Shown: positions 1 to 64,000 of the stretch, in pieces
How the letters are laid out: every line of letters starts with the position of its first letter
Numbering within the stretch: position 1 is the first letter of the stretch
From: Escherichia coli
GTDB lineage: Bacteria > Pseudomonadota > Gammaproteobacteria > Enterobacterales > Enterobacteriaceae
Direction: 5' to 3' (one strand)
Length of the DNA: 64,000 bases
NCBI RefSeq assembly: GCF_044647545.1
Contig: NZ_CP172818.1
Program-made: the position numbers and the translations under genes
Notes under the pieces: generated by a model
What the model was told of the DNA's origin: nothing
Databases searched by the model: none
What the model saw: the letters and a program-made list of their open reading frames with translations, nothing else

Positions 1-1
1 T

Positions 2-1048
2 AGCGCGGCGGCCTATCATGCCGGGCTGGAAAATAATATTCGCGTCGACGTGCAGGAAAAATTTCAGCGCGATGACCTGCAAATTGTGGTGGCGACCGTG
101 GCGTTTGGCATGGGCATCAACAAGCCTAACGTCCGCTTCGTGGTCCACTTTGATATTCCGCGCAATATCGAATCCTATTATCAGGAAACCGGTCGCGCCG
201 GGCGTGATGGCCTGCCCGCGGAAGCGATGCTGTTTTACGATCCGGCCGATATGGCGTGGCTACGCCGTTGTCTGGAAGAGAAGCCGCAGGGGCAATTGCA
301 GGATATCGAGCGCCATAAACTCAATGCGATGGGCGCGTTTGCCGAAGCGCAAACTTGCCGTCGTCTGGTGCTGCTGAACTACTTTGGCGAAGGGCGGCAG
401 GAGCCGTGCGGGAACTGCGATATCTGCCTCGATCCGCCGAAACAATACGATGGTTCAACCGATGCTCAGATTGCCCTTTCCACCATTGGTCGTGTGAATC
501 AGCGGTTTGGGATGGGTTATGTGGTGGAAGTGATTCGTGGCGCTAATAACCAGCGTATCCGCGACTATGGTCATGACAAACTGAAAGTCTATGGCATGGG
601 CCGTGATAAAAGCCATGAACATTGGGTGAGCGTGATCCGCCAGCTGATTCACCTCGGCCTGGTGACGCAAAATATTGCCCAGCATTCTGCCCTACAACTG
701 ACAGAGGCTGCGCGTCCGGTGCTGCGCGGCGAATCCTCTTTGCAACTTGCCGTGCCGCGTATCGTGGCGCTCAAACCGAAAGCGATGCAGAAATCGTTCG
801 GCGGCAACTATGATCGCAAACTGTTCGCCAAATTACGCAAACTGCGTAAATCGATTGCCGATGAAAGCAATGTCCCGCCGTACGTGGTATTTAACGACGC
901 AACCTTGATTGAGATGGCGGAACAGATGCCGATCACTGCCAGCGAAATGCTCAGCGTTAACGGCGTTGGGATGCGCAAGCTGGAACGCTTTGGCAAACCG
1001 TTTATGGCGCTGATTCGTGCGCATGTCGATGGCGATGACGAAGAGTAG
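2..1048 (+). CDS. recQ: ATP-dependent DNA helicase RecQ, C-terminal part (5' end lies upstream of window)
   Basis: ORF runs in frame from window edge; translation contains helicase C-terminal, RQC and HRDC-like sequence (..FDIPRNIESYYQETGRAGRDG..) ending DGDDEE-stop. Confidence 0.93.
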   Translation, partial: SAAAYHAGLENNIRVDVQEKFQRDDLQIVVATVAFGMGINKPNVRFVVHFDIPRNIESYYQETGRAGRDGLPAEAMLFYDPADMAWLRRCLEEKPQGQLQDIERHKLNAMGAFAEAQTCRRLVLLNYFGEGRQEPCGNCDICLDPPKQYDGSTDAQIALSTIGRVNQRFGMGYVVEVIRGANNQRIRDYGHDKLKVYGMGRDKSHEHWVSVIRQLIHLGLVTQNIAQHSALQLTEAARPVLRGESSLQLAVPRIVALKPKAMQKSFGGNYDRKLFAKLRKLRKSIADESNVPPYVVFNDATLIEMAEQMPITASEMLSVNGVGMRKLERFGKPFMALIRAHVDGDDEE

Positions 1049-1111
1049 TCAGCAGGATAAAAAAGTGCCAGGATGAAGACTCCGTAAACGTTTCCCCCGC
1101 GAGTCTAATGT

Positions 1112-1732
1112 ATGTTGATGTTATTCCTCACCGTCGCCATGGTGCACATTGTGGCGCTTATGAGCCCCGGTCCCGATTTCTTTTTTGTCTCTCAGACCGC
1201 TGTCAGTCGTTCCCGTAAAGAAGCGATGATGGGCGTGCTGGGCATTACCTGCGGCGTAATGGTTTGGGCTGGGATTGCGTTGCTTGGCCTACATTTGATT
1301 ATCGAAAAAATGGCCTGGCTGCATACGCTGATTATGGTGGGCGGTGGCCTGTATCTCTGCTGGATGGGTTACCAGATGCTACGCGGTGCACTGAAAAAAG
1401 AGGTTGTTTCTGCGCCTGCGCCACAGGTAGAACTGGCAAAAAGCGGGCGCAGTTTCCTGAAAGGCTTACTGACCAATCTCGCCAATCCGAAAGCGATTAT
1501 CTACTTTGGTTCGGTATTCTCGCTGTTTGTCGGCGATAACGTCGGCACCACTGAGCGCTGGGGCATTTTCGCGTTGATTATTATCGAAACACTGGCGTGG
1601 TTTACCGTCGTTGCCAGCCTGTTTGCCCTGCCGCAAATGCGCCGTGGTTATCAACGTCTGGCGAAGTGGATTGATGGTTTTGCCGGGGCGTTATTTGCCG
1701 GATTTGGTATTCATTTGATTATTTCGCGGTAA
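1112..1732 (+). CDS. rhtC: threonine efflux protein (LysE/RhtB family), 206 aa
   Basis: 206-aa hydrophobic ORF in expected position after recQ; matches remembered RhtC length and context. Confidence 0.9.
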   Translation: MLMLFLTVAMVHIVALMSPGPDFFFVSQTAVSRSRKEAMMGVLGITCGVMVWAGIALLGLHLIIEKMAWLHTLIMVGGGLYLCWMGYQMLRGALKKEVVSAPAPQVELAKSGRSFLKGLLTNLANPKAIIYFGSVFSLFVGDNVGTTERWGIFALIIIETLAWFTVVASLFALPQMRRGYQRLAKWIDGFAGALFAGFGIHLIISR

Positions 1733-1798
1733 TGCCAGACGCGTCTTCAGAATAAGTCGGATAAGGCATTTACGCCGCATCCGAGCTTTATTCCAGTT

Positions 1799-2419
1799 TT
1801 AAGCATGCCTCGCCGATGCTAACAGCGCTCCCACCAGCATAAACAACGAGCCGAAAATCTTATTCAGCGCCTTCATCTGCTTTGGTCCTTTAATCCATAG
1901 AGCAATCCGTTGAGCAAGGGTGGCGTAACCGATCATCACAATAATATCGACCACAATAGTGGTGACGCCGAGCACGATATACTGCATCAGTTGTGGCTGC
2001 TGCGGCATGATGAATTGCGGAAATAGCGCCGCCAGAAACACAATACTTTTGGGATTGGTAAGATTCACAAAAACTGCGCGCTGGAACAAATGTCGGCGCG
2101 ATTGAGTAGAGGCCAGCGATTTAAGATCAATTGCGCCAGCGGCGCGCCACTGCTGGATCCCAAGCCAAATCAGATAAGCTGCGCCCGCCCACTTCAACAC
2201 TTCAAACGCAATCACTGAGCGGGAAAATAGCGTCCCCAAACCCACGCCAACCAGCACAATATGAATCGCCAGTCCGGTCTGAAGCCCAGCAATAGACGCC
2301 ACCGCGCCGCGATAACCGTGGTTGAGCGAGGTGGTCATGGTGTTGATTGCGCCAGAGCCTGGCGACAGGCTTAAAATGATCGATGTCAGCAGGTAGGCAA
2401 ACCACCATTCTAAGGTCAT
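1799..2419 (-). CDS. rhtB: homoserine/homoserine-lactone efflux protein (LysE/RhtB family), 206 aa
   Basis: 206-aa membrane ORF convergent with rhtC, divergent from pldB. Confidence 0.9.
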
Positions 2420-2529
2420 GATGAACTCCCGGTGTGTCTATTTTTGTGCCACAATACGCTACTGTCGCAGCGTTGTGTCAGGCACGCTTAAAAAAACGAT
2501 TTTACGTGGTTTAAGAGGCAGATTACCTG

Positions 2530-3552
2530 ATGTTTCAGCAGCAAAAAGACTGGGAAACAAGAGAAAACGCGTTTGCTGCTTTTACCATGGGACTGCTGAC
2601 TGATTTCTGGCGTCAGCGTGATGAAGCAGAATTTACTGGTGTGGATGACATTCCGGTGCGCTTTGTCCGTTTTCGCGCACAGCACCATGACCGGGTGGTA
2701 GTCATCTGCCCGGGGCGTATTGAGAGCTACGTAAAATATGCGGAACTGGCCTACGATCTGTTCCATTTGGGGTTTGATGTCTTAATCATCGACCATCGCG
2801 GGCAGGGACGTTCCGGTCGCCTGTTAGCCGATCCGCATCTCGGGCATGTTAATCGCTTTAATGATTATGTTGATGATCTGGCGGCATTCTGGCAACAGGA
2901 GGTTCAGCCCGGTCCGTGGCGTAAACGTTATATACTGGCACATTCGATGGGCGGTGCGATCTCCACATTATTTCTGCAACGCCATCCAGGTGTATGTGAC
3001 GCCATTGCGCTAACTGCGCCAATGTTTGGGATCGTGATTCGTATGCCGTCATTTATGGCACGGCAGATCCTCAACTGGGCCGAAGCGCATCCACGTTTCC
3101 GTGATGGCTATGCAATAGGCACCGGGCGCTGGCGCGCGTTGCCGTTTGCTATCAACGTACTGACCCACAGCAGACAGCGATATCGACGTAACTTACGCTT
3201 CTATGCTGATGATCCAACGATTCGCGTCGGTGGGCCGACCTACCATTGGGTACGCGAAAGTATTCTGGCTGGCGAACAGGTGTTAGCCGGTGCGGGTGAT
3301 GACGCCACGCCAACGCTTCTCTTACAAGCTGAAGAGGAACGCGTGGTGGATAACCGCATGCATGACCGTTTTTGTGAACTCCGCACCGCTGCGGGCCATC
3401 CTGTCGAAGGAGGACGGCCGTTGGTAATTAAAGGTGCGTACCATGAGATCCTTTTTGAAAAGGACGCAATGCGCTCAGTCGCGCTCCACGCCATCGTTGA
3501 TTTTTTCAACAGGCATAACTCACCCAGCGGAAACCGCTCTACAGAGGTTTAA
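2530..3552 (+). CDS. pldB: lysophospholipase L2, 340 aa
   Basis: 340-aa ORF with alpha/beta hydrolase GHSMGG motif; conserved context. Confidence 0.92.
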   Translation: MFQQQKDWETRENAFAAFTMGLLTDFWRQRDEAEFTGVDDIPVRFVRFRAQHHDRVVVICPGRIESYVKYAELAYDLFHLGFDVLIIDHRGQGRSGRLLADPHLGHVNRFNDYVDDLAAFWQQEVQPGPWRKRYILAHSMGGAISTLFLQRHPGVCDAIALTAPMFGIVIRMPSFMARQILNWAEAHPRFRDGYAIGTGRWRALPFAINVLTHSRQRYRRNLRFYADDPTIRVGGPTYHWVRESILAGEQVLAGAGDDATPTLLLQAEEERVVDNRMHDRFCELRTAAGHPVEGGRPLVIKGAYHEILFEKDAMRSVALHAIVDFFNRHNSPSGNRSTEV

Positions 3553-3559
3553 ATTTCTT

Positions 3560-4360
3560 ATGTATCAGGTTGTTGCGTCTGATTTAGATGGCACGTTACT
3601 TTCTCCCGACCATACGTTATCCCCTTACGCCAAAGAAACTCTGAAGCTGCTCACCGCGCGCGGCATCAACTTTGTGTTTGCGACCGGTCGTCACCACGTT
3701 GATGTGGGGCAAATTCGCGATAATCTGGAGATTAAGTCTTACATGATTACCTCCAATGGCGCGCGCGTTCACGATCTGGATGGCAATCTGATTTTTGCTC
3801 ATAACCTGGATCGCGACATTGCCAGCGATCTGTTTGGCGTAGTCAACGACAATCCGGACATCATTACTAATGTTTATCGCGACGACGAATGGTTTATGAA
3901 TCGCCATCGCCCGGAAGAGATGCGCTTTTTTAAAGAAGCGGTGTTCAAATATGCGCTGTATGAGCCGGGATTACTGGAGCCGGAAGGCGTCAGCAAAGTG
4001 TTCTTCACCTGCGATTCCCATGAAAAACTTCTGCCACTGGAGCAAGCGATTAACGCTCGCTGGGGCGATCGCGTCAATGTCAGTTTCTCTACCTTAACCT
4101 GCCTGGAAGTCATGGCGGGCGGCGTGTCAAAAGGCCATGCGCTGGAAGCAGTGGCGAAGAAACTGGGCTACAGCCTGAAGGATTGTATTGCGTTTGGTGA
4201 CGGGATGAACGATGCCGAAATGCTGTCGATGGCGGGGAAAGGCTGCATTATGGGCAGTGCGCACCAGCGTCTGAAAGATCTGCATCCGGAACTGGAAGTG
4301 ATTGGTACTAACGCCGAGGACGCAGTGCCGCATTATCTGCGTAAGCTCTATTTATCGTAA
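3560..4360 (+). CDS. yigL: HAD-family sugar/pyridoxal phosphate phosphatase, 266 aa
   Basis: ATG at 3560 in frame with longer track ORF; HAD motifs (DLDGTLL, GDGMND). Confidence 0.9.
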   Translation: MYQVVASDLDGTLLSPDHTLSPYAKETLKLLTARGINFVFATGRHHVDVGQIRDNLEIKSYMITSNGARVHDLDGNLIFAHNLDRDIASDLFGVVNDNPDIITNVYRDDEWFMNRHRPEEMRFFKEAVFKYALYEPGLLEPEGVSKVFFTCDSHEKLLPLEQAINARWGDRVNVSFSTLTCLEVMAGGVSKGHALEAVAKKLGYSLKDCIAFGDGMNDAEMLSMAGKGCIMGSAHQRLKDLHPELEVIGTNAEDAVPHYLRKLYLS

Positions 4361-4435
4361 TCGTTCTTTATTTGGTCAGTTGTCAACCTGATACTTCGCT
4401 ACAATGGATACTCGTTAATCAAAGAGTTTTCCATT

Positions 4436-5335
4436 GTGGCGCTACTTATCATCACCACGATTCTGTGGGCCTTCTCCTTTAGCTTTTATGGCGAGTACCT
4501 TGCGGGGCACGTCGATAGCTATTTTGCGGTTCTGGTGCGCGTTGGCCTGGCGGCACTCGTTTTTCTGCCGTTTCTGCGTACCCGTGGCAATAGCCTGAAA
4601 ACGGTCGGCCTGTATATGCTGGTGGGCGCGATGCAGCTCGGTGTGATGTATATGCTGAGTTTCCGCGCCTATCTCTACCTGACGGTCTCCGAACTGTTGC
4701 TGTTCACCGTACTGACGCCGCTCTACATCACGCTGATTTATGACATCATGAGTAAGCGCCGTCTGCGCTGGGGCTATGCTTTTAGCGCCTTGCTGGCGGT
4801 GATTGGTGCCGGGATTATTCGCTATGATCAGGTCACCGACCATTTCTGGACTGGCTTATTGCTGGTGCAACTCTCCAATATCACTTTTGCCATCGGCATG
4901 GTGGGTTACAAACGTCTGATGGAAACTCGCCCGATGCCGCAGCATAACGCCTTTGCGTGGTTCTATCTTGGCGCGTTCCTGGTGGCAGTGATTGCATGGT
5001 TCTTGCTGGGAAATGCACAGAAAATGCCGCAAACCACGTTGCAATGGGGCATTCTGGTGTTTCTTGGCGTGGTGGCTTCCGGGATTGGCTACTTTATGTG
5101 GAACTACGGCGCGACGCAGGTGGACGCCGGAACGCTGGGCATTATGAATAATATGCACGTTCCGGCAGGGCTGCTGGTAAACCTGGCTATCTGGCACCAA
5201 CAGCCGCACTGGCCAACGTTTATTACAGGCGCGCTGGTGATCCTGGCCTCACTGTGGGTGCATCGTAAGTGGGTCGCTCCGCGCTCTTCACAAACGGCAG
5301 ATGATCGCAGGCGTGATTGCGCGCTGAACGAATAA
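4436..5335 (+). CDS. yigM: EamA/DMT-family membrane transporter (biotin transporter BioP/YigM), 299 aa
   Basis: 299-aa polytopic membrane ORF with GTG start; conserved position between yigL and metR. Confidence 0.85.
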
Positions 5336-6176
5336 ATGCTTCTGTAATCGGCTGACGCTGCTCTCCATCGCGCACGGCGGCGTACAGTCGGCTCCACAAG
5401 CCTTCGCCCAGGGTTTTGGTCACCACCAGACCCTGGCGCTCAAAACTCTCAACTACCCAATGCGGCAGCGCGGCAATACCCATCCGCGCGGCAACCATCT
5501 GAATCAACAATAAGGTGTTATCGACGCTTTTCAGTGACGGGCTGACGCCTGCCGGCTGAAGAAAATGCCGCCAGACATCCAGTCGACTACGCTGCACCGG
5601 ATAAATCAACAGCGTCTCGCTGGCGAGATCTTCCGGTGTAATTCGCGTTTTCGCCGCCAGTGGATGGTCAGGTGCTAACACCAGACGCACTTCATAGTCG
5701 AACATCGGCGAATAATGCAGGCCACTGCGCGGCAGAATATCGGACGTCATCACCAGATCCAGCTCGCCCTGTTGCAACGCAGGCTGCGGATCAAACGTTA
5801 CGCCCGATTTAAAATCCATCTCCACCTGCGGCCAGTTCTTATGGAAATTTTCTAATGCGGGCGTCAGCCACTGAATACAGCTATGGCACTCAATGGCAAT
5901 GCGCAGGCGCGTCTGCTGCGGTTCATTGCAGGCTTGCAGTGCCTGGCTAATTTGCGGCAGCACCTGATTTGCCAGTTGCAACAGGATTTCTCCCTGCGGT
6001 GTAAAGCGAAGCGGCTGGCTTTTACGCACAAATAGCCGGAAGCCAAGGCGTTGTTCCAGATCGCTAAACTGGTGAGACAGGGCGGATTGCGTTTGATGCA
6101 ACGTCGCCGCAGCGGCTGCGAGTGAGCCGCAGTTCCGCAACGCTTGTAGCGTTTTCAGGTGTTTTACTTCGATCAT
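5223..6176 (-). CDS. metR: LysR-family transcriptional activator of metE/metH, 317 aa
   Basis: 317-aa ORF with N-terminal LysR HTH, divergent from metE. Confidence 0.93.
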
Positions 6177-6293
6177 GAAAGTCCTTCACTTCGGCATGAA
6201 TAATTTGCGCTTGAGGAATATACAGTAACCGCCAATTATGGATGTGTAAACATCTGGACGGCTAAATACTAAAAATTCCATAAGGGGCATATA

Positions 6294-8555
6294 ATGACAA
6301 TTCTTAATCACACCCTCGGTTTCCCTCGCGTTGGCCTGCGTCGCGAGCTGAAAAAAGCGCAAGAGAGTTATTGGGCGGGGAACTCCACGCGTGAAGAACT
6401 GCTGGCGGTAGGGCGTGAACTGCGTGCTCGTCACTGGGATCAACAAAAGCAAGCAGGTATCGACCTGCTGCCGGTGGGTGATTTTGCCTGGTACGATCAT
6501 GTCCTGACCACCAGCCTGCTGCTGGGTAACGTTCCGGCGCGTCACCAGAACAAAGATGGTTCGGTAGATATCGACACCCTGTTCCGTATTGGTCGTGGAC
6601 GTGCGCCGACTGGCGAACCTGCGGCGGCGGCGGAAATGACCAAATGGTTTAACACCAACTATCACTACATGGTGCCGGAGTTCGTTAAAGGCCAACAGTT
6701 CAAACTGACCTGGACGCAGCTGCTGGAGGAAGTGGACGAGGCGCTGGCGCTGGGCCACAAGGTGAAACCTGTGCTGCTGGGGCCGGTTACCTGGCTGTGG
6801 CTGGGTAAAGTGAAAGGTGAACAGTTTGATCGCCTGAGCCTGCTGAACGACATTCTGCCGGTTTATCAGCAAGTGCTGGCAGAACTGGCAAAACGCGGCA
6901 TCGAGTGGGTACAGATCGACGAACCCGCGCTGGTACTGGAACTACCGCAGGCGTGGCTGGACGCCTATAAACCCGCTTACGACGCGCTCCAGGGGCAGGT
7001 GAAACTGCTGCTGACTACTTATTTTGAAGGCGTAACACCAAATCTCGACACGATTACTGCGCTGCCTGTTCAGGGGCTGCATGTGGACCTTGTACATGGT
7101 AAAGATGACGTTGCTGAACTGCACAAGCGCCTGCCTTCTGACTGGCTACTGTCTGTGGGTCTGATCAATGGTCGTAACGTCTGGCGCGCCGATCTTACCG
7201 AGAAATATGCGCAAATTAAGGACATTGTCGGCAAACGTGATTTGTGGGTGGCATCTTCCTGCTCACTGCTGCACAGCCCCATCGACCTGAGCGTGGAAAC
7301 GCGTCTTGATGCAGAAGTGAAAAGCTGGTTTGCCTTCGCCCTACAAAAATGCCATGAACTGGCACTGCTGCGCGATGCGCTGAACAGTGGTGATACGGCG
7401 GCTCTGGCAGAGTGGAGCGCTCCGATTCAGGCGCGTCGTCACTCTACTCGTGTACATAATCCGGCAGTAGAAAAGCGTCTGGCGGCGATCACCGCTCAGG
7501 ACAGTCAGCGTGCGAATGTCTATGAAGTGCGTGCTGAAGCCCAGCGTGCGCGTTTTAAACTGCCCGCGTGGCCGACCACCACGATTGGTTCCTTCCCGCA
7601 AACTACGGAGATTCGTACCCTGCGTCTGGATTTTAAAAAGGGTAATCTCGACGCCAATAACTACCGCACGGGCATTGCGGAACATATCAAGCAGGCCATT
7701 GTTGAGCAGGAACGTTTGGGACTGGATGTGCTGGTACATGGCGAGGCCGAGCGTAATGACATGGTGGAATACTTTGGCGAGCATCTGGATGGCTTTGTCT
7801 TTACGCAAAACGGTTGGGTACAGAGCTACGGTTCCCGCTGCGTGAAGCCACCGATTGTTATTGGTGACGTTAGCCGCCCGGCACCGATTACTGTGGAGTG
7901 GGCAAAATATGCGCAATCCCTGACTGATAAACCGGTGAAAGGGATGTTGACCGGCCCGGTGACTATTCTCTGCTGGTCGTTCCCGCGTGAAGATGTCAGC
8001 CGTGAAACCATCGCCAAACAAATTGCGCTGGCGCTGCGTGATGAAGTGGCCGATCTGGAAGCCGCTGGAATTGGCATCATCCAGATTGACGAACCGGCTC
8101 TGCGCGAAGGTTTACCGCTGCGTCGCAGCGACTGGGATGTGTATCTCCAGTGGGGCGTAGAGGCCTTCCGTATCAACGCCGCCGTGGCGAAAGATGACAC
8201 ACAAATCCACACTCACATGTGTTATTGCGAGTTCAACGACATCATGGATTCCATTGCGGCGCTGGACGCAGACGTCATCACCATCGAAACCTCGCGTTCC
8301 GACATGGAGTTGCTGGAGTCGTTTGAAGAGTTTGATTATCCAAATGAAATCGGTCCTGGCGTCTATGACATTCACTCGCCAAACGTACCGAGCGTGGAAT
8401 GGATTGAAGCCTTGCTGAAGAAAGCGGCAAAACGCATTCCGGCAGAGCGTCTGTGGGTCAACCCGGACTGTGGCCTGAAAACGCGCGGCTGGCCAGAAAC
8501 CCGCGCGGCACTGGCGAACATGGTGCAGGCGGCGCAGAATTTGCGTCGGGGGTAA
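6294..8555 (+). CDS. metE: cobalamin-independent methionine synthase, 753 aa
   Basis: 753-aa ORF beginning [14 protein letters not shown]; canonical MetE. Confidence 0.96.
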
Positions 8556-8595
8556 ATCCCAAACTGGGTGGCAAACACCACCCGGTCTTTTCTCA

Positions 8596-9411
8596 TTACA
8601 GCGACTTCTTCCCACCATACTGTGTAAACCATTCCAACATTCGCTGCCAGCCGTCTTTCGCAGACTCGGCATGATAGCTCGGACGATAATCGGCGTTGAA
8701 CGCATGCCCGGCATCCGGGTAGACGATAATCTCTGCTTTCGCGTTTGCTGCCCGCAGCGCCTGGCGCATCGTTTCAACGCTCTCCTGCGGAATGCTGTTA
8801 TCCTGGCCGCCATATAAGCCGATAACCGGCGCGTTAAGATCGGTTGCGATATCAACAGGCTGTTTCGGTGAATTCAGCGTCTTATCGCCGGTTAATTTGC
8901 CGTACCATGCCACCGCTGCTTTCAGTTGTGGATTATGCGCAGCATACAGCCAGGTGATGCGCCCACCCCAGCAAAATCCGGTGATCATTAAGCGATGAAC
9001 ATCGCCGCCGTTGCGTGACGCCCAACTGGCGACATGATCGAGATCGGCCAGCACCTGCGAGTCAGGCACTTTTGCTACCAGACCGCTAAGCAGCGTAGGG
9101 ATATCGGCAAAATCATTCGGATCGCCTTCGCGGAAGTAAAGTTCAGGTGCGATAGCCAGATACCCCTCCAGCGCCAGACGGCGACAAATATCGCGGATAT
9201 GTTCATGCACGCCAAAAATTTCCTGCACTACAATGACCACTGGCAGTGGGCCATCGCTTTGCTTTGGTCTGGCATGGTAAGCAGGCATGTTATCCCCTTG
9301 TGAAGGGATAGAGGTGAAGCCCGCCACAATCGCGTCGTCCGGAGTCTGAACGATGGTCGAAGCGAGAGGCGATGCAGCAGGTGCAAATCCAGATTGTTGT
9401 GTTGTTGCCAT
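8596..9411 (-). CDS. ysgA: dienelactone hydrolase family protein, about 271 aa (start chosen at internal Met; track ORF extends to 9477)
   Basis: Alpha/beta hydrolase-like ORF convergent with metE; start position uncertain. Confidence 0.8.
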
Positions 9412-9531
9412 GGTATTCTCCGTACCCTTATAAAAATGTTGCGCAATGTTAACTATAGTCAGCATGCAACAAATCACATTGCCTGAATCGGCTCATCTTT
9501 TATGCAGTCCTGCAGAATGAAGAGTGATTTA

Positions 9532-9599
9532 TGTGATTTGCATCACTTTTGGCGGGTAAATTTATGCAACGCATTTTCGTCATGGTGATGAGTATCACG
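9532..9599 (+). promoter_or_regulatory. udp promoter region with two CRP-type sites (tgtgatttgcatcact; ggtgatgagtatcacg)
   Basis: Two TGTGA-N6-TCACA-like motifs 75-140 bp upstream of udp; udp is a known CRP/CytR target. Confidence 0.6.
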
Positions 9600-9672
9600 A
9601 AAAAATGTTAAACCCTTCGGTAAAGTGTCTTTTTGCTTCTTCTGACTAAACCGATTCACAGAGGAGTTGTAT

Positions 9673-10515
9673 ATGTCCAAGTCTGATGTTTTTCATCTCG
9701 GCCTCACTAAAAACGATTTACAAGGGGCTACGCTTGCCATCGTCCCTGGCGACCCGGATCGTGTGGAAAAGATCGCCGCGCTGATGGATAAGCCGGTTAA
9801 GCTGGCATCTCATCGCGAATTCACCACCTGGCGTGCAGAGCTGGATGGTAAACCTGTTATCGTCTGCTCTACCGGTATCGGCGGCCCGTCTACCTCTATT
9901 GCTGTTGAAGAGCTGGCACAGCTGGGCATTCGCACCTTCCTGCGTATCGGTACAACGGGCGCTATTCAGCCGCATATTAATGTGGGTGATGTCCTGGTTA
10001 CCACGGCGTCTGTTCGTCTGGACGGCGCGAGCCTGCACTTCGCACCGCTGGAATTCCCGGCTGTCGCTGATTTCGAATGTACGACTGCGCTGGTTGAAGC
10101 GGCGAAGTCAATTGGTGCCACCACTCACGTTGGTGTGACGGCTTCTTCTGATACCTTCTACCCGGGTCAGGAACGTTACGATACTTACTCTGGTCGCGTA
10201 GTTCGTCACTTTAAAGGTTCTATGGAAGAGTGGCAGGCGATGGGCGTAATGAACTATGAAATGGAATCTGCAACCCTGCTGACCATGTGTGCAAGTCAGG
10301 GCCTGCGTGCCGGTATGGTAGCGGGGGTTATCGTTAACCGCACCCAGCAAGAGATCCCGAATGCTGAGACGATGAAACAAACCGAAAGCCATGCGGTGAA
10401 AATCGTGGTGGAAGCGGCGCGTCGTCTGCTGAAATTCTCTTTCTCCTGTCAGCCCTGGGTGAAGGCATCCCATCTTCATCTCCAGGATGCATTCACCGAA
10501 ATCGAATCGGGATAA
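9673..10515 (+). CDS. udp: uridine phosphorylase with a 27-codon C-terminal read-through; the expected stop position 10432-10434 reads AAA
   Basis: Translation matches Udp through ..VEAARRLL, then continues [27 protein letters not shown] to TAA at 10513-10515. Confidence 0.88.
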
Positions 10516-11690
10516 AACATCAAATAACTCCCCTCATAAATCTGGAAATCTAATTTTTTTTCAACTACTGCCCATTTCGCATTTGCCGGTAACCTATCAC
10601 ATGCATACCCTGATGGATCGCGTTTTCAGGCCGGTTCCATCGACACACCTGAATTTTTTCTCTTCGCCACGCATCACTTCGGCATTTCACCTTCTTTAAT
10701 CACCCAGCATGATTCAGCATTTCTCTCTGTGATAACACGTCAACTGCTTCGCCAGACCCTCGAATGACCGCAAGGTAAATAACTGCTGTTGCCACCCTTC
10801 GCACTCCGACATCCGCAAGCCATACCGCATGGGTTTTCGACCATCCCGCAGACACGTAAAACGTATCTGGAAACTCCTCACGTTTCTCCTGGAGGTAATT
10901 TCATGATCCCCAGAATTCACGTTTTTCTTTGATCTTGATTCGCCAAAACGCCATGCCCGAACGATGACTTCCCCATCCAGGATTAAATCTAAGTTCTGCA
11001 TTATCTTTCCTTTAATCATTTTATTTATCTTTCGGACGTCTTACCCCACCCATTCACGGATATCTCTTCTGCACAGGATTTGACGAAGTGCCACTTCAAC
11101 CCCACGACATATACTGTACTCGACAGAAATACCGCCACAATTTCATCCCGCTTGTAAACCCTCAACGCAACGGATATCGGCTCTTTCCTTCCAATCAAAA
11201 CAAAACCACTCCAAACGACGCATGTTCTAATAAAGCGCCCATTTTGTTTCATCACCACAGGCTTTACCGCCACTTTCTTCTTTCGTTAGATCAATCCTCC
11301 GATCCGTGATTCCATCATCGATCCTCTGACGCATTTCCACCCCCTGACTTTGATCTTCTCCAGATACAGCACTTCTCGCCTTCAACGATCCCCAGATGCA
11401 CGGTTCCAGTTAACCAACGTTCAAAACCGCAATTTTACACGAGTCTTTCCATCTCTCACTGAATCGATCATTTCACCCATTTACCCTCGTGACACGCAGT
11501 AACTTTTCCACAAACTGACTAAACATGTTTCTCCTCGTCCTGAACTCCCGATAATTTTAGTCACACGTTATAAACACATTAAGAACCGCCATCCACGTAA
11601 TAACGTTTCCGCCTCGTGTTGAAGAGGTTTCTCCCACTCACTTCTCTATGATATTCTGAATTTCCACATAATGACGTGGGGAAAAAGTGA
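10516..11690 (+). other. ORF-poor, G-depleted tract (top strand roughly 12-13% G, about 30% C) between udp and rmuC; origin and function unknown
   Basis: Hand counts on two 100-120 nt samples; only short ORFs (70-101 aa) on either strand, none resembling a known protein. Confidence 0.6.
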
Positions 11691-11696
11691 TATATC

Positions 11697-11725
11697 CCAC
11701 AATATAAACCCATCTCATATTGTGG
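11697..11725. promoter_or_regulatory. inverted repeat ccacaatat-N11-atattgtgg about 120 bp upstream of rmuC; candidate operator
   Basis: Perfect 9-bp arms read directly from the sequence. Confidence 0.35.
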
Positions 11726-11842
11726 ATAAATAATGAAAATTAACATTTTTGCGTAGCGCCTCGCAGGAAACTTCTTTCAAACTGGACGTTTGTACAGCAC
11801 AATTCTATTTTGTGCGGGTAAGTTGTTGCGTCAGGAGGCGTT

Positions 11843-13270
11843 GTGGATTTCTCAATCATGGTTTACGCAGTTATTGCATTGGTGGGTGTGGCAATTGGCT
11901 GGCTGTTTGCCAGTTATCAACATGCGCAGCAAAAAGCCGAGCAATTAGCTGAACGTGAAGAGATGGTCGCGGAGTTAAGCGCGGCAAAACAACAAATTAC
12001 TCAAAGCGAGCACTGGCGCGCTGAGTGCGAGTTACTCAATAACGAAGTGCGCAGCCTGCAAAGTATTAACACCTCTCTGGAGGCCGATCTGCGTGAAGTA
12101 ACCACGCGGATGGAAGCTGCACAGCAACATGCTGACGATAAAATTCGCCAGATGATTAACAGCGAGCAGCGCCTCAGTGAGCAGTTTGAAAACCTCGCCA
12201 ACCGTATTTTTGAGCACAGCAATCGCCGGGTTGATGAGCAAAACCGTCAGAGCCTGAACAGCCTGTTGTCGCCGCTACGTGAACAACTGGACGGTTTCCG
12301 CCGTCAGGTCCAGGACAGCTTTGGTAAAGAAGCCCAAGAACGTCATACCCTGACTCACGAAATCCGCAACCTCCAGCAACTCAACGCCCAGATGGCCCAG
12401 GAAGCGATCAACCTGACGCGTGCGCTGAAAGGCGACAATAAAACCCAGGGCAACTGGGGCGAGGTAGTATTGACGCGGGTGCTGGAGGCTTCCGGTCTGC
12501 GTGAAGGGTATGAATATGAAACCCAGGTCAGCATCGAAAATGACGCCCGCTCGCGGATGCAGCCGGATGTCATCGTGCGGTTGCCGCAGGGAAAAGATGT
12601 GGTGATCGACGCCAAAATGACGCTGGTCGCCTATGAACGCTATTTCAACGCTGAAGATGACTACACACGTGAAAGCGCGCTACAGGAGCATATCGCGTCG
12701 GTGCGTAACCACATCCGCTTGCTTGGACGCAAAGATTATCAACAGTTGCCGGGGCTGCGAACCCTGGATTACGTGCTGATGTTTATCCCCGTTGAGCCAG
12801 CATTTTTATTGGCACTGGATCGCCAGCCGGAGCTGATCACCGAAGCGTTGAAAAACAATATCATGCTGGTTAGCCCGACTACGCTGCTGGTGGCGCTGCG
12901 CACTATCGCCAACCTGTGGCGTTATGAGCATCAAAGCCGCAACGCCCAGCAAATCGCCGATCGTGCCAGCAAGCTGTACGACAAGATGCGTTTGTTCATC
13001 GATGACATGTCCGCGATTGGTCAAAGTCTCGACAAAGCGCAGGATAACTATCGCCAGGCAATGAAAAAACTCTCTTCAGGTCGCGGAAATGTGCTGGCGC
13101 AGGCAGAAGCGTTTCGCGGTTTAGGGGTAGAAATTAAACGCGAGATTAATCCGGATTTGGCTGAACAGGCGGTGAGCCAGGATGAAGAGTATCGACTTCG
13201 GTCGGTTCCGGAGCAACCGAATGATGAAGCTTATCAACGCGATGATGAATATAATCAGCAGTCGCGCTAG
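11843..13270 (+). CDS. rmuC: DNA recombination protein RmuC, 475 aa
   Basis: 475-aa ORF with GTG start after RBS aggagg; N-terminal TM segment, coiled-coil, C-terminal RmuC nuclease-like domain. Confidence 0.92.
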   Translation: MDFSIMVYAVIALVGVAIGWLFASYQHAQQKAEQLAEREEMVAELSAAKQQITQSEHWRAECELLNNEVRSLQSINTSLEADLREVTTRMEAAQQHADDKIRQMINSEQRLSEQFENLANRIFEHSNRRVDEQNRQSLNSLLSPLREQLDGFRRQVQDSFGKEAQERHTLTHEIRNLQQLNAQMAQEAINLTRALKGDNKTQGNWGEVVLTRVLEASGLREGYEYETQVSIENDARSRMQPDVIVRLPQGKDVVIDAKMTLVAYERYFNAEDDYTRESALQEHIASVRNHIRLLGRKDYQQLPGLRTLDYVLMFIPVEPAFLLALDRQPELITEALKNNIMLVSPTTLLVALRTIANLWRYEHQSRNAQQIADRASKLYDKMRLFIDDMSAIGQSLDKAQDNYRQAMKKLSSGRGNVLAQAEAFRGLGVEIKREINPDLAEQAVSQDEEYRLRSVPEQPNDEAYQRDDEYNQQSR

Positions 13271-13364
13271 CCCATTGGGGGTAGTTAAGCCGGGTAGAAA
13301 TCTAGGGCATCGACGCCCAATCTGTTACACTTCTGGAACAATTTTTTGATGAGCAGGCATTGAG

Positions 13365-14120
13365 ATGGTGGATAAGTCACAAGAAACGACGCACTTTGGT
13401 TTTCAGACCGTCGCGAAGGAACAAAAAGCGGATATGGTCGCCCACGTTTTCCATTCCGTGGCATCAAAATACGATGTCATGAATGATTTGATGTCATTCG
13501 GTATTCATCGTTTGTGGAAGCGATTCACGATTGATTGCAGCGGCGTACGCCGTGGGCAGACCGTGCTGGATCTGGCTGGTGGCACCGGCGACCTGACAGC
13601 GAAATTCTCCCGCCTGGTCGGAGAAACTGGCAAAGTGGTCCTTGCTGATATCAATGAATCCATGCTCAAAATGGGACGCGAGAAGCTGCGTAATATCGGT
13701 GTGATTGGCAACGTTGAGTATGTTCAAGCGAACGCTGAGGCGCTGCCGTTCCCGGATAACACCTTTGATTGCATCACCATTTCGTTTGGTCTGCGTAACG
13801 TCACCGACAAAGATAAAGCACTGCGTTCAATGTATCGCGTGCTGAAACCCGGCGGCCGCCTGCTGGTGCTTGAGTTCTCGAAGCCAATTATCGAGCCGCT
13901 GAGCAAAGCCTATGATGCATACTCCTTCCATGTGCTGCCGCGTATTGGCTCACTGGTCGCGAACGACGCCGACAGCTACCGTTATCTGGCAGAATCCATC
14001 CGTATGCATCCCGATCAGGATACCCTGAAAGCCATGATGCAGGATGCCGGATTCGAAAGTGTCGACTACTACAATCTGACGGCAGGGGTTGTGGCGTTGC
14101 ATCGTGGTTATAAGTTCTGA
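13365..14120 (+). CDS. ubiE: ubiquinone/menaquinone C-methyltransferase, 251 aa
   Basis: 251-aa ORF with SAM-binding motif (LDLAGGTGD). Confidence 0.95.
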
Positions 14121-14133
14121 CAGGAGACCGGAA

Positions 14134-16376
<2,243 letters not shown>

Positions 16377-16454
16377 TTTTTTCATCGCTCAAGGCGGGCC
16401 GTGTAACGTATAATGCGGCCTTGTTTAATCATCATCTACCACAGAGGAACATGT

Positions 16455-16724
16455 ATGGGTGGTATCAGTATTTGGCAGTTATTGATTATTGCCGTCATCG
16501 TTGTACTGCTTTTTGGCACCAAAAAGCTCGGCTCCATCGGTTCCGATCTTGGTGCGTCGATCAAAGGCTTTAAAAAAGCAATGAGCGATGATGAACCAAA
16601 GCAGGATAAAACCAGTCAGGATGCTGATTTTACTGCGAAAACTATCGCCGATAAGCAGGCGGATACGAATCAGGAACAGGCTAAAACAGAAGACGCGAAG
16701 CGCCACGATAAAGAGCAGGTGTAA
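16455..16724 (+). CDS. tatA: twin-arginine translocase subunit TatA, 89 aa
   Basis: [33 protein letters not shown].. canonical TatA. Confidence 0.96.
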
Positions 16725-16727
16725 TCC

Positions 16728-17243
16728 GTGTTTGATATCGGTTTTAGCGAACTGCTATTGGTATTCATCATCGGCCTCGTCGTTCTGGGGCCGCAACGAC
16801 TGCCTGTGGCGGTAAAAACGGTCGCGGGCTGGATTCGCGCGTTGCGTTCACTGGCGACAACGGTGCAGAACGAACTGACCCAGGAGTTAAAACTCCAGGA
16901 GTTTCAGGACAGTCTGAAAAAGGTTGAAAAGGCGAGCCTCACTAACCTGACACCCGAACTGAAAGCGTCGATGGATGAATTACGCCAGGCCGCGGAGTCG
17001 ATGAAGCGTTCCTACGTTGCAAACGATCCTGAAAAGGCGAGCGATGAAGCGCACACCATCCATAACCCGGTGGTGAAAGACAATGAAGCTGCGCATGAAG
17101 GCGTAACGCCTGCCGCTGCACAAACGCAGGCCAGTTCGCCGGAACAGAAGCCAGAAACCACGCCAGAGCCGGTGGTAAAACCTGCTGCGGACGCTGAACC
17201 GAAAACCGCTGCACCTTCCCCTTCGTCGAGTGATAAACCGTAA
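16728..17243 (+). CDS. tatB: twin-arginine translocase subunit TatB, 171 aa
   Basis: GTG start; [26 protein letters not shown].. Confidence 0.95.
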
Positions 17244-17245
17244 AC

Positions 17246-18022
17246 ATGTCTGTAGAAGATACTCAACCGCTTATCACGCATCTGATTGAGCTGCGTAAGC
17301 GTCTGCTGAACTGCATTATCGCGGTGATCGTGATATTCCTGTGTCTGGTCTATTTCGCCAATGACATCTATCACCTGGTATCCGCGCCATTGATCAAGCA
17401 GTTGCCGCAAGGTTCAACGATGATCGCCACCGACGTGGCCTCGCCGTTCTTTACGCCGATCAAGCTGACCTTTATGGTGTCGCTGATTCTGTCAGCGCCG
17501 GTGATTCTCTATCAGGTGTGGGCGTTTATCGCCCCAGCGCTGTATAAGCATGAACGTCGCCTGGTGGTGCCGCTGCTGGTTTCCAGCTCTCTGTTGTTTT
17601 ATATCGGCATGGCGTTCGCCTACTTTGTGGTCTTTCCGCTGGCATTTGGCTTCCTTGCCAATACCGCGCCGGAAGGGGTACAGGTATCCACCGACATCGC
17701 CAGCTATTTAAGCTTCGTTATGGCGCTGTTTATGGCGTTTGGTGTCTCCTTTGAAGTGCCTGTGGCAATTGTGCTGCTGTGCTGGATGGGGATTACCTCG
17801 CCAGAAGACTTACGCAAAAAACGCCCGTATGTGCTGGTTGGTGCATTCGTTGTCGGGATGTTGCTGACGCCGCCGGATGTCTTCTCGCAAACGCTGCTGG
17901 CGATCCCGATGTACTGCCTGTTTGAAATCGGTGTCTTCTTCTCTCGCTTTTACGTTGGTAAGGGTCGAAACCGGGAAGAGGAAAACGACGCTGAAGCAGA
18001 AAGCGAAAAAACTGAAGAATAA
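17246..18022 (+). CDS. tatC: twin-arginine translocase subunit TatC, 258 aa
   Basis: 258-aa six-TM ORF directly after tatB. Confidence 0.96.
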
Positions 18023-18063
18023 ATTCAACCGCCCGTCAGGGCGGTTGTCATATGGAGTACAGG

Positions 18064-19376
<1,313 letters not shown>

Positions 19377-19497
19377 TTACGCTAAGTTAATTATATTCCC
19401 CGGTATGCGTTATACCGTCAGAGTTCACGCTAATTTAACAAATTTACAGCATCGCAAAGATGAACGCCGTATAATGGGCGCAGATTAAGAGGCTACA

Positions 19498-20991
19498 ATG
19501 GACGCCATGAAATATAACGATTTACGCGACTTCTTGACGCTGCTTGAACAGCAGGGTGAGCTAAAACGTATCACGCTCCCGGTGGATCCGCACCTGGAAA
19601 TCACTGAAATTGCTGACCGCACTTTGCGTGCCGGTGGGCCTGCGCTGTTGTTCGAAAACCCTAAAGGCTACTCAATGCCGGTGCTGTGCAACCTGTTCGG
19701 TACGCCAAAGCGCGTGGCGATGGGCATGGGGCAGGAAGATGTTTCGGCGCTGCGTGAAGTTGGTAAATTATTGGCGTTTCTGAAAGAGCCGGAGCCGCCA
19801 AAAGGTTTCCGCGACCTGTTTGATAAACTGCCGCAGTTTAAGCAAGTATTGAATATGCCGACAAAGCGACTGCGTGGTGCGCCCTGCCAACAAAAAATCG
19901 TCTCTGGCGATGACGTCGATCTCAATCGCATTCCCATTATGACCTGTTGGCCGGAAGATGCCGCGCCGCTGATTACCTGGGGGCTGACCGTAACGCGCGG
20001 TCCGCATAAAGAGCGTCAGAATCTGGGCATTTATCGCCAGCAGCTGATTGGTAAAAACAAACTGATTATGCGCTGGCTGTCGCATCGCGGTGGCGCGCTG
20101 GATTATCAGGAGTGGTGTGCGGCGCATCCGGGCGAACGTTTCCCGGTTTCTGTGGCGCTGGGTGCCGATCCCGCCACGATTCTCGGCGCAGTCACCCCCG
20201 TTCCGGATACGCTTTCAGAGTATGCGTTTGCCGGATTGCTGCGCGGCACCAAGACCGAAGTGGTGAAGTGTATCTCCAATGACCTGGAAGTGCCCGCCAG
20301 TGCGGAGATTGTGCTGGAAGGGTATATCGAACAAGGCGAAACTGCGCCGGAAGGGCCGTATGGCGACCACACCGGTTACTATAACGAAGTCGATAGTTTC
20401 CCGGTATTCACCGTGACGCATATTACCCAGCGTGAAGATGCGATTTACCATTCCACCTATACCGGGCGTCCGCCGGATGAACCTGCGGTGCTGGGTGTCG
20501 CACTGAACGAAGTGTTTGTGCCGATTCTGCAAAAACAGTTCCCGGAAATTGTCGATTTTTACCTGCCGCCGGAAGGATGTTCTTATCGTCTGGCGGTAGT
20601 GACGATCAAAAAACAGTACGCCGGACACGCGAAGCGCGTCATGATGGGCGTCTGGTCGTTTTTACGCCAGTTTATGTACACTAAGTTTGTGATCGTTTGC
20701 GATGATGACGTCAACGCACGCGACTGGAACGATGTGATTTGGGCGATTACCACCCGTATGGACCCGGCGCGGGACACGGTGTTGGTCGAAAATACGCCTA
20801 TTGATTATCTGGATTTTGCCTCGCCTGTGTCCGGGCTGGGTTCAAAAATGGGGCTGGATGCCACGAATAAATGGCCGGGGGAAACCCAGCGTGAATGGGG
20901 ACGTCCCATCAAAAAAGATCCAGATGTTGTCGCGCATATTGACGCCATCTGGGATGAACTGGCTATTTTTAACAACGGTAAAAGCGCCTGA
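19498..20991 (+). CDS. ubiD: 3-octaprenyl-4-hydroxybenzoate decarboxylase, 497 aa
   Basis: 497-aa ORF beginning [25 protein letters not shown]. Confidence 0.95.
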
Positions 20992-21036
20992 TGCGCGTTT
21001 GTTTTGCCCTATTTATCGATCCGACAGAGAAAGCGC

Positions 21037-21738
21037 ATGACAACCTTAAGCTGTAAAGTGACCTCGGTAGAAGCTATCACGGATACCGTATACCGTGTCC
21101 GAATCGTACCAGACGCGGCCTTTTCTTTTCGTGCTGGTCAGTATTTGATGGTAGTGATGGATGAGCGTGACAAACGTCCGTTCTCAATGGCTTCGACGCC
21201 GGATGAAAAAGGTTTCATCGAGCTGCATATTGGCGCTTCTGAAATCAACCTTTACGCGAAAGCAGTCATGGACCGCATTCTTAAAGATCATCAAATCGTG
21301 GTCGATATTCCGCACGGTGAGGCATGGCTGCGCGATGATGAAGAACGTCCGATGATTTTGATTGCGGGTGGCACCGGGTTCTCTTATGCGCGCTCGATTT
21401 TGCTGACGGCGCTGGCGCGTAACCCAAACCGTGATATCACCATTTACTGGGGCGGGCGTGAAGAGCAGCATCTTTATGATCTCTCCGAGCTTGAGGCGCT
21501 TTCGTTGAAGCATCCTGGTCTACAAGTGGTGCCGGTGGTTGAACAACCGGAAGCGGGCTGGCGTGGGCGTACTGGCACCGTGTTAACGGCGGTATTGCAG
21601 GATCATGGTACGCTGGCAGAGCATGATATCTATATTGCCGGACGTTTTGAGATGGCGAAAATTGCCCGTGACCTGTTTTGCAGCGAGCGTAATGCGCGGG
21701 AAGATCGCCTGTTTGGCGATGCGTTTGCATTTATCTGA
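21037..21738 (+). CDS. fre: NAD(P)H-flavin reductase, 233 aa
   Basis: [23 protein letters not shown].. ferredoxin-NADP reductase fold; internal ATG of track ORF. Confidence 0.93.
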
Positions 21739-21743
21739 GATAT

Positions 21744-21768
21744 AAAAAACCCGCCCCTGACAGGCGGG
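21744..21768 (-). terminator. intrinsic terminator downstream of fadA (hairpin ccgcccctgacaggcggg with T-run on minus strand)
   Basis: GC-rich hairpin followed by TTTTTTAT on the minus strand. Confidence 0.6.
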
Positions 21769-21817
21769 AAGAACGGCAACTAAAACTTTATACAGTGGCA
21801 TTTAGATCGTCGCATCC

Positions 21818-23098
<1,281 letters not shown>

Positions 23099-25288
23099 TT
23101 AAGCCGTTTTCAGGTCGCCAACCGGACGGGCTGGCTCAACCGGGGGATAGTACGGTTCGTTATGACGCGCTTTATTACGCAGACCTTCCGGCACTTCATA
23201 CATCGGGCCGAGGTGCTGATATTGTTGTGCCATATCGAGGTATTTTGCGCTACCGAGGGTGTCCAGCCAGCGGAACGCGCCGCCGTGGAACGGAGGGAAC
23301 CCCAGTCCGTAGACCAGCGCCATATCCGCTTCTGCTGGAGTGGCGATAATGCCTTCTTCCAGACAGCGCACCACTTCGTTGACCATCGGGATCATCATGC
23401 GGGCGATAATCTCTTCTTCGCTGAAATCGCGCTTCGCGTGGCTGACCTCTGCCAGCAGGTCGTCAACGACGGCGTCTTCTTCTTTCTTCGGCTTGCCTTT
23501 ACTGTCTTCTTTATAACGCCAGAAACCGAGGCCGTTCTTCTGACCAAAACGGTTGGCATCAAACAGCGCATCGATGGCATCGCGGTAATCTTTCTGCATC
23601 CGCTGCGGGAAGCCTGCTGTCATCACCGCCTGAGCGTGATGCGCGGTATCAATCCCCACAACGTCCAGCAGATATGCCGGCCCCATCGGCCAGCCAAACT
23701 GTTTTTCCATCACTTTGTCGATCTTGCGGAAATCCGCGCCGTCGCGCAGCAGCTGGCTGAAACCCGCGAAGTAGGGGAACAGCACGCGGTTAACGAAGAA
23801 TCCGGGGCAGTCGTTAACCACAATCGGCGTCTTGCCCATCTTGCTCGCCCATGCGACGACTTTCGCGATGGTTTCGTCGGAGCTTTTCTCGCCGCGAATA
23901 ATTTCCACCAACGGCATCCGGTGCACCGGGTTAAAGAAGTGCATCCCGCAGAAGTTTTCCGGACGTTCCAGCGCGTTGGCCAGTTCGCTGATAGGAATGG
24001 TTGAAGTGTTAGACGCCAGCACGGTATCCGGGCGTACTTTCTGCTCGGTTTCTGCCAGCACGGCTTTTTTCACTTTCGGGTTTTCAACAACCGCTTCTAC
24101 CACAACATCCACGCGGTCAAACCCGGCGTAGTCGAGCGTTGGGTGAATTGTGGAGATCACGCCAGCCAGTTTCAGACCATCGATCTTGCCGCGCTCAAGC
24201 TGCTTGTTCAGCAGTTTCGCGGCTTCGGTCATGCCGAGGGTTAACGACTTGTCGTTGATATCTTTCATGACAACCGGCACGCCTTTCCACGCAGACTGGT
24301 AAGCGATGCCGCCGCCCATAATGCCTGCGCCCAGCACAGCGGCCTGTTTCGGGGTTTCAACATCTTTGGTGAGTTTCTTCGCTTTACCTTTTACATATTG
24401 ATCGTTAAGGAAAATGCCGACCAGTGCGCGGGCTTCGTTGGTATGCGCCAGCGGGACAAAACTTTTGTTTTCCAGGTTTAAGGCTTCTTCACGACCAAAA
24501 CGGGCCGCAGCTTCAATGGTTTTTACTGCGGTGATGGGGGCCGGATAATGTTTCCCCGCCGTTTGCGCGACCATCCCTTTAGCGATGGTGAAGCTCATGG
24601 TGACTTCAATCTTGCTCAGTTTTAGCGGTTCCAGCTTCGGCTGACGTTTTGCTTTCCAGTCGAGGTCGCCGTTAATGGCCTGGCGTAAAATCGCCATCGC
24701 CCCTTCAACCAGTTTTTCTGCTTTGACTACGCCATCCACCAGACCGATTTTCAGCGCCTGATCCGCGCCGACATCTTTACCGGCGGCAATGATTTCCAGC
24801 GCACTGTCAGCGCCCAGCATACGTGGCATACGTACAGAACCGCCAAAGCCCGGCATGATGCCCAGTTTAGTTTCCGGCAGACCGATGCGCAGATCCGGCG
24901 TCGCCAGACGATAATCGGTCGCCAGCACGCATTCGCAGCCACCGCCCAGCGCATAGCCGTTGACAGCAGCAATGGTCGGCACCGGCAGATCCTCCAGGCG
25001 ATTAAACACGCTATTGGCAAAGTGTAGCCACTGACTTAACTGTTCTTCAGGAACGAGGAACAGGGACAAAAATTCGGTGATATCAGCACCGACGATAAAG
25101 GCTGCTTTGTTCGAACGCAGCAGCAGCCCTTTTAGATCTGATTGCTGTTCCAGCACGCCGATGGCCTCGCCGAGGCTGGCGACGGTGGCAGTGTCGAGTT
25201 TATTAACTGAACCTGGGGCATCAAATACCAGTTCGGCAATGCCATCTTCCAGCCAGTCAAGGTACAGGGTGTCGCCTTTGTAAAGCAT
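23099..25288 (-). CDS. fadB: fatty acid oxidation complex alpha subunit (enoyl-CoA hydratase / 3-hydroxyacyl-CoA dehydrogenase), 729 aa
   Basis: Start at [22 protein letters not shown] (internal Met of longer track ORF). Confidence 0.95.
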
Positions 25289-25313
25289 GTCAGTCTCCTG
25301 AATCCGCAAGGTG

Positions 25314-25330
25314 ATCTGGTCGTACCAGAT
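25314..25330. promoter_or_regulatory. FadR operator of the fadBA promoter (atctggtcgtaccagat)
   Basis: 17-bp near-palindrome about 30 bp upstream of fadB start, matching the remembered fadB FadR box. Confidence 0.7.
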
Positions 25331-25477
25331 GAATCGAAGTGTGTATTTTGTGTTAAAAATATGCAAACAAAAGATTAAAGAAATGCCGATCTGATCACGC
25401 TCGGCAGAAATCACGCTCTGGATGAACGATGTGCTAAGATGCGGAGACTTAAGGTCAAAAAAACAGAAGGGTAAAAA

Positions 25478-26809
25478 ATGGAATCACTGGCCTCACTCTA
25501 TAAAAATCATATAGCTACCTTACAAGAACGGACTCGCGATGCGCTGGCGCGCTTCAAGCTGGATGCGTTACTTATTCACTCCGGCGAACTGTTCAACGTT
25601 TTTCTCGACGATCATCCCTATCCGTTTAAAGTGAACCCGCAATTCAAAGCGTGGGTGCCGGTAACTCAGGTGCCAAACTGCTGGTTGCTGGTGGATGGCG
25701 TGAACAAGCCGAAACTGTGGTTTTATCTGCCGGTTGATTACTGGCACAACGTCGAACCGCTGCCGAACTCCTTCTGGACTGAAGATGTGGAAGTGATCGC
25801 GCTGCCGAAAGCCGATGGCATTGGTAGCCTGCTGCCTGCTGCGCGCGGCAATATCGGTTATATCGGTCCGGTGCCGGAACGTGCGCTGCAACTGGGTATT
25901 GAGGCCAGCAACATCAACCCGAAAGGGGTGATCGACTACCTGCATTACTACCGCTCCTTCAAAACCGAGTACGAACTGGCCTGTATGCGTGAAGCGCAGA
26001 AAATGGCGGTCAACGGTCATCGTGCGGCAGAAGAAGCGTTCCGTTCTGGCATGAGCGAGTTCGATATCAATATTGCCTATCTGACCGCGACCGGTCATCG
26101 TGATACTGACGTACCTTACAGCAACATTGTGGCGCTTAACGAACACGCTGCGGTGTTGCATTACACCAAACTGGACCACCAGGCACCGGAAGAGATGCGC
26201 AGCTTCCTGCTGGATGCCGGGGCCGAATATAACGGCTATGCGGCTGACCTGACCCGTACCTGGTCGGCAAAAAGCGACAACGACTACGCACAGCTGGTGA
26301 AAGACGTAAATGATGAACAACTGGCGCTGATCGCCACCATGAAAGCAGGCGTCAGCTATGTGGATTATCACATCCAGTTCCATCAGCGCATCGCCAAACT
26401 GCTGCGTAAACATCAAATCATCACCGATATGAGTGAAGAAGCGATGGTCGAAAACGATCTCACCGGACCTTTTATGCCGCACGGTATCGGTCATCCGCTG
26501 GGCCTGCAGGTGCATGACGTAGCTGGCTTTATGCAAGATGATAGCGGTACGCACCTCGCGGCACCGGCAAAATATCCGTACCTGCGCTGCACCCGTATTC
26601 TCCAGCCGGGCATGGTGTTAACCATCGAACCGGGTATCTACTTCATCGAATCGCTGCTGGCACCGTGGCGTGAAGGGCAGTTCAGCAAGCACTTCAACTG
26701 GCAGAAAATTGAAGCACTGAAACCGTTCGGCGGCATTCGTATCGAAGACAATGTGGTGATCCACGAAAACAGCGTGGAAAACATGACCCGGGATCTGAAA
26801 CTGGCGTGA
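25478..26809 (+). CDS. pepQ: Xaa-Pro dipeptidase (prolidase), 443 aa
   Basis: 443-aa M24-family metallopeptidase ORF. Confidence 0.95.
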
Positions 26810-27423
26810 TGGAAAGCTGGTTAATTCCTGCGGCACCGGTCACGGTCGTTGAAGAGATCAAAAAAAGCCGCTTCATAACGATGTTGGCGCATACCGATGG
26901 CGTTGAGGCGGCGAAAGCGTTTGTTGAATCGGTACGGGCAGAACACCCCGATGCCCGCCACCATTGCGTAGCGTGGGTGGCGGGTGCGCCGGATGATTCT
27001 CAACAGCTCGGTTTCTCTGACGACGGGGAACCGGCGGGAACGGCCGGTAAACCGATGCTCGCCCAACTAATGGGCAGCGGCGTCGGGGAAATTACCGCTG
27101 TGGTGGTGCGCTACTACGGCGGCATATTGCTTGGTACCGGTGGGTTAGTGAAAGCGTATGGCGGCGGCGTGAATCAGGCGCTGCGCCAGCTAACGACCCA
27201 ACGCAAGACGCCATTAACCGAATATACTTTGCAATGTGAATATAGTCAGTTAACCGGCATTGAAGCGTTGCTGGGGCAGTGTGACGGCAAAATTATCAAC
27301 AGTGATTATCAGGCATTCGTTCTGCTGCGGGTGGCGCTTCCGGCGGCGAAAGTGGCTGAATTTTCCGCAAAGCTGGCGGATTTTAGCCGTGGTTCATTGC
27401 AATTGTTAGCGATTGAAGAATAA
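26809..27423 (+). CDS. yigZ: IMPACT-family protein YigZ, about 204 aa
   Basis: ORF overlapping pepQ stop; conserved position before trkH. Confidence 0.88.
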   Translation: MESWLIPAAPVTVVEEIKKSRFITMLAHTDGVEAAKAFVESVRAEHPDARHHCVAWVAGAPDDSQQLGFSDDGEPAGTAGKPMLAQLMGSGVGEITAVVVRYYGGILLGTGGLVKAYGGGVNQALRQLTTQRKTPLTEYTLQCEYSQLTGIEALLGQCDGKIINSDYQAFVLLRVALPAAKVAEFSAKLADFSRGSLQLLAIEE

Positions 27424-27461
27424 TCCCCACTTCGTTTTGCAGAACTAAGGAAGCGGCAGAG

Positions 27462-28913
27462 ATGCATTTTCGCGCCATTACCCGAATCGTTGGACTACTG
27501 GTCATCTTATTTTCAGGGACCATGATTATCCCTGGGCTGGTAGCACTCATCTACCGGGATGGAGCGGGCCGCGCTTTTACCCAGACCTTTTTTGTCGCCC
27601 TCGCCATTGGCTCTATGCTGTGGTGGCCGAACCGCAAAGAGAAGGGCGAACTGAAATCCCGTGAGGGGTTTCTGATAGTGGTGCTGTTCTGGACCGTGCT
27701 GGGTAGCGTCGGTGCGCTCCCTTTTATCTTCTCGGAAAGCCCGAACCTCACGATTACCGATGCGTTTTTTGAATCTTTCTCTGGCCTGACCACCACGGGA
27801 GCCACTACGCTGGTGGGGCTGGATTCGCTCCCTCATGCCATCCTCTTTTATCGCCAGATGCTGCAATGGTTTGGCGGGATGGGGATCATCGTGCTGGCGG
27901 TTGCGATACTGCCTATCCTCGGCGTGGGTGGGATGCAGCTCTATCGCGCAGAAATGCCCGGCCCGCTGAAAGATAACAAAATGCGCCCGCGAATTGCGGA
28001 AACGGCGAAAACCCTGTGGTTGATTTATGTCTTGCTGACCGTCGCCTGTGCGCTGGCGTTGTGGTTTGCCGGAATGGATGCCTTTGATGCCATCGGCCAT
28101 AGCTTTGCGACTATCGCTATTGGCGGCTTCTCGACACATGATGCCAGTATCGGTTATTTCGACAGCCCGACTATTAACACTATCATTGCTATCTTCCTGC
28201 TGATCTCCGGCTGTAACTACGGTCTGCACTTTTCACTGTTAAGTGGGCGTAGTCTGAAGGTTTATTGGCGCGATCCGGAATTTCGCATGTTTATCGGCGT
28301 ACAGTTTACGCTGGTGATTATTTGTACCCTCGTGCTGTGGTTTCATAATGTCTATAGTTCGGCGCTGATGACAATTAACCAGGCGTTTTTCCAGGTGGTG
28401 TCGATGGCGACAACCGCCGGGTTTACGACTGACAGCATTGCCCGCTGGCCGCTCTTTTTGCCGGTACTGCTCTTATGTTCAGCTTTTATCGGCGGTTGTG
28501 CCGGGTCAACGGGCGGTGGCCTGAAAGTGATCCGCATCCTGCTGCTGTTTAAGCAGGGGAACCGTGAGCTGAAACGACTGGTGCATCCGAACGCCGTCTA
28601 CAGCATTAAGCTGGGGAATCGCGCACTGCCGGAACGTATCCTCGAAGCCGTTTGGGGATTTTTCTCCGCCTATGCATTGGTGTTTATTGTCAGTATGCTG
28701 GCGATTATCGCCACGGGCGTGGATGACTTTTCTGCCTTTGCCTCGGTTGTTGCGACATTGAATAACCTGGGGCCAGGGCTTGGTGTGGTTGCTGATAACT
28801 TTACCAGTATGAACCCGGTGGCTAAATGGATCCTGATTGCCAACATGCTGTTTGGTCGTCTTGAGGTCTTTACATTGCTGGTGCTCTTTACCCCGACTTT
28901 CTGGCGTGAATGA
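27462..28913 (+). CDS. trkH: potassium uptake protein TrkH, 483 aa
   Basis: 483-aa polytopic membrane ORF. Confidence 0.95.
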   Translation: MHFRAITRIVGLLVILFSGTMIIPGLVALIYRDGAGRAFTQTFFVALAIGSMLWWPNRKEKGELKSREGFLIVVLFWTVLGSVGALPFIFSESPNLTITDAFFESFSGLTTTGATTLVGLDSLPHAILFYRQMLQWFGGMGIIVLAVAILPILGVGGMQLYRAEMPGPLKDNKMRPRIAETAKTLWLIYVLLTVACALALWFAGMDAFDAIGHSFATIAIGGFSTHDASIGYFDSPTINTIIAIFLLISGCNYGLHFSLLSGRSLKVYWRDPEFRMFIGVQFTLVIICTLVLWFHNVYSSALMTINQAFFQVVSMATTAGFTTDSIARWPLFLPVLLLCSAFIGGCAGSTGGGLKVIRILLLFKQGNRELKRLVHPNAVYSIKLGNRALPERILEAVWGFFSAYALVFIVSMLAIIATGVDDFSAFASVVATLNNLGPGLGVVADNFTSMNPVAKWILIANMLFGRLEVFTLLVLFTPTFWRE

Positions 28914-28924
28914 TGGAGTAATAC

Positions 28925-29470
28925 GTGAAAACATTAATTCTTTTCTCAACAAGGGACGGACAAACGCGCGAGATTGCCTCCTACCTGGCTTCGGAACTGA
29001 AAGAACTGGGTATCCAGGCGGATGTTGCTAATGTACACCGCATTGAAGAACCACAGTGGGAAAACTACGACCGTGTGGTCATTGGAGCTTCTATTCGCTA
29101 CGGTCATTACCATTCAGCGTTCCAGGCATTTGTCAAAAAGCATGCCACCCAGCTGAACTCAATGCCGAGCGCCTTTTACTCTGTCAACCTGGTGGCACGC
29201 AAGCCGGAGAAGCGGACTGTGCAGACCAACAGCTACGCCCGAAAGTTTCTGATGAACTCACAATGGCGCCCCGATCGCTGTGCCGTCATTGCCGGGGCGC
29301 TGCGTTATCCACGCTATCGTTGGTACGACCGTTTTATGATCAAGCTGATTATGAAGATGTCAGGCGGTGAAACGGATACGCGCAAAGAAGTTGTCTATAC
29401 CGATTGGGAGCAGGTGGCGAATTTCGCCCGAGAAATCGCCCATTTAACCGACAAACCGACGCTGAAATAA
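28925..29470 (+). CDS. hemG: protoporphyrinogen IX dehydrogenase (menaquinone-dependent, flavodoxin-like), 181 aa
   Basis: GTG start; 181-aa ORF immediately upstream of rrnA promoters. Confidence 0.93.
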
Positions 29471-29496
29471 GCATAAAGAATAAAAAATGCGCGGTC

Positions 29497-29547
29497 AGAA
29501 AATTATTTTAAATTTCCTCTTGTCAGGCCGGAATAACTCCCTATAAT
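29497..29547 (+). promoter_or_regulatory. rrnA P1 promoter: A/T-rich UP element, -35 ttgtca (29520-29525), -10 tataat (29542-29547)
   Basis: agaaaattattttaaatttcctcttgtcaggccggaataactccctataatgcg is a canonical rrn P1 sequence. Confidence 0.85.
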
Positions 29548-29638
29548 GCGCCACCACTGACACGGAACAACGGCAAACACGCCGCCGGGTCAGCGGGGTT
29601 CTCCTGAGAATTCCGGCAGAGAAAGCAAAAATAAATGC

Positions 29639-29666
29639 TTGACTCTGTAGCGGGAAAGCGTATTAT
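29639..29666 (+). promoter_or_regulatory. rrnA P2 promoter: -35 ttgact, -10 tattat
   Basis: ttgactctgtagcgggaaagcgtattatgc followed by the leader boxA gctctttaacaa. Confidence 0.8.
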
Positions 29667-29847
29667 GCACACCCCGCGCCGCTGAGAAAAAGCGAAGCGG
29701 CACTGCTCTTTAACAATTTATCAGACAATCTGTGTGGGCACTCGAAGATACGGATTCTTAACGTCGCAAGACGAAAAATGAATACCAAGTCTCAAGAGTG
29801 AACACGTAATTCATTACGAAGTTTAATTCTTTGAGCATCAAACTTTT

Positions 29848-31389
<1,542 letters not shown>

Positions 31390-31457
31390 CCTTAAAGAAG
31401 CGTACTTTGCAGTGCTCACACAGATTGTCTGATGAAAATGAGCAGTAAAACCTCTAC

Positions 31458-31534
<77 letters not shown>

Positions 31535-31576
31535 AATTTGCACCGCAAATTTGAAGAGGTTTTAACTACATGTTAT

Positions 31577-31652
31577 GGGGCTATAGCTCAGCTGGGAGAG
31601 CGCCTGCTTTGCACGCAGGAGGTCTGCGGTTCGATCCCGCATAGCTCCACCA
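31577..31652 (+). tRNA. alaT: tRNA-Ala (UGC), 76 nt, in the 16S-23S spacer
   Basis: ggggctatagctcagctgggagagcgcctgctttgcacgcaggaggtctgcggttcgatcccgcatagctccacca. Confidence 0.97.
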
Positions 31653-31835
31653 TCTCTGTAGTGATTAAATAAAAAATACTTCAGAGTGTACCTGCAAAGG
31701 TTCACTGCGAAGTTTTGCTCTTTAAAAATCTGGATCAAGCTGAAAATTGAAACACTGAACAACGAAAGTTGTTCGTGAGTCTCTCAAATTTTCGCAACAC
31801 GATGATGAGTCGAAAGAAACATCTTCGGGTTGTGA

Positions 31836-34739
<2,904 letters not shown>

Positions 34740-34831
34740 ACAACGCCGAAGGTGTTTTGGCGGATTGAGAGAAGATTTTCAGCCTGATACAGATTAAATC
34801 AGAACGCAGAAGCGGTCTGATAAACAGAATT

Positions 34832-34939
34832 TGCCTGGCGGCCTTAGCGCGGTGGTCCCACCTGACCCCATGCCGAACTCAGAAGTGAAACGCCGTAGCG
34901 CCGATGGTAGTGTGGGGTCTCCCCATGCGAGAGTAGGGA
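34832..34939 (+). rRNA. rrfA: 5S ribosomal RNA, first 108 of 120 nt only; 3' terminal 12 nt (actgccaggcat) replaced by unrelated sequence
   Basis: tgcctggcggcc..ccccatgcgagagtaggga matches 5S, then continues ccacctttttgcg instead of actgccaggcat. Confidence 0.85.
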
Positions 34940-34968
34940 CCACCTTTTTGCGTTGGTGCGGAATAAAT

Positions 34969-35005
34969 GCCGGATGCGACGCTGGCGCGTTTGCTCCAGC
35001 CTACT
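34969..35005. repeat. degenerate REP-like element (gccggatgcgacgctggcgcgtttgctccagcctac)
   Basis: Matches REP consensus except for three positions in the second arm. Confidence 0.5.
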
Positions 35006-35010
35006 CTTGC

Positions 35011-35538
35011 TTATCCGTCCTGCTTTTGCATCCACTCCACCACAAAATCAGCCAGCCCCTCAACATCATTAATATCCAGTAACGCGACATCAAGATTAAG
35101 CGGCACATCACTGGCTACAACAATAACATGTCTGTCTATCACTAATTCTTCTGGTCGATGTCCGGTTCCATCGCGAAACAGCACAATCTTTGCGATCTCT
35201 TCATGCTTAAACCCTTCGACCAGAATCAAATCCAGCTTTGAAGCATCCATCCGGCTTGCGAGAAAATGCAGATCCAGTTCTTCTTCGTCTGGCGTTTCTG
35301 TCATCAAAGCCCATCGTTGCTGGCTGGCAACGATGGTTTGCGCCGCGCCAGCCTTGCGCAGCTCATAGCTATCTTTGCCCGGTTTATCAACATCCATATC
35401 ATGGTGCGTATGCTTAATCAGCCCCGGACGGATCCCTCTGGCGCATAATGCCGGGATCAGTTTTTTCAGCAGCGTCGTTTTTCCGGTGCCACTCCACGCG
35501 GCAAAGGCGAGTAACGGTATCATTGTCTTTCCTGCCAT
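35011..35538 (-). CDS. mobB: molybdopterin-guanine dinucleotide biosynthesis adapter protein MobB, 175 aa
   Basis: P-loop [10 protein letters not shown]; overlaps mobA stop. Confidence 0.92.
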
Positions 35539-36104
35539 CGGGCAAGCTCCTCTGGCGTATTCACGTTAACAAATGCATCTTTATGATCGCTGAAATCAAC
35601 CGCATGACCGCCAGCCTGACGCATAAATGCCATTACCCGGCGTTCTCCTGCTTGCAAATATTCTTGTAATAAAGGCTCAATAGCGCGGTTTACCAGAGCA
35701 ATAGTCGGGTGATCGCGTTCACCGTCGTGGACCCACACGACAGGCGCATCTTTGCGCTGATGATTAAGCCGGGCGGCTAAATCCTGGGGAATATAAGGCG
35801 TATCGCACGGACAAAACAAAAACCACTCACCCGCTTCCTGCTGCATTACTGAAAGCATTCCTGCCAGAGGGCCTGGGTAATCCGCCAGTGAATCTTCAAT
35901 CACTTTCAGACCGCTTGCCTGATAGATTTCCTGATGACGATTAGCATTAACCACGACGTGAGAGAGCTGCGTCATAAGCGCGTCAGCGACATGTTGCCAT
36001 AATGGTTTGCCGTTTAATTCAAGCAATCCTTTATCTACGCCGCCCATTCGTCTGGCTTTACCGCCTGCCAGCACAACGCCTGTTATCGTCGTCATCAGAT
36101 TCAC
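35520..36104 (-). CDS. mobA: molybdenum cofactor guanylyltransferase MobA, 194 aa
   Basis: [30 protein letters not shown].. canonical MobA. Confidence 0.95.
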
Positions 36105-36173
36105 CGATATCGCCTCTTTTATTGTGGGATTGACCCTGCTAACGTGTCTGTCTCAAGAGTAAGGAGCATTACT

Positions 36174-36443
36174 ATGAAATGTAAACGTCTGAATGAAGTT
36201 ATTGAACTCCTCCAGCCAGCCTGGCAAAAAGAGCCAGACCTTAACCTGCTGCAATTTTTGCAGAAACTGGCGAAAGAGTCAGGTTTTGACGGCGAACTGG
36301 CGGATTTGACGGATGACATTCTGATCTATCACCTGAAAATGCGTGATTCCGCGAAAGATGCGGTGATTCCGGGTTTGCAGAAAGATTATGAAGAAGATTT
36401 CAAAACGGCGCTATTACGCGCACGTGGCGTAATTAAAGAGTAA
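36174..36443 (+). CDS. yihD: DUF1040 family protein YihD, 89 aa
   Basis: [42 protein letters not shown].. Confidence 0.88.
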
Positions 36444-36519
36444 AAGCTTGTAAGCGGTGCCACCAAAATCATCATGAAATGATATCCTTCATCATTCGTA
36501 ATGTTTTCCGGATGATGGG

Positions 36520-37506
36520 ATGAACAACAGCGCTTTTACTTTCCAGACACTACACCCGGATACCATCATGGATGCTCTGTTTGAGCAAGGGATCCGGGTG
36601 GATTCCGGTCTTACCCCGCTTAACAGCTATGAAAACCGTGTCTATCAATTTCAGGACGAAGATCGTCGACGTTTTGTCGTCAAATTTTATCGTCCTGAAC
36701 GTTGGACAGCCGATCAAATCCTCGAAGAACATCAATTTGCGTTGCAGTTGGTAAATGATGAAGTTCCGGTCGCAGCACCTGTGGCCTTTAACGGTCAGAC
36801 TTTATTGAATCATCAGGGATTTTATTTCGCTGTTTTTCCAGGCGTCGGTGGTCGCCAGTTCGAAGCTGATAATATCGATCAGATGGAAGCGGTTGGGCGT
36901 TATTTAGGGCGTATGCACCAGACGGGGCGCAAACAGCTTTTTATCCATCGCCCGACCATCGGTCTGAATGAATATCTCATTGAGCCTCGCAAGCTGTTTG
37001 AGGACGCTACACTGATACCTTCCGGGTTGAAAGCGGCATTTCTGAAAGCGACAGATGAGCTGATCGCCGCCGTTACAGCACACTGGCGGGAAGATTTCAC
37101 CGTTCTGCGGCTACATGGAGACTGCCACGCTGGGAATATTCTCTGGCGCGATGGTCCAATGTTTGTTGATCTGGATGATGCACGTAATGGTCCGGCTATT
37201 CAGGATTTGTGGATGTTGCTCAATGGCGATAAAGCCGAGCAGCGGATGCAACTGGAAACTATTATTGAAGCTTATGAAGAATTTAGCGAGTTCGACACTG
37301 CTGAAATCGGACTGATTGAACCTTTACGCGCCATGCGTTTGGTTTATTATCTTGCCTGGCTAATGCGGCGTTGGGCTGATCCCGCGTTCCCGAAAAATTT
37401 CCCGTGGTTAACCGGGGAAGATTACTGGCTACGACAGACGGCGACTTTTATAGAACAGGCAAAAGTTCTACAAGAACCCCCTTTGCAATTAACACCTATG
37501 TATTAA
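36520..37506 (+). CDS. srkA: stress response Ser/Thr protein kinase SrkA (RdoA), 328 aa
   Basis: 328-aa ORF with aminoglycoside-phosphotransferase-like kinase motifs (HGDCHAGN, DLDD). Confidence 0.92.
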   Translation: MNNSAFTFQTLHPDTIMDALFEQGIRVDSGLTPLNSYENRVYQFQDEDRRRFVVKFYRPERWTADQILEEHQFALQLVNDEVPVAAPVAFNGQTLLNHQGFYFAVFPGVGGRQFEADNIDQMEAVGRYLGRMHQTGRKQLFIHRPTIGLNEYLIEPRKLFEDATLIPSGLKAAFLKATDELIAAVTAHWREDFTVLRLHGDCHAGNILWRDGPMFVDLDDARNGPAIQDLWMLLNGDKAEQRMQLETIIEAYEEFSEFDTAEIGLIEPLRAMRLVYYLAWLMRRWADPAFPKNFPWLTGEDYWLRQTATFIEQAKVLQEPPLQLTPMY

Positions 37507-37522
37507 TCGGAGAGAGTAGATC

Positions 37523-38149
37523 ATGAAAAAGATTTGGCTGGCGCTGGCTGGTTTAGTTTTAGCGTTTAGCGCATCGGCGGCGCAGTATGAAGATGGTAAA
37601 CAGTACACTACCCTGGAAAAACCAGTTGCTGGCGCGCCGCAAGTGCTGGAGTTTTTCTCTTTCTTCTGCCCGCACTGCTATCAGTTTGAAGAAGTTCTGC
37701 ATATTTCTGATAACGTGAAGAAAAAACTGCCGGAAGGCGTGAAGATGACTAAATACCACGTCAACTTCATGGGTGGTGACCTGGGCAAAGATCTGACTCA
37801 GGCATGGGCAGTGGCGATGGCACTGGGCGTGGAAGACAAAGTCACTGTTCCGCTGTTTGAAGGCGTACAGAAAACCCAGACCATTCGTTCAGCATCTGAT
37901 ATCCGCGATGTATTTATCAACGCAGGTATTAAAGGTGAAGAGTACGACGCGGCGTGGAACAGCTTCGTGGTGAAATCCCTGGTCGCTCAGCAGGAAAAAG
38001 CTGCAGCTGACGTGCAATTGCGTGGCGTTCCGGCGATGTTTGTTAACGGTAAATATCAGCTGAATCCGCAGGGTATGGATACCAGCAATATGGATGTTTT
38101 TGTTCAGCAGTATGCTGATACTGTGAAATATCTGTCCGAGAAAAAATAA
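37523..38149 (+). CDS. dsbA: periplasmic thiol:disulfide oxidoreductase DsbA, 208 aa
   Basis: Signal peptide plus CPHC active site ([14 protein letters not shown]). Confidence 0.97.
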
Positions 38150-38166
38150 TTCAATGTAAATTACAT

Positions 38167-38197
38167 AAAGCCCGTGAATATTCACGGGCTTTTTTTA
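38167..38197 (+). terminator. intrinsic terminator downstream of dsbA
   Basis: aaagcccgtgaatattcacgggcttttttt hairpin plus T-run. Confidence 0.8.
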
Positions 38198-38303
38198 TTA
38201 TTTAATAAATATAAATACATTCTGATAATGCATCCCGCCGCTGGACATTATTTCAGCATAAGTGGATATTCAAAGCTTTGCTGTTTTATCAGGGAATATT
38301 TAT

Positions 38304-39734
38304 ATGATACGTAAGTCAGCTACAGGTGTTATTGTTGCGTTAGCCGTAATCTGGGGTGGTGGCACATGGTACACAGGTACGCAAATTCAGCCTGGTGTCG
38401 AAAAGTTTATTAAAGATTTTAACGATGCTAAAAAGAAAGGTGAACATGCCTACGATATGACGTTAAGTTATAAAAACTTTGACAAAGGCTTTTTTAATTC
38501 TCATTTTCAAATGCAAATAACATTTGATAACGGTGCACCCGATCTCAATATCAAGCCAGGCCAGAAAGTTGCATTTGATGTGGATGTTGAGCACGGTCCG
38601 TTGCCCATCACAATGTTAATGCGTGGTAATGTCATCCCCGCACTGGCAGCGGCAAAAGTGAACTTAGTGAATAATGAACTGACACAACCGCTATTTATCG
38701 CCGCAAAAAATAAATCGCCCGTGGAAGCGACATTGCGATTCGCGTTTGGTGGCTCATTCTCCACGACATTAGATGTTGCCCCTGCAAAATATGGAAAGTT
38801 TTCTTTTGGTGAGGGCCAGTTTACTTTTAATGGTGATGGTAGTTCATTGTCTAACCTGGATAGTGAAGGCAAAGTCGAAGATATTGTTCTGCAATTTTCA
38901 CCAATGAACAAAGTAACGGCGAAAAGTTTTACCTTTGATTCTCTGACACGATTAGAAGAAAAGAAATTTCCGGTTGGTGAAAGCGAGTCGAAATTTAATC
39001 AGGTTAATATTATCAACCAGGGGGAAGTCGTTGCCCAAATCGATGCTTTCGTTGCAAAAACCAGGCTGGATCGCGTTAAAGACAAAGATTATATCAATGT
39101 CAATCTGACCTACGAACTTGATAAGTTAATAAAAGGGAATCAGCAACTCGGTAGTGGTGAGTGGTCATTGATTGCTGAATCTATTGATCCATCAGCGGTG
39201 CGCCAATTTATCATCCAGTATAACATTGCGATGCAGAAGCAGCTTGCTGCACACCCTGAGTTAGCAAACGATGAAGTTGCTCTGCAAGAAGTGAATGCTG
39301 CATTGTTCAAAGAGTATTTACCGTTATTACAAAAAAGTGAGCCGACCATTAAACAACCGGTAAGATGGAAGAACGCACTCGGCGAACTAAATGCCAATCT
39401 GGATATCAGTATTGCCGACCCAGCCAAATCTTCATCATCCACAAACAAAGATATCAAATCGCTCAATTTTGATGTGAAGTTACCGCTTAATGTCGTCACA
39501 GAAACCGCAAAACAGCTTAATTTATCTGAAGGAATGGATGCGGAAAAAGCGCAAAAGCAGGCTGATAAACAAATCAGCGGGATGATGACATTAGGTCAGA
39601 TGTTTCAGTTAATCACGATTGACAACAATACCGCCTCGCTGCAGCTGCGTTATACACCGGGTAAAGTTGTTTTTAACGGACAGGAGATGAGCGAAGAAGA
39701 ATTTATGTCTCGTGCCGGACGTTTTGTTCATTAA
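38304..39734 (+). CDS. yihF: DUF945/GTP-binding family protein YihF, about 476 aa (track ORF starts at 38262)
   Basis: Start chosen at MIRKSATGVIVALAV (signal/TM-like N-terminus). Confidence 0.85.
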   Translation: MIRKSATGVIVALAVIWGGGTWYTGTQIQPGVEKFIKDFNDAKKKGEHAYDMTLSYKNFDKGFFNSHFQMQITFDNGAPDLNIKPGQKVAFDVDVEHGPLPITMLMRGNVIPALAAAKVNLVNNELTQPLFIAAKNKSPVEATLRFAFGGSFSTTLDVAPAKYGKFSFGEGQFTFNGDGSSLSNLDSEGKVEDIVLQFSPMNKVTAKSFTFDSLTRLEEKKFPVGESESKFNQVNIINQGEVVAQIDAFVAKTRLDRVKDKDYINVNLTYELDKLIKGNQQLGSGEWSLIAESIDPSAVRQFIIQYNIAMQKQLAAHPELANDEVALQEVNAALFKEYLPLLQKSEPTIKQPVRWKNALGELNANLDISIADPAKSSSSTNKDIKSLNFDVKLPLNVVTETAKQLNLSEGMDAEKAQKQADKQISGMMTLGQMFQLITIDNNTASLQLRYTPGKVVFNGQEMSEEEFMSRAGRFVH

Positions 39735-39774
39735 AATACTCACTCGCCTCTGCTCATTCAGAGGCGAGTAAAAC

Positions 39775-40707
39775 TTACTTTTCCTGCCGCTGTGATGACA
39801 TGAGAGACGTCAGAAGCCGGTCTTTTTCCTGCCACAATGAGTTCAGCCATTGCTGAAAATGGCGCTTAAAGCTTTTGTCATTGATGTAGTCGCCATGTAA
39901 CTCATCGGCAATAGGCTGTAAATCCACATGTACGACAATTCGCGTCAGTTTACCGCTTAACATATCGAAGAACGGCTGACGGTTATTGTCCGGATAACAC
40001 AGCGTAACATTAAGCAGTTTATCGAATTGTTTACCCAGTACATTTAGCGCCATCGCAATGCCTGCCGCCTTTGGTGGCAACAAGTTTTGAAAAGTGGAGT
40101 GGGTTTGCTGATGTTTTTCTTGCGTGAAACGGGAGCCTTCAACGAAATTGACAATGGTGGTGGGATGCAGGCGAAACTTTTCACAAGAACGCCGAGTGGT
40201 TTCAACATCTTTACCACGTCGCTCCGGATGACGTAATAAATAAGCGCGGGAATAACGCTTCATAAACGGCATATCCAGCGCCCAGCACGCCAGGCCAAGA
40301 AATGGCACCCAGGCCAGCTGTTGCTTGAGGAAATATTTATTCATCGGAATGTGCTTACGAAACAGCACGCACAGTACGACAATATCTGCCCAACTACGGT
40401 GGTTACAAATAAGCAGATACCAGTTCTTCTTACTTAACCCTTCCAGCCCGTGAACTTCCCATTGCAGGTGTGGGTTCAGATGCAGTAATACCGCCAGACC
40501 TTCACACCAGCAATACATCATAAAATCACAAAAACGCGAAACCTTTCGCCAAATGACTGGCACAGGTAGCAATAGTTTTACAATCCCGGCAATGATGATC
40601 GGGACGGAGCAAAAAATAGTGACCAAAATGGTCAATACGATACTCAGCAAAAGGGTTATCGCAGCGAGTATTCTCGTCATAATGAATTTATTCAAAAGGT
40701 TAGCCAT
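39775..40707 (-). CDS. yihG: putative lysophospholipid acyltransferase YihG, about 310 aa
   Basis: PlsC-like acyltransferase ORF; start at internal Met MANLLNKF of the 318-aa track ORF. Confidence 0.85.
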
Positions 40708-41070
40708 AGACAGTGCGCTAAAGGAGCGCAAGGCGCAGATTTTAGCAGAAAACGCCCCAAATAACGGATGATCCTTAAGGAGAAAAATAATTCATATCTA
40801 TCCACATTAGAAAAAATCCCATTATCTCAATTATTAGGGATGGCTTTATTTTTAACTACATGAAAAACAAAGACAAACATCATGCTGTAAAAAGCATGAT
40901 AATAAATTAAAAGTGATGTAAATAATTTATGCACAAAGTTATCCACATGACGATTTGCGAGCGATCCAGAAGATCTACAAAAGATTTTCACGAAAAGCGG
41001 TGAAAAACTCATGTTTTCATCCTGTCTGTGGCATCCTTTACCCATAATCTGATAAACAGGCACGGACATT

Positions 41071-43857
41071 ATGGTTCAGATCCCCCAAAATCCACTTATC
41101 CTTGTAGATGGTTCATCTTATCTTTATCGCGCATATCACGCGTTTCCCCCGCTGACTAACAGCGCAGGCGAGCCGACTGGTGCGATGTATGGTGTCCTCA
41201 ACATGCTGCGCAGTCTGATCATGCAATATAAACCGACGCATGCAGCGGTGGTCTTTGACGCCAAGGGAAAAACCTTTCGTGATGAACTGTTTGAACATTA
41301 CAAATCACATCGCCCGCCAATGCCGGACGATCTGCGAGCACAAATCGAACCTCTGCACGCGATGGTTAAAGCGATGGGACTGCCGCTGCTGGCGGTTTCT
41401 GGCGTAGAAGCGGACGACGTTATTGGTACTCTGGCGCGCGAAGCCGAAAAAGCCGGGCGTCCGGTGCTGATCAGCACTGGCGATAAAGATATGGCGCAGC
41501 TGGTGACACCAAATATCACGCTTATCAACACCATGACGAATACCATCCTCGGACCGGAAGAGGTGGTGAATAAGTACGGCGTGCCGCCAGAACTGATCAT
41601 CGATTTCCTGGCGCTGATGGGTGACTCCTCTGATAACATTCCTGGCGTACCGGGCGTCGGTGAAAAAACCGCGCAGGCATTGCTGCAAGGTCTTGGCGGA
41701 CTGGATACGCTGTATGCCGAGCCAGAAAAAATTGCTGGGTTGAGCTTCCGTGGCGCGAAAACAATGGCAGCGAAGCTCGAGCAAAACAAAGAAGTTGCTT
41801 ATCTCTCATACCAGCTGGCGACGATTAAAACCGACGTTGAACTGGAGCTGACCTGTGAACAACTGGAAGTGCAGCCACCGGCGGCGGAAGAGTTGTTAGG
41901 GCTGTTCAAAAAGTATGAGTTCAAACGCTGGACTGCTGATGTCGAAGCGGGCAAATGGCTACAGGCCAAAGGGGCGAAACCCGCAGCCAAGCCGCAGGAA
42001 ACCAGTGTTGCAGACGAAGCGCCAGAAGTGACGGCAACGGTGATTTCTTATGACAACTACGTCACCATCCTTGATGAAGAAACACTGAAAGAGTGGATTG
42101 CGAAGCTGGAAAAAGCGCCGGTATTTGCATTTGATACCGAAACCGACAGCCTTGATAACATCTCTGCTAACCTGGTCGGGCTTTCTTTTGCTATCGAGCC
42201 AGGCGTAGCGGCATATATTCCGGTTGCTCATGATTATCTTGATGCGCCCGATCAAATCTCTCGCGAGCGTGCACTCGAGTTGCTAAAACCGCTGCTGGAA
42301 GATGAAAAGGCGCTGAAGGTCGGGCAAAACCTGAAATACGATCGCGGTATTCTGGCGAACTACGGCATTGAACTACGTGGGATTGCGTTTGATACCATGC
42401 TGGAGTCCTACATTCTCAATAGCGTTGCCGGGCGTCACGATATGGACAGCCTCGCGGAACGTTGGTTGAAGCACAAAACCATCACTTTTGAAGAGATTGC
42501 GGGTAAAGGCAAAAATCAACTGACCTTTAACCAGATTGCCCTCGAAGAAGCCGGACGTTACGCCGCCGAAGATGCAGATGTCACCTTGCAGTTGCATCTG
42601 AAAATGTGGCCGGATCTGCAAAAACACAAAGGGCCGTTGAACGTCTTCGAGAATATCGAAATGCCGCTGGTGCCGGTGCTTTCACGCATTGAACGTAACG
42701 GTGTGAAGATCGATCCGAAAGTACTGCACAATCACTCTGAAGAGCTCACCTTGCGTCTGGCTGAGCTGGAAAAGAAAGCGCATGAAATTGCAGGTGAAGA
42801 ATTTAACCTTTCTTCCACCAAGCAGTTACAAACCATTCTGTTTGAAAAACAGGGCATTAAACCGCTGAAGAAAACGCCGGGTGGCGCGCCGTCAACGTCG
42901 GAAGAGGTACTGGAAGAACTGGCGCTGGACTATCCGTTGCCAAAAGTGATTCTGGAGTATCGTGGTCTGGCGAAGCTGAAATCGACCTACACCGACAAGC
43001 TGCCGCTGATGATCAACCCGAAAACCGGGCGTGTACATACCTCTTATCACCAGGCAGTAACCGCAACGGGACGTTTATCGTCAACCGATCCTAACCTGCA
43101 AAACATTCCGGTGCGTAATGAAGAAGGTCGTCGTATCCGCCAGGCGTTTATTGCGCCAGAGGATTATGTGATTGTCTCGGCGGACTACTCGCAGATTGAA
43201 CTGCGCATTATGGCGCATCTCTCGCGTGACAAAGGCTTGCTGACCGCATTCGCGGAAGGAAAAGATATCCACCGGGCTACGGCGGCAGAAGTGTTTGGTT
43301 TGCCACTGGAAACCGTAACCAGCGAGCAACGCCGTAGCGCGAAAGCGATCAACTTTGGTCTGATTTATGGCATGAGTGCTTTCGGCCTGGCGCGGCAATT
43401 GAACATTCCACGTAAAGAAGCGCAGAAGTACATGGACCTTTACTTCGAACGCTACCCTGGCGTGCTGGAGTATATGGAACGCACCCGTGCTCAGGCGAAA
43501 GAGCAGGGCTACGTTGAAACGCTGGACGGACGCCGTCTGTATCTGCCGGATATCAAATCCAGCAATGGTGCTCGTCGTGCAGCGGCTGAACGTGCAGCCA
43601 TTAACGCGCCAATGCAGGGAACCGCCGCCGACATTATCAAACGGGCGATGATTGCCGTTGATGCGTGGCTACAGGCTGAGCAACCGCGTGTACGTATGAT
43701 CATGCAGGTACACGATGAACTGGTATTTGAAGTTCATAAAGATGATGTCGATGCCGTCGCGAAGCAGATTCATCAACTGATGGAAAACTGTACCCGTCTG
43801 GATGTGCCGTTGCTGGTGGAAGTGGGGAGTGGCGAAAACTGGGATCAGGCGCACTAA
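41071..43857 (+). CDS. polA: DNA polymerase I, 928 aa
   Basis: [25 protein letters not shown].. 5'-3' exonuclease, 3'-5' exonuclease and polymerase domains. Confidence 0.98.
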
Positions 43858-44004
43858 GATTCGCCTGAACATGCCCTTTTTTCGTAAGTAAGCAACATAA
43901 GCTGTCACGTTTTGTGATGGCTATTAGAAATTCCTATGCAACAACTGAAAAAAAATTACAAAAAATGCTTTCTGAACTGAACAAAAAAGAGTAAAGTTAG
44001 TCGC

Positions 44005-44113
44005 GTAGGGTACAGAGGTAAGATGTTCTATCTTTCAGACCTTTTACTTCACGTAATCGGATTTGGCTGAATATTTTAGCCGCCCCAGTCAGTAATGACT
44101 GGGGCGTTTTTTA
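44005..44113 (+). ncRNA. spf: Spot 42 small regulatory RNA, 109 nt, including its intrinsic terminator
   Basis: gtagggtacagaggtaagatgttctatctttcagacc..gccgccccagtcagtaatgactggggcgtttttta. Confidence 0.95.
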
Positions 44114-44138
44114 TTGGGCGAAAGAAAAGATCCGTAAT

Positions 44139-44222
44139 GCCTGATGCGCCATGTTTATCAGGCCAACGGTAGAAGTGTAATCTATTGAATTTACTGGCCG
44201 GATACGCCACATCCGGCACAAG
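44139..44222. repeat. REP-like palindromic elements
   Basis: tgcctgatgcgccatgtttatcaggcc .. ggccggatacgccacatccggcac. Confidence 0.7.
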
Positions 44223-44238
44223 CATTAAGGCAAGAAAA

Positions 44239-44871
44239 TTATTCGCCGTCCTGCGTTTCTTCTACAGGCTGCATCTCGCTAAACCAGGTATCCAGTTTCT
44301 GCCGCAGCTTGTCCACGCCTTGTTTCTTCAGTGAAGAGAAGGTTTCAACCTGCACATCACCGTTAAACGCCAGCACCGCTTCACGCACCATATTCAATTG
44401 CGCTTTACGTGCGCCGCTTGCCAGTTTGTCCGCTTTGGTCAGCAGCACCAGCACGGCGATATTGCTGTCTACCGCCCACTCAATCATCTGCTGATCCAAA
44501 TCTTTCAGCGGATGGCGAATATCCATTAGCACCACCAGACCTTGCAGGCTCTGACGTTTTTCGAGGTACTCGCCGAGCGCGCGCTGCCATTTGCGCTTCA
44601 TCTCTTCCGGGACTTCCGCATAACCGTACCCAGGCAAGTCAACCAGACGCTTGCCGTCAGCCACTTCAAACAGGTTGATAAGCTGGGTGCGCCCTGGGGT
44701 TTTTGAGGTCCGCGCCAGGCTTTTCTGGTTAGTCAGCGTGTTCAGCGCGCTGGATTTACCTGCGTTGGAACGGCCTGCAAAAGCCACTTCAATTCCGGTA
44801 TCGGAAGGTAGGTGGCGAATATCAGGCGCACTCATCACAAAATGCGTCTGTTGATAATTCAAATTAGTCAA
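44239..44871 (-). CDS. engB: ribosome biogenesis GTP-binding protein EngB/YihA, 210 aa
   Basis: (M)[20 protein letters not shown].. with G1 motif GRSNAGKSS; apparent TTG start. Confidence 0.93.
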
Positions 44872-45141
44872 AGCGGTCGTCTCCGTCAGTCAAAGCTTTG
44901 CGGCGATTATACCTGAACCATAATAAAAGGCGGATTTTTCGGCGTGAGCGTTGTAAGTAAAAGCCATACGCTTTGTGAGACATTGCCGATAGTCTTTATG
45001 CGAAATAGCAGAGAAAATTCTGCGATGCATGTCAAATAAGCTATATAAATCAGTTAATTGCTTTTATATAAAACTCTGAAAATGTGCAAATACTGATGGC
45101 GGTTGATTGTTTGTTTAAAGCAAAGGCGTAAAGTAGCACCC

Positions 45142-45384
45142 ATAGAGCGAGGACGCTAACAGGAACAATGACTCAGGATGAGGGTCAGGAGCGCCAGGAG
45201 GCGAAGACAGAGGATTGTCAGGAAGACAAACGTCCGGAGACGTAATTAAACGGAAATGGAATCAACACGGATTGTTCCGGCTAATGGAAAAACAGGGTGT
45301 GTTGGCGGCCTGCAAGGATTGTAAGACCCGTTAAGGGTTATGAGTCAGGAAAAAAGGCGACAGAGTAATCTGTCGCCTTTTTTC
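45142..45384 (+). ncRNA. csrC: CsrC small RNA (CsrA-sequestering), about 243 nt
   Basis: Multiple GGA motifs (caggatga, aggagc, caggaag, acggaaatgg, caaggatt, tcaggaaa) ending in hairpin ggcgacagagtaatctgtcgcc plus T-run. Confidence 0.9.
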
Positions 45385-45452
45385 TTTGCTTGCTTTCTGT
45401 TAGATTCCGCCGCAAATCTATACTGAATAAAACGGCTAAAAGACGAACCATT

Positions 45453-45962
45453 ATGAAACCATCATCTTCAAACTCACGCAGCAAAGGTCATGCAAAAGCG
45501 CGTCGAAAAACACGCGAGGAGCTGGATCAGGAAGCTCGTGACCGTAAGCGTCAGAAAAAACGTCGTGGTCATGCGCCGGGCAGCCGCGCAGCGGGCGGTA
45601 ACACCTCGTCAGGCAGCAAAGGCCAGAACGCACCAAAAGATCCACGTATTGGCAGTAAAACCCCTATTCCATTGGGCGTGACTGAAAAAGTCACCAAACA
45701 GCACAAACCGAAGAGTGAGAAACCTATGCTTTCACCGCAGGCGGAGTTGGAATTACTGGAAACGGATGAGCGTCTGGATGCGCTGCTGGAACGTCTGGAA
45801 GCAGGCGAAACCCTGAGCGCCGAAGAGCAATCCTGGGTGGATGCTAAACTGGATCGTATTGATGAGTTGATGCAGAAACTCGGCCTCTCTTATGACGATG
45901 ACGAAGAAGAGGAAGAAGACGAGAAGCAAGAAGACATGATGCGTCTGCTGCGGGGCAACTAA
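45453..45962 (+). CDS. yihI: Der GTPase-activating protein YihI, 169 aa
   Basis: [46 protein letters not shown]..; internal ATG of track ORF. Confidence 0.92.
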
Positions 45963-46150
45963 CGGATTGCCGCCGTGGGCCTTCCCGTTCTGCTGATAAC
46001 CCTTCCGGTTATATGTTATCTGGTGTGGTTATTCGTTAAACTACAGCGGTTGTCGCGGCGACAAAAGTGGCTGCGCAACCGGCTGATGACCCGAAACGGG
46101 CATCCGCCGGTACGCCGTAGCCGCCAGAGACGCCATCGGAAGGAGTGAGC

Positions 46151-47524
46151 ATGTCTGTACAGCAAATCGACTGGGATCTGGCCCTGATCCAGAAATATAA
46201 CTATTCCGGGCCACGATACACCTCGTACCCGACCGCGCTGGAGTTTTCAGAAGACTTCGGCGAACAGGCGTTTTTACAAGCCGTGGCGCGCTATCCTGAG
46301 CGTCCATTATCTCTCTACGTACATATTCCGTTCTGCCATAAGCTTTGTTACTTCTGCGGTTGCAATAAGATAGTTACTCGCCAGCAGCACAAGGCCGATC
46401 AGTATCTGGACGCGCTGGAGCAAGAAATCGTCCATCGTGCACCGCTTTTTGCCGGGCGCAAGGTGAGCCAGCTGCACTGGGGCGGTGGTACGCCGACGTA
46501 TCTGAACAAAGCGCAAATCAGCCGTCTGATGAAGCTGCTGCGCGAAAACTTCCAGTTCAATGCCGATGCGGAGATTTCGATCGAAGTCGATCCGCGCGAA
46601 ATCGAACTGGATGTACTCGATCATTTACGCGCCGAGGGCTTTAATCGCCTGAGCATGGGCGTGCAGGACTTCAACAAAGAAGTGCAACGTCTGGTTAACC
46701 GCGAGCAGGATGAAGAGTTCATCTTTGCACTGCTTAACCATGCGCGTGAGATTGGCTTTACCTCCACCAACATCGACCTGATTTACGGTCTGCCGAAACA
46801 GACGCCGGAAAGTTTTGCCTTTACCCTGAAACGTGTGGCGGAGCTGAACCCCGATCGTCTGAGCGTCTTTAACTACGCGCATTTGCCGACCATTTTTGCT
46901 GCTCAGCGCAAAATCAAAGATGCTGACCTGCCGAGTCCGCAGCAAAAACTCGATATCCTGCAGGAAACCATTGCCTTCCTGACGCAATCGGGCTATCAGT
47001 TTATCGGGATGGATCACTTTGCCCGCCCGGATGACGAGCTGGCGGTGGCCCAGCGTGAAGGCGTGCTGCATCGTAACTTCCAGGGCTACACCACTCAGGG
47101 CGATACCGATCTGCTGGGGATGGGCGTTTCCGCCATCAGTATGATTGGCGACTGCTACGCGCAGAACCAGAAAGAGTTGAAGCACTACTATCAGCAAGTG
47201 GATGAACAAGGCAACGCGCTGTGGCGTGGTATTGCGCTAACGCGTGATGACTGTATTCGCCGCGATGTGATTAAGTCGCTCATCTGCAACTTCCGTCTGG
47301 ATTACGCTCCCATTGAGCAACAGTGGGATTTGCACTTCGCTGATTACTTTGCGGAAGATCTCAAGCTGCTCGCCCCGTTAGCAAAAGATGGGCTGGTGGA
47401 TGTGGATGAGAAGGGGATTCAGGTGACGGCGAAAGGTCGCTTGCTGATCCGCAACATTTGCATGTGCTTTGATACCTATCTGCGCCAGAAAGCGCGGATG
47501 CAGCAGTTCTCACGGGTGATTTAA
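46151..47524 (+). CDS. hemN: oxygen-independent coproporphyrinogen III oxidase (radical SAM), 457 aa
   Basis: Radical SAM CxxxCxxC (CHKLCYFCGC); start at second Met MSVQQIDWDL. Confidence 0.95.
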   Translation: MSVQQIDWDLALIQKYNYSGPRYTSYPTALEFSEDFGEQAFLQAVARYPERPLSLYVHIPFCHKLCYFCGCNKIVTRQQHKADQYLDALEQEIVHRAPLFAGRKVSQLHWGGGTPTYLNKAQISRLMKLLRENFQFNADAEISIEVDPREIELDVLDHLRAEGFNRLSMGVQDFNKEVQRLVNREQDEEFIFALLNHAREIGFTSTNIDLIYGLPKQTPESFAFTLKRVAELNPDRLSVFNYAHLPTIFAAQRKIKDADLPSPQQKLDILQETIAFLTQSGYQFIGMDHFARPDDELAVAQREGVLHRNFQGYTTQGDTDLLGMGVSAISMIGDCYAQNQKELKHYYQQVDEQGNALWRGIALTRDDCIRRDVIKSLICNFRLDYAPIEQQWDLHFADYFAEDLKLLAPLAKDGLVDVDEKGIQVTAKGRLLIRNICMCFDTYLRQKARMQQFSRVI

Positions 47525-47589
47525 ATAGTGAATGGCGCTTCGTTTACAAAGTAGAAAACGAAAGCGCCATCAATGTGCTGAGAACAAGA

Positions 47590-47745
47590 TTGCCTGATGC
47601 GCTGGGCAACAAAACCTGTAGAAATTATTGCTTTTGTAGGCCAGATAAGGCGTTTACGCCGCATCTGGCATCTGAGCATGATGCCTGATGCGACGCTGGT
47701 CGCGTCTTATCAGGCCTACGACTTTCTCCGCATCCGGCATAAACA
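47590..47745. repeat. REP/BIME cluster between hemN and glnG
   Basis: Repeated gcctgatgcgacgctgg / ggataaggcgtttacgccgcatc motifs. Confidence 0.85.
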
Positions 47746-47974
47746 ACGAGCTTCAGCTAAACAGCCCAATCATCGCGGCACACAGCACGGCAGCAACGGC
47801 AGTTTGCGGTGTGTGGCTGTCAACTGCGCCACTCGATACCAGATTAATTATTGATTCCAGCATAATGACTCTCCCCGTTTTCCGGGCAAGATCATACTGA
47901 ACTTATCGGAACAGTAAAGCGCAAAATACCAGCAATTTGCGCTCAATAATCAATCTTTACACACAAGCCGTGAA

Positions 47975-49384
47975 TCACTCCATTCCCAGCTCTTTTAACT
48001 TCCGCGTCAGAGTGTTACGCCCCCAGCCGAGTAGCCGCGCCGCTTCCTGTTTATGCCCCTGCGTATGTCGCAACGCGGTCGTCAGTAACGTCCGCTCCAA
48101 CTCTGGTTGCGCTTCAGACAGCAAGTTTTGATGACCGGAACGTAGCGCCCGATCTGCCCACTGTGCTAACAGCGTTGCCCAACTGTCCGGCTGCATTTGT
48201 GAAGTGCTTTCCGGTACGGTTGATTCAAACAGTTCGCCAGGCAAATCCTGAATCAACACTTCCTGTCCGGCAGCCATTACCGTTAGCCAGCGGCAGGTGT
48301 TTTCCAGCTGGCGCACGTTGCCTGGCCACGCCAGACGCGTCAGAGCGGCTTCAGTTTCCGGATGCAGCAACTTTGCTTCTACGCCCAGCTCGCGAGCAGC
48401 AACTTGTAAAAAATGGTGTGCCAGACGGGGAATATCTTCCCGACGCTCACGCAGCGGCGGCAGATGAACACGGATGACGTTCAGGCGGTGGAACAGATCC
48501 TCACGGAACTTGCCTTCCTGCACCCGCTGTTCGAGATTCTGGTGAGTGGCAGCGATAATCCGCACATCCACTTTCACCGGTGCATAGCCGCCAACGCGAT
48601 AAAACTGACCGTCTGCCAGCACGCGCAGCAAACGCGTCTGCACATCCAGCGGCATATCGCCAATTTCATCGAGAAATAACGTGCCGCCATCGGCTTGTTC
48701 AAAACGCCCCTGACGAATGGTATTCGCGCCGGTAAACGCGCCTTTCTCGTGACCAAACAGTTCTGATTCGATCAAATCCTTCGGGATAGCCGCCATATTG
48801 AGCGCGATAAACGGCGCTTTGGCTCGCGGGCTGTGGCGATGCAGGGCATGAGCGACCAGTTCTTTACCAGTGCCGGATTCGCCGTTGATCAGCACGCTAA
48901 TGGAAGAACGCGAAAGTCGACCGATAATACGGAACACGTCCTGCATGGCTGGCGCTTCGCCGATGATATCGGTCGTTGGGCCGTTAAGCTGAACATTACG
49001 CGGCTGCTGCTGTTCCTGATAATGACTGATGGCGCGCTCAACCAGCGCCACGGCTTCGTCGATATCAAACGGTTTGGGCAGATAATCAAACGCCCCTTGT
49101 TGATAGGCGCTGACGGCAGCATCCAGATCGGAATGTGCGGTCATAATGATGACCGGAAGCATTGGATGGCGCTGTTTAATCTGCTTGAGCAGCGCCAGCC
49201 CGTCCATTCCCGGCATACGGATATCTGAAAGCAGTACATCCGGCGTTTTGCTCGCCAACGCCTCCAGTACTTCCGCGCCGTTCTCAAATGTCGTACAGGT
49301 TAAACCCGCTCCAGCGAGCGCACGTTCAAGCACCCAACGGATGGAACTATCGTCATCGACTACCCAGACTATCCCTCGTTGCAT
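47975..49384 (-). CDS. glnG: nitrogen regulation response regulator NtrC (sigma-54 activator), 469 aa
   Basis: [23 protein letters not shown].. receiver, AAA+ (GESGTGKE) and HTH domains. Confidence 0.96.
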
Positions 49385-49395
49385 AAACGTCACCT

Positions 49396-50445
49396 TTATT
49401 TCCTGATAGGCAGGTAAACCGAGAACTCGGTATGACCTGGCCAACTGGTAAATTCAATTTTGCCTGAATGCTGATCAATCAAATTACGGGCGATGGATAA
49501 GCCAAGCCCGGTGCCACCTTCGCGGCCGCTGACCATCGGGTAAAACAGCGTATCCTGCAAATGAGGCGGAATGCCCGGCCCGTTATCTTCCACATCAATC
49601 CGCGCCGCCAGCCGATAGCGCTCGCCGTGCAAGGTCAGTTGAAACGCTGTGCGGGTACGCAGAATGATTTCACCACCCTCCGGCCCCAGCGCCTGTAGCG
49701 CATTGCGCACAATATTCAGCAAGACCTGTTCAATTTGATCCGGGTCGTGCGCCAGTTCCGGCAGGCTGGGATCGTAATCACGAATCAACCGCACGTTGTC
49801 CGGCAGTTCCATCGACACCAGCGTCACCACGCGTTCAGCCACTTTGTGAATACTTTCGGTAACGCGCGTACCGGGCAGCTGCGGCCCCAACAGACGGTCG
49901 ACCAGATTTCGCAGCCGGTCCGCCTGTTCGATAATTACTTTGGTATATTCGAGTAGTGACGGGTCAGGTAATGCCTTGCTGAGTAGCTGCGCCGCACCAC
50001 GTAAACCGCCAAGCGGATTTTTAATCTCATGCGCCAGGCCGCGCACTAAATCACGGGCAGCAACCTGCTGGGCGTGCTGTAGCTGTTCCTGACTTAAGCG
50101 GCGCTGGTTATCCATCGGTGCCATCTCCAGCAGGATCATGCCGTCCGGCATACGCTGGGCCGTCACAGAAAGGATATGCGAACGCCCGTCGATGACCAGC
50201 GTCACTTCGTTATCGGTAAAACCTTGCCCCGCCTCCAGACTTTCTTGCATCAGCTCGATATTTAATGAGAAGTAGCTCAACAGTTCCGGTAACGGTGTAC
50301 CAAACAATTTGCGGGAGCTTTGGGCGAGCAGTTGTTGCGCGGCGGGGTTGGCGTAATGGATCGCCAGGTTGTCATCGATTAACAAAATACTGTTAATCAG
50401 CGAGTTGAGGATCTGCCCAGCATCGGGCTGCGTGCCTGTTGCCAT
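49396..50445 (-). CDS. glnL: nitrogen regulation sensor histidine kinase NtrB, 349 aa
   Basis: PAS, H-box (HEIKNPL) and ATPase domains. Confidence 0.96.
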
Positions 50446-50531
50446 AAAGCAGTCTCCTGAACAGGTTGCACCATTTTAGTGCATTATAGCTTTTTACGGA
50501 TAAAAAGCGCGAAGCATCAGAGAATTGACGG

Positions 50532-50558
50532 AGAAAAAAGCCCATGCAGAGATGGGCT
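50532..50558 (-). terminator. intrinsic terminator between glnA and glnL
   Basis: Hairpin agcccatctctgcatgggct followed by TTTTTT on the minus strand. Confidence 0.7.
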
Positions 50559-50583
50559 GAAGTTTCCCGAACAACTTCAACTA

Positions 50584-51993
50584 TTAGACGCTGTAGTACA
50601 GCTCAAACTCTACCGGATGCGGAGTCATACGCACACGGTCATCTTCTTCGCGACGCAGAGCGATGTACGCATCGATCGCTTCATCAGTGAACACGCCACC
50701 GGCTTTCAGGAACTCGCGGTCCAGATCCAGTTCGTTCAGTGCTTCTTCCAGAGAACCAGCAACCTGTGGGATCTCTTTCGCTTCTTCCGGCGGCAGGTCA
50801 TACAGGTTTTTGTCCATCGCTTCGCCCGGATGGATCTTGTTCTTGATACCGTCAAGACCGGCCATCAGCAGGGCAGCAAAGCACAGGTACGGGTTAGCCG
50901 CCGGGTCCGGGAAACGTACTTCGATACGACGTGCTTTCGGAGAAGAAACCACCGGAATACGGATAGACGCAGAACGGTTACGCGCAGAGTAAGCCAGCAT
51001 TACCGGTGCTTCGTAGCCCGGGACCAGACGCTTATAAGAGTTGGTGGTCGGGTTTGCCAGGGCGTTAATTGCTTTCGCGTGTTTGATTACGCCGCCAATG
51101 TAGTACAGCGCCTGTTCAGACAGACCTGCGTATTTGTCGCCAGCAAACAGGTTAACGCCGTTTTTAGACAGCGACATGTGGCAGTGCATACCGGAACCGT
51201 TATCACCGAACATCGGTTTTGGCATAAAGGTCGCAGTTTTACCGAAGCGGTGCGCTACGTTGTGCACAACATATTTGTAGATCTGAATTTCGTCAGCTTT
51301 TTTGGTCATGGTATTGAAGCGGGTAGCCACTTCGTTCTGACCAGCAGTCGCTACTTCGTGGTGATGGGCTTCAACCACCAGACCCATCTGTTCCATCACC
51401 AGACACATTTCAGAACGAATATCCTGAGCCGAGTCTACCGGTGGAACCGGGAAGTAACCGCCTTTCACTGCCGGACGGTGACCTTTGTTACCACCTTCGT
51501 ATTGGGTGGAGGAGTTCCATGCGCCTTCGATATCGTCGATAGCAACGTGGGAACCGGAGATAGATGATCCGAAACGGATGTCATCGAACAGGAAGAATTC
51601 AGGTTCTGGCCCGAACAGTACGGTGTCGGCAATGCCAGTGGAACGCAGGTAATCTTCGGCGCGCTTCGCAATGGAGCGCGGGTCACGGTCATAGCCTTGC
51701 AGGGTGCCAGGTTCAAGGATGTCGCAACGGATAATCAGGGTGGAGTCGGCGAAGAACGGGTCAATCACTGCGGTGGATGCGTCTGGCATCAGCACCATGT
51801 CGGATTCGTTAATGCCTTTCCAGCCGCCAATCGAGGAGCCGTCAAACATTTTGCCTTCTTCGAAGAATTCAGCATTCACCTGATGAGCAGGGATAGTGAC
51901 GTGCTGTTCTTTACCTTTGGTATCGGTGAAGCGCAAATCAACAAACTTCACTTCGTGCTCGTTCAGCATCGTCAGTACGTGTTCAGCGGACAT
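50584..51993 (-). CDS. glnA: glutamine synthetase, 469 aa
   Basis: [31 protein letters not shown].. canonical GlnA. Confidence 0.98.
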
Positions 51994-52078
51994 ACTTTAA
52001 CTCTCCTGGATTGGTCATGGTCGTCGTGGTAACGAAATCTGCAATTATTTTGGCCGTGTCGCCGTAAAAAAGATAAAG

Positions 52079-52095
52079 CGAAAACTGTGCCAACT
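52079..52095 (-). promoter_or_regulatory. glnAp2 sigma-54 promoter (-24 GG / -12 GC; minus strand reads gttggcacagttttcgc)
   Basis: TGGCAC-N5-TTCGC element about 90 bp upstream of glnA start. Confidence 0.75.
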
Positions 52096-52139
52096 TTTAA
52101 ATTGCCCCTAAAAGGCGTTATCATGCTTAACATCGTGCA

Positions 52140-52215
52140 AAAGGGCTGCACCATGATGTGAATGTTGCACCAATATAGTGCTTCAATGGAAACATTAAGC
52201 ACCATATTGGTGCAA
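52140..52215. promoter_or_regulatory. NtrC enhancer sites upstream of glnA (tgcaccaatatagtgc, gcaccatattggtgca) overlapping the glnAp1 region
   Basis: Repeated TGCACC-N5-GGTGCA-like palindromes. Confidence 0.7.
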
Positions 52216-52365
52216 TGGCCTTTGGATAACCCTTTTTATGCTCCGTGAAAGCGATCACAAAGGGACTCTGCAATACTTGTTTGCGGAGGATGTTTGTGAT
52301 CCTGTTTTGTAGTGCGATTAATCCGTGTACAATAACGCGCTATTTCTAATGCCTGAGGCAAAGTT

Positions 52366-54189
52366 GTGATCGAAAAATTGCGTAATATCGCCATCATCGC
52401 GCACGTAGACCATGGTAAAACCACCCTGGTAGACAAGCTGCTCCAACAATCCGGTACGTTCGACTCTCGTGCCGAAACCCAAGAGCGCGTGATGGACTCC
52501 AACGATTTGGAGAAAGAGCGTGGGATTACCATCCTCGCGAAAAACACCGCTATCAAATGGAATGATTACCGTATCAACATCGTTGATACCCCGGGGCACG
52601 CCGACTTCGGTGGTGAAGTTGAACGTGTAATGTCCATGGTAGACTCAGTGCTGCTGGTGGTTGACGCATTTGACGGCCCGATGCCGCAAACGCGCTTCGT
52701 AACCAAAAAAGCGTTTGCTTACGGCCTGAAGCCGATTGTTGTTATCAACAAAGTTGACCGCCCTGGCGCGCGTCCTGATTGGGTTGTGGATCAGGTATTC
52801 GATCTGTTCGTTAACCTCGACGCGACCGACGAGCAGCTGGACTTCCCGATCGTTTACGCTTCTGCGCTGAATGGTATCGCGGGTCTGGACCACGAAGATA
52901 TGGCGGAAGACATGACCCCGCTGTATCAGGCGATTGTTGACCACGTTCCTGCGCCGGACGTTGACCTTGACGGTCCGTTCCAGATGCAGATTTCTCAGCT
53001 CGATTACAACAGCTATGTTGGCGTTATCGGCATTGGCCGCATCAAGCGCGGTAAAGTGAAGCCGAACCAACAGGTTACTATCATCGATAGCGAAGGCAAA
53101 ACCCGCAACGCGAAAGTCGGTAAAGTGCTGGGCCACCTCGGTCTGGAACGTATCGAAACCGATCTGGCGGAAGCTGGCGATATCGTGGCGATCACGGGTC
53201 TTGGCGAACTGAACATTTCTGACACCGTTTGCGACACGCAAAACGTTGAAGCGCTGCCGGCACTCTCCGTTGATGAGCCGACCGTTTCTATGTTCTTCTG
53301 CGTTAACACCTCGCCGTTCTGCGGTAAAGAAGGTAAGTTCGTAACGTCTCGTCAGATCCTGGATCGTCTGAACAAAGAACTGGTACACAACGTTGCGCTG
53401 CGCGTAGAAGAAACCGAAGACGCCGATGCGTTCCGCGTTTCTGGTCGTGGCGAACTGCACCTGTCTGTTCTTATCGAAAACATGCGTCGTGAAGGTTTCG
53501 AACTGGCGGTATCCCGTCCGAAAGTAATCTTCCGTGAAATCGACGGTCGTAAACAAGAGCCGTATGAAAACGTGACGCTGGACGTTGAAGAACAGCATCA
53601 GGGTTCTGTGATGCAGGCGCTGGGCGAACGTAAAGGCGACCTGAAAAACATGAATCCAGACGGTAAAGGCCGCGTACGTCTCGACTACGTGATCCCAAGC
53701 CGTGGTCTGATTGGCTTCCGTTCTGAGTTCATGACCATGACTTCCGGTACTGGTCTGCTGTACTCCACCTTCAGCCACTACGACGACGTACGTCCGGGCG
53801 AAGTGGGTCAGCGTCAGAACGGTGTACTGATCTCTAACGGTCAGGGTAAAGCGGTCGCGTTCGCGCTGTTCGGTCTGCAGGATCGCGGTAAGCTGTTCCT
53901 CGGTCACGGTGCAGAAGTTTACGAAGGTCAGATTATCGGTATTCATAGCCGCTCTAACGACCTGACTGTAAACTGCCTGACCGGTAAGAAACTGACCAAC
54001 ATGCGTGCTTCCGGTACTGACGAAGCCGTTGTTCTGGTTCCGCCTATCCGCATGACTCTGGAACAAGCTCTGGAGTTCATCGATGATGACGAACTGGTAG
54101 AAGTGACTCCGACCTCTATCCGTATTCGTAAACGTCACCTGACGGAAAACGATCGTCGTCGCGCCAACCGCGCACCGAAAGACGATTAA
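52366..54189 (+). CDS. typA: ribosome-associated translational GTPase BipA/TypA, 607 aa
   Basis: GTG start; [25 protein letters not shown].. EF-G-like GTPase. Confidence 0.96.
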
Positions 54190-54206
54190 TTTCGTTTTTT
54201 AGTTAT

Positions 54207-54239
54207 AAAAAACCTGCCATCGCTGGCAGGTTTTTTTTT
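54207..54239 (+). terminator. intrinsic terminator downstream of typA
   Basis: aaaaaacctgccatcgctggcaggttttttttt. Confidence 0.85.
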
Positions 54240-54405
54240 GCCTGTCGTGAGCGCACACCAATGCGAGTATCTCCCTTATAAGTCTGTGGTTACGTCAATA
54301 GAGAGCTTTGTCACAATTATCTGCAAAGTCATACGCCGTTAATTGCTTTCTTTTTTGGCGTAAGCGTAAGATGCTTCATCTGGTTTAAACCAAAAGGATT
54401 AAACA

Positions 54406-55115
54406 ATGGCGGAGAATCAATCCACCGTAGAAAATGCAAAAGAGAAACTGGATCGGTGGTTGAAAGATGGCATCACCACGCCGGGTGGAAAACTCCCTTC
54501 AGAAAGAGAGCTGGGAGAACTGCTGGGCATTAAACGTATGACGCTGCGCCAGGCGTTGTTGAACCTCGAGGCAGAATCCAAAATCTTCCGTAAGGATTGT
54601 AGGGGTGGTTCGTGACCCAGCCGCGATTTAATTACAGTCCGGAGCTGTCAGCGAGCTTTCAGCGGGCCGCAATTGAGCAAGGACGAGAGCCTTCCTGGGG
54701 GTTTACCGAGAAAAACCGTACCAGCGATATTCCCGAGACGCTCGCGCCACTGATCGCAGTGACACCATCAACTGAACTCTATCGCATCACCGGCTGGGGG
54801 GCGCTGGAAGGACATAAAGTTTTCTATCACGAAACATATATTAATCCTGAAGTTGCTCCGGGCTTTATTGAACAACTTGAAAACCACTCATTTTCTGCAG
54901 TCTGGGAAAAGTGCTACCAAAAAGAGACGGTAGTAAAAAAATTGATTTTCAAACCCGTCAGAATGCCGGGCGATATCAGCAAGTATCTTGGCGGTTCTGC
55001 GGGTATGCCAGCGATCTTAATTGAAAAGCATCGCGCCGACCAGCAAGGCAATATTGTCCAAATAGATATTGAATATTGGCGATTTGAGGCCGTAGACCTC
55101 ATCATTAATCTGTAG
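54406..55115 (+). pseudogene. yihL: GntR-family transcriptional regulator YihL, interrupted by a frameshift near 54590-54615 (ORFs 54406..54615, 69 aa, and 54612..55115, 167 aa)
   Basis: Two adjacent ORFs in different frames overlapping at gtga; together 236 aa, matching the remembered YihL length (N-terminal HTH plus C-terminal UTRA-like domain). Confidence 0.7.
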
Positions 55116-55122
55116 GTGTTTT

Positions 55123-56103
55123 ATGGTGACAATAAATAACGCAAGAAAGATTCTACAACGTGTCGACACTCTTCCTCTTTATTTACATGCTTATGCCTTT
55201 CATTTAAATATGCGGCTGGAAAGAGTGTTGCCTGCTGATTTACTTGATATCGCAAGTGAAAATAATCTACGTGGCGTCAAAATCCATGTTCTCGATGGCG
55301 AGCGTTTTTCTCTTGGTAATATGGACGATAAAGAACTCTCTGCCTTTGGGGATAAAGCCCGCCGTCTGAACCTTGATATTCATATTGAAACCAGCGCCTC
55401 AGATAAGGCATCTATTGACGAAGCCGTCGCCATCGCGTTGAAAACTGGGGCATCGTCCGTACGTTTTTATCCACGTTATGAAGGTAATTTGCGCGACGTA
55501 TTATCGATTATCGCTAACGACATTGCCTATGTACGGGAAACGTATCAGGACAGCGGCCTGACTTTTACGATCGAGCAGCATGAAGATTTAAAAAGTCATG
55601 AGCTGGTGTCGCTGGTCAAAGAAAGTGAGATGGAATCTCTTTCCTTACTGTTTGATTTTGCGAACATGATCAATGCAAATGAGCATCCCATCGACGCTTT
55701 AAAAACGATGGCACCGCATATTACCCAGGTCCATATCAAAGATGCCTTGATCGTTAAAGAACCGGGTGGCCTGGGTCATAAAGCCTGTATTTCAGGTCAG
55801 GGTGATATGCCGTTCAAAGCGTTATTAACGCACCTTATCTGCCTGGGTGATGATGAGCCGCAGGTGACGGCATATGGCCTGGAAGAAGAGGTTGATTACT
55901 ATGCGCCGGCGTTCCGCTTTGAAGACGAAGATGATAATCCGTGGATCCCTTATCGCCAGATGAGTGAAACACCATTGCCAGAAAATCATTTACTGGATGC
56001 GCGGTTACGTAAAGAAAAAGAAGATGCAATTAATCAGATAAATCATGTGCGTAACGTACTACAACAAATCAAACAAGAGGCAAACCATCTTCTGAACCAC
56101 TAA
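55123..56103 (+). CDS. yihM: xylose-isomerase-like TIM-barrel (sugar phosphate isomerase/epimerase family) protein YihM, 326 aa
   Basis: 326-aa ORF in conserved position. Confidence 0.85.
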   Translation: MVTINNARKILQRVDTLPLYLHAYAFHLNMRLERVLPADLLDIASENNLRGVKIHVLDGERFSLGNMDDKELSAFGDKARRLNLDIHIETSASDKASIDEAVAIALKTGASSVRFYPRYEGNLRDVLSIIANDIAYVRETYQDSGLTFTIEQHEDLKSHELVSLVKESEMESLSLLFDFANMINANEHPIDALKTMAPHITQVHIKDALIVKEPGGLGHKACISGQGDMPFKALLTHLICLGDDEPQVTAYGLEEEVDYYAPAFRFEDEDDNPWIPYRQMSETPLPENHLLDARLRKEKEDAINQINHVRNVLQQIKQEANHLLNH

Positions 56104-56204
56104 TAAGTTTTAACTCATACGCAGTTAATAAAACCATTCCATATGAATGGTCGGTATCTTATTGCCTTTAAAACAGTGATTTTAAAAATCGCTTAGGGGA
56201 TGTT

Positions 56205-57470
56205 ATGCTCACGAAAAAGAAATGGGCGTTATTTAGTCTATTAACACTGTGTGGCGGTACAATTTATAAATTACCGTCGCTGAAAGATGCGTTTTATATC
56301 CCGATGCAGGAATATTTCCATTTGACCAATGGTCAAATTGGTAATGCTATGTCGGTAAACTCATTTGTCACCACAGTGGGCTTTTTTCTGTCTATTTATT
56401 TTGCCGATAAACTACCGCGCAGATACACCATGTCATTCTCACTCATTGCGACAGGATTACTGGGTGTTTATTTGACGACAATGCCGGGGTATTGGGGCAT
56501 CCTCTTTGTCTGGGCGCTATTTGGCGTTACTTGCGACATGATGAACTGGCCGGTCTTGCTCAAGTCGGTAAGTCGATTGGGCAATAGCGAACAACAAGGT
56601 CGGTTGTTTGGCTTCTTCGAAACAGGGCGTGGCATTGTCGATACCGTGGTGGCATTTTCTGCGTTGGCAGTATTTACCTGGTTTGGCAGTGGCTTATTAG
56701 GTTTTAAAGCAGGCATCTGGTTCTATTCCCTTATTGTGATTGCCGTAGGCATTATTATTTTCTTTGTCCTGAATGACAAAGAAGAGGCACCGTCCGTTGA
56801 GGTGAAAAAAGAAGACGGAGCATCGAAAAACACCAGTATGACCTCGGTGCTGAAAGACAAAACTATCTGGCTTATCGCTTTTAACGTCTTCTTCGTTTAC
56901 GCGGTTTACTGTGGCCTGACATTCTTCATTCCATTCCTGAAAAACATCTATCTATTGCCCGTTGCGCTGGTGGGGGCTTACGGCATCATTAACCAATACT
57001 GTCTGAAAATGATTGGTGGACCGATTGGTGGCATGATTTCAGATAAGATCCTGAAATCGCCAAGTAAATATCTATGCTACACCTTTATCATTAGTACCGC
57101 TGCGCTCGTACTGTTGATTATGCTGCCGCACGAAAGTATGCCGGTCTATTTAGGGATGGCATGTACGCTGGGCTTTGGCGCGATAGTCTTTACACAGCGA
57201 GCCGTATTTTTTGCACCTATCGGCGAAGCAAAAATTGCTGAAAATAAAACAGGTGCGGCGATGGCGTTGGGTAGCTTTATTGGTTACGCTCCGGCGATGT
57301 TCTGCTTCAGTCTGTATGGCTACATTCTGGATTTAAATCCGGGGATTATTGGCTACAAAATCGTGTTTGGCATTATGGCCTGCTTCGCATTCAGTGGTGC
57401 GGTGGTTTCCGTAATGCTGGTTAAGCGTATTAGCCAACGTAAGAAAGAGATGCTGGCGGCTGAAGCTTAA
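56205..57470 (+). CDS. yihN: MFS-family transporter YihN, 421 aa
   Basis: 421-aa polytopic membrane ORF. Confidence 0.88.
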   Translation: MLTKKKWALFSLLTLCGGTIYKLPSLKDAFYIPMQEYFHLTNGQIGNAMSVNSFVTTVGFFLSIYFADKLPRRYTMSFSLIATGLLGVYLTTMPGYWGILFVWALFGVTCDMMNWPVLLKSVSRLGNSEQQGRLFGFFETGRGIVDTVVAFSALAVFTWFGSGLLGFKAGIWFYSLIVIAVGIIIFFVLNDKEEAPSVEVKKEDGASKNTSMTSVLKDKTIWLIAFNVFFVYAVYCGLTFFIPFLKNIYLLPVALVGAYGIINQYCLKMIGGPIGGMISDKILKSPSKYLCYTFIISTAALVLLIMLPHESMPVYLGMACTLGFGAIVFTQRAVFFAPIGEAKIAENKTGAAMALGSFIGYAPAMFCFSLYGYILDLNPGIIGYKIVFGIMACFAFSGAVVSVMLVKRISQRKKEMLAAEA

Positions 57471-57476
57471 TTAATG

Positions 57477-57560
<84 letters not shown>

Positions 57561-58253
57561 TCAGAAGAAATACTTCGTCCCGATACGAATCTGGTTTTGC
57601 TCGCGGTGGTACGGTTCGACATTACGATCTAACCAGCGCAATTCAATATAGGGCAACCAGTGCTCATTAATGCGATAACGGAAGGTGTTAGTGATTTCCC
57701 AGTGATGCTTCGTACCATTGCTGCTATTGAAATCATTAATGTTATAAAAATAATGCGGTTCAAAGGTATATGAGAACTTATCGGTAATAATAAAGTTCCA
57801 GTAGTTGCCAATCTCGTAGCTGTCATTATTATCCAGATCACCGTTCAAATCGGTTGAGCTGTAGTTATTATGGTTAAAACGATTACGTACCGTCAGGTTA
57901 AACCATGGAGTAAATTTGTAGTTAACATCCAGATAAACAGCACCACCCGAACCGATACTCTTATCATTAATTAAGCCACCGGGCTGGATGGTTAATTTAT
58001 CGGTTGGTTTGAATAACGGATACCAACCTTCGATTTCGTTATATCCATGTTTGAGTTCATCTTCTCGCTGAAAGGTGTAGGTATTGGTTAACATAATACC
58101 CGCGCCCATATCGAAGTTATAACCCACACGTAGCATAACCTCGCCCTGATCGGAGGCGAGATTATATGCCTCCCTGTTTTCGACGTATGCGCCAGCAAAT
58201 ACCGAGGCAGAGGTCAGAGAGGATAATAGAATTATTGCATTAATCTTTTTCAT
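57561..58253 (-). CDS. ompL: outer membrane porin OmpL, 230 aa
   Basis: MKKINAIILLSSLTSASVFA signal peptide, beta-barrel-like sequence ending ..GTKYFF. Confidence 0.9.
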   Translation of the reverse strand: MKKINAIILLSSLTSASVFAGAYVENREAYNLASDQGEVMLRVGYNFDMGAGIMLTNTYTFQREDELKHGYNEIEGWYPLFKPTDKLTIQPGGLINDKSIGSGGAVYLDVNYKFTPWFNLTVRNRFNHNNYSSTDLNGDLDNNDSYEIGNYWNFIITDKFSYTFEPHYFYNINDFNSSNGTKHHWEITNTFRYRINEHWLPYIELRWLDRNVEPYHREQNQIRIGTKYFF

Positions 58254-58319
58254 AATAAGTCCATTTTTAAACGTAGGGAGGCCGCCACCCACCAGGATGG
58301 AAATAGCGGCTATTGACAT

Positions 58320-59723
58320 TTATAACGTTACGGAAGCCGTTTTTTCTTCTGTCGCCATCTCTTTATTTTTGCGTTGGTTGATTTCCTCAATAATCAATGC
58401 AAACCGTTTTTCATTGAGTGTGTAAAAGAATCCCATCGTCAATGCAGCAATAATTGCCAGTGCACAAGGCCAGATAAAAATGAGCTGACGCAAACCCTGT
58501 AATGTCGCATCACTTTGCGCGATGTTGGGAACATAACCGATTTGCGTCAGCATAATGCCTGGCAAGAAGCCAGCAAGTGCGGCAGAAATTTTACGAAAGA
58601 AGGTATAACCGGTATAAACAGAACCTTCGGCACGAATACCGGTTTTCCATTCACCGTAATCTACGGTATCTGGCACCAGTGCCCAGTTCAGGCTGTTTAC
58701 AAAGGCCGTGCCAAAAAAGGCGACACAAGAGAACATGACGAAAGTGAAAGAGTTACTTCCCCAGAAATAATTCAGGATATCACCAACCGCCCATAGCACC
58801 ATGCCAGCTAAATAAACCTGTTTTTTACCAAAACATTTTACAGTTAATGGCACCAGTAATACGCCGACGAGGATACATCCCATACTGAAAAATCCCATCC
58901 ACGACAATAAATTAATATCATTCAGCACATACTGGGTGTAATAGACCTGAATCGCCAGTTTGATATTAAATGCCGCCAGGGTACACAGGTTAGCAATGCA
59001 CAAAACCAGCAATGGCGGATTACGAAATATCGCGCAAAAAGATTTGAGAATACTGGCTTTATGTCCGGTTGGCGTCGTGTCTACATAATGCTCTTTGACG
59101 CCTCTGTAGCACAGCATCATAAAAATAAAGCCACCAATGGAGAACATCAGTGCCGCGCAGGCATAACCGACGGTGGAGTCAGAAAAAAGCGACTGCAATG
59201 GAATAAATGCTACGGTACAAATCAATAGCCCTATGGTTGCGCCGCCCTGGCGGTAAGCCGCAAGCTGCGCGCGCTCATTCGGGTTTTTGGTAATTGCCGG
59301 GATCATCGCGCCATACGAGCAGTTCATCAGACTGTATGAAAGTCCAAACATCATAAACAGCGCGGTGGCAATCGTCGTTTTAACCGGCAAACTAAAAGTG
59401 GTGGCGATAAACTGGAGCGTTGCAATTAACGCCGCCGGAACCGCTGCATATAAAATAAAGGGACGAAATTTGCCTTTAGGCCCAATATTTTTCCGCGAGT
59501 CGAGTAAAAATCCGGTGAGCATATCGGTAAATGCGGTAAAAAACTTCGCCACCAGAAAGATAATCCCGCCATAGTAAGCAGGCATCCCTAATTCATCGGT
59601 ATAAAATTTGAGGAGATACAGAGTACCGATGCAGAGCATTAAATTCGAACCGACGTCGCCCATACCATAGGCGATTTTTTCCCGCAGATTCAGTCTTAAT
59701 GTCAGTGGATTATGGTCAGACAT
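58320..59723 (-). CDS. yihO: GPH-family sugar:cation symporter (sulfoquinovose importer) YihO, about 467 aa
   Basis: Polytopic GPH-family ORF; start MSDHNPLTL. Confidence 0.88.
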   Translation of the reverse strand: MSDHNPLTLRLNLREKIAYGMGDVGSNLMLCIGTLYLLKFYTDELGMPAYYGGIIFLVAKFFTAFTDMLTGFLLDSRKNIGPKGKFRPFILYAAVPAALIATLQFIATTFSLPVKTTIATALFMMFGLSYSLMNCSYGAMIPAITKNPNERAQLAAYRQGGATIGLLICTVAFIPLQSLFSDSTVGYACAALMFSIGGFIFMMLCYRGVKEHYVDTTPTGHKASILKSFCAIFRNPPLLVLCIANLCTLAAFNIKLAIQVYYTQYVLNDINLLSWMGFFSMGCILVGVLLVPLTVKCFGKKQVYLAGMVLWAVGDILNYFWGSNSFTFVMFSCVAFFGTAFVNSLNWALVPDTVDYGEWKTGIRAEGSVYTGYTFFRKISAALAGFLPGIMLTQIGYVPNIAQSDATLQGLRQLIFIWPCALAIIAALTMGFFYTLNEKRFALIIEEINQRKNKEMATEEKTASVTL

Positions 59724-59765
59724 AATCACTCCTTATAACGCCCCGCAGGGCGTTGTTTATTATAA

Positions 59766-61154
59766 TTACGCCGTGCGTTTACGGGCTTCTATCTCTTCAA
59801 CAATGCGGACGTACATCTTCTCGTTCAGACTGTAGAAGCAACCCATTGCCACGATGGTGACTACTGCCAGTGCGCTTGGGTAGATGAAGATCAGTTGGCG
59901 CAACCCTTCGATAGTGTGGTCAGCCTGGGCGACGTTTGGCACATAGCCGATTTGCGTCAGCATCCAGCCTGGGAAGAAACCTGCCAGCGCCTGAGATACT
60001 TTGCGAAAGAAGGTGAAACCGGTGTAGACCGTACCTTCCGAACGCACACCGGTGCGCCACTCGCCGTACTCGACGGTGTCGGAAACCAGCGCCCAGTTCA
60101 GGCTGTTAACAAACGCTGAGCCGAAGAATGCCAGGCAGGAGAACGCCACGAAGCTGACCGAACCGCCGCCAAAGAAATAGTTGAGCAGATCGCCAAGCAC
60201 CCAAATCAGCAGGCCGCCGATATAGACCTTCTTCTTACCAAAACGTCTGACTGCGCCGGGCATCAGGAACACGCCGATGAAAATACAGCCCATGCTGAAA
60301 AATCCCATATATGACAACAGGATGGGATCGTTGAGCACGTACTGGGTGTAATAGACCTGAATGGCGAGCTTGACGTTAAACGCCCCTAAAGTGCAGAGGT
60401 TGGCAATACACAGAATGAACAGTGGGCGGTTACCAGCAATCGCGCGGAAAGACTGCAACAAGCCAGGCTTTTTTTGCGCCGGATTGGTAGGTTGGGTTTC
60501 GACATAACGCTCTTTCACGCCCGAGTAGCAGATCCACATAAACAGCAGGCCGAACAGTGAAAACAGCGTGGCGGCGAAGATATAGCCAAGTTGCTGATTA
60601 CCTTCGATAAGATTCATAACCGGCACGAATCCCACCGTACACAGCAGCAGGCCTAATGTAGCGCCACCCTGACGCCATGCTGCCAGCGATGCACGTTCGT
60701 TGGGGTTTTTAGTAATAGCGGGGACCATCGCGCCATACGAGCAGTTCATCATGCTGAAAAACAGTCCGTAAAGCATAAACAGGATGGTGGCCATCACCGT
60801 TTTACCGGTGACATCGAACGGCGTACCGATAAAGTTGGCGATCGCCAGCAGGGTGACCGGGAATGACGCATACAGAATAAAAGGACGGAACTTGCCTTTT
60901 GGGCCGATCTTGCGTCGGGAATCCAGCATGATGCCTGTTCCCATATCGGTAAACGCAGTAAAGAATTTTGAAATCAAAAAGATAATGCCGCCATAGGTGC
61001 CAGGCAGCCCCAGAACGTCGGTATAAAACTTCAAAAGATAAAGCGTACCAATATCCAGCAGGATGTTAGAGGCCAGGTCGCCAATACCGTAAGAGAGTTT
61101 CTCTTTAAAGGGCAGGCGTAAAGTTGCTGGATCTTCCGTTGTGATGTGACTCAT
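59766..61154 (-). CDS. yihP: GPH-family sugar:cation symporter YihP, about 462 aa (start uncertain; track ORF extends to 61187)
   Basis: Paralogous to yihO; start at MSHITTEDPATL preceded by agggaga RBS. Confidence 0.85.
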   Translation of the reverse strand: MSHITTEDPATLRLPFKEKLSYGIGDLASNILLDIGTLYLLKFYTDVLGLPGTYGGIIFLISKFFTAFTDMGTGIMLDSRRKIGPKGKFRPFILYASFPVTLLAIANFIGTPFDVTGKTVMATILFMLYGLFFSMMNCSYGAMVPAITKNPNERASLAAWRQGGATLGLLLCTVGFVPVMNLIEGNQQLGYIFAATLFSLFGLLFMWICYSGVKERYVETQPTNPAQKKPGLLQSFRAIAGNRPLFILCIANLCTLGAFNVKLAIQVYYTQYVLNDPILLSYMGFFSMGCIFIGVFLMPGAVRRFGKKKVYIGGLLIWVLGDLLNYFFGGGSVSFVAFSCLAFFGSAFVNSLNWALVSDTVEYGEWRTGVRSEGTVYTGFTFFRKVSQALAGFFPGWMLTQIGYVPNVAQADHTIEGLRQLIFIYPSALAVVTIVAMGCFYSLNEKMYVRIVEEIEARKRTA

Positions 61155-61199
61155 CGTTGTTCTCCCTTTGCCCGTGAGTTTCCCCACGGGCGGATGTGA

Positions 61200-63236
61200 T
61201 TAGATGCTTTTTAACGACGCGAACAGTGCCGCCCATTCGCTATCGGCGCGATAAAAGACCGGCGGTTTACCGATGGGCGCATTAACGGTAACTTCCCCGC
61301 CCCGGAACGCTTCACCCGTCCAGGCATGGACCCAGTTATCCTCCGGCAGATAGAGCGTCCAGTCGCTACGGCCTTCTTCATGCACCGGAGCGACCAGAAT
61401 GTCGCGGCCTAACAGGTACTGATATTTCAGGGTGTAGGTCTGCGCGTCGTCTTCGTAATGCAGGAACAGCGGGCGCATAACCGGCAGGCCGGACTTCGCA
61501 TTCAGCGCGACGGCCTCTTTCAGGTAAGGTTTCAGGGTGGTGAAGACGGTGGTCATACGGGCAAAATGGGCGATGGTTTCCGCGTCGCCGTCAAACTGCC
61601 AGTTGTCGCCAGGACGGTTACCTTCGTGGGTGCGCATCATCGGCGTGAAGGCGCTGAAATCGCACCAGCGCAGCAGCAGCTCTTTGCTGCGCTTCATCTC
61701 AAACAGGGTGGTGTAACCGCCAATATCGCTGTGATGCAGGCCATGTCCGGTCATTGCCAGCGACAGCGCCGCCGGGACAACCGACGCCAGGCCATCGTCG
61801 AGACTCCAGTCGACGTTCTGGTCGCCCGCCCACATCATGGTGGAGTATTTCTGGCTACCGGTAGAACCGGCGCGCATAAAGAAAAGGATCTCGCCAAGCT
61901 TGCCCGTTTCTTCAAGGGCTTCGTAGTTACATTTCGCCCACAGTGCGGGCCAGGCGTTATGCATAATTTCCGCGCTGACGCCGTTATGCAGGTAAGTGTC
62001 GGTGGGCAGATACTCGCCGAAGTCAGCCATCCAGCCGCCGCAGCCGAGTTCAATCATGTTCTTTTTGATCACTTCCTTGAACCAGGCGTAGGCTTCTGGA
62101 TTGGTGAGATCGACAACGCCGCCATAGAACTCGCCAAACTCCACCAGATAGTCGCCGCCAGAGGCATCTTTTGCCAGATAGCCGTGTGAAGCCGCCTCGG
62201 CGCAGAGGTCCTTATCGCTGGCAACATACGGGTTGATGTAGGCGAGGAACTGCACGCCTTCTTTGTTCCACTGTTTAATACGCGAATCCAGTTGCGGATA
62301 GTTTTCGCTGTTCCACTTCCAGTTCCACATCACACGTTTACCAAACGAGGTCATACGGATCCCGGACCAGTCCTGCGCCCAGATGCCGTTGACCTTCACG
62401 CCCGCGTTACGCATGGTGTCCAGTTTCTTCTGGCACACCTCAGTGCCGCCCTGAATGCCGAGCGTTACCCCGTCATAAATCCAGTCGGGCAGTTCTGGCT
62501 GGCGTCCCAGCAGGGCAGTTAATTTTTCCAGCAGGGAGATGTATGTATCAGCACATTCAAAACGCAGCGTTGCTTTGTCTTCCCACAGCGCCAGTTCATG
62601 GTATTCCGGGGCGCTAAAGTCGAAGTTCATGTAGCAACTGTTATCAACATGGCAGTAATACTTCTGCGTGCTGACAAACGTAGGCTGTGGGAAGAAAGTC
62701 CAGTAATAGTCGCCGCCCGCGTTCTCTTTGCAGTCGGCCTGCCAGGTGACATAGGTTTGCTTGTTGCGACCAACGCCTTGTTCACTGGTCCATAGCGGGA
62801 ACGGTTTGCCGCGCAGATCAAAGTAGGAGAATTGTTCACCGCAGCCGTAGATATGGTCCTCTGGTTGAGCGGCAAGGCGCAGCCAGATACGGTTGTGGTT
62901 AAGGTTGTCGTTTTGTAGTTCCAGCAATAAACGGCCCTGTTCGTCGGCAGAGATACGCAGCGTGGCGCTAATGTCAGAACCACGGCTGAAATGGATTAAC
63001 CAACCATCCGGTGACTGGCTGACGATGGCGTCGGTAAGCGCAATTTTCTCCTGTAGTTTATCTTTAATGCTGAAATTGCCGCGGAACATATCGATATCCG
63101 CAATACCTGAACCAATCCATAAACAAGGATTATCTTTGCTATGGGTTAAAATAAGACGCTGTTGAAAATGTAGGGTAAAACTGTCGTTATTCTGATGAAA
63201 CTGAAAATCTGGTAATTGTGGGCGTGGCGTATCCAT
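61200..63236 (-). CDS. yihQ: family GH31 alpha-glucosidase-like sulfoquinovosidase YihQ, 678 aa
   Basis: 678-aa GH31-like ORF. Confidence 0.92.
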   Translation of the reverse strand: MDTPRPQLPDFQFHQNNDSFTLHFQQRLILTHSKDNPCLWIGSGIADIDMFRGNFSIKDKLQEKIALTDAIVSQSPDGWLIHFSRGSDISATLRISADEQGRLLLELQNDNLNHNRIWLRLAAQPEDHIYGCGEQFSYFDLRGKPFPLWTSEQGVGRNKQTYVTWQADCKENAGGDYYWTFFPQPTFVSTQKYYCHVDNSCYMNFDFSAPEYHELALWEDKATLRFECADTYISLLEKLTALLGRQPELPDWIYDGVTLGIQGGTEVCQKKLDTMRNAGVKVNGIWAQDWSGIRMTSFGKRVMWNWKWNSENYPQLDSRIKQWNKEGVQFLAYINPYVASDKDLCAEAASHGYLAKDASGGDYLVEFGEFYGGVVDLTNPEAYAWFKEVIKKNMIELGCGGWMADFGEYLPTDTYLHNGVSAEIMHNAWPALWAKCNYEALEETGKLGEILFFMRAGSTGSQKYSTMMWAGDQNVDWSLDDGLASVVPAALSLAMTGHGLHHSDIGGYTTLFEMKRSKELLLRWCDFSAFTPMMRTHEGNRPGDNWQFDGDAETIAHFARMTTVFTTLKPYLKEAVALNAKSGLPVMRPLFLHYEDDAQTYTLKYQYLLGRDILVAPVHEEGRSDWTLYLPEDNWVHAWTGEAFRGGEVTVNAPIGKPPVFYRADSEWAALFASLKSI

Positions 63237-63589
63237 AAATAATCTCCATAGAGTATAAAGCTAATATTTCATGCCATCCTGTTGTTACAGGTTTCATTAA
63301 TTAAAGATTGTGTGCTATAAATAAAACCCCATAAGTGATATATAAAAACTTTTTCAGCCCGGCGGATTGCCGCCATTTTTAACCAAAAATGCCAGTTACA
63401 ATAATAACTAACAATAAACGGAGCAGAATCCAGCCGGGAATTCCCATCCCTTTTATCAACATAGAACCGGAGGCAATCAGCAACAAAAAGACCATCACAC
63501 GGAACACTTTGACTGAAAGCGTTTATGCACATATCTCCAACAAGCGAACCGAGAATCAGGAAAACAAAAAACACCAGTTAAAAAAAGAA

Positions 63590-63950
63590 ACATCAAAATC
63601 CCCCCCCCCCGCCCCCCCCGCCCCCCTTTTTGGGGAAAAAAAGGGTCCGAGGCCCCGAATCCCCCGGGCCCAATTCCAGCATACCTACACCCCCGCCCCG
63701 CCCCCCGCCCCGCTCGCCGCTACTCGCCGATACGCCGCGACCATAACGTCAAAACGACAGACAAGAAATAAACATAAAAAAAAAAAAAAAGAAAAGGATC
63801 CCCCTACCCATTAAAAACGTACATACAAACACACAAACAAACAACAAAAAAAAAAATAACGCCCCCCCAACACAAAAAAAAAAACCCCAACAAAAAGAAA
63901 AAAAAAAAAAAAAAAAAAAAAAACACCCCCCAAAAAAAAAAAAAACATAA
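63590..63950. repeat. low-complexity, homopolymer-rich (poly-C, poly-A) sequence; probable assembly or read-end artefact
   Basis: Runs such as c11, a25, ccccgcccc repeats and acaaacaaaca, atypical of E. coli. Confidence 0.8.
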
Positions 63951-64000
63951 TATTTCCTGTTGTGTAAATACAACCCTAAACAATGATCTCGTTCTTTTCT

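Follow-up and report, generated by a model that had tools for sequence, protein, structure and literature searches.

The window analysed here is a stretch of 64,000 nucleotides of Escherichia coli DNA (RefSeq assembly GCF_044647545.1, contig NZ_CP172818.1). It carries two convergent genes, namely bioP (yigM; plus strand, 4436–5335), an ORF with a GTG start and 299 codons followed by TAA, and metR (minus strand, 5223–6176), an ORF with an ATG start and 317 codons followed by TAA. The two genes meet tail to tail and share positions 5223–5335, a segment of 113 nt that includes both stop codons.

The BioP (YigM) protein was matched by Pfam EamA in two stretches, the second of which ends at residue 275, and by the NCBIfam model TIGR00950 with a score of 310 bits (cut-off 230), ending at residue 273. 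Its AF2 model has ten helices and an overall pLDDT of 90.5, and Pfam and AF2 together give the two EamA repeats and the ten transmembrane helices of a DMT/EamA transporter. The product is named a biotin transporter in RefSeq, and its transport function has been published (PMC5120140). MetR contains the Pfam domains HTH_1 (residues 5–63) and LysR_substrate (residues 86–288) and was matched over its full length (1–317) by the NCBIfam MetR equivalog NF011950 with 741 bits (cut-off 382). It is identical to PDB 5fo5 over residues 1–92, and the MetR protein of N. meningitidis (PDB 4ab5) aligns with residues 87–296. The N-terminal HTH_1 domain, the LysR substrate domain and the divergent metE neighbour identify it as the LysR-type regulator of metE/metH. 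Both partners of the overlap are thus well-characterised genes and not hypothetical ORFs, which is one of the criteria of Pallejà et al. (2008) for a real overlap.

An earlier, sequence-only reading of this DNA had reported that yigM and metR overlap by about 113 bp on opposite strands, and the ORF list gives exactly 5223–5335. As that reading proposed, the ends were compared with the curated coordinates of E. coli K-12. In the RefSeq annotation of MG1655, bioP lies at 4011076–4011975 (plus strand) and metR at 4011863–4012816 (minus strand), so the stop codons are placed with the identical 113-nt overlap and not apart from each other. The same overlap is present in a strain annotated by PGAP whose sequence matches the window at 100% identity, and the locus (2 kb) was found at an identity of at least 95% in 5,422 of 5,426 complete E. 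coli genomes. When one genome per species was scanned, 80 loci were obtained, all of them from Enterobacteriaceae, with BioP proteins 81–100% identical to that of the window. These loci of the genome collection, together with K-12 and strain FDAARGOS_497, made up the set of 82 loci used for measuring the overlap. Both ORFs are open in all 82. The overlap is 113 nt long in 69 of them; the other lengths are 116 nt (nine loci), 98 nt (two) and 68 nt (one). From the start of bioP to the start of metR (1741 nt), the alignment is gapless in all 81 sequences compared. BioP of 299 and MetR of 317 residues are found in nearly all of the 80 Enterobacteriaceae species and in Yersinia, which corresponds to the orthologue lengths expected of real overlapping genes by Pallejà et al. 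(2008). The arrangement is also conserved beyond very close relatives, another of their criteria, since it extends over Enterobacteriaceae, Yersinia, and Dickeya with its relatives.

In a survey of 338 genomes, 54 of the 968 overlaps exceeding 60 bp were considered possibly real, and all of these were convergent (PMC2478687). The usual cause of long annotated overlaps was the misprediction of a start codon, and 124 of 178 convergent overlaps were misannotations by 3' extension, through a frameshift or the loss of a stop codon (PMC2478687). Start-codon misprediction cannot explain the overlap studied here, because the ends of a tail-to-tail overlap are set by stop codons. In spite of the fact that most annotated prokaryotic overlaps above 60 bp are misannotated (PMC2478687), it is practically inconceivable that an annotation or sequencing error has over-extended one ORF and that the true genes do not overlap: stop codons and not start choices define the overlap, the arrangement recurs in curated K-12, in 5,422 E. 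coli genomes (at an identity of at least 95%) and, without an indel, in 80 other species, both proteins fit full-length family models, and purifying selection is seen in both frames at the centre of the overlap, as described below. The over-extended annotation offered as a possibility by the sequence-only reading was accordingly dropped, its ends being stop codons that agree with curated K-12 and its frames being open and free of indels in 81 sequences.

Within the overlap, codon position 1 of BioP faces position 1 of MetR, position 2 of BioP faces position 3 of MetR, and position 3 of BioP faces position 2 of MetR. Since third positions face second positions, a third-position change that is silent in one gene alters an amino acid of the other. 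Column entropies were calculated over 81 species, and the synonymous sites of the overlap were tested against the non-overlapping parts of each gene. The position entropy of 5223–5260 is like that of bioP-only coding sequence, while in 5261–5312 the variation moves to the third positions of MetR.

At the metR end of the overlap, the segment 5226–5255 encodes the MetR tail, residues 308–317, on the minus strand and crosses the helix-10 part of bioP on the plus strand. The third positions of BioP have an entropy of 1.05 bits here, against 1.03 bits in bioP-only sequence, and the MetR residues 308–317 that face them are hypervariable, as would be the case for a passenger of the bioP frame. It should be noted that MetR hardly varies at S313, P311, P307 and D305, as the first and second codon positions of BioP would lead one to expect; this is neutral with regard to selection on the tail.

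At the opposite end, 5288–5332 encodes the BioP tail, residues 285–299, on the plus strand and crosses the end of the MetR core (residues 283–297). The roles are exchanged in this segment: the third positions of MetR vary about as much as they do in metR-only sequence, and BioP residues 285–298 vary at their second positions, which makes this tail the putative passenger of the metR frame. MetR residues 289–302 are almost invariant.

Between the two tails lies a core at 5256–5287 that is constrained on both strands, where BioP W274–S284 (WVHRxWVAPxS) is encoded opposite MetR R297–P307 (xxAERPxxDxP). In its central part, 5270–5282 (TGGGTCGCTCCGC), ten positions do not vary, and C occupies 5275 in 80 of 81 sequences and 5277 in 76 of 81. 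Entropy is zero at the synonymous third positions of three MetR codons (A299, R301, P302) and two BioP codons (A281, P282), and those of BioP V280 (0.10 bits) and MetR E300 (0.33 bits) are nearly fixed. The entropy expected at such synonymous sites is 0.7–1.3 bits, and only 0–4% of such sites are invariant. Taken by codon, MetR 299–302 have 0–0.33 bits against the expected 0.7–1.2, and codons 283–296 show approximately normal synonymous variability; BioP 280–282 have 0–0.10 bits against the expected 1.3, and codons 264–277 are approximately normal. These results indicate purifying selection in both frames at about 5256–5287, whereas one frame drifts in 5226–5255 and in 5288–5329. The overlap is therefore genuine, as one of the two possibilities raised by the sequence-only reading had it, as far as the coding sequences are concerned: both frames are constrained centrally and open in all species compared. 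Judged from these alignments, dual coding would be limited to roughly a dozen to thirty of the 113 bases, i.e. about a quarter. At the level of the sequences compared, the data demonstrate that bioP and metR are mutationally coupled through a doubly constrained core of approximately 13–30 nt.

Both stop codons are dictated by the partner gene. The bioP stop TAA (5333–5335, plus strand) is imposed by F281–I282 of MetR, whose codons TTY ATH on the minus strand read DAT RAA on the plus strand, so that 5333–5335 must be TRA; all 81 sequences have TAA there. The metR stop TAA (5223–5225, minus strand) is followed by an in-frame back-up stop at 5220–5222, and this pair (5220–5225) is imposed by F262-I263-(I/T)264 of BioP. 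At least one of the two metR-frame triplets of 5220–5225 is a stop codon in 81 of 81 sequences. When codons were resampled synonymously without altering the partner protein, no stop codon occurred in the tail segments in 67–70% of the trials. Taken together with the partner-imposed stops, this means that selection on the tails is not required for them to be open and for the stops to be fixed. A depletion of stop codons as a sign of such selection was considered and discarded, since open frames are expected (P about 0.67–0.70). For the same reason, the view of the sequence-only reading that the overlap is unusual stands with respect to the missing spacer and the rarity of overlaps longer than 60 bp, but not with respect to the open antisense frames, for which the chance of meeting no stop is about 0.67–0.70. 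The constant lengths (299 and 317 residues, 113 nt) likewise follow from stops that are forced by conserved residues of the partner.

We propose that the functional part of BioP extends to about residue 284, comprising helix 10 and the conserved HRxWVAPxS motif, and that of MetR to about residue 302–307. The functional ends of the two proteins would then interpenetrate over only about 13–30 nt (5256–5287). Past this core, each ORF would read on over the functional sequence of its partner until it meets a stop codon arising from the conserved Phe-Ile of that partner, and the outcome would be a BioP tail of 15 residues and a MetR tail of 10–15 residues, both drifting as passengers. The BioP tail 285–299 is predicted to be dispensable on the grounds of its low pLDDT, which is only 64 and 54 in the two final blocks of the AF2 model (residues 281–299), of natural 284-residue forms of the protein (locus L030 and the clusters P0076, with 42 members, and P0077, with 66 members), and of BioP lengths of 281–291 residues in genera without the overlap. 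The passenger model does not explain one feature of the alignment, namely that 5331 and 5334, the synonymous sites of MetR I282 and F281, are invariant, which fixes E299 of BioP and the TAA stop. On the whole, bioP and metR are very probably two real genes whose tail-to-tail overlap is genuine, old in evolutionary terms and built as the codon-level comparison suggests.

The design of the Keio collection touches directly on this segment. The metR deletion reportedly spares only the last six metR codons. Going by this design, it should presumably remove BioP from about residue 270 on, that is, the end of helix 10 and everything after it. Like the yigM deletion, that of metR in the Keio collection shows synthetic lethality with bioA and sensitivity to an inhibitor of BioA, and Côté et al. 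(2016), who state that yigM and metR ‘overlap substantially’, ascribe its phenotype to the concomitant disruption of yigM (PMC5120140). The same feature was invoked there only to account for a genetic artefact (PMC5120140). The overlap is thus already known, both from the RefSeq and EcoCyc annotation of K-12 and from Côté et al. (2016). We did not find the partition by codon, the forced stops or the distribution among taxa in the literature consulted, and the codon-level dissection, together with the hint of a secondary un-overlapping, is a modest addition.

In practice, a deletion, a tag or recoded codons at the 3' end of either gene will also change the other, and the metR mutant of the Keio collection is at the same time defective in biotin transport. 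Genome recoding or codon optimisation must spare approximately 5256–5287. The locus also offers a clean textbook case of how a long tail-to-tail overlap is put together, namely from a short dual-coded core, a passenger tail on either side and stop codons that conserved residues of the partner determine.

If both tails were functional, the entire 113 nt would be dual coding under selection on both proteins. The invariance of BioP E299 and the TAA stop, with the facing MetR synonymous sites 5331 and 5334 never changing, agrees with such a reading, as do the constant protein lengths over 80 species. However, BioP 285–298 and MetR 308–317 are the most variable parts of the two proteins and vary exactly at the synonymous sites of the partner, and the forced stops suffice for the constant lengths. 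The Keio metR deletion, taken to cut BioP from about residue 270, abolishes BioP function (PMC5120140), but it also takes away the end of helix 10 and the HRxWVAP motif and is therefore silent on residues 285–299. Natural BioP proteins are truncated at residue 284, and genera without the overlap have BioP of 281–291 residues. We therefore regard functional tails on both sides as very unlikely.

The absence of a spacer has consequences for transcription. In a scan of 4300–6300, no intrinsic terminator was found in or next to the overlap; the sole terminator-like match lies inside metR (5610–5622), and one match is fewer than expected from shuffled sequences. Bidirectional terminators stand between convergent genes of the same orientation as bioP and metR, but here there is no spacer, and the G+C-rich hairpin with its A-tract and U-tract is missing from the region of the stops. 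With the genes leaving no space for a terminator between them, their mRNAs must share a complementary stretch of at least 113 nt. A region of Rho termination has been mapped on the plus strand at K-12 position 4011704 (score 5.07, p 1.3e-12), which corresponds to about 5064 of the window, inside yigM, at the coarse resolution of 800-nt windows (Adams et al. 2021, PMC7815308, Supplementary file 2). Plus-strand transcription thus appears to be ended by Rho and not by an intrinsic terminator. The curated Term-seq 3' ends listed in PMC7815308 contain none for metR or yigM, and our search of the literature for antisense or 3'-end data on bioP–metR returned nothing beyond the Rho-region entry of that paper.

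The RNA of the overlap is no more stable than shuffled sequences on either strand (z +0.97 and +0.29). Downstream of the bioP stop and inside the metR ORF, two candidate RNA hairpins are present on the plus strand (5348–5391 and 5406–5439). The segment 5348–5439 has a fold z of −2.3, 94–96% of the cells are paired in 81 species, and the pairing is better on the plus-strand RNA than on the minus-strand RNA; the covariation is weak. These hairpins were rejected as intrinsic terminators for want of a U-tract. Their role may be to shield the 3' end of a bioP mRNA terminated by Rho. On the minus strand, an inverted repeat at 5127–5166 (z −3.9) was set aside as a by-product of conserved codons, its third positions being paired in only 27–35 of 81 sequences.

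Biotin synthesis consumes S-adenosylmethionine. An excludon-like arrangement could therefore be imagined in which selection retains the overlap since the expression of metR, and with it the methionine/SAM status, can tune biotin uptake, or the reverse, by way of convergent transcription or mRNA pairing. The two mRNAs are complementary over at least 113 nt without an intrinsic terminator between them, Rho curbs plus-strand read-through in this region (PMC7815308), the overlap is conserved over several families, and the plus-strand hairpins within metR are well preserved. For arfA–mscL of E. coli, antisense cross-talk between convergent 3' ends is also documented (PMC10070815). This pair, like the excludons (PMC7154746), consists of convergent genes with 3'-overlapping transcripts, and bioP–metR resembles them in geometry only. 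An antisense regulatory effect has been demonstrated for them, whereas the conservation of bioP–metR needs no regulatory explanation: the constraint at the protein level and the forced stops fully account for the conserved length of the overlap, the Serratia group and Erwiniaceae manage without it, and its RNA has no unusual structure (z +0.97 and +0.29). Regulation as the reason for keeping the overlap is improbable in our judgement, and a new question would be opened only if antisense regulation of bioP and metR were demonstrated.

The arrangement was further compared among more distant Enterobacterales. Yersinia has the 113-nt overlap with BioP of 299 and MetR of 317 residues. Dickeya zeae and a relative of 57% identity have a 98-nt overlap with BioP of 299 and MetR of 312 residues. 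In Serratia marcescens, a 36-nt spacer with a hairpin lies between the genes (BioP 286, MetR 314 residues), and in Chania the spacer is 3 nt long (286 and 316 residues). In Erwinia toletana and Pantoea agglomerans, a DUF1456 gene separates bioP from metR, BioP having 287 and 284 and MetR 312 and 313 residues, respectively; the spacer of Erwinia toletana also contains a hairpin. Among named homologues, BioP has 299 residues in Pectobacterium, Brenneria, Sodalis, Cedecea, Chimaeribacter and Nissabacter, and these lengths imply, by proxy, that the overlap is present in Pectobacterium, Brenneria and Sodalis. BioP is of variable length (281–291 residues) in Erwinia, Pantoea and related Erwiniaceae and has 286–287 residues in Serratia and Gibbsiella, and MetR has 312–316 residues in the genera without the overlap.

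The end of BioP, ‘SLWV...WV’, is also present in P0125, a 51%-identical homologue that lies in another gene neighbourhood, away from metR, and can therefore be regarded as ancestral. Since, in addition, the homology to the Neisseria protein ends at residue 296 of MetR, the MetR tail past RP302 would be the antisense of ancestral bioP in the genera that have the overlap. The MetR tail of Chania, RPGAGLANVKPL, resembles that of Yersinia, RPNAGVPITKPL, in register, in spite of the lack of an overlap in Chania. When the DNA of the MetR tails was anchored at R301 and compared with the Yersinia overlap, Chania agreed at 19 of 36 positions (P 0.0007), and the P values were 0.006–0.02 for Erwinia toletana (with a shift of two codons), 0.03 for Pantoea and 0.04–0.05 for Serratia. 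Other in-frame offsets gave an identity of 25–33%. The MetR tail DNA of Chania also agreed with the 3' end of its own bioP, in the register of the overlap, at 18 of 36 positions (P 0.008).

These similarities, which are short and weakly significant and come from four non-overlapping and three overlapping outgroup loci, tilt the balance somewhat towards a history in which the overlap predates the split of Enterobacteriaceae, Pectobacteriaceae, Yersiniaceae and Erwiniaceae and was secondarily resolved in the Serratia/Chania clade and in Erwiniaceae. The overlap would have arisen once bioP and metR had become convergent neighbours, and its resolution in these two lineages would probably have proceeded via duplication of the shared segment. 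Local alignment of the 3' ends of bioP and metR within Serratia and within Erwinia, as well as of E. coli with Serratia segments, gave no duplication remnant above the level of shuffled sequences.

A contrary history has a real, if lesser, chance of being correct. The non-overlapping state of the Serratia/Erwinia type would be ancestral in it, and a microhomology-mediated deletion would have removed the spacer and both 3' ends, either once with lateral spread or several times. The distant BioP homologues have 282–296 residues and do not adjoin metR, Neisseria MetR aligns only to about residue 296–302 of the E. coli protein, and the non-overlapping genera have a hairpin in the spacer, as in an ordinary convergent pair. 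The lack of a duplication remnant within Serratia or Erwinia points in the same direction, and parsimony is neutral: on the species tree, one gain and two losses are no more parsimonious than three gains or a lateral replacement. BioP homologues at an identity of 51% or less, none of which adjoins metR, cannot polarise the history. Against an ancestral non-overlap stand the MetR tails of the very genera concerned, which match in register the Yersinia tail, i.e. the antisense of ancestral BioP helix 10, and the identical junction in three families, which needs repeated identical deletions or transfers. An ancient overlap with secondary resolution hints that gene overlaps can be undone again in evolution.

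The most far-reaching reading joins this history with regulation: Rho-braked convergent transcription over the 113 nt would couple the methionine/SAM regulator to biotin uptake, and the ancient overlap would have been escaped by two lineages via duplication. That both parts hold together is improbable. If the reading were true, the escape of two lineages by duplication would be a documented case of the ‘un-overlapping’ of genes.

Finally, bioP–metR belongs to a small class, that of long convergent overlaps that are both real and conserved. The conserved overlaps of this class described by Pallejà et al. (2008, PMC2478687) likewise involve bona fide genes, exceed 60 bp and occur in several genomes; they also share with bioP–metR an origin by the loss or displacement of a stop codon and 3' extensions that are less constrained than the cores. 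The conserved long convergent overlaps of Rogozin et al. (2002), as far as they are presented through the citation in PMC2478687, are of the same kind. The name metR does not occur in the main text of PMC2478687. The overlap between bioP and metR, unlike those treated in that paper, has been retained in three or more families of Enterobacterales.

Window positions 5331 and 5334, the third positions of the MetR codons for I282 and F281, are synonymous sites, and neither of them varies in the 81 species of the gapless bioP-metR alignment. Their invariance fixes BioP E299 (GAA) and the TAA stop codon, while the remaining BioP tail drifts. This invariance is left unaccounted for by the passenger-tail model, according to which BioP residues 285-299 and the MetR tail drift, being read across the functional sequence of the partner gene. 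A natural premature stop at BioP codon 285, found at 3853-3855 of the locus L030 and in the protein clusters P0076 and P0077, gives a protein of 284 aa and an overlap of 68 nt. One of these two clusters is Salmonella Gaminara, with 66 member sequences.

Two plus-strand hairpins lie shortly 3' of the bioP stop within the metR ORF, at 5348-5391 and 5406-5439. They are 94-96% paired in the 81 species, and the pairing is higher in the plus RNA (0.94 and 0.96) than in the minus RNA (0.77 and 0.87). The covariation is weak and a U-tract is absent at both hairpins. A plus-strand region of Rho-dependent termination within yigM (bioP) was reported at K-12 position 4011704 (window ~5064; Rho score 5.07), as mapped at the coarse resolution of 800-nt windows (Adams et al. 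2021, Supplementary file 2, PMC7815308). The hairpins may serve for the 3'-end protection of a Rho-terminated bioP mRNA.

Within bioP itself, the inverted repeat CCGGAACG...CGTTCCGG (5127-5166) gives a strong minus-strand fold (z -3.9). As the cross-species comparison showed that the repeat is not kept at third codon positions, codon conservation probably gives rise to it as a side effect.

The mechanically called yigL ORF (3434-4360) begins with GTG at 3434 and encodes 308 aa, whereas RefSeq starts yigL 42 codons further in, at 3560, for a protein of 266 aa. The long ORF would run into the last part of pldB (2530-3552); with the annotated shorter start, this co-directional overlap disappears.

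In other genomes, a DUF1456 gene on the metR strand separates bioP from metR in Erwinia toletana (L088, 3410-3886) and Pantoea agglomerans (L092, 3406-3888). An Enterobacteriaceae-type bioP-metR locus was also seen in CACSKA010000013.1 (L061), titled 'Chryseobacterium sp. 18061'. Its BioP and MetR are 83% and 92% identical to those of the window, and contamination or mislabelling of this assembly is probable.

Follow-up and report, generated by a model that had tools for sequence, protein, structure and literature searches.

The G-poor tract between udp and rmuC in an Escherichia coli sequence is very probably a corrupted copy of an ordinary accessory island

Why should the spacer between udp and rmuC of an E. 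coli sequence contain more than a kilobase of DNA that is poor in G and free of open reading frames? We addressed this question in a window of 64,000 nucleotides (contig NZ_CP172818.1 of assembly GCF_044647545.1; "the window" denotes this whole stretch, and positions refer to it). The tract had been pointed out at 10432-11700 by a sequence-only reading, which considered a novel noncoding element, foreign DNA, or an assembly or synthetic artefact as its possible nature.

A sliding-window count confirmed the depletion. Over 10432-11700 the G content is 14.3% and the C content 30.7%. The anomaly itself starts between 10436 and 10451 and extends to 11746, not 11700, and for these 1311 nt (10436-11746) we obtained A 26.4%, C 30.2%, G 14.1% and T 29.3%. 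In windows of 300 nt the G content reached its minimum of 12-13% between 10900 and 11400, and the GC skew in windows of 200 nt ranged from -0.28 to -0.49. Relative to 1184 windows of equal length from elsewhere in the sequence the tract had a z of -5.4 for the G fraction and of -6.9 for the GC skew, the next-lowest G content outside the tract being 19.8%. The description as ORF-free also held, the longest ORF that lies wholly within the tract having 101 aa (10714-11019, minus strand).

In K-12 MG1655 the udp-rmuC spacer measures 140 bp (udp end 4017192, rmuC start 4017333), within the range of 0.1-0.2 kb stated for it in that reading, and the spacer of strain VCSW7 is likewise 140 bp long. The tract is thus extra DNA relative to K-12, as had been proposed when it was called an insertion or replacement. 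The same spacer of about 1.3 kb was found in 0 of 5426 RefSeq complete E. coli genomes, and that proposal was therefore not refuted. A repeat scan found no terminal inverted or direct repeats flanking the tract, in line with the first impression; the sole inverted pair (18 nt, 83% complementarity) has one arm inside the tract and does not lie at its ends. An insertion sequence, a transposon or an integrative element was rejected, since terminal repeats and ORFs are both missing. Promoter- and terminator-like sites occurred in the tract at chance level only, and a cmscan search of both strands over 9300-12500 returned no Rfam family at E<=1, which speaks against a functional noncoding element. 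A 45-mer of the tract had no match in the GTDB representative genomes and a 34-mer none in JGI metagenome contigs. A separate search of the GTDB representatives with a 26-mer of rmuC returned a single match, an E. coli-like contaminant contig of 385 bp in a Bacillus assembly, from which it is clear that this collection is not the origin of the window.

When gaps and mismatches were tolerated, the origin of the tract became apparent. By megablast a counterpart was present in 1456 of the 5426 complete E. coli genomes, in 1455 of them as one 1521-nt piece of about 81.5% identity that is annotated as an IclR-family regulator and a 2-dehydro-3-deoxygalactonokinase. These genes belong to an island composed of tctA, tctB, tctC and dgoA-like, dgoK-like and iclR genes, all on the minus strand, which lies between udp and rmuC in BL21, CE10, SMS-3-5, ECONIH1 and others (in ECONIH1, NZ_CP009859.1, at 4547094-4552533). 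The tract is colinear with the right-hand 1572 bp of the island, i.e. the 5' two-thirds of the dgoK-like gene, iclR and the 120-nt spacer upstream of it. The left ~4 kb (tctA, tctB, tctC, dgoA and the 3' end of dgoK) are not in the window. The features of the locus are:

9673-10434, plus strand: udp coding sequence, 253 codons plus AAA at the position of the K-12 TAA stop; the ORF continues spuriously to 10515 (ORF list)
10432-10450, plus strand: remnant of the K-12-type udp-rmuC spacer, AAATTCTCTTTCTCCTGTC (comparison with K-12)
10451-11001, minus strand: remnant of the dgoK-like gene, garbled 5' two-thirds (alignment and coordinate map to ECONIH1 23083-23743, annotation)
11021-11638, minus strand: IclR-family regulator gene, complete but garbled (alignment, annotation)
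11640-11746, no strand assigned: iclR-rmuC intergenic region, garbled 120 nt, including the palindrome CCCACAATAT...ATATTGTGGG (alignment)
11843-13270, plus strand: rmuC, intact and the same as in the ECONIH1 lineage (ORF, alignment)

Chromosomal site, orientation and the base-for-base colinearity of the right-hand 1572 bp are shared with the natural tctABC-dgoA-dgoK-iclR island. Unlike the island, the tract lacks 56% of the top-strand G's, 3-5% of the other bases and any reading frame, and its left edge is K-12 spacer instead of the island junction. By scattered single-base deletions iclR is reduced from 768 nt in ECONIH1 to 618 nt, with no reading frame left. An intact IclR-family gene would require an ORF of about 255 aa, to be compared with the longest ORF of only 101 aa, and an intact dgoK-like gene (an ORF of about 334 aa) was rejected because the tract covers no more than the 5' 661 of 1005 nt, with frameshifts throughout. 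The island and its genes are ordinary and already annotated, and judged from its colinearity the tract is a corrupted copy of these accessory genes and not a new element. Of the suggested foreign DNA, only so much remains as that the template is a common accessory island of E. coli.

To describe the corruption we aligned the tract to the ECONIH1 template permitting single-base gaps. Out of 419 template G's, 228 were deleted and 8 substituted (56%). Losses of the other bases were small (A 2.6%, C 4.7%, T 5.3%), and only 4 bases were inserted. An alignment-independent check gave the same picture: removing G from both sequences raised the identity from 81.6% to 94.8%, while stripping any one of the other three bases brought it down to about 77.5%. 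Across 1.5 kb the rate of G loss was roughly even and did not rise with the distance from an anchor. It was strongly dependent on context. G's before A were mostly retained (75% overall; 80-87% in CGA, 78-83% in TGA), whereas 0 of 16 were retained in AGT and most were lost in AGC, TGT and TGC. Random independent deletion of G's is ruled out by this dependence, and damage of the deaminase or kataegis type by the 228 deletions compared with only 2 G>A changes.

The same data bear on the idea that the tract, being C-rich and G-poor, might yield an untranslated RNA or act as a Rho-utilisation element downstream of udp. C exceeds G over at least 80 nt of untranslated sequence, a likeness to Rho-utilisation (rut) sites in composition only, and with C at 30%, G at 14% and no ORFs the tract is formally rut-like; the udp terminator hairpin is moreover missing, such that read-through from udp would be possible. 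The intact template, however, has a normal composition (G 26.7%, C 25.8%), and the rut-like composition is thus a by-product of G dropout. While rut regions are likewise C-rich, G-poor and untranslated over more than 80 nt, the tract owes this composition to G dropout from coding DNA and lacks conservation: it consists of degraded coding genes rather than evolved sequence, it is conserved in 0 of 5426 genomes, and the 1456 matching ones have intact genes. Together with the missing Rfam match and the chance-level promoter and terminator sites, this leaves a functional element scarcely credible. The colinearity with dgoK and iclR effectively refutes the rut reading, and with it the suggestion of a novel noncoding element.

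A slow decay of the island was considered as another origin of the tract. Decaying pseudogenes and island remnants in E. coli and Shigella are similar in that they appear as frameshifted, ORF-free relics of accessory genes beside a deletion junction. Natural decay, however, is slow and produces substitutions of mixed type with occasional indels, in contrast to 228 single-G deletions, and the 24-kb flank of the tract is 100% identical to a strain with an intact island. Gradual pseudogene decay was rejected on the grounds that the flanks are 100% identical to strains carrying the island intact: with ECONIH1 identity of 100.0% on the right (24 kb) and over 1783-8551 and 8613-10435 on the left, there was no time for it.

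The flanks also characterize the window as a whole. Its SNPs are those of ECONIH1, an ST648-like strain, with an identity of 100.000% at 1783-8551, 100% at 8613-10435 and 100.0% at 11760-36000, compared with only 96.6-98.1% to K-12 across the same core. At all large structural differences, on the other hand, the window is colinear with K-12 MG1655. The ECONIH1-only Rpn gene (site 1733-1782) and the ECONIH1-only 8.5-kb LysR-fdrA island (site 8552-8603) are not in the window, and in place of the ECONIH1 STM4011-4015 cluster it carries the K-12 genes yihLMN (54237-57550). The latter are 99.82% identical to MG1655, with all 6 differences inside 167 bp, while their flanks have only 95-98% identity to K-12-type genomes. 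Away from breakpoints just 3 isolated differences from ECONIH1 were found: a 3-bp deletion at 21808, G>A G>A at 30105-30106 and A>G at 33316. The whole window is thus a chimera. The SNPs of one strain combined with the indels of the other are the signature of a consensus on a foreign scaffold, and the window displays what a reference-guided consensus leaves behind, i.e. a mixed SNP/indel profile, retained scaffold-only DNA and errors at structural breakpoints. A real K-12 x ST648 recombinant was rejected, because donor islands would accompany the SNPs, and here they are systematically excluded.

Traces of both parents are found at the edges of the tract. The udp end reads CTGCTGTAATTCTC in K-12, CTGCTGAAATAA in ECONIH1 and CTGCTGAAATTCTC in the window, and the window allele CTGCTGAAATTCTC reads as a blend of the other two; the AAATTCTCTTCTCC allele is found in a few natural genomes too. 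The left 19 nt (AAATTCTCTTTCTCCTGTC), following the CTG CTG of udp, equal the K-12 spacer sequence TAATTCTCTTCTCCTGTC apart from a T>A change and an additional T. Combining the ECONIH1 allele CTGCTGAAATAA and the K-12 allele CTGCTGTAATTC yields this T>A change, which abolishes the stop codon of udp and thereby creates the spurious extension of 27 codons. The extended Udp had no match in an exact-protein index. The K-12 udp terminator hairpin, which would be expected next, is not present in the window. Instead the sequence passes abruptly to the middle of dgoK, at a place where the island and the K-12 spacer share CTGTC and TGAAGGC. Overall, the K-12 spacer and the natural island are no more alike than expected by chance (score 19, shuffle mean 20.7), which identifies the K-12-like bases at the left edge as scaffold and not as island sequence. 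The right edge ATTTTTGCG resembles K-12 more closely than ECONIH1; the loss of G's ends with position 11746, and the window is identical to ECONIH1 from 11747 onward.

Disturbed sequence is not confined to this locus. Noisy or unique sequence occurs at 1733-1782, 8552-8603, 10436-11746, 34940, 50560-50570 and 63308-63944, such that the window is noisy wherever K-12 and ECONIH1 differ in structure, with junction sequences that are unique among the 5426 genomes. The empty sites of rhtC-rhtB and metE-ysgA are K-12 sequence with 3 and 6 changes, respectively, and had no match above 93-95% over 161 nt in the 5426 genomes. At 34940 the sequence ACCACC takes the place of the 5S rRNA 3' end together with the terminator, and at 50560-50570 both parents have a longer glnL-glnA spacer than the window. 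The last of these sites is a second garbled gene:

63308-63944, minus strand: TauE/SafE sulfite-exporter gene, second garbled tract (876 nt in ECONIH1; alignment)

In its first third 99% of the A's, 94% of the C's, 86% of the T's and 67% of the G's are retained, in its last third only 81%, 33%, 12% and 4%, respectively. The sequence runs out in poly-A and poly-C before perfect sequence returns near the TauE start codon. Nevertheless the second tract is colinear with the true TauE gene (score 102.5 vs 11.8 +/- 12.8 for shuffles), a gene that is intact beside YihQ in all natural genomes with the same YihQ. It also holds a 17-mer, TGATATATAAAAACTTT, of the K-12 allele upstream of yihQ and not of the ECONIH1 allele. 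The order of loss, G>T>C>A, is common to both tracts, and because of this common order they point to one technical process acting at different severity.

Against this background we considered whether the first tract could be a physical scar in a living strain. An island remnant would have arisen by a 4-kb deletion at microhomology, i.e. a template switch between udp and dgoK, followed by about 1.5 kb of error-prone top-strand synthesis in which more than half of the template C's were passed over by a polymerase or reverse transcriptase, for instance through dNTP-stabilised misalignment under dGTP starvation. The damage is indeed strand-specific, begins exactly at the deletion junction, proceeds in the 3' direction of the top strand and varies with the base that follows, and such polarity and context dependence are expected of a skipping polymerase. 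However, no in vivo process is known that removes 56% of one base across 1.5 kb. The window contains another tract, degraded in a different way, at a distance of 52 kb, and no fewer than 4 further noisy junctions, each of them at a structural difference between K-12 and ECONIH1. Local mutation cannot supply the piece of K-12 spacer at the left edge or yihLMN in an ECONIH1 backbone. We consider both the deletion with error-prone synthesis and the scar by template switching very improbable. If true, the scar would represent strand-coordinated deletion hypermutation, which has never been described in bacteria.

The two tracts also invite a purely instrumental explanation, in which gaps were filled by single reads of very low quality while one detection channel faded, G first, then T and then C. 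This would account for the loss order G>>T>C>A in both tracts, for the large excess of deletions over substitutions, and for a second tract that is homopolymer-like and smoothed but still colinear with the true gene (102.5 vs 11.8 +/- 12.8). It leaves unexplained the K-12 allele fragments within and at the edges of the tracts and the location of all anomalies at K-12/ECONIH1 structural differences; in addition the error level of the first tract is almost constant over 1.57 kb, with only 4 inserted bases. A faded read therefore seems improbable to us, if less so than a scar.

An independent record shows that chimeras of this kind are not singular. In a protein index the exact YsgA protein of the window was found in one record only, GenBank CP092815.1 (GCA_022531175.1, 4.67 Mb), for which a literature search returned no paper. 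Over 12.8 kb it has the ECONIH1 SNPs and the exact K-12 metE-ysgA junction. Like the window, it thus combines ECONIH1-type SNPs with K-12 structure, lacks the ECONIH1-only islands and keeps the K-12 junctions, from which it follows that chimeric consensus genomes of such design exist in public data. Between udp and rmuC, it has a plain 140-bp spacer of K-12 type with the same T>A change, and the tract is thus not there in the chimera nearest to the window. Its 12.8 kb include 22 N's, several of them at CCWGG (Dcm) or GATC (Dam) motifs, a pattern familiar from long-read consensus calls that suggests real long-read data behind the record. Doubtful positions are marked by N in CP092815.1, whereas the window has no N's but garbled partial insertions.

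This comparison is relevant for the possibility that the corrupted tracts were made purely in silico, by deliberate degradation or by machine generation, for instance with a generative model or a lossy reconstruction, and not through a read-based consensus. The progressive fading of the second tract into poly-A and poly-C with its abrupt return to perfect sequence, the blending of alleles from two strains at the edges and the lack of any similar sequence in the collections searched would all agree with such an origin. Yet ECONIH1 SNPs reproduced exactly over 24 kb and K-12 yihLMN reproduced exactly over 3.1 kb are the product of a mapping and consensus pipeline rather than of a generator, and CP092815.1, in which the same chimeric design goes together with N's in methylation motifs, suggests real long-read data. 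We regard an in silico origin as unlikely, although it is the least unlikely of the alternatives. The tract would still not be biology, and also with a faded read it would likewise be no real feature.

A technical artefact is supported by what was observed directly: the tract follows the island base for base, its loss is G-specific, the window is chimeric, and noise accompanies each structural breakpoint. Very probably the tract is a badly rebuilt piece of an ordinary island in a chimeric consensus, so that of the options initially listed the artefact is the one favoured by a G-stripped island copy in a chimeric window. ECONIH1/ST648-like reads or sequence would have been laid on a K-12 MG1655 scaffold, the source strain carrying the 5.7-kb tctABC-dgoA-dgoK-iclR island between udp and rmuC. 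In colinear regions the consensus would become a perfect ECONIH1-type copy; DNA that only ECONIH1 has would be skipped or inserted partially and noisily, and DNA that only K-12 has would retain the K-12 sequence. Between udp and rmuC some 1.57 kb from the island's right end would have been forced in, with CT-CTGTC and TGAAGGC, short stretches that resemble the K-12 spacer by chance, as anchors. Being written with weak support, the sequence would have lost bases in the order G >> T > C > A, presumably through a software or chemistry step that made G the first base to drop out, and the outcome would be a frameshift-riddled, G-poor and C-rich string without function. We know of no documented tool with 56% G dropout and the observed context rule. 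Furthermore, plain mapping of reads on K-12 does not by itself explain why a 1.57-kb insert was made here while an island of 8.5 kb was cleanly skipped.

Almost certainly, then, the tract is not a real biological feature, and it offers no new element, RNA or mechanism. Its significance lies in data quality. The source sequence is apparently a chimeric consensus with wrong gene content: it lacks islands of the ECONIH1 type, shows K-12 genes that do not belong there, extends Udp spuriously, cuts off the 5S rRNA at its 3' end, and garbles TauE, iclR and dgoK. Scans for GC skew, ORF deserts or rut sites will flag such tracts as novel. A simple discriminator is to strip one base from both sequences and to realign them to pangenome neighbours.

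Several positions in the window carry the structure of K-12 MG1655, or garbled sequence, within a backbone that follows ECONIH1 (NZ_CP009859.1), the ST648-like strain whose SNP pattern it shares. They are listed here in order along the window.

Structural and garbled features of the window
1733-1782, rhtC-rhtB 'empty-site' junction, K-12 sequence with 3 changes, all G>A
8552-8603, metE-ysgA 'empty-site' junction, K-12 sequence with 6 changes
10432-10515, spurious 27-codon extension of udp, because the stop codon TAA reads AAA
34935-34950, 5S rRNA gene, 3' end and terminator replaced by 'GGGACCACCTTTTTGCG'
50555-50575, glnL-glnA intergenic region, garbled junction (glnZ sRNA region in K-12)
54237-57550, yihL-yihM-yihN, 99.82% identical to K-12 MG1655
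63308-63944, second garbled tract, lying between yihQ and yihR, TauE/SafE sulfite-exporter gene

In place of yihL-yihM-yihN, ECONIH1 carries an STM4011-4015 radical-SAM cluster; the surrounding backbone is otherwise 100% ECONIH1. All 6 differences of this block from K-12 are confined to 54598-54764, and one of them, deletion of an A at ~54600, causes a frameshift in yihL. At the two empty-site junctions ECONIH1 is likewise occupied, by an Rpn gene between rhtC and rhtB and by an 8.5-kb LysR-fdrA island between metE and ysgA. Among 5426 complete E. coli genomes neither junction found a match above 93-95% over 161 nt.

The TauE/SafE tract runs colinear with its ECONIH1 counterpart, yet more and more bases drop out along it (G>T>C>A), and its end consists of long poly-A/poly-C junk; from ~63945 the sequence is perfect again. 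A 17-mer of the K-12 allele lies inside it. Regarding udp, a natural 259-aa Udp allele also has AAA, followed by FSSPV and a stop, and occurs in a few genomes (CP148426.1, CP125369.1, LR890262.1).

The 5S rRNA junction coincides with another structural difference between K-12 and ECONIH1 and is 43 bp shorter than in ECONIH1 and 212 bp shorter than in K-12. The glnL-glnA spacer is about 34-37 bp shorter than that of ECONIH1 and, by estimate, ~110-130 bp shorter than that of K-12. Two isolated differences from ECONIH1 were also found in identical surroundings. One is G>A G>A at 30105-30106, within the rRNA operon; the other, at 21808 in the fre-fadA spacer, is a 3-bp deletion that adjoins the site of a ~190 bp difference between K-12 and ECONIH1.

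An exact 26-mer from the E. coli rmuC start, absent from the GTDB E. coli representative, was found in NZ_BOQB01000716.1, a 385-bp contig, probably E. coli contamination, of a 'Bacillus sanguinis' assembly.

The combination of K-12 structure with ECONIH1 SNPs recurs in CP092815.1 (GCA_022531175.1), a public 'complete' E. coli chromosome of 4.67 Mb. This record contains N's at Dcm and Dam motifs, and because of the inserted N's udp, rmuC and metE have no gene calls. It has the look of a long-read consensus guided by a reference.

Follow-up and report, generated by a model that had tools for sequence, protein, structure and literature searches.

The gene for uridine phosphorylase, udp, is found in Escherichia coli in two natural settings, which are distinguished by what lies between it and the neighboring gene rmuC. 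In the K-12-type locus the coding sequence finishes CTGCTG-TAA to give a protein of 253 amino acids (CTGCTGTAA); the stop codon is followed by TTCTCTTCTCCTGTCTGAAGGCCGACGCGTTCGGCC... and a terminator, the 3' end of the gene as a whole reading CTGCTG TAA TTCTCTTCTCCTGTC TGAAGG, and rmuC lies ~140 nt beyond udp. In the island-type locus the coding sequence finishes CTGCTG-AAA-TAA, the protein has 254 amino acids and ends in ..RRLLK (CTGCTGAAATAA), and udp is separated from rmuC by an island of 5.7 kb. All the genes of this island are on the minus strand; they encode a TctA/TctB/Bug tripartite tricarboxylate transporter (TctABC type), a KDPGal aldolase, a 2-dehydro-3-deoxygalactonokinase and an IclR regulator. 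Of 5,426 complete E. coli genomes, 1,455 carry the udp-rmuC island. The two normal lengths of E. coli Udp, 253 and 254 amino acids, track the absence and the presence of the island, respectively (L002 9660-9664; L003 2191-2193).

A udp gene that has naturally lost its stop codon is carried by strain Z1323CEC0014 (chicken, South Korea), whose island-less locus (NZ_CP148426.1, 485208-485987; L009 / L011) has AAA in place of TAA. The resulting Udp of 259 amino acids (WP_283656407.1) bears the tail KFSSPV, and the allele occurs in one of 5,425 genomes. Apparent changes of this sort can also have a quite different source, since errors that come from reference bias or from a consensus of mixed haplotypes are known from assemblies that were reference-guided or contaminated.

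Here, we examine a udp gene that ends in neither of the two normal ways. It lies in a stretch of E. coli DNA of 64 kb, referred to in its entirety as the window, the features of which are collected in table 1. An initial annotation of this DNA had proposed that the open reading frame matches Udp up to ..RRLL and then runs on, and both proposals are borne out. Residues 1-253 are identical to the Udp of K-12 (NP_418275.1, 253 amino acids) and residues 1-254 to the island-type protein (WP_000045178.1, 254 amino acids). The profile match is full-length and above the curated cut-off, as membership of the uridine phosphorylase family demands: the equivalog NF008383 (cut-off 262 bits) is matched with 529.5 bits, residues 1-253 falling on profile positions 1-253/254, and the equivalog TIGR01718 (cut-off 280 bits) with 439 bits. 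What is lacking is the native termination, after either Leu253 or Lys254. There is no stop after ..VEAARRLL; codon 10432-10434 is AAA, and translation continues past ..RRLL for 27 residues to the TAA at 10513-10515, for a predicted product of 280 amino acids. This tail falls outside the Udp profile. The window protein is thus a uridine phosphorylase of the ordinary kind, with neither of the natural stops of the two E. coli alleles and with an extension of 26-27 residues, depending on which allele is compared, that has no homologue or other counterpart.

Table 1. Positions of the features discussed in the text, in the coordinates of the window.
Feature	Position	Strand	Basis or remarks
metE-ysgA junction	8552-8612	.	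K-12-like; the 8.5-kb island of the relatives is absent
ysgA	8596-9477	-	5' neighbor of udp in the window
udp open reading frame	9673-10515	+	ATG start at 9673; alternative TTG start at 9667
udp proper, Udp residues 1-254 including Lys254	9673-10434	+	Island-type Udp, K-12 Udp, NF008383
Read-through, AAA and 26 more codons, then TAA	10432-10515	+	Open reading frame and its translation
Chimeric junction AAATTCTCTTTCTCCTGTC	10432-10450	+	AAAT is island-type; TCTCTT(T)CTCCTGTC is K-12-type spacer
2-dehydro-3-deoxygalactonokinase gene, 5' fragment, with single-G deletions on the + strand	10451-11001	-	Alignments to L001 and L004
IclR-family regulator gene of the island, with G deletions	11021-11638	-	Alignment to the island of the relatives
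IclR-rmuC spacer, right end of the damage	11639-11747	.	Last difference at 11747; 100% identity from 11748
rmuC	11843-13270	+	Intact flank, identical to ST648-like relatives
5S rRNA lesion	34940-34943	.	43 nt missing that are present in K-12 and in the relatives; adjoins a 212-nt K-12-specific insertion
K-12-identical block: 3' part of yihL, yihM, yihN	54765-57587	+	2,823 nt with zero differences from K-12 MG1655
Second damaged tract, TauE/SafE sulfite-exporter gene	63300-63936	-	Gene of the relatives between yihQ and yihR; absent from K-12

The nearest relatives of the window are ST648-like E. coli of the island type, such as FDAARGOS_497. Positions 2926-8551 (5.6 kb) are 100% identical to this genome, and positions 8604-10435 are 99.84% identical to it, the 3 mismatches all being at 8608-8612; the 42 kb that follow the damaged region beyond udp show only a few SNPs and zero single-base insertions or deletions relative to the relatives. 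Because these nearest relatives are island-type, AAA is the usual codon for Lys254 in the lineage of the window. Judged from this comparison, what has been lost is the TAA that should follow Lys254, and AAA is not a mutated stop. The assumption that residue 253 is the native C-terminus holds for K-12-type strains and fails for the island-bearing genomes, where the protein ends one residue later; a point change of TAA to AAA, one of two origins initially offered for the read-through, is not needed. The other origin, removal of the stop by the left boundary of a tract poor in G, was essentially right: the island-type match continues through CTGCTGAAAT and is then replaced by other sequence. The start of the tract does coincide with the junction, the GC skew falling from ~+0.1 to between -0.3 and -0.55 over 10450-11600.

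At the nucleotide level the junction has three components. The window is exactly island-type udp through CTGCTGAAAT, that is, to 10435, with the leading T of the native TAA retained. After it come 15 nt, TCTCTTTCTCCTGTC, that correspond to the K-12-type spacer plus an additional T; with the exception of this T and a T>A change the window aligns with K-12 up to 10450. From 10451 onward it runs collinearly with a segment inside the kinase gene of the island (L004 20042 onward). The window therefore reads CTGCTG-AAA-T, then TCTCTT(T)CTCCTGTC, then the interior of the kinase gene; the 4 kb of the island that are proximal to udp are absent. The stretch of the window that contains the stop loss is AAATTCTCTTTCTCCTGTCAGCCC. 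The K-12 spacer has no genuine homology to the island, only chance matches of 7-8 nt and a shared right end, TTTTGCGTAGCG, so that the K-12 udp-rmuC spacer cannot be taken for a relic of the kinase gene, nor the window for a stage in its evolution. For the same reason, no deletion within an island-type chromosome could yield this join. The junction is a chimera in three parts of two E. coli haplotypes, and neither parental stop survives in it.

The stop-loss allele of Z1323CEC0014 is the closest real phenomenon to the read-through of the window, and the resemblance is considerable over a short distance. In both, AAA is found in place of TAA and the K-12-type spacer TTCTCTTCTCCTGTC comes next, the first 10 nt after CTGCTG are the same and the tail begins KFS; indeed, AAATTCTCTTCTCCTGTC is natural in Z1323CEC0014 and the window differs from it by one T. 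In Z1323CEC0014, however, there is no island, and the tail is of only 6 residues and ends at the next in-frame TGA, whereas in the window the extra T shifts the frame, which then runs into island-derived sequence. Close kinship of the window strain with Z1323CEC0014 is excluded, the lineage of the latter being only 97-98% identical to the window.

Searches for a second occurrence of the extension or of the junction in independent genomes, contigs or proteins, which would be expected of a stop-loss allele, all came back empty. In 5,425 complete E. coli genomes the tract had no match above 78%, and the junction stretch was matched in 5,425 E. coli genomes only over the end of udp and the K-12-type spacer. 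The one remaining genome of the 5,426 matched none of the queries, not even one of 20 kb with an rRNA operon; it is presumably the source of the window, which would then be a deposited RefSeq "complete genome" whose sequence its submitters had accepted. A 47-mer from the tract was absent from the GTDB species representatives and the junction pattern from the JGI metagenomes; no record of the exact 280-residue product was found, and a search of 5.8 billion protein clusters gave no match to the tail peptide. An identical extension on reference Udp proteins had been named as the observation that would refute the initial proposal; that there are none among those searched fits an artefact and a unique mutation equally well.

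The sequence beyond the junction is a damaged copy of a known one. Positions 10451-11747 are collinear with L004 20042-21595, in the same position and orientation beside rmuC, so that a tract of ~1.3 kb stands for the terminal 1.55 kb of the udp-rmuC island, a shortfall of ~270 nt; the 4 kb with which the island begins are gone and both of the remaining genes are unreadable, the longest surviving open reading frame being of at most 101 amino acids. Identity to the island is 78-84% in the tract and 100% in the adjoining rmuC. The character of the damage is peculiar. Between 10425 and 11780, comparison with the relatives' island gives 273 deleted bases (226 of them G), 9 insertions and ~17 substitutions; the excess of G among the deletions has a binomial P of 6e-84 and a Fisher odds ratio (G versus non-G) of 27. 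About 53% of the G of the plus strand has been lost, one base at a time, while ~97% of A, C and T is kept along the whole tract, and in the middle of the tract the retention of G falls as low as 7 of 29 per 100 nt. Whether a G is kept depends on its neighbors: retention is 18/19 in CGA and 19/23 in TGA, against 4/23 in AGC, 3/22 in TGT and 0/16 in AGT.

Several familiar processes can be set against this signature. A pseudogene remnant should keep its syntenic position and orientation, and this the tract does; it should also have a neutral mutation spectrum and flanks of similar age, and it has neither, so that natural decay is excluded by the deletion spectrum and by flanks that are 99.9-100% identical to the relatives. 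Hypermutation of the deaminase type (G>A / C>T) or of the DGR type (A>N) is excluded as well: these are deletions, length is not preserved, and the substitutions include only 2 G>A and a total of 10 at G against 226 deletions of G. A uniform random deletion of G in silico is unlikely, given that retention is so strongly dependent on the neighboring bases. To our knowledge, no mutational process drops half the G of one strand singly and spares A, C and T. By its pattern, the tract looks like the product of a systematic effect of signal, base-calling or consensus. A generally poor assembly is not the explanation, more than 50 kb of the window being without a single-base insertion or deletion relative to the relatives.

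The damage at udp is not isolated. In the part of the genome covered by the window, FDAARGOS_497 and K-12 differ by seven insertions or deletions, and the window is abnormal at all seven (8552-8612, 10432-11747, 21809, 34940, 50560-50570, 54237-57550 and 63300-63936) and free of insertions and deletions elsewhere. Its lesions are thus confined to structural differences between the two parental haplotypes, which is what a chimeric consensus predicts. The smaller ones are losses, each next to a K-12-specific insertion. At 21809, beside a REP-type K-12 insertion/deletion difference, 3 nt are missing that both K-12 and the relatives have; at 50560-50570, again beside a REP-type difference, 39 nt of the relatives' sequence are missing, of which K-12 shares only a part; and the loss of 43 nt in an rrn operon takes with it the terminator and ~11 nt at the 3' end of the 5S rRNA gene. 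The island that the relatives carry between metE and ysgA is of the carbamate kinase/fdrA/ylbE type. The terminator hairpin at the metE-ysgA junction has ~5 changes that none of the other complete E. coli genomes shares; over 600 nt, the closest of them reaches 97.3%.

In the yihL-yihN region the window has a block identical to K-12 in a place where the relatives have the genes STM4011-4015, a radical-SAM cluster; the core around the block shows 2-3% divergence from K-12. The identity with the relatives breaks off at 54236 and is restored at 57551, which are precisely the edges of the non-homology; SNPs of the relatives' type continue to 54223, and differences from K-12 begin again at 57588. 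The block of the second haplotype is therefore bounded by the edges of non-homology and not by crossovers in the flanks. Upstream of it, at 54601, yihL is frameshifted by deletion of a single A with an adjacent C>T. The best match to this region among the top-ranked genomes is at most 99.4%; the yihL change appears to be unique to the window and is probably another consensus error. The K-12-identical block is common to many strains of phylogroup A and, taken alone, could conceivably be a natural import. Natural recombination with, or import of, K-12-type segments is nonetheless excluded for the window, because crossovers would fall anywhere in the homologous flanks and here every switch, at several independent sites, lies ~0-37 nt from an edge of non-homology.

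The second damaged tract, 53 kb from the first, resembles it in part. From left to right it consists of a K-12-like patch of 16 nt, a stretch with deletions of G, and ~330 nt of A/C-rich homopolymer junk, and in places its runs are "smoothed", TTTTTGGGGAAAAAAAGGG standing in place of TTGTTTGCGGTGAAGAAAGCG. The patch, GATATATAAAAACTTT, matches the yihQ-yihR spacer of K-12 and is in no genome that bears the exporter gene; K-12 bases adjoin other boundaries of damage also. There is a weak signal (z = 2.5) that the A/C junk is the reference sequence minus its G and T. At 63937 the tract returns abruptly, and in register, to 100% identity.

Taken together, these patterns make it very probable that the stop loss in udp is an artefact of a chimeric consensus, drawn from an ST648-like and a K-12-type haplotype; that the cause lies in consensus or assembly, by whatever precise route, is almost certain from the sequence pattern. 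The ST648-like strain would have supplied essentially all of the core sequence of the consensus, and sequence of the K-12 MG1655 type would have entered either as the reference for mapping or scaffolding or as a second strain in the sample, with the consensus becoming garbled wherever the two haplotypes differ by an insertion or deletion. At the end of udp, AAA(T) would have been taken from the ST648-like haplotype and TCTCTT(T)CTCCTGTC from the K-12 type, and the consensus would then have jumped into the interior of the kinase gene at the shared CTGTC...TGAAGGC similarity. Both stops would be lost in this manner, and the frame would run antisense to the kinase gene until it met a TAA by chance; the following 1.3 kb would represent the final 1.55 kb of the island in poor quality, with about half of the G dropped. 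Most likely, the real strain has a normal Udp of 254 amino acids, its TAA and a full island. The likeness to reference-bias errors extends to a core from one strain, the persistence of blocks of reference, the loss or garbling of the strain's own insertions and false variants at the edges of insertions and deletions. The difference is that the dropout in the window is strongly specific to G and dependent on the neighboring bases.

Another sort of artefact would be one in which gaps in a generally accurate assembly were closed with single, untrimmed reads of low quality (capillary tails or a noisy long read) that suffered dropout of a base channel, first of G and later of T too, the stop being lost where the read was butted onto a good contig. 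A dropout specific to base and context does fit a problem of signal or base-calling, an identity of ~78-84% is within the range of a single raw read, and the second tract worsens from left to right, passing from smoothed runs to A/C junk before perfect sequence returns. But the quality of tract 1 is poor at its very first base and rises toward the right, unlike that of one decaying read, and such reads leave unexplained why the damage falls at the sites of K-12 insertion/deletion differences, why there is a 2.8-kb block identical to K-12, the K-12-type patches at the left edge of both tracts and the small lesions at 21809, 34940 and 50565; we regard this origin as unlikely. The chance is smaller again that the tract is physically present in the cell, as the decayed remnant left by a real deletion of 4 kb that fused udp to the interior of the kinase gene and produced a Udp of 280 amino acids with a nonsense tail. 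Its syntenic position and orientation are those of an island remnant, the 5-nt microhomology CTGTC at the join could mediate a deletion, and short additions to the C-terminus are tolerated by Udp, as its annotated forms of 254 and 259 amino acids show; yet no known process would take half the G of one strand singly and leave A, C and T ~97% intact, natural decay would not be expected between flanks 99.9-100% identical to relatives, and a real deletion accounts neither for the K-12-type spacer at the join nor for the same damage, ending in junk, 53 kb away, nor for the lack of anything similar in 5,425 genomes.

The allele of Z1323CEC0014 makes the loss of the stop at this codon biologically possible, and with AAATTCTCTTCTCCTGTC occurring naturally in that strain, one T apart from the window, the window strain might be imagined as an island-less one with the natural TAA>AAA allele (259 amino acids, KFSSPV) in which only the 1.3-kb tract is an artefactual insertion. 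This we consider very improbable: the allele is in one of 5,425 genomes and in a lineage 97-98% identical to the window, the udp of the window and both its flanks match island-bearing ST648-like genomes (in which AAA is Lys254 and is followed by TAA; island type CTGCTGAAATAAAAAACG), and the tract itself shows that DNA of the island was in the sample. Hardly any credence attaches to the proposal that the tract is physically present and was made by some process of DNA copying or repair that passes over G on one strand, where the template has C, according to the neighboring bases, a process that would degrade accessory genes in place and fuse udp to a nonsense tail; the A/C junk, the patches of K-12 type and the block identical to K-12 argue otherwise. 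A real tail of 27 residues on the hexameric Udp, the consequence originally envisaged, is accordingly unsupported by a chimeric junction that opens onto single-G deletions and is one of seven damaged sites.

The missing stop of udp is thus real in the sequence, but almost certainly it is not a real biological feature. Were it true, a uridine phosphorylase with a nonsense tail of 27 residues, in a hexameric enzyme, would be a modest curiosity. The greater consequence is for the use of the assembly, in which at least seven sites within 64 kb are chimeric or garbled and which should be read with caution at accessory loci. The errors comprise a false loss of the udp stop, a truncated 5S rRNA gene, a false frameshift in yihL and two unreadable gene tracts, and a K-12 block stands where the strain probably has other genes; analyses of gene content, pseudogenes or the pan-genome that make use of this assembly would be misled at such loci. 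The G-poor tract and the stretch of low complexity at 63.6-63.9 kb would have the same trivial origin as the udp read-through. As a by-product, the comparison links the forms of Udp of 253 and 254 amino acids in E. coli to the absence and presence of an island beside the gene, and adds to them one natural stop-loss allele of 259 amino acids.

What the first reader, a model, noticed from the sequence alone, without database searches (positions are those of the whole stretch)
11697..11725. Perfect 9-bp inverted repeat upstream of rmuC
ccacaatat-N11-atattgtgg lies about 120 bp upstream of the rmuC start, at the right edge of the G-poor tract. It could be an operator for a dimeric regulator or part of the native rmuC promoter region.
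Basis: seen in the sequence. Interest (0 to 1): 0.25.

Follow-up and report, generated by a model that had tools for sequence, protein, structure and literature searches.

The report
Damaged operator of a lost regulator
The 9-bp inverted repeat is real, but it is a shortened copy of a 13-bp palindrome that most likely binds the regulator of a neighbouring sugar-acid gene island, not rmuC, and in this window that island is garbled, so the site is an ordinary leftover.

Summary
A 9-bp repeat alone is weak evidence, since the window has 17 such repeats against about 5 expected by chance.

It is not part of the udp-rmuC spacer shared by all E. coli. It lies in an accessory island found in about 27% of complete genomes. 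The island encodes an IclR-family regulator, a 2-keto-3-deoxygalactonate kinase, an aldolase and a TctCBA transporter, all transcribed away from rmuC.

In intact islands the repeat is TATCCCACAATAT-N12-ATATTGTGGGATA, centred 79.5 bp upstream of the regulator gene. Its arms are invariant in three Escherichia species. The same TCCCA...TGGGA half-box sits in promoter regions of orthologous regulators in Klebsiella, Vitiosangium and Bifidobacterium. I read it as that regulator's operator (inferred, not shown).

rmuC's own control region, a LexA-type box and a likely promoter at 11782-11811, lies in the segment conserved in all E. coli.

In this window the island (10453-11746) has lost about half its G's, so the regulator gene is destroyed and the repeat is shortened. 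Three other corrupted patches point to a sequence-quality artefact.

Interest is low.

The parts
11697..11705 (.). Left arm of the inverted repeat (CCACAATAT). This is the arm nearer the regulator gene. It is a truncated form of TATCCCACAATAT.
   Evidence: comparison with intact islands.
11706..11716 (.). Spacer (AAACCCATCTC, 11 nt). It is 12 nt (AAACTCCATCTC) in intact islands and varies between Escherichia species.
11717..11725 (.). Right arm (ATATTGTGG). It is a truncated form of ATATTGTGGGATA, with one G of GGG missing.
11686..11701 (.). CRP-like site AGTGA-TATATC-CCACA overlapping the left arm. GTGA and CACA are conserved while the middle 6 nt vary in Escherichia species and Klebsiella.
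   Evidence: Read from the alignment and compared with the TGTGA-N6-TCACA consensus from my own knowledge. Not scored with a matrix.
11021..11637 (-). Wrecked remnant of the IclR-family regulator gene (768 nt when intact). The start codon and reading frame are destroyed by G losses.
   Evidence: no matching ORF; domains of the intact protein.
10453..11001 (-). Wrecked remnant of the 5' two-thirds of the 2-keto-3-deoxygalactonate kinase gene. The rest of the island (aldolase, tctC, tctB, tctA) is absent.
10453..11746 (+). G-depleted tract. It is the island sequence with 223 of 436 plus-strand G's deleted, and it contains the repeat.
11782..11797 (+). LexA-type box CTGGACGTTTGTACAG (CTG-N10-CAG), 45 bp before the rmuC GTG. 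This is the expected SOS operator of rmuC.
   Evidence: Sequence; conserved in all E. coli and Klebsiella; literature PMC6590174 and PMC8072944.
11783..11811 (+). Inferred rmuC promoter: TGGACG, 17 nt, TATTTT. It overlaps the LexA-type box.
   Evidence: My own reading. It falls below the scan's threshold, so it is inference only.
11843..13270 (+). Intact rmuC coding sequence (475 aa, GTG start).

Best explanation
The repeat is a damaged copy of the operator of an uncharacterised IclR-family regulator (WP_000852398.1 in intact strains). In about 27% of E. coli, a six-gene operon lies between udp and rmuC and is transcribed away from rmuC. It encodes the regulator, a DgoK-type 2-keto-3-deoxygalactonate kinase, a KDPGal aldolase and a TctCBA transporter. 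The intact site is a 38-bp dyad, TATCCCACAATAT-N12-ATATTGTGGGATA, in the 216-bp regulator/rmuC intergenic region. Its centre is 79.5 bp upstream of the regulator's ATG.

Inferred mechanism: the regulator binds the two arms, as a dimer or a dimer of dimers as IclR-family proteins do. This represses its own operon, probably by covering the overlapping CRP-like site and promoter, until a sugar-acid effector releases it.

What is shown here: the location, the dyad symmetry, the co-occurrence with the regulator gene, and the conservation of the half-box next to orthologous regulators. What is inferred: binding, the direction of regulation, the effector, and the position of the promoter.

In this window the regulator gene is destroyed. 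The site has 9-bp arms and an 11-nt spacer because the whole island sequence has lost G's. As written, it is therefore an orphan, weakened site. It has nothing to do with rmuC's own LexA-controlled promoter.
For: 1. Context. BLAST places the repeat in island-specific DNA. 1,455-1,456 of 5,426 complete genomes carry both the island and the repeat. The rest match only from 11745 onward. Annotation of BLR(DE3) and ST648 shows the regulator gene ending 60 bp from the dyad.
2. The regulator has HTH_IclR and IclR_C domains above Pfam thresholds. Its best solved relatives are IclR, KdgR and TtgV.
3. The intact dyad has 13-bp perfect arms. It is the only occurrence of the 11-mer in 15 kb of the ST648 locus.
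4. Footprint. The arms TCCCACAATAT and ATATTGTGGGA are identical in E. coli, E. whittamii and Escherichia sp. E1V33, while the spacer and immediate flanks differ.
5. The half-box travels with the regulator. An exact ATATTGTGGGA lies inside TCCCATATTGTGGGA, 88 nt upstream of a 50%-identical regulator that heads a dgoK-dgoA-dehydratase operon in Vitiosangium. TCCCATATATAGGGA lies 108 nt upstream of the Klebsiella spallanzanii orthologue. TCCCACATATAGGGA lies about 65 nt upstream of a dehydratase-aldolase-IclR operon in Bifidobacterium. TCCCACA cores lie upstream of the orthologues in uncultured Proteobacteria genomes. Hits with up to 2 mismatches are about 13 times denser in the 300 nt upstream of the regulators than elsewhere in the loci.
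6. Reverse test. Of 27 metagenome contigs holding the exact dyad, 23 are of the E. coli type. In 22 of these the regulator gene flanks the dyad, as does rmuC wherever the contig reaches that far. The 23rd, L042, is a likely chimera.
7. A TCCCA-N5-TGGGA box has the same 15-bp layout as the classical IclR box (my own knowledge of the family).
Against: No binding or expression data exist. Literature searches for the half-site and for the gene cluster found nothing specific.

The Escherichia site (TCCCA-N24-TGGGA) is spaced differently from the compact 15-bp box of the other genera. The half-box similarity could therefore overstate equivalence.

The Citrobacter amalonaticus orthologue (62% identity) shows no comparable site.

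The intergenic region is well conserved overall within Escherichia, so the footprint contrast is modest. No convincing sigma-70 promoter for the operon was found.

A CRP-like site overlaps one arm and could account for part of the conservation. In the window itself the cognate regulator is absent and the site is degraded.
Confidence: 0.6

Rival explanations
1. One reading: the repeat is an operator or promoter element controlling rmuC.
For: It lies 118 bp upstream of the rmuC start in a divergent intergenic region. A regulator bound there could in principle affect both directions. A weak plus-strand promoter-like match (ATGATA-16-CATAAT, L002 12888-12915) sits just upstream of the dyad in intact islands and would transcribe through it toward rmuC.
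Against: 73% of E. coli genomes lack the repeat yet keep an identical rmuC-proximal region. That region holds a LexA-type box 45 bp from the start and a plausible promoter, matching the known SOS control of rmuC/yigN. The plus-strand promoter match is at chance level (1 found, 0.6 expected). It is also lost in the window (0 found).
Confidence: 0.07
2. The conserved element is mainly a CRP site (AGTGA-N6-CCACA, 11686-11701) for catabolite control of the sugar-acid operon. The longer dyad would then be incidental.
For: GTGA and CACA are conserved while the six middle bases differ between E. coli, E. whittamii, E1V33 and both Klebsiella species. Sugar-acid operons are commonly CRP-dependent (my own knowledge).
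Against: A CRP site explains only one arm. The distal arm has no TGTGA partner. The perfect 11-13-bp symmetry and the recurrence of the half-box in Vitiosangium and Bifidobacterium are not explained by enterobacterial CRP. The site's position relative to any recognisable -10 element is not canonical (my own reading). This view is compatible with the main explanation, as overlapping sites, rather than exclusive of it.
Confidence: 0.1
3. The repeat acts as an RNA hairpin, for example a 5'-UTR stabiliser or attenuator of the regulator operon mRNA.
For: The predicted hairpin is stable. For the intact site the minus strand folds at -20.3 kcal/mol (z = -5.4) and the plus strand at -16.1 kcal/mol (z = -4.5). 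For the window copy the values are -13.1 and -9.3 kcal/mol.
Against: No U-run follows on either strand, and the terminator scan does not call it. No Rfam family matches above noise. There are no compensatory changes, because the arms are simply invariant. In other genera the element becomes a 15-bp box too short for a meaningful hairpin. No transcription start site upstream of it is known.
Confidence: 0.08
4. It is a chance or neutral palindrome with no function, or a terminal repeat or attachment site marking the island's edge.
For: A 9-bp repeat is expected about 5 times per window by chance. The site lies 20-50 bp from the island's right boundary. Exact copies of the dyad also occur as unrelated hairpins in AT-rich environmental contigs (L027, L029, L049, L050).
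Against: The intact 13-bp dyad is expected about 0.02 times per window (my own calculation from 4^-13). The arms are invariant across three species while their neighbours change. No second copy lies at the island's other end, and no integrase or transposase is present.
Confidence: 0.1

Closest known systems
IclR-family operators: the 15-bp IclR box TGGAAATNATTTCCA, KdgR, PcaU/PcaR and AllR sites, and the 42-bp TtgV operator bound by a tetramer
   Same: The site has dyad symmetry and lies in the regulator's own promoter or divergent intergenic region. The adjacent gene has HTH_IclR and IclR_C domains. Orthologues in other genera carry a 15-bp TCCCA-N5-TGGGA box with the same layout as the IclR box. 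The long 38-bp Escherichia site is comparable in size to the TtgV operator (my own knowledge; TtgV is a PDB relative).
   Different: The half-site sequence (TCCCACA...) is unlike any characterised IclR-family box I know. The Escherichia version has its halves pushed apart (N24 between TCCCA and TGGGA). No binding has been shown. In this window the regulator gene is destroyed.
Predicted IclR-family regulator clustered with dgoK and a TTT-family transporter for D-galactonate use (Salinivirga fredricksonii HL-109; PMC5507952)
   Same: The gene-cluster logic is the same: an IclR-type transcription factor, dgoK and a tripartite tricarboxylate-type transporter, assigned by genome context to sugar-acid (galactonate) catabolism (island content).
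   Different: That case is also only a comparative-genomics prediction. I did not compare its motif. The E. coli island has dgoA but no dehydratase, so its substrate may be the 2-keto-3-deoxy acid itself.
LexA (SOS) box of rmuC/yigN
   Same: This is the operator actually expected upstream of rmuC. The window has CTG-N10-CAG at 11782-11797, 45 bp from the start, matching the 44 bp reported for Salmonella yigN.
   Different: It is a different element, 57 bp downstream of the repeat. The repeat itself does not fit CTG-N10-CAG.

Membership tests
IclR-family autoregulatory operator | The neighbouring gene encodes a protein with an IclR-type HTH domain and an IclR C-terminal effector domain. | tested here: met
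   The intact-island protein (L002 12108-12875, minus strand) scores 36.2 bits for HTH_IclR and 130.8 bits for IclR_C, both above Pfam cut-offs. In the window itself the gene is only a frameshifted remnant at 11021-11637.
IclR-family autoregulatory operator | A dyad-symmetric site lies in the regulator's own upstream or divergent intergenic region. | tested here: met
   Intact islands have 13-bp perfect arms and a 12-nt spacer, centred 79.5 bp upstream of the regulator ATG. The window has 9-bp arms and an 11-nt spacer.
IclR-family autoregulatory operator | The half-site is conserved next to orthologous regulators in other taxa. | tested here: met
   The arms are identical in three Escherichia species. 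TCCCA-N5-(T/G)GGGA boxes lie in promoter regions of orthologues in Klebsiella, Vitiosangium and Bifidobacterium. No such box was seen in Citrobacter amalonaticus.
IclR-family autoregulatory operator | The regulator binds the site directly and is released by an effector. | not testable with these tools
   This needs EMSA, footprinting or ChIP, plus reporter assays.
LexA (SOS) box | CTG-N10-CAG (consensus TACTGTATATATATACAGTA) close to the promoter of a damage-inducible gene. | tested here: not met
   The repeat at 11697-11725 has no CTG-N10-CAG. The box that fits is at 11782-11797, in the universally conserved segment.
CRP site | TGTGA-N6-TCACA at a canonical distance from a promoter. | tested here: inconclusive
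   AGTGA-TATATC-CCACA at 11686-11701 matches 8 of 10 core bases, and GTGA and CACA are conserved across genera. No promoter is mapped, and no weight matrix or binding data were available.
Intrinsic terminator | A G+C-rich hairpin followed by a U-run. | tested here: not met
   The terminator scans do not call the repeat in the window or in the intact locus. The stem is A+T-rich and no T-run follows.
Known structured RNA (Rfam) | A match at or above a family's gathering score. | tested here: not met
   The only hits were two chance hairpin matches at 18.7 and 20.3 bits, against cut-offs of 69 and 67. Nothing was found in the window tract.
Terminal inverted repeat or attachment site of a mobile island | A matching repeat at the other island end, plus a recombinase. 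| tested here: not met
   The 11-mer occurs only at the dyad in the 15-kb ST648 locus. The island encodes no integrase or transposase.

The most novel reading that the evidence does not exclude
The G-depleted tract that contains the repeat could be real DNA rather than a sequence error. The same would apply to the second garbled tract over the tauE-like gene. That would imply an unknown process that removes about half the G's from one strand in a context-dependent way (AGT 16/16 lost, CGA 1/19 lost), with no codon-position effect. It would have hit only accessory, minus-strand genes in an otherwise ST648-identical chromosome. The repeat would then be the relic operator of an island inactivated by that process. 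I could not exclude this because I have no reads for the source genome. However, the window also lacks the 3' end of a 5S rRNA. The tauE tract decays into poly-A and poly-C. No other genome or metagenome contig shows either tract.
Probability: 0.03. Interest if true: 0.85.

Novelty: new member of a known kind. Interest (0 to 1): 0.15.

Why it matters
The finding matters little for rmuC, because its SOS-type control region is intact and conventional. The useful by-product is a testable operator prediction for an uncharacterised IclR-type regulator. The core is TCCCA...TGGGA, and the Escherichia form is TCCCACAATAT-N12-ATATTGTGGGA. This regulator belongs to a sugar-acid island carried by many pathogenic and laboratory E. 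coli, including BL21/BLR, Nissle 1917 and ST648. Related boxes occur in Klebsiella, myxobacteria and bifidobacteria. The second practical point is a warning. This window contains several locally corrupted stretches, so features read from 10453-11746 and 63316-63957 should not be taken at face value.

Tried and rejected
1. I looked for the window-type tract elsewhere and found nothing. None of 5,426 complete E. coli genomes has it. An exact 37-mer scan of metagenome contigs returned no hit. The read-through Udp protein is not on record.

2. L006 (E. coli SCPM-O-B-8794) looked like a possible source. It is a generally error-ridden assembly, only 91% identical to the window over rmuC, so it is not the source.

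3. I asked whether the K-12-type spacer descends from the G-depleted tract. The window's left junction, AAATTCTCTTTCTCCTGTC, resembles K-12's TAATTCTCTTCTCCTGTC, and both share ATTTTTGCG at the right edge. An alignment tolerant of G deletions found the K-12 spacer no more similar to the intact island than shuffled controls were. I dropped the descent idea. The junction is better read as K-12-type spacer joined to island sequence.

4. Literature searches for the half-site and for the gene cluster gave nothing specific. Searches for DgoR with IclR gave only one comparative-genomics precedent.

5. L042 has the dyad next to a different gene. Its left 816 bp occur in no E. coli genome, so it is probably a chimeric contig.

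6. I tried to place a sigma-70 promoter for the regulator operon by eye and by scan. No convincing -35/-10 pair was found.

7. Terminator, Rfam RNA and island-end repeat readings were all rejected.

Full report
**Observation**

The repeat is exactly as described. CCACAATAT lies at 11697-11705, followed by 11 nt, then ATATTGTGG at 11717-11725. The right arm ends 118 bp before the rmuC GTG at 11843. On its own this is weak evidence. The window contains 17 distinct perfect inverted repeats of at least 9 bp with spacers of 0-20 nt, against a mean of 5.3 in first-order Markov simulations.

**Where it lies**

udp ends near 10432 and rmuC starts at 11843. In K-12-type E. coli the spacer between them is about 140 bp (L003). 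Here it is about 1.4 kb.

BLAST against 5,426 complete E. coli genomes shows that 10424-11745 corresponds to an accessory island carried by about 1,455 genomes. In BLR(DE3) and ST648 the island is a minus-strand operon. It runs from an IclR-family regulator through a 2-dehydro-3-deoxygalactonokinase, a KDPGal aldolase and TctC, TctB and TctA, ending next to udp.

Island-less genomes match the window only from about 11745 onward. The repeat is therefore island DNA. It is not part of the rmuC upstream region common to the species.

**The intact form**

In intact islands the element is TATCCCACAATAT-N12-ATATTGTGGGATA. It has 13-bp perfect arms (L002 12936-12973). Its centre is 79.5 bp upstream of the regulator's ATG and 137.5 bp upstream of the rmuC GTG. 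The window copy has lost one G from the right arm and one T from the spacer.

**Evidence that it is the regulator's operator**

- The regulator is a genuine IclR-family protein.
- The 11-mer occurs nowhere else in 15 kb of the ST648 locus.
- The arms TCCCACAATAT and ATATTGTGGGA are invariant in E. coli, E. whittamii and Escherichia sp. E1V33, while the spacer and the bases just outside the arms change.
- More distant orthologues carry a compact box with the same ends in their promoter regions.
  - K. spallanzanii has TCCCATATATAGGGA at -108.
  - Vitiosangium has TCCCATATTGTGGGA at -88, ahead of a regulator-dgoK-aldolase-dehydratase operon. This box includes an exact copy of the E. coli 11-mer.
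  - Bifidobacterium has TCCCACATATAGGGA about 65 nt ahead of a dehydratase-aldolase-regulator operon.
  - Orthologues in uncultured Proteobacteria genomes have TCCCACA cores.
- In a reverse search, 23 of 27 metagenome contigs with the exact dyad are of the E. coli type. In 22 of these the regulator gene flanks the dyad, as does rmuC wherever the contig reaches that far. The 23rd, L042, is a likely chimera, and the other four are unrelated AT-rich hairpins.

This is the usual signature of a transcription-factor site that travels with its factor. A 15-bp TCCCA-N5-TGGGA layout is what IclR-family boxes look like (my own knowledge). Binding, the direction of regulation and the effector are all inferred.

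**What controls rmuC**

The segment 11747-11842 is identical in island-bearing and island-less E. coli and nearly so in Klebsiella. It contains CTGGACGTTTGTACAG (CTG-N10-CAG) at 11782-11797, 45 bp from the start. This overlaps a plausible TGGACG-17-TATTTT promoter, which is my own reading.

rmuC/yigN is listed in the E. coli LexA regulon (PMC6590174). Salmonella yigN has one SOS box 44 bp from its ATG and is induced 19-fold by nalidixic acid (PMC8072944).

**Other readings**

- A CRP-like site (AGTGA-TATATC-CCACA, 11686-11701) overlaps the left arm. Its GTGA and CACA are conserved across genera while the middle varies. It probably coexists with the operator, which suggests the repressor competes with CRP. 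This is inference.
- An RNA-hairpin role has only thermodynamic support. There is no covariation, no terminator features and no Rfam match.
- An island-end repeat is excluded by the lack of a partner repeat or a recombinase.

**State of the site in this window**

The tract 10453-11746 is the island sequence with 223 of 436 plus-strand G's deleted. It also has 46 other deletions and about 20 substitutions. The flanks are identical to ST648.

The loss depends strongly on sequence context. It is 16/16 at AGT, 20/24 at AGC and 33/44 at TGC, but 1/19 at CGA and 4/24 at TGA. It does not depend on codon position. The regulator and kinase genes are destroyed and the rest of the island is missing.

No other genome, metagenome contig or protein record has this tract.

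**Other corrupted patches in the window**

- The tauE-like gene at about 63316-63957 starts with G deletions and decays into poly-C and poly-A. It returns to perfect sequence at the start codon.
- The last bases of a 5S rRNA and its terminator are replaced by CCACC at 34939-34945, which breaks helix I.
- A hairpin between glnL and glnA is replaced by CGA at 50567-50571.

Elsewhere the window is 99.94-100% identical to ST648-type genomes. Yet it lacks or garbles every ST648 accessory insert.

I conclude that the G-poor tract is most likely a sequence-quality or reconstruction artefact of unknown origin. The 9-bp/N11 form of the repeat would then be part of that damage. I cannot prove this without the reads.

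**Verdict**

The operator idea is right in kind but is assigned to the wrong gene. The "native rmuC promoter" idea is not supported. The element is a new, unvalidated member of a well-known class, IclR-family operators, and it is seen here in a damaged copy. Interest is low.

Noticed in passing
window 10453-11746: A G-depleted tract. It is the udp-rmuC accessory island sequence with about 51% of plus-strand G's deleted, in a strongly context-dependent way (AGT 16/16 lost, CGA 1/19 lost) and with no codon-position effect. It is unique among 5,426 complete genomes. It is probably a sequence artefact.
   Followed up: partly
window 63316-63957: A second corrupted tract covering the accessory TauE/SafE gene between yihQ and yihR. 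It shows G deletions first, then T-to-C and G-to-A changes, then poly-C and poly-A smear, and returns abruptly to perfect sequence at the gene's start codon.
   Followed up: partly
window 34939-34945: The 3' end of a 5S rRNA and the rrn terminator hairpin (49 bp in ST648) are replaced by CCACC. The Rfam alignment shows helix I broken. This is biologically implausible for a working rRNA gene.
   Followed up: yes
window 50567-50571: A 37-bp stretch containing a G+C-rich hairpin between glnL and glnA (present in ST648) is replaced by CGA.
   Followed up: no
window 10424-10515: The udp stop codon is lost (CTGCTGAAATTCTCT...), giving a 280-aa read-through ORF. The junction is a hybrid of the island-type udp end (CTGCTGAAAT) and the K-12-type spacer (TCTCTT(T)CTCCTGTC).
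   Followed up: partly
window 1733-1782, 8552-8603, 54237-57550: The window is 99.94-100% identical to ST648-type genomes but has K-12-like gene content at every accessory site. There is no Rpn-family gene between the two LysE-family genes. There is no 8.5-kb island between metE and ysgA. yihLMN (99.8% identical to K-12) stands in place of the STM4011-4015 cluster. This is an odd mosaic for a natural strain.
   Followed up: partly
window 11782-11815: A LexA-type box (11782-11797) is followed by a second small dyad, GCACAA-N7-TTGTGC (11797-11815). The dyad spans the likely -10 of rmuC, is conserved in Klebsiella, and extends to 10-bp arms in K. indica.
   Followed up: partly
L042 (metagenome contig OGXH01036577.1) 1-816: The intact dyad and the regulator's 5' leader are joined to an unrelated periplasmic-binding-protein gene found in no complete E. 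coli genome. This is probably a chimeric contig.
   Followed up: partly
L006 (E. coli SCPM-O-B-8794, NZ_JAATUR010000057.1): A GTDB species-representative E. coli assembly with errors throughout (91% identity to the window over rmuC, with many gaps). It seems to stand apart as a species only because of its quality.
   Followed up: no

What the first reader, a model, noticed from the sequence alone, without database searches (positions are those of the whole stretch)
34920..35010. rrnA 5S rRNA lacks its 3' terminal 12 nt and the downstream terminator hairpin
Positions 34832-34939 match 5S rRNA, but where the last 12 nt (actgccaggcat, the 3' strand of helix I) should be, the sequence reads ccacctttttgcgttgg. 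The expected downstream hairpin (ggccatcctgacggatggcc-like) is absent; only a ctttttgcgtt remnant and a degenerate REP remain before the convergent mobB stop. This looks like a deletion of about 40-45 bp that would leave a non-functional 5S and no rrnA terminator, allowing read-through antisense to mobB. It may equally be an assembly error, because rrn operons are multi-copy repeats.
Basis: partly seen in the sequence, partly recalled or inferred. Interest (0 to 1): 0.5.

Follow-up and report, generated by a model that had tools for sequence, protein, structure and literature searches.

The report
Truncated 5S gene: corrupted sequence record
The rrnA 5S rRNA gene in this window does lack its last 12 bases and its terminator hairpin, but the same window has several plainly corrupted stretches, so the loss is almost certainly an error in the sequence record and not biology.

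Summary
The 5S match ends at 34939. Where close relatives read ACTGCCAGGCAT plus the terminator hairpin (48 nt), the window reads CCACC, a net loss of 43 nt. Helix I cannot form and no terminator remains before mobB.

The junction is found nowhere else: not in 5,426 complete E. coli genomes, 100,044 species-representative genomes or 241 million metagenome records. Relatives that are 99.9-100% identical in the flanks all carry the intact 5S gene and hairpin.

The window itself is not a faithful genome sequence:
- 10433-11744 is a copy of a relatives' island with about 270 G's deleted.
- 63308-63957 is a TauE-family gene that decays into poly-A/poly-C and then returns in register.
- 50562-50571 is a second private deletion with a messy junction that removes a hairpin.
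- Two junctions where relatives carry insertions have no natural counterpart.

All 50 K-12 core genes are full length and gap-free except yihL, which carries a 1-nt frameshift. The damage otherwise sits where this lineage differs from the K-12-type layout.

Verdict: a record-level artefact of unknown origin, about 0.88 likely. A genuine recent deletion that kills one of eight 5S genes is not excluded (about 0.07) and would be only modestly interesting. Other findings from this window should be treated with caution.

The parts
34832..34939 (+). First 108 nt of rrfA (5S rRNA), identical to relatives. Helices II-V are intact.
34940..34944 (+). Filler CCACC standing in for 48 nt of relatives: the last 12 nt of 5S, an 8-nt spacer and the terminator hairpin. 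Together with the preceding GGGA it is the reverse complement of GGTGGTCCC at 34851-34859 inside 5S.
34945..34968 (+). T-run and tail of the rrnA terminator, retained without its hairpin.
34969..35004 (+). Degenerate REP-like element, identical to relatives.
35011..35538 (-). mobB, convergent with rrnA, intact (175 aa).
50562..50571 (.). Second private lesion, in the glnA-glnL spacer (the GlnZ region in K-12). 38 nt including the hairpin CCCGGCG-TTGTT-GCGCCGGG are replaced by 4 nt, and one more base is lost nearby.
10433..11744 (.). Corrupted stretch: the dgoK/IclR island sequence of relatives with 269 G, 69 T, 41 C and 38 A deleted. It is joined directly to the end of udp, skipping about 4 kb, and the udp stop codon is lost.
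63308..63957 (.). Corrupted stretch: the TauE-family gene of relatives with G/T drop-outs that decay into poly-A/poly-C. The sequence returns in register at the gene start.
1733..1782 (.). rhtC-rhtB junction where relatives carry a 1-kb rpn gene. No natural genome matches the whole 161-nt query spanning this junction (1680-1840) above 93.2%.
8552..8603 (.). Junction after metE where the otherwise identical relatives carry an 8.5-kb island.

Best explanation
The missing 3' end of rrfA and the missing rrnA terminator hairpin are an error of the sequence record, not a property of a living E. coli. The window is a phylogroup-F-like E. coli sequence that is essentially perfect across conserved core genes. 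It has been damaged, or was never correctly reconstructed, at places where that lineage departs from the common K-12-type layout. At those places bases are dropped (mostly G), segments are skipped, and in one case the text decays into homopolymers. The rrfA/terminator junction is one of these places: 48 nt were lost and a 5-nt string that matches no template was left. What is shown: the lesion exists, it is private to this window, relatives are intact, and other corruption is present in the same window. What is inferred: the lesion shares the cause of that other corruption. The cause itself is not identified. Candidates are a consensus or patching failure in an assembly, stripping of ambiguous bases, or a synthetic or model-generated sequence.
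For: 1. The junction is private. The query spanning it (34915-34970) has no spanning match in 5,426 complete E. coli genomes. The 24-mer GAGTAGGGACCACCTTTTTGCGTT has no exact match in 100,044 species-representative genomes or in 241 million metagenome records.
2. Relatives are intact. GCA_028597905.1 differs by 1 mismatch and 1 gap over 15.6 kb to the right of the junction, and by only a 3-nt indel over 13102-29600 to the left. EC476 is identical from 33563 to 41163 apart from the lesion. Both carry the full 5S gene and hairpin.
3. The junction is not a clean deletion. The filler CCACC has no template at the site.
4. A second private lesion of the same kind removes a hairpin at 50562-50571. 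Against only 2 SNPs in about 19 kb of unique sequence, two such events are far out of proportion.
5. 10433-11744 is a relatives' island with 417 deletions, 269 of them G, and only about 26 substitutions. G content is 14% against 27% in the original. The relatives encode intact IclR and DgoK there.
6. 63308-63957 decays into poly-A/C and returns in register. Three independent assemblies encode an intact TauE-family gene there.
7. Of the 50 K-12 core genes in the window, 49 are full length and gap-free. Damage is therefore confined to non-core or variable sequence, plus one yihL frameshift.
8. The product of the read-through udp ORF is absent from an index of 153 billion gene positions, so the source is not an ordinary public assembly.
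9. The udp 3' end is a hybrid of two natural haplotypes joined at a 6-8 nt similarity. The rhtC-rhtB junction has no natural counterpart.
Against: No reads or quality values are available, so the lesion cannot be shown directly to lack read support. It is smaller than the two large corrupted zones and is not a simple G drop-out pattern, so it could be an independent, genuine event that happens to lie in a poor record. The break lies 12 nt inside the 5S gene, not exactly at the point where rrn copies or lineages diverge. Losing one of eight 5S genes is viable in E. coli, so biology does not forbid it.
Confidence: 0.88

Rival explanations
1. A genuine, very recent 43-bp deletion in one strain. 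The rrnA 5S gene loses the 3' strand of helix I and becomes non-functional. rrnA loses its intrinsic terminator, so the very strong rrn transcription runs antisense into mobB-mobA.
For: The sequence as given reads this way. Folding shows helix I lost and a misfold pairing GGUGGUCCC with GGGACCACC. No + strand terminator lies before mobB. E. coli tolerates changes in rrn and 5S gene number (PMC4330394, citing Ammons et al. 1999).
Against: The junction is private to this window. It carries filler that matches no template. It sits in a window with two grossly corrupted zones and a twin lesion. Loss of 5S genes carries a marked fitness cost (PMC4330394), and an unterminated rrn operon facing a convergent gene should be selected against.
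Confidence: 0.07
2. A genuine template-switch (quasipalindrome) mutation. The nascent strand ending in GGGA pairs with TCCC of GGTGGTCCC inside 5S, copies CCACC, then rejoins downstream at the T-run and deletes the interval.
For: GGGACCACC at the junction is the exact reverse complement of GGTGGTCCC at 34851-34859, and the two pair in the predicted fold.
Against: The return switch has at most 1-2 nt of homology. A 5-nt match next to an existing 4-nt one is easily chance. All the points against a genuine deletion apply here too. The twin lesion at 50562-50571 shows no such inverted repeat.
Confidence: 0.02
3. A mis-join caused by the multi-copy rrn repeat: a collapsed repeat or a wrong path at the repeat boundary.
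For: The lesion lies within about 15 nt of the end of the shared rrn repeat. Another public assembly (CP092703.1) has N's inside the same hairpin, so the spot is hard to call.
Against: The operon is complete and correctly flanked. The break is inside the repeat, not at its end. The other three corrupted places have nothing to do with repeats. This is a special case of the artefact reading rather than a true rival.
Confidence: 0.03

Closest known systems
Intact rrfA-terminator-mobB junction of phylogroup-F-like E. coli (FDAARGOS_497 NZ_CP033850.1, EC476 NZ_AP027419.1, GCA_028597905.1)
   Same: The 108 nt of 5S, the T-run, the REP-like element and mobB are identical. The flanks are 99.9-100% identical over many kb.
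   Different: Those genomes have the last 12 nt of 5S, the 8-nt spacer and the hairpin GGCCCAGTC-GGAA-GACTGGGC. The window has CCACC instead.
E. coli K-12 rrnA 3' region (T1 hairpin, 5S-remnant, T2 hairpin; NC_000913.3 4040517-4040906)
   Same: Same operon and the same convergent mobB. The tail CCTTTTTGC resembles the K-12 T2 tail.
   Different: K-12 has 269 nt between 5S and mobB with two terminators. The F-type lineage has a 104-nt hybrid with one terminator. The window has about 61 nt and none.
Engineered 5S rRNA gene or rrn operon deletions in E. coli (Ammons et al. 1999, cited in PMC4330394)
   Same: If real, the lesion would amount to loss of one of eight 5S genes.
   Different: Those are designed, clean deletions in K-12. 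Here only the 3' strand of helix I is lost, together with the terminator, and the reality of the event is doubtful.
Local consensus or patching errors in genome assemblies, or degenerate output of sequence generators
   Same: Private indels, base-specific drop-outs, homopolymer runs, and perfect sequence on both sides.
   Different: I know of no standard platform error profile that is nearly pure G deletion and confined to accessory sequence (my own knowledge, not tested). The cause remains unidentified.

Membership tests
Bacterial 5S rRNA (Rfam RF00001) | Score above the Rfam gathering threshold | tested here: met
   77.4 bits against a threshold of 38. An intact relative scores 93.2 bits.
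Bacterial 5S rRNA (Rfam RF00001) | Helix I closed by pairing of the 5' and 3' ends | tested here: not met
   5 of 9 model pairs are non-standard in the window, against 1 of 9 in a relative. The minimum-energy fold has no helix I.
Bacterial 5S rRNA (Rfam RF00001) | Helices II-V and loops B-E | tested here: met
   Positions 34832-34939 are identical to relatives.
Intrinsic (Rho-independent) terminator of an rrn operon | G+C-rich hairpin immediately before a T-run | tested here: not met
   The T-run is present at 34945-34949 but no hairpin precedes it. The scan finds no + strand site between 34700 and 35400. Relatives have a 9-bp stem with a GGAA loop.
Sequence-record artefact | Variant private to the record and absent from near-identical relatives | tested here: met
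Sequence-record artefact | Other demonstrable corruption in the same record | tested here: met
   G drop-out zone at 10433-11744, homopolymer decay at 63308-63957, twin lesion at 50562-50571.
Sequence-record artefact | Lack of read support for the variant | not testable with these tools
   No reads, qualities or provenance are available. The product of a corrupted ORF is not in the public gene index.
Quasipalindrome template-switch mutation | The new sequence makes an imperfect inverted repeat perfect, and both switch points have homology | tested here: inconclusive
   A 9-nt perfect inverted repeat is created, but the return junction has at most 1-2 nt of homology.

The most novel reading that the evidence does not exclude
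The lesion is real. A natural phylogroup-F-like E. coli carries an rrnA operon whose 5S gene has lost the 3' strand of helix I and whose only intrinsic terminator is gone. One of the cell's strongest promoters then reads antisense through mobB-mobA, and one 5S copy is dead.
Probability: 0.07. Interest if true: 0.3.

Novelty: not a real feature. Interest (0 to 1): 0.07.

Why it matters
As biology it would matter little. One of eight 5S genes would be lost and rrn transcription would probably read through into a non-essential molybdenum-cofactor operon, a strain-level curiosity. The practical point matters more. This 64-kb window is not a trustworthy genome sequence. At least four places are corrupted and several junctions have no natural counterpart. 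Any other finding drawn from it should be checked against relatives before being believed, especially missing terminators, odd low-complexity tracts, G-poor non-coding stretches, a read-through udp, or a frameshifted yihL.

Tried and rejected
1. I looked for the source genome.
- Exact look-ups of ten window proteins showed all to be very common alleles, seen on at least 1,000 contigs each, so they did not identify it.
- The read-through Udp product is not on record.
- The RmuC look-up returned only 96-98% relatives.

2. K-12-guided consensus. Gene order is K-12-like, but the glnA-glnL spacer and the SNP pattern are not K-12. This was rejected as the sole cause.

3. General indel noise, as in a long-read-only assembly. 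Rejected: there are no frameshifts in 49 of 50 core genes, and homopolymers agree with the best relatives.

4. Natural polymorphism of the terminator. A natural GGGCC+T5 allele exists in 21 genomes. It explains only the tail, not the deletion.

5. Gene conversion from another rrn operon or a tRNA 3' end as the source of CCACC. I found no supporting match; this was not formally tested.

6. Loci fetched by accession appeared late in the script sandbox. This was worked around by fetching with hit ids.

Full report
**Observation.** The window carries a complete rrnA-type operon: 16S at 29848-31389, tRNA-Ile and tRNA-Ala, 23S at 31836-34739, then 5S. It is followed by convergent mobB-mobA. The 5S sequence starts at 34832 and is identical to E. 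coli 5S up to ...GAGAGTAGGGA at 34939. It then reads CCACC-TTTTTGCGTTGGTGCGG.

Five relatives read GGGA-ACTGCCAGGCATCAAATTAAGCAGAAGGCCCAGTCGGAAGACTGGGC-TTTTTTGCG. So 48 nt are replaced by 5 nt, a net loss of 43. The lost bases are the last 12 nt of 5S, an 8-nt spacer and the terminator hairpin. Against a natural allele whose hairpin ends GGGCC+T5 (21 genomes, for example MS1657), the change is 46 nt replaced by 3.

The hairpin it expected is the K-12 T2 hairpin, not the one this lineage has.

**What the sequence would do as written.** Rfam's 5S model still reports a nominally full-length hit of 77.4 bits. The alignment puts ACCACCUUU opposite the 5' strand of helix I, with 5 of 9 pairs non-standard. 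An intact relative scores 93.2 bits with one such pair.

RNAfold gives the intact 5S a 10-bp helix I (-50.7 kcal/mol, z -2.05). The window's version has no helix I. Instead GGUGGUCCC pairs with the new GGGACCACC (-43.1 kcal/mol, z -0.68). No terminator-like site lies on the + strand before mobB. If real, the gene would be dead and rrnA unterminated.

**Is it found anywhere else?** No.
- The query spanning the junction (34915-34970) finds no spanning match in 5,426 complete E. coli genomes. Only the 28 nt to the right of the junction match, in 21 genomes.
- The 24-mer across the junction has no exact match in 100,044 species-representative genomes.
- It has none in 241 million metagenome records either.

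The flanks are not divergent. EC476 is identical to the window from 33563 to 41163 apart from the lesion. GCA_028597905.1 shows 1 mismatch and 1 gap over 15.6 kb on the right, and only a 3-nt indel over 13102-29600 on the left. All these relatives have the intact 5S gene and hairpin.

**The turning point: the window is corrupted elsewhere.** Comparing the whole window with its nearest relatives turned up several further anomalies.

1. *Second private lesion, 50562-50571.* In the glnA-glnL spacer, 38 nt including the hairpin CCCGGCG-TTGTT-GCGCCGGG are replaced by 4 nt, and a neighbouring base is lost. No complete E. coli genome has this junction.

2. *G drop-out zone, 10433-11744.* This stretch is the dgoK/IclR island of relatives with 417 bases deleted (269 G, 69 T, 41 C, 38 A), only about 26 substitutions and 8 insertions. 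G content falls from 27% to 14%. The stretch is joined straight to the end of udp, skipping about 4 kb. The join is a hybrid of two natural haplotypes and removes the udp stop codon. Relatives encode intact IclR and DgoK there.

3. *Homopolymer decay, 63308-63957.* This stretch starts as the TauE-family gene of relatives with sparse G drop-outs. It worsens, collapses into poly-A/poly-C, and then returns exactly in register at the gene's start codon. Three independent assemblies have the intact gene.

4. *Junctions without natural counterparts.* Where the otherwise 100% identical relatives carry a 1-kb rpn gene and an 8.5-kb island, the window has short junctions. The query spanning the first junction (1680-1840, 161 nt) has no full-length natural match above 93.2%. 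The yihLMN block has a best natural identity of 99.0%, although its flanks are identical to a genome that carries a different island there.

By contrast, 49 of the 50 K-12 core genes in the window are full length without gaps. The exception is yihL, which has a 1-nt frameshift. Homopolymer lengths agree with the best relatives. The product of the read-through udp ORF is not in an index of 153 billion gene positions.

**Interpretation.** A living E. coli cannot have lost about 270 G's from a 1.6-kb island while its flanks stay identical to relatives. Nor can a gene turn into poly-A/C and resume in register. These are defects of the record.

The rrfA lesion shares their hallmarks. It is private, its junction matches no template, its flanks are perfect, and it sits where this lineage departs from the common K-12-type layout. 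It also has a twin at another hairpin. Two complex hairpin-removing indels against 2 SNPs in about 19 kb is not a natural spectrum. I therefore rate the artefact reading at about 0.88.

I could not identify the cause. General indel noise is excluded. A simple K-12-guided consensus is excluded by the non-K-12 glnA-glnL spacer and SNP pattern. Mis-joining of the rrn repeat does not explain the other sites. Three possibilities remain open: failed patching or consensus of accessory segments, removal of ambiguous base calls, or a synthetic or model-generated sequence.

**Rivals.**
- *A genuine recent deletion (about 0.07).* It is not excluded because no reads are available and E. coli tolerates loss of rrn and 5S copies, although 5S loss is reported to be costly (PMC4330394, citing Ammons et al. 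1999).
- *A template-switch origin (about 0.02).* It is suggested by the 9-nt inverted repeat GGTGGTCCC/GGGACCACC, but the return junction lacks homology.
- *A repeat-boundary mis-join (about 0.03).* This is a special case of the artefact reading. It is worth noting that another public assembly has N's in this same hairpin.

**Comparison with known things and verdict.** The locus is the ordinary rrfA-terminator-mobB junction of phylogroup-F-like E. coli, minus 43 nt. It fails the defining helix-I feature of 5S and the hairpin feature of an intrinsic terminator. Those failures are best attributed to the record.

Novelty: not a real feature. Interest is low. The useful outcome is a warning that this window, and probably its whole source, needs provenance and read-level checks before any of its oddities are interpreted.

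Noticed in passing
window 10433-11744: A G-poor (14% G) stretch with no long ORF. It is the dgoK/IclR island of relatives with about 417 bases deleted, 269 of them G. It is fused to udp, whose stop codon is lost, giving a 280-aa read-through product.
   Followed up: yes
window 63308-63957: The TauE-family gene of relatives degrades through G/T drop-outs into long poly-A/poly-C runs, then resumes in register at the gene start.
   Followed up: yes
window 50562-50571: A private net loss of about 34 nt in the glnA-glnL spacer removes the hairpin CCCGGCG-TTGTT-GCGCCGGG. In K-12 this spacer encodes the sRNA GlnZ. The downstream hairpin GCCCATCTCTGCATGGGC+T6 (minus strand) is intact.
   Followed up: partly
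window 1733-1782 and 8552-8603: Short junctions stand where relatives, identical in the flanks, carry a 1-kb rpn (Transposase_31) gene and an 8.5-kb island. The query spanning the first junction (1680-1840) has no natural full-length match above 93.2% in 5,426 genomes. The second was not searched.
   Followed up: partly
window 54601: A 1-nt deletion frameshifts yihL. It is the only one of 50 K-12 core genes in the window that is not full length in a single frame.
   Followed up: partly
window 54236-57554: The yihL-yihM-yihN block has a best natural DNA identity of only 99.0%, and its YihM and YihN proteins are identical to K-12. Yet both flanks are 100% identical to GCA_028597905.1, which has a different island at this site. 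The window looks like a mosaic.
   Followed up: partly
L007 (CP092703.1) about 3860-3880: A public complete genome has N's inside the same rrnA terminator hairpin (GACTGGGNCTNNNCTTTTT) and at many CCWGG sites and homopolymers. This hairpin is evidently hard to call in some assemblies.
   Followed up: no
L021 (K-12) 338-606, compared with L001 1671-1774: K-12 rrnA has a T1 hairpin, a 5S-remnant (ATAAACTGCCAGGCATCAAAT) and a T2 hairpin: 269 nt to mobB. The F-type lineage has a 104-nt hybrid with one hairpin. This looks like a natural deletion between the repeated AACTGCCAGGCATCAAAT sequences.
   Followed up: no
window 31720-31828: Rfam StyR-44 hit (123.9 bits) in the spacer just upstream of 23S. 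This is ordinary for enterobacterial rrn operons.
   Followed up: no

What the first reader, a model, noticed from the sequence alone, without database searches (positions are those of the whole stretch)
45963..46148. Possible small membrane-protein ORF in the yihI-hemN spacer
In the frame following the yihI stop, the spacer encodes ..IAAVGLPVLLITLPVICYLVWLFVKLQRLSRRQKWLRNRLMTRNGHPPVRRSRQRRHRKE-stop: a hydrophobic helix followed by a highly basic tail, ending just before hemN. It has only non-ATG candidate starts (GTG 45975 or 46023, TTG 46050) apart from an internal ATG at 46086. It may correspond to an annotated small protein here (possibly yshB; I am not certain of its sequence or frame).
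Basis: partly seen in the sequence, partly recalled or inferred. Interest (0 to 1): 0.3.

Follow-up and report, generated by a model that had tools for sequence, protein, structure and literature searches.

The report
Unannotated small membrane protein after yihI
The gap between the E. coli genes yihI and hemN holds a real, conserved and translated gene for a 57-residue membrane protein; it is missing from the reference annotation but already listed in two large-scale surveys, and its function is unknown.

Summary
A 57-codon ORF (GTG 45975 to TGA 46148) fills the yihI-hemN spacer. It encodes one very hydrophobic helix and an arginine-rich tail.

It is not yshB, which lies at 47753-47863 on the minus strand. 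The MG1655 record annotates nothing in this spacer. Pfam and NCBIfam have no family for it.

It behaves as a coding gene. Every one of 79 usable Enterobacterales loci has an equivalent ORF just after yihI. In 37 independent species pairs, pN/pS is 0.51 in this frame (p=3e-19) and about 1 in the shifted frames.

Its start lacks a Shine-Dalgarno sequence and sits 3-14 nt after the yihI stop. The ORF stays with yihI where hemN is absent or 60-150 nt away, so it is not just a hemN leader.

Published ribosome footprints cover it: most likely X067 in EHEC (Neuhaus 2016) and, certainly, cluster 1920 (Fesenko 2024).

The same DNA carries a second layer: frozen synonymous sites at 46014-46058 (probably hemN's promoter), a structured hemN leader, and a RyhB pairing site.

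Verdict: real and catalogued, but unnamed and uncharacterised. Moderate interest.

The parts
45453..45962 (+). yihI (Der GTPase-activating protein), the upstream cistron. Its TAA stop is at 45960-45962.
   Evidence: The MG1655 coordinate equals the window coordinate plus 4005894.
45975..46148 (+). Small ORF of 57 codons plus stop (GTG start, TGA stop): MGLPVLLITLPVICYLVWLFVKLQRLSRRQKWLRNRLMTRNGHPPVRRSRQRRHRKE.
   Evidence: Orthologues are present in all usable loci. Coding signature. Ribosome footprints: PMC11188072 Table S4 and PMC4765031 Table 1 entry X067.
45981..46037 (+). Codons 3-21 (LPVLLITLPVICYLVWLFV), the predicted transmembrane helix.
   Evidence: The best 19-residue Kyte-Doolittle mean is 2.52, and 2.1-3.0 in nine diverse homologues. 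The middle codon position is almost always T while positions 1 and 3 vary. AF2 predicts a helix over residues 3-41, with pLDDT 82-89 over the first 20 residues.
46038..46145 (+). Codons 22-57, a basic tail predicted to be cytoplasmic (15 K+R, 1 D+E). It includes the conserved juxtamembrane motif K-L-x-R-L-S-R-R.
   Evidence: K22 and L26 are invariant and L23 and S27 nearly so. Past residue 41 the AF2 model is low-confidence and non-helical.
46014..46058 (.). Core conserved at the nucleotide level, inside the ORF (codons 14-28). Synonymous sites are almost frozen. It contains a -10-like TAAACT at 46037-46042. Inferred to be hemN's own promoter region.
   Evidence: The commonest synonymous codon has frequency 0.971 here. 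In hemN the mean is 0.68 and the best 10-codon window reaches 0.916. The promoter assignment is an inference. It rests on the 5' end of the RNA fragment at about 46047. The simple promoter scan found nothing.
46047..46161 (+). Structured hemN leader RNA, covering the 3' two-thirds of the ORF and the hemN start. It matches the 115-nt 'hemN.RBS' fragment that accumulates without PNPase.
   Evidence: PMC7145675 Table S4 gives 4051941-4052055. MFE is -52.5 kcal/mol, z = -3.7. Applied to 33 genera, the E. coli structure is 72% paired against 35-47% in slid controls, with a covariation score of 0.171 against 0.07-0.11. The RNAalifold consensus is weak.
46137..46163 (+). Predicted RyhB pairing site. 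It spans the last ORF codons, hemN's Shine-Dalgarno sequence (GGAAGGAG, 46138-46145), the ORF stop and hemN's AUG.
   Evidence: Duplex with the RyhB core is -27.0 kcal/mol. This is reached by 1.6% of dinucleotide shuffles and 1.5% of tiles across the window. The RIL-seq partner is listed as 'ryhB, direct' in PMC7145675 Table S4.
46151..47524 (+). hemN (oxygen-independent coproporphyrinogen III oxidase), the downstream cistron. Its ATG lies 2 nt after the ORF's TGA.
   Evidence: Anti-SD pairing is -8.3 kcal/mol.

Best explanation
The ORF at 45975-46148 is a genuine protein-coding gene. It is the middle cistron of a yihI-smORF-hemN transcript. It makes a 57-residue single-pass inner-membrane protein with a very short N-terminus outside, one helix (about residues 3-21), and an arginine-rich tail of about 36 residues in the cytoplasm.

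Shown here:
- The ORF, its hydrophobic helix, a K-L-x-R-L-S juxtamembrane motif and a basic tail are kept across Enterobacteriaceae, Serratia, Pectobacterium/Brenneria and Budvicia.
- Substitutions follow a coding pattern in this frame only.
- The start codon (ATG, GTG or TTG) lies 3-14 nt after the yihI stop in all but one locus where both were located, and in E. coli it has no Shine-Dalgarno sequence.
- The ORF follows yihI even where hemN is missing or distant.

From the literature: ribosome footprints cover about 85% of the ORF in K-12 and, if X067 is this ORF, in EHEC. A weak Onc112 initiation signal maps to the GTG.

Inferred:
- Ribosomes that finish yihI re-initiate at the GTG, so the small protein is made in step with YihI.
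- In Enterobacteriaceae, ribosomes stopping at UGA, 2 nt before hemN's AUG, open the structured hemN leader and pass on to hemN on read-through transcripts.
- The same DNA also holds hemN's own promoter and leader, including a RyhB target. This would explain the frozen synonymous sites.
- The protein is membrane-inserted and works together with YihI. What it does is not known.
For: Presence:
- An equivalent ORF is found in all 79 usable loci from one genome per species.
- It is intact in a clean Salmonella assembly.

Coding signature:
- 37 independent pairs give pN/pS 0.51 (p=3e-19) in frame, against 0.95 and 1.34 out of frame.
- Pooled pairwise dN/dS is 0.50, against 0.85 and 1.37.
- In the helix, the middle codon base is nearly invariant T while bases 1 and 3 vary.
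- Internal length differences are whole codons, including a 14-codon deletion in Buttiauxella.

Start:
- 71 of 75 sequences have ATG (28), GTG (17) or TTG (26) at or next to the conserved position.
- Where both were located, the start lies 3-14 nt after the yihI stop in all but one case.
- Anti-SD pairing is -3.3 kcal/mol, within the random range of -2.0 +/- 2.4. hemN scores -8.3.

Link to yihI rather than hemN:
- L082 and L083 have yihI, the ORF 3 nt later, then a terminator and glnG, with no hemN.
- In L087 and in Pectobacterium/Brenneria the ORF ends 60-150 nt before hemN.
- Pseudocitrobacter kept the ORF after an insertion separated it from yihI.

Family:
- A profile search found 28 cluster representatives, nearly all 41-72 aa with the same architecture.

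Topology:
- Kyte-Doolittle 2.1-3.0; an uncharged N-flank of 0-5 aa in seven of nine homologues (one Lys in the other two); tail net charge +7 to +15.
- AF2 predicts a helix over residues 3-41.

Translation:
- PMC11188072 Table S4 lists NC_000913.3 4051868-4052039 with 8 Onc112 TIS reads, 116 RPF reads and coverage 0.877. It belongs to the 'purifying selection' set.
- PMC4765031 lists X067: 174 bp, footprint RPKM 162, coverage 0.84, promoter assigned to yihI.

Read-through:
- No terminator is predicted after yihI.
- No Term-seq 3' end is listed between 4051237 and 4053422.
Against: - No protein has been detected. X067 has no mass-spectrometry hits in Neuhaus 2016, and I found no tagging experiment.
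- The initiation signal is weak (8 reads).
- I found the ORF neither in the main texts of Weaver 2019 and Stringer 2021 nor in the one Stringer supplementary file held, which is truncated.
- Selection on the peptide is mild: pN/pS 0.51, against 0.088 for hemN.
- Part of the conservation is at the nucleotide level. Synonymous divergence is 0.20, against 0.47 in hemN. A promoter, a structured leader and a RyhB site overlap the ORF, so some amino-acid conservation (K22-L23 over TAAACT; R-K-E over the SD) may be a by-product.
- If hemN's promoter fires near 46049, hemN-specific mRNA cannot encode the full protein.
- Four of 75 sequences lack a canonical start at the expected place.
- Coupling to yihI and to hemN, membrane insertion, and any link to YihI function are untested.
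Confidence: 0.75

Rival explanations
1. It is a cis-acting upstream ORF. The act of translating it matters, by unfolding the structured hemN leader and delivering ribosomes to hemN's start. The peptide itself has no function.
For: - The stop lies 2 nt before hemN's ATG in nearly all Enterobacteriaceae and 6 nt before it in Serratia.
- The ORF's 3' two-thirds lie in an RNA that folds at -52.5 kcal/mol and is partly conserved.
- The tail sequence varies, and helix 3 of the RNA shows changes on both sides at 9 of 13 pairs.
- Selection on the peptide is mild.
Against: - The helix and the K-L-x-R-L-S motif are kept where the ORF cannot couple to hemN. hemN is absent in L082 and L083. The ORF ends 60-150 nt upstream of hemN in L087 and Pectobacterium/Brenneria.
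- The N-terminal helix lies outside the hemN leader fragment and still shows pN/pS 0.45, p=2e-7.
- A pure coupling device needs neither a transmembrane helix nor a net charge of +7 to +15.
Confidence: 0.12
2. It is non-coding. The spacer is conserved because it holds hemN's promoter, a structured 5' leader and a RyhB site. The open frame is a by-product, and the footprints reflect pervasive low-level translation.
For: - Synonymous sites at 46014-46058 are more conserved than any stretch of hemN.
- A PNPase-sensitive structured fragment and a RyhB interaction map here.
- The stops in the other two frames sit in conserved DNA, so 'open in 75/75' is weak evidence on its own.
- The TIS signal is low.
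- Fesenko et al. note that many such signals may be spurious.
Against: - Depletion of nonsynonymous change is specific to this frame in three separate segments, measured on independent species pairs.
- Period-3 conservation of the middle T in the helix.
- Whole-codon indels.
- A start codon is kept within 14 nt of the yihI stop in all but one locus where both were located.
- The peptide architecture is kept at 25-40% identity in distant taxa.
- The ORF persists without hemN.
Confidence: 0.08
3. It is the annotated small protein YshB.
For: None beyond being in the same neighbourhood.
Against: - yshB is annotated at MG1655 4053647-4053757 on the minus strand, between hemN and glnG.
- That stretch (window 47753-47863, minus strand) translates to an unrelated 36-aa sequence.
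- The ORF does not hit Pfam's YshB model PF28018 or any other family.
Confidence: 0

Closest known systems
Intergenic smORF NC_000913.3_ORF.50430, Entero67K cluster 1920 / Escherichia_21857 (Fesenko, Sahakyan, Shabalina and Koonin 2024, 'The Cryptic Bacterial Microproteome', PMC11188072)
   Same: Same coordinates (4051868-4052039, plus strand) and same 57-aa sequence. It is predicted to be transmembrane, placed in the set under purifying selection (their dN/dS is 0.544), and listed with Onc112 initiation reads and ribosome-protected-fragment reads.
   Different: It is one row among 67,297 clusters. I found it only in the supplementary tables; hemN and yihI do not occur in the main text. It has no name, no context analysis and no experiment. 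The link to yihI, the overlap with hemN's leader and the reach beyond Enterobacteriaceae are not described there.
X067, one of 72 'novel genes' in E. coli O157:H7 EDL933 (Neuhaus et al. 2016, BMC Genomics 17:133, PMC4765031)
   Same: A 174-bp ORF, exactly the length of 45975-46148. Its promoter is assigned to yihI, meaning polycistronic transcription. Footprint RPKM is 162, coverage 0.84 and ribosomal coverage value 0.64. It was classed as 'real'.
   Different: I could not map the EDL933 coordinates (4916583-4916756) onto the window, because that record is not held. Identity therefore rests on length and neighbour. There is no mass-spectrometry support and no function.
YshB (b4686, Pfam PF28018), the annotated small protein of this neighbourhood
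   Same: A small hydrophobic protein encoded next to hemN and conserved in Enterobacterales. It appears in loci L084, L087 and L088.
   Different: It sits in a different spacer (hemN-glnG), on the opposite strand, with an unrelated sequence and no basic tail.
Characterised E. coli small inner-membrane proteins with an N-terminal helix and a cytoplasmic tail, such as AcrZ and BcsF (comparison from my own knowledge; both sequences appear)
   Same: About 50-65 residues, one N-terminal transmembrane helix, a charged C-terminal tail, and a gene sited next to that of a larger protein.
   Different: No sequence similarity. Pfam, NCBIfam and the PDB give no hit. No partner is known. The tail is unusually arginine-rich. 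The coding DNA doubles as the regulatory region of the next gene.

Membership tests
YshB (PF28018) | Encoded between hemN and glnG on the strand opposite to hemN. | tested here: not met
   The MG1655 annotation puts yshB at 4053647-4053757 on the minus strand. The finding lies between yihI and hemN on the plus strand.
YshB (PF28018) | Sequence matches the YshB family. | tested here: not met
   Window 47753-47863 (minus strand) gives MLESIINLVSSGAVDSHTPQTAVAAVLCAAMIGLFS, which is unrelated. A Pfam scan of the ORF gives no family at E<=10 for the E. coli sequence.
Entero67K cluster 1920 (Fesenko et al. 2024) | Identical coordinates and peptide sequence. | tested here: met
   NC_000913.3 4051868-4052039, plus strand, sequence VGLPVLLITLPVICYLVWLFVKLQRLSRRQKWLRNRLMTRNGHPPVRRSRQRRHRKE. 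Window 45975-46145 plus 4005894 gives the same range.
X067 (Neuhaus et al. 2016) | The same ORF in EHEC EDL933. | tested here: inconclusive
   The length (174 bp) and the yihI promoter note match. The EDL933 record is not available to map the coordinates. The spacer is 100% identical in an O157:H7 genome (hit H1).
Protein-coding gene under purifying selection | A deficit of nonsynonymous change specific to the reading frame. | tested here: met
   37 independent pairs give pN/pS 0.51 (p=3e-19). The shifted frames give 0.95 and 1.34, not significant.
Protein-coding gene under purifying selection | Frame preserved through insertions and deletions, and across distant taxa. | tested here: met
   Whole-codon gaps only in the 75-sequence alignment. 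ORFs of 44-62 aa are present in Serratia, Budvicia, Pectobacterium, Brenneria and unnamed Enterobacterales.
Translated ORF | Ribosome footprints across the ORF and an initiation peak at the start codon. | not testable with these tools
   Literature only. RPF coverage 0.877 and 8 Onc112 TIS reads in K-12. Coverage 0.84 and RPKM 162 for X067 in EHEC. The raw data were not re-analysed.
Single-pass inner-membrane small protein (N-out, C-in) | A hydrophobic segment of about 19 residues or more, able to span the membrane. | tested here: met
   The best 19-residue Kyte-Doolittle mean is 2.52 in E. coli and 2.1-3.0 in nine homologues. AF2 predicts a helix over residues 3-41.
Single-pass inner-membrane small protein (N-out, C-in) | Positive-inside charge distribution. 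| tested here: met
   The N-flank is 0-5 residues with 0-1 positive charge. The tail has a net charge of +7 to +15.
Single-pass inner-membrane small protein (N-out, C-in) | The protein is detected in the membrane fraction. | not testable with these tools
   I found no tagging or fractionation data. X067 has no mass-spectrometry hits.
Translationally coupled cistron (termination-reinitiation) | Start codon within a few nucleotides of the upstream stop, and no Shine-Dalgarno sequence of its own. | tested here: met
   The gap is 3-14 nt in 66 of 67 sequences where both ends were located. Anti-SD pairing is -3.3 kcal/mol against a random -2.0 +/- 2.4. Functional coupling itself is untested.
Regulatory leader peptide / upstream ORF of hemN | Always positioned to act on hemN's start, with a peptide sequence free to vary. 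| tested here: not met
   The stop is 2 nt from hemN's ATG in Enterobacteriaceae. But it is 60-150 nt away in Pectobacteriaceae, 130 nt away in L087, and hemN is absent in L082. The peptide is under selection.

The most novel reading that the evidence does not exclude
The 57-residue protein is a dedicated membrane-anchored partner of YihI, the protein that activates the GTPase Der in 50S ribosome assembly. It would be made one-for-one with YihI by re-initiation. Its arginine-rich tail would bind YihI's acidic C-terminus or ribosomal RNA. That would tether or sequester this regulator at the inner membrane. Meanwhile its coding DNA serves as promoter, structured leader and RyhB-controlled start region for the iron-sulfur enzyme HemN, packing three layers of information into 174 bp.
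Probability: 0.12. Interest if true: 0.7.

Novelty: already known. Interest (0 to 1): 0.42.

Why it matters
E. coli K-12 has the most carefully curated list of small proteins, yet this ORF is absent from it.

- The ORF is conserved across at least four families of Enterobacterales, shows a coding substitution pattern, and is covered by ribosome footprints. It is a strong candidate for annotation and naming.
- Its fixed position directly after yihI gives a concrete, testable lead to the poorly understood YihI/Der branch of ribosome assembly.
- The locus is also a compact example of overlapping information: a coding sequence, a probable internal promoter, a structured leader and a small-RNA target. 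This matters for anyone who mutates or recodes this region, or who interprets hemN regulation by iron and oxygen.

Tried and rejected
- **yshB identity:** rejected.
- **Rfam:** a scan of 44000-47000 at E<=1 found only CsrC, Spot 42 and chance hits, and nothing in the spacer.
- **Promoter and terminator scan:** no sigma-70 match anywhere in 45300-46300, and no terminator after yihI.
- **Protein family and structure searches:** Pfam, NCBIfam and PDB profile searches gave no credible family.
- **UniRef name:** the cluster name 'High mobility group protein Z' has no support in those searches. I treat it as an annotation artefact, probably prompted by the basic tail.
- **Ribosome-profiling papers:** the Weaver 2019 and Stringer 2021 main texts do not mention the locus. 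The Weaver supplements are not held, and the Stringer supplement is truncated.
- **hemN transcription start:** searches in the SMRT-Cappable-seq and Cappable-seq supplements found nothing. Troup et al. 1995 is not held. The internal promoter therefore remains an inference.
- **RNAalifold on 33 genera:** it gave only a weak consensus of -8.6 kcal/mol. The E. coli structure had to be tested directly.
- **Salmonella assembly CP073335:** it is full of indel errors and was discarded. A clean Salmonella contig was used instead.
- **Retracted inference:** seemed to show the ORF lost in Pectobacterium and Brenneria. That script only looked for ORFs ending within 40 nt of hemN. One search shows the ORF is present there and simply ends further upstream.
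- **Read-through fusion with YihI:** rejected, because yihI and the ORF are in different frames in many species.
- **Full-length RyhB duplex:** it paired RyhB's terminator and was discarded. Only the single-stranded core was used.

Full report
**1. What is there**

The window is E. coli. The 301 bases around the finding are at least 99% identical in 5,425 of 5,426 complete genomes, and 100% identical in K-12 and O157:H7 strains. MG1655 coordinates equal window coordinates plus 4,005,894.

yihI ends with TAA at 45960-45962, and hemN starts with ATG at 46151. In the frame that follows the yihI stop, a GTG at 45975 opens a 57-codon ORF that ends with TGA at 46146-46148.

**2. It is not yshB, and it is not annotated**

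The MG1655 record includes entries as high as b4837, so it appears up to date. It lists yihI, then hemN, with nothing between them. yshB is on the other side of hemN on the minus strand. In the window that is 47753-47863, which translates to the unrelated MLESIINLVSSGAVDSHTPQTAVAAVLCAAMIGLFS.

The RefSeq E. coli genomes listed show only yihI and hemN under the match. Other searches also drew blanks:
- Rfam finds CsrC (45142-45395) and Spot 42 (44003-44113), but nothing in the spacer.
- Pfam and NCBIfam have no family for the peptide.
- A profile search of PDB sequences finds nothing credible.

**3. Conservation**

I fetched the hemN locus from 80 species-level genomes. In nearly all Enterobacteriaceae an ORF in the same position ends 2 nt before hemN's ATG. 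It reads like LLITLPVICYLVWLFVKLxRLSRRQKWLRNRL...HRKE. Serratia, Budvicia and one Pectobacterium have clearly related versions.

My first script missed four Pectobacterium and Brenneria loci, because there the ORF ends 60-150 nt before hemN. It is nevertheless present, starting 3 nt after the yihI stop. One locus (L022) is too short to judge. Every other locus has the ORF. A clean Salmonella contig has an intact 57-aa version with the same start and stop geometry as E. coli.

Gene callers have occasionally predicted it as a hypothetical protein in Klebsiella, Enterobacter, Lelliottia, Superficieibacter and Citrobacter. A profile search of 1.8 billion representative proteins finds 28 hits, nearly all 41-72 residues long with the same layout. 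In a 31-sequence family alignment, K22 and L26 are invariant and C14, L16, L19, L23 and S27 nearly so.

**4. Is it coding?**

'Open in 75 of 75' is weak evidence on its own, because the stops in the other frames fall in conserved DNA. Stronger evidence comes from 37 phylogenetically independent species pairs:

| Segment | pN/pS in frame | Binomial p |
|---|---|---|
| Whole ORF | 0.51 | 3e-19 |
| N-terminal helix | 0.45 | 2e-7 |
| Core | 0.36 | 7e-6 |
| Tail | 0.57 | 2e-9 |
| Whole ORF, shifted frames | 0.95 and 1.34 | not significant |

Further points:
- In the helix, the middle codon base is almost always T while the first and third bases vary. This is the signature of hydrophobic coding.
- Internal length differences are whole codons, including a 14-codon deletion.
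- Selection is much milder than on hemN, where pN/pS is 0.088 for the same pairs.

**5. The constant partner is yihI**

Of 75 distinct sequences, 71 have a start codon at or next to the conserved position: ATG in 28, GTG in 17 and TTG in 26. In all but one case where both were located, it lies 3-14 nt after the yihI stop. The E. coli GTG has no Shine-Dalgarno sequence: anti-SD pairing is -3.3 kcal/mol against a random -2.0 +/- 2.4, while hemN scores -8.3.

Three contexts separate the ORF from hemN:
- In two metagenomic contigs (L082 and L083) the order is yihA, yihI, the ORF 3 nt later, a terminator hairpin, then glnG. hemN is absent.
- In L087 the ORF starts 3 nt after yihI and ends 130 nt before hemN.
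- In Pseudocitrobacter an insertion of about 150 nt separates the ORF from yihI. The ORF survives with a new ATG and a new stop.

So the ORF is not merely hemN's leader. No terminator is predicted after yihI, and the Term-seq tables of Adams et al. list no 3' end between 4051237 and 4053422. Both fit read-through transcription.

**6. Published translation evidence**

- Fesenko et al. 2024 (PMC11188072, Table S4) list exactly this ORF in K-12, with 8 Onc112 initiation reads, 116 ribosome-protected-fragment reads and 87.7% coverage. It belongs to their purifying-selection set (dN/dS 0.544) and is predicted to be transmembrane.
- Neuhaus et al. 2016 (PMC4765031, Table 1) list X067 in EHEC EDL933: 174 bp, footprint RPKM 162, coverage 0.84, classed as 'real', promoter assigned to yihI, and no mass-spectrometry hits. 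I could not map its coordinates, but the length and the neighbouring gene match.
- I did not find the ORF in the main texts of Weaver 2019 or Stringer 2021.

The ORF's existence and likely translation are therefore already on record, though only as rows in tables.

**7. Predicted protein**

Residues 3-21 are strongly hydrophobic: Kyte-Doolittle mean 2.52, and 2.1-3.0 in nine diverse homologues. The N-flank is 0-5 residues and uncharged in seven of the nine, with a single Lys in the other two. The tail carries a net charge of +7 to +15. By the positive-inside rule this gives N-terminus out and tail in the cytoplasm. AlphaFold2 on the family alignment gives one helix over residues 3-41, with pLDDT 82-89 over the first 20 residues, and a low-confidence tail.

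**8. A second layer in the same DNA**

- **Frozen synonymous sites.** Codons 14-28 (46014-46058) are almost frozen at synonymous sites. The commonest synonymous codon has frequency 0.971. In hemN the mean is 0.68 and the best 10-codon window reaches 0.916. Much of this holds even in Serratia and Pectobacterium. Overall synonymous divergence is 0.20, against 0.47 in hemN.
- **Structured leader.** Cameron et al. 2019 (PMC7145675, Table S4) report a 115-nt 'hemN.RBS' fragment at 4051941-4052055, which is window 46047-46161. It accumulates without PNPase and has RyhB as a direct RIL-seq partner. That stretch folds at -52.5 kcal/mol, z = -3.7. Applied to 33 genera, the E. coli structure is 72% paired against 35-47% for slid controls, with more covariation than the controls. 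RNAalifold finds only a weak consensus.
- **RyhB site.** RyhB's single-stranded core pairs with 46137-46163 at -27.0 kcal/mol. This covers the SD, the ORF's stop and hemN's AUG, and is reached by 1.6% of shuffles.
- **Probable promoter.** The fragment's 5' end lies about 7 nt downstream of a conserved TAAACT (46037-46042). I therefore infer that hemN's own promoter lies inside the ORF. No start-site data could be retrieved to confirm this.

If the inference is right, the full-length protein can only be made from transcripts that begin at yihI.

**9. Most likely mechanism**

The ORF is a translated gene for a small inner-membrane protein made in step with YihI, by re-initiation after the yihI stop. 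In Enterobacteriaceae, its own termination 2 nt before hemN's AUG probably opens the structured leader and feeds ribosomes to hemN on read-through mRNA. The function of the protein is unknown. Its invariable position after yihI makes YihI, the GTPase activator of Der, the first partner to test.

The steps shown and the steps inferred are separated in the explanation section. The rivals are a peptide-independent upstream ORF and a non-coding by-product. Both are disfavoured by the frame-specific selection on the helix and by persistence of the ORF without hemN.

**10. Verdict**

The feature is real and catalogued, but unnamed and uncharacterised, and it overlaps regulatory elements in an interesting way. 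Interest is moderate.

Noticed in passing
window 46014-46058: Synonymous sites of 15 consecutive codons are almost invariant across genera. The codons include the rare or infrequent ATA-adjacent TGT TAT, TTA, CTA, CGG and TCG. The stretch contains a -10-like TAAACT at 46037-46042. Some of these codons are kept even in a locus without hemN (L082).
   Followed up: partly
window 46137-46163: hemN's ribosome-binding region is complementary to the single-stranded core of RyhB (-27.0 kcal/mol). This agrees with a published RIL-seq RyhB-hemN interaction, and HemN is an iron-sulfur enzyme.
   Followed up: partly
window 46047-46161: This stretch is a strongly structured RNA (-52.5 kcal/mol, z = -3.7). 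It matches a 115-nt fragment reported to accumulate in a PNPase mutant.
   Followed up: partly
window 45996-46012 and 46007-46038: A perfect palindrome ATAACC-N5-GGTTAT, and a 20-bp-spaced direct repeat GGTTATnnGTTA, lie inside the helix-coding part. The surrounding GATAAC / GTTATA / GTTATC hexamers resemble Fur-box hexamers. Both are conserved in core Enterobacteriaceae only.
   Followed up: no
window 47753-47863 (minus strand): This is the real yshB (36 aa), between hemN and glnG.
   Followed up: yes
window 44003-44113 and 45142-45395: Spot 42 RNA (which also encodes SpfP in the MG1655 annotation) and CsrC RNA lie upstream of yihI. CsrC's terminator ends about 60 nt before the yihI start.
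   Followed up: no
L082 2470-2700; L083: In these Enterobacterales-like metagenomic contigs hemN is missing from this locus. The small ORF is the last gene after yihI and is followed by a hairpin shared with convergent glnG. L23 is replaced there, which destroys the TAAACT hexamer.
   Followed up: partly
L009 and L013 (Pseudocitrobacter), about 150 nt upstream of hemN: An insertion separates yihI from the small ORF. The old N-terminal codons remain after yihI, and the ORF continues from a new ATG and stops 23 nt before hemN.
   Followed up: partly
PMC11188072 Table S7 (E. coli 536 ORF.53914): The ORF's transcript is reported as 2.5 log2 units lower on oxygen deprivation. This is the opposite of what I would expect for a hemN-linked transcript.
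   Followed up: no
P0001, P0005 and P0010: UniRef names this peptide cluster 'High mobility group protein Z'. This looks like a spurious transferred name, probably caused by the basic tail.
   Followed up: no
L090 (Salmonella CP073335): This public assembly has many single-base indels across the locus, and hemN is not even called. The 'frameshifted' version of the ORF seen in it (P0018) is therefore an assembly artefact.
   Followed up: yes

Follow-up and report, generated by a model that had tools for sequence, protein, structure and literature searches.

Genetic organization of the yihL locus

The window, by which we mean the whole 64,000-nt stretch of DNA analysed, corresponds to the E. coli chromosome from recQ to yihQ and is collinear with K-12 at 4.006-4.069 Mb, with yihL located between typA/bipA and yihM-yihN. 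A yihL-yihM-yihN cassette was identified on the plus strand at 54237..57550. Within it, yihM (55123..56103, plus strand) starts 7 nt past the yihL stop and encodes a member of the TIM-barrel sugar-phosphate isomerase/epimerase family, and yihN (56205..57470, plus strand) encodes an MFS transporter; both genes are intact and 100% identical to K-12. The remaining gene, yihL, is divided between two plus-strand ORFs in different frames, which an earlier note had read as a GntR-family regulator gene broken by a frameshift and which are present exactly where it placed them. The first (54406..54615, 69 aa) carries native residues 1-64 of a GntR-type winged helix-turn-helix, followed by the aberrant tail CRGGS in place of the native RKGWF and a TGA stop. 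The second (54612..55115, 167 aa) runs from a GTG, the native V70 codon, to the native stop and encodes a linker and a UTRA effector/dimerisation domain. The two ORFs overlap as GTGA, in which the TGA stop occupies 54613-54615 and the GTG start 54612-54614.

The identification of the gene as yihL was confirmed by alignment of the ORF pair to K-12 b3872 (711 nt, 236 aa), which showed 99.2% identity and one gap of 1 nt. Intact YihL is thus 236 aa long, as the earlier note had stated, and the reference protein is not naturally of about 69 aa. The sum of the two ORFs (69 + 167 = 236) is correct as well, but the agreement is partly coincidental, the 69-aa ORF consisting of native residues 1-64 plus five aberrant ones and the 167-aa ORF starting from V70. 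The 69-aa ORF matches Pfam GntR PF00392 (E=8e-18, profile positions 2-61 of 64), with the last wing strand missing or aberrant, while the 167-aa ORF matches Pfam UTRA PF07702 (E=4.9e-22, profile positions 1-140 of 141). Because both ORFs match Pfam domains and jointly align to K-12 yihL with a single gap, the split is a real property of the sequence record and not a product of chance. With the frame broken at 54601/2, the GntR and UTRA domains do not lie on one polypeptide and the encoded HutC member is disrupted; straight translation of the window yihL meets nine internal stops. Against intact orthologues the indel is not divisible by three and introduces a premature stop, as in a genuine frameshift pseudogene.

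The lesion itself lies at 54598..54602 on the plus strand, where the reference GATCGTAAGGGG has become GATTGTAGGGG (54595-54605). Aligned to yihL of K-12 and strain 504239, GAT-C-GTA-A-GGGG is replaced by GAT-T-GTA-GGGG: a C>T at 54598 (CGT>TGT, R65C) abolishes a GATC site, and of the reference AA only the A at 54601 is retained, a loss that shifts the frame by -1. The pairwise alignment with reference yihL that the earlier note had proposed therefore returns a single 1-nt gap plus an adjacent mismatch; the 1-nt indel that it held responsible is there, but the neighbouring C>T had been overlooked. The third change private to the window is a T>C at 54755 (plus strand), 154 nt downstream of the lesion; it is synonymous in the native frame (ATT>ATC) and turns GATT into GATC. 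An origin of the double change by a quasi-palindrome or template switch was considered and rejected. Inspection of the local sequence revealed no better hairpin after the change, and the nearby 7-nt direct repeat CGTAAGG would give a 9-nt deletion, not the observed lesion.

All six differences from K-12 in the yihLMN block are confined to a 167-bp patch (54598..54764, plus strand), outside of which the cassette is K-12-identical; 54765-57587 is 100% identical to K-12 MG1655. In the patch, the three private changes (54598, 54601/2 and 54755) are interleaved with three common strain-504239-type alleles (54650, 54683 and 54764). The private changes span 158 bp of a 3.3-kb block, for which the rough chance with three random hits is ~0.007, and both private substitutions are C<->T changes at the fourth base of GATY (GATC>GATT and GATT>GATC).

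Occurrence of the lesion and of other yihL disruptions

In a survey of 5,426 complete RefSeq E. coli genomes, yihL was present in 4,421 and missing from 1,005 (19%). None of the 4,421 genomes with yihL carries the lesion, the best match reaching 97.8% over 91 nt with both differences remaining, and the lesion string gave no match in GTDB species representatives or in JGI metagenomes. Among ~15 billion proteins, the exact 69-aa peptide occurred on a single contig, a 4,499,902-bp NCBI record. Across these genomes, the GTDB representatives, the JGI metagenomes and the protein collection there is no second occurrence that would make of the lesion a pseudogene shared between genomes. Similarly, the 54755C allele was not found in GTDB representatives or JGI metagenomes, and no complete genome is identical to the window over 54615-54800.

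Public assemblies contain at least seven other independent yihL lesions, namely an IS110-family insertion, +T, +G, TGG>TAG, GAA>TAA and 1-nt deletions at 54571 and 54583, in a sample that was retrieved via the 167-aa ORF and is hence biased towards lesions near the same site. An identical 167-aa product is called in other assemblies carrying different upstream lesions. The lesions of other assemblies fall within ~40 nt of the window's spot (834-1830 in locus L003; near 1950-2010 in loci L005, L006 and L008-L011), the IS110-family insertion sitting after CGTAAG. Several of these loci also have a frameshifted yihM or yihN, and some of the other yihL lesions are therefore likely sequencing errors. 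The Keio deletion of yihL is in use as a neutral linked marker (PMC4759930). Given that the gene is dispensable and frequently lost, a real lesion would be unremarkable.

The cassette, its backbone and other anomalies in the window

Outside its accessory segments, the window has a backbone that hardly differs from strain ST648 (NZ_CP008697.1) and FDAARGOS_497, showing only two coding substitutions relative to them outside island junctions; 11800-29800 matches the ST648 lineage at 100.0%. Shigella-type genome decay, which came into consideration as the window had no exact match among RefSeq E. coli genomes, was rejected in view of this backbone, the collinear gene order and the lack of IS elements. 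All five lineage-specific accessory segments of the region are absent, replaced or garbled. The rpn nuclease gene, found between rhtC and rhtB in the ST648 lineage, is missing, and its empty site (1733-1782) is K-12-like without being identical. Also missing is an 8-kb metE-ysgA island (LysR regulator, cytosine permease, arcC, fdrA and others), whose empty junction (8552-8603) is again K-12-like but not identical and has no match of >=99% in any complete genome (best 97.3%).

At the third segment, the udp-rmuC island (5.6 kb; TctABC transporter, dgoA/dgoK-like genes and an IclR regulator), present in 1,456 of the 5,426 genomes, is cut to a 1.3-kb remnant at 10429-11747 that retains only the 3' part of the kinase gene and the IclR gene. 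Compared with an intact copy, this remnant has 134 gap openings and 259 deleted bases, 171 of them G, with none inserted, and 65 of its 87 substitutions are from G (G>N); the plus strand is down to 12-17% G, while the flanks are 100% conserved. The remnant is probably a consensus artefact and not natural decay. An IS element had been considered for this insert and was ruled out, the insert being the remnant of a known island. The fourth segment is the typA-ompL cassette, which is swapped relative to the ST648 lineage. At the fifth, the TauE/SafE-family gene found between yihQ and yihR in the lineage is garbled at 63308-64000, with many deletions, long C- and A-runs, 41% A and 13% G.

The swap at typA-ompL concerns a site (54237-57550 in the window; 21519-27323 in locus L017) at which E. 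coli carries alternative cassettes, either yihLMN (yihL in 4,421 of 5,426 genomes) or a HAD hydrolase plus the STM4011-4015 radical-SAM cassette (ST648 lineage). Strain ST648, FDAARGOS_497 and MS6198 have the HAD hydrolase + STM4011-4015 between typA and ompL, without yihLMN. No complete genome pairs the window's backbone with yihLMN, the best match for 40000-64000 being 97.8%, and both junctions between cassette and backbone lie within ~13-37 bp of the homology edges. By its sequence, the yihLMN cassette is foreign to the backbone lineage of the window. The neighbouring ompL allele (57561-58319) has 89.8% identity to K-12 with two compensating 1-nt indels and equals the ST648-lineage allele; its longest ORF reaches upstream of the K-12 start (252 aa vs 230 aa).

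Smaller anomalies were observed as well. At 34940-34944, an untidy 43-nt deletion private to the window removes the last ~10 nt of the 5S rRNA (rrfA) and the rrn terminator hairpin, which are full in ST648 and FDAARGOS_497. The glnA-glnL intergenic region, which corresponds to the 3' end of glnA and, in K-12, to the GlnZ sRNA area, has lost the glnA terminator hairpin CCCGGCGTTGTTGCGCCGGG at 50560-50570 through a 35-nt deletion that is accompanied by small substitutions and private to the window; here K-12 is 147 nt and the ST648 lineage 35 nt longer than the window. A 3-nt (TAT) deletion at 21809, in the REP-containing fre-fadA intergenic region, is not shared by K-12, ST648 or FDAARGOS_497. 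The source record measures 4.50 Mb, as against 5.06-5.23 Mb for ST648 and FDAARGOS_497, which suggests that lineage-specific DNA is missing from this record throughout the genome. Natural processes cannot have given rise to these anomalies in a clone with an almost SNP-free coding sequence. They are consistent with a consensus, whether reference-guided, mixed-strain or of low coverage, that breaks down wherever DNA varies between strains or forms hairpins.

YihL as a putative repressor and the predicted effect of the lesion

YihL is experimentally uncharacterised (PMC9308461, PMC8464067, PMC4797297), and the literature search returned only candidate lists and the use of the Keio deletion as a marker. 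By proposing to measure expression of the sulfoquinovose genes, the earlier note had implied a connection with them that finds no support: the sulfoquinovose cassette is ompL-yihOPQRSTUVW, without yihLMN, and is under the repressor YihW/CsqR (PMC12608037, PMC10991401), whereas YihL is uncharacterised (PMC9308461, PMC8464067). No link of YihL to that cassette was found in the literature searched, nor does YihL belong among its regulators.

In the related repressor NagR, G-5 and G-4 of the dre operator are recognized by Arg38 and Arg48, and the wing inserts Gly69 into the minor groove (PMC4333415). In our alignment, these arginines correspond to R34 and R44 of YihL. A candidate operator for YihL is a perfect 12-bp palindrome, TGGTTTAAACCA, located 14 nt upstream of the yihL ATG (54381..54392, no strand assigned). 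The window contains no other perfect copy of this palindrome, which is unchanged in K-12 and strain 504239 and resembles the NagR/DasR dre core GTGGTCTAGACCAC with G-5 and G-4 kept; no published test of it was found in the literature searched. By analogy, YihL may bind this dre-like palindrome upstream of yihLMN, and we infer a putative autoregulated yihLMN operon with YihL as a HutC-type GntR repressor.

In the window allele, the first aberrant residue is precisely the one that aligns with NagR Gly69, and no second wing strand (WFV) remains. In the HutC family, the UTRA domain is responsible for dimerisation and the effector response. If real and translated as written, the window yihL would be a loss-of-function allele, because the DNA-binding wing is truncated and the DNA-binding domain is separated from the effector/dimerisation domain; it would yield an HTH fragment that is monomeric and lacks the wing, and a UTRA domain unable to recognize DNA. 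Under the repressor model, loss of YihL would leave yihM and yihN constitutively expressed.

Origin of the split gene

The earlier note had offered genuine pseudogenisation and sequencing error as explanations; these remain the two live options, and either would be a known, ordinary kind of event. The non-biological anomalies nearby shift the balance towards the latter, and we lean, with modest confidence, towards the yihL lesion being a consensus or assembly artefact, because it is private, the changes are clustered, the block is a foreign patchwork, the substitutions are C<->T at GATY and pathologies surround it. In fact, the lesion is confined to a single assembly and the same record holds other error-like anomalies, the combination expected of an artefact. 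A sequencing-chemistry or methylation artefact would probably account for C<->T changes at GATY more readily than any known mutational process. The source assembly would be a reconstruction of an ST648-lineage strain whose accessory DNA was badly handled, perhaps by reference-guided filling, or by a mixed-strain or low-coverage consensus. K-12-type yihLMN would have been placed where the lineage carries a different cassette, and the short 167-bp stretch may have been called from very few, error-bearing or foreign reads, resulting in clustered private changes. We infer that the lesion and the other anomalies of the window share a common cause. Nevertheless, the assembly is not generally riddled with indels, since yihL is the sole frame break in the 52 K-12 genes of the window; general indel noise was accordingly rejected, with no further frameshift in the other 51. 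Moreover, the deletion falls in an AA dinucleotide and not in a long homopolymer, the A7 and T-runs of the block are correct, and the other 2.8 kb of yihLMN are without errors. A window-wide error signature at methylation motifs was also rejected: 13 of 236 GATC and 18 of 147 CCWGG sites are altered relative to K-12, which is no preferential change and no enrichment over other 4-mers or 5-mers, and only the two private yihL substitutions fall on GATY. The dispensability of yihL and its frequent loss count on the same side.

Those points lend an appreciable, though less than even, chance to a genuine strain-private pseudogenisation of yihL by a real 1-nt deletion; it could have arisen together with the adjacent C>T in a single complex event, or have come in on a short recombination patch. 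The alignment to the intact gene shows one clean gap at a non-homopolymeric site with 51 neighbouring genes free of frameshifts, the gene is non-essential (PMC4759930), missing from 19% of complete genomes and independently disrupted elsewhere, and mosaic alleles and cassette swaps are natural at typA-ompL in E. coli. The repressor model that goes with this reading is drawn from the NagR/DasR homology, the conserved Arg34 and Arg44 and the dre-like palindrome (PMC4333415); the regulatory role of YihL is putative (PMC9308461, PMC8464067). Against a real deletion, the lesion, 54755C and the allele mosaic were found nowhere else among the collections searched, three private changes crowd into 158 bp, the cassette is foreign to an otherwise clonal backbone with both crossovers hugging the homology edges, and the same 64 kb contains sequence that is impossible by natural decay. 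That lesion and cassette are both real, an ST648-type clone having recently exchanged STM4011-4015 for a K-12-type yihLMN and its repressor having lost function in the course of the transfer or shortly afterwards, seems improbable to us. If this is true, the yihN transporter and the yihM isomerase would be constitutively on, in a regulatory rewiring through cassette exchange and repressor loss.

Two further explanations would preserve a functional YihL. It is very unlikely that the HTH and UTRA halves are translated as coupled polypeptides that still regulate together. The TGA/GTG overlap, an SD-like AGGGG at 54601-54605, 6 nt upstream, and the choice of the same 167-aa ORF by gene callers in other assemblies would suit such a split gene, but the wing is lost from the position aligned with NagR Gly69 (R65C, K66R, W68G, F69S, stop), HutC dimerisation and allostery require a covalent link to UTRA, and no other genome has kept the arrangement, hence there is no sign of selection. 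Programmed -1 ribosomal frameshifting restoring full-length YihL has a negligible chance. Nothing more than the geometry of the ORF overlap and a rare AGG codon at the site speaks for it, whereas yihL is in a single frame in all 4,421 other genomes, 54598-54615 contains no X XXY YYZ slippery heptamer, and a conserved downstream structure is not to be expected for a private lesion; as the two-frame arrangement is not conserved, this explanation is effectively refuted.

Whether real or an error, a frameshift that is private to one record and hits a dispensable, uncharacterised regulator is commonplace and biologically minor. Of wider concern is that, in this record, accessory DNA that is garbled or reference-like accompanies a clonal backbone. 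Presence/absence and pseudogene calls from it, yihLMN included, are unfit for comparative or evolutionary claims before the reads are checked. As a minor by-product, an operator that can be put to experimental test is predicted for the unstudied E. coli regulator YihL.

Comparison with known systems

K-12 YihL (b3872), a putative GntR-family regulator, is the same gene in the same locus order, typA-yihL-yihM-yihN-ompL. K-12 and the 4,421 other genomes have one 236-aa frame, in contrast to the 69-aa and 167-aa ORFs of the window. The solved HutC-subfamily GntR repressors NagR/YvoA of B. subtilis and DasR of Streptomyces share the wHTH + UTRA architecture of YihL, whose best PDB sequence matches are 2WV0/4U0V (E ~5e-13) and 4ZS8. 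They differ from it in that sequence similarity is only ~30%, the wing tip is KDRKG against LKGRG, and the effector, operator and targets of YihL are putative.

The other disrupted yihL alleles lead to the same outcome as in the window, an N-terminal fragment plus an identical 167-aa ORF, but every lesion is distinct, none equals that of the window, and some may be sequencing errors. Assemblies that are reference-guided, of mixed strains or based on long reads at low coverage show comparable frameshift artefacts, in the form of a private 1-base deletion with neighbouring transitions. The window shares with such assemblies the deletion-only garbling of variable islands, the loss of hairpins and the reference-like sequence where the strain differs; unlike a generally poor assembly, its coding sequence is elsewhere error-free.
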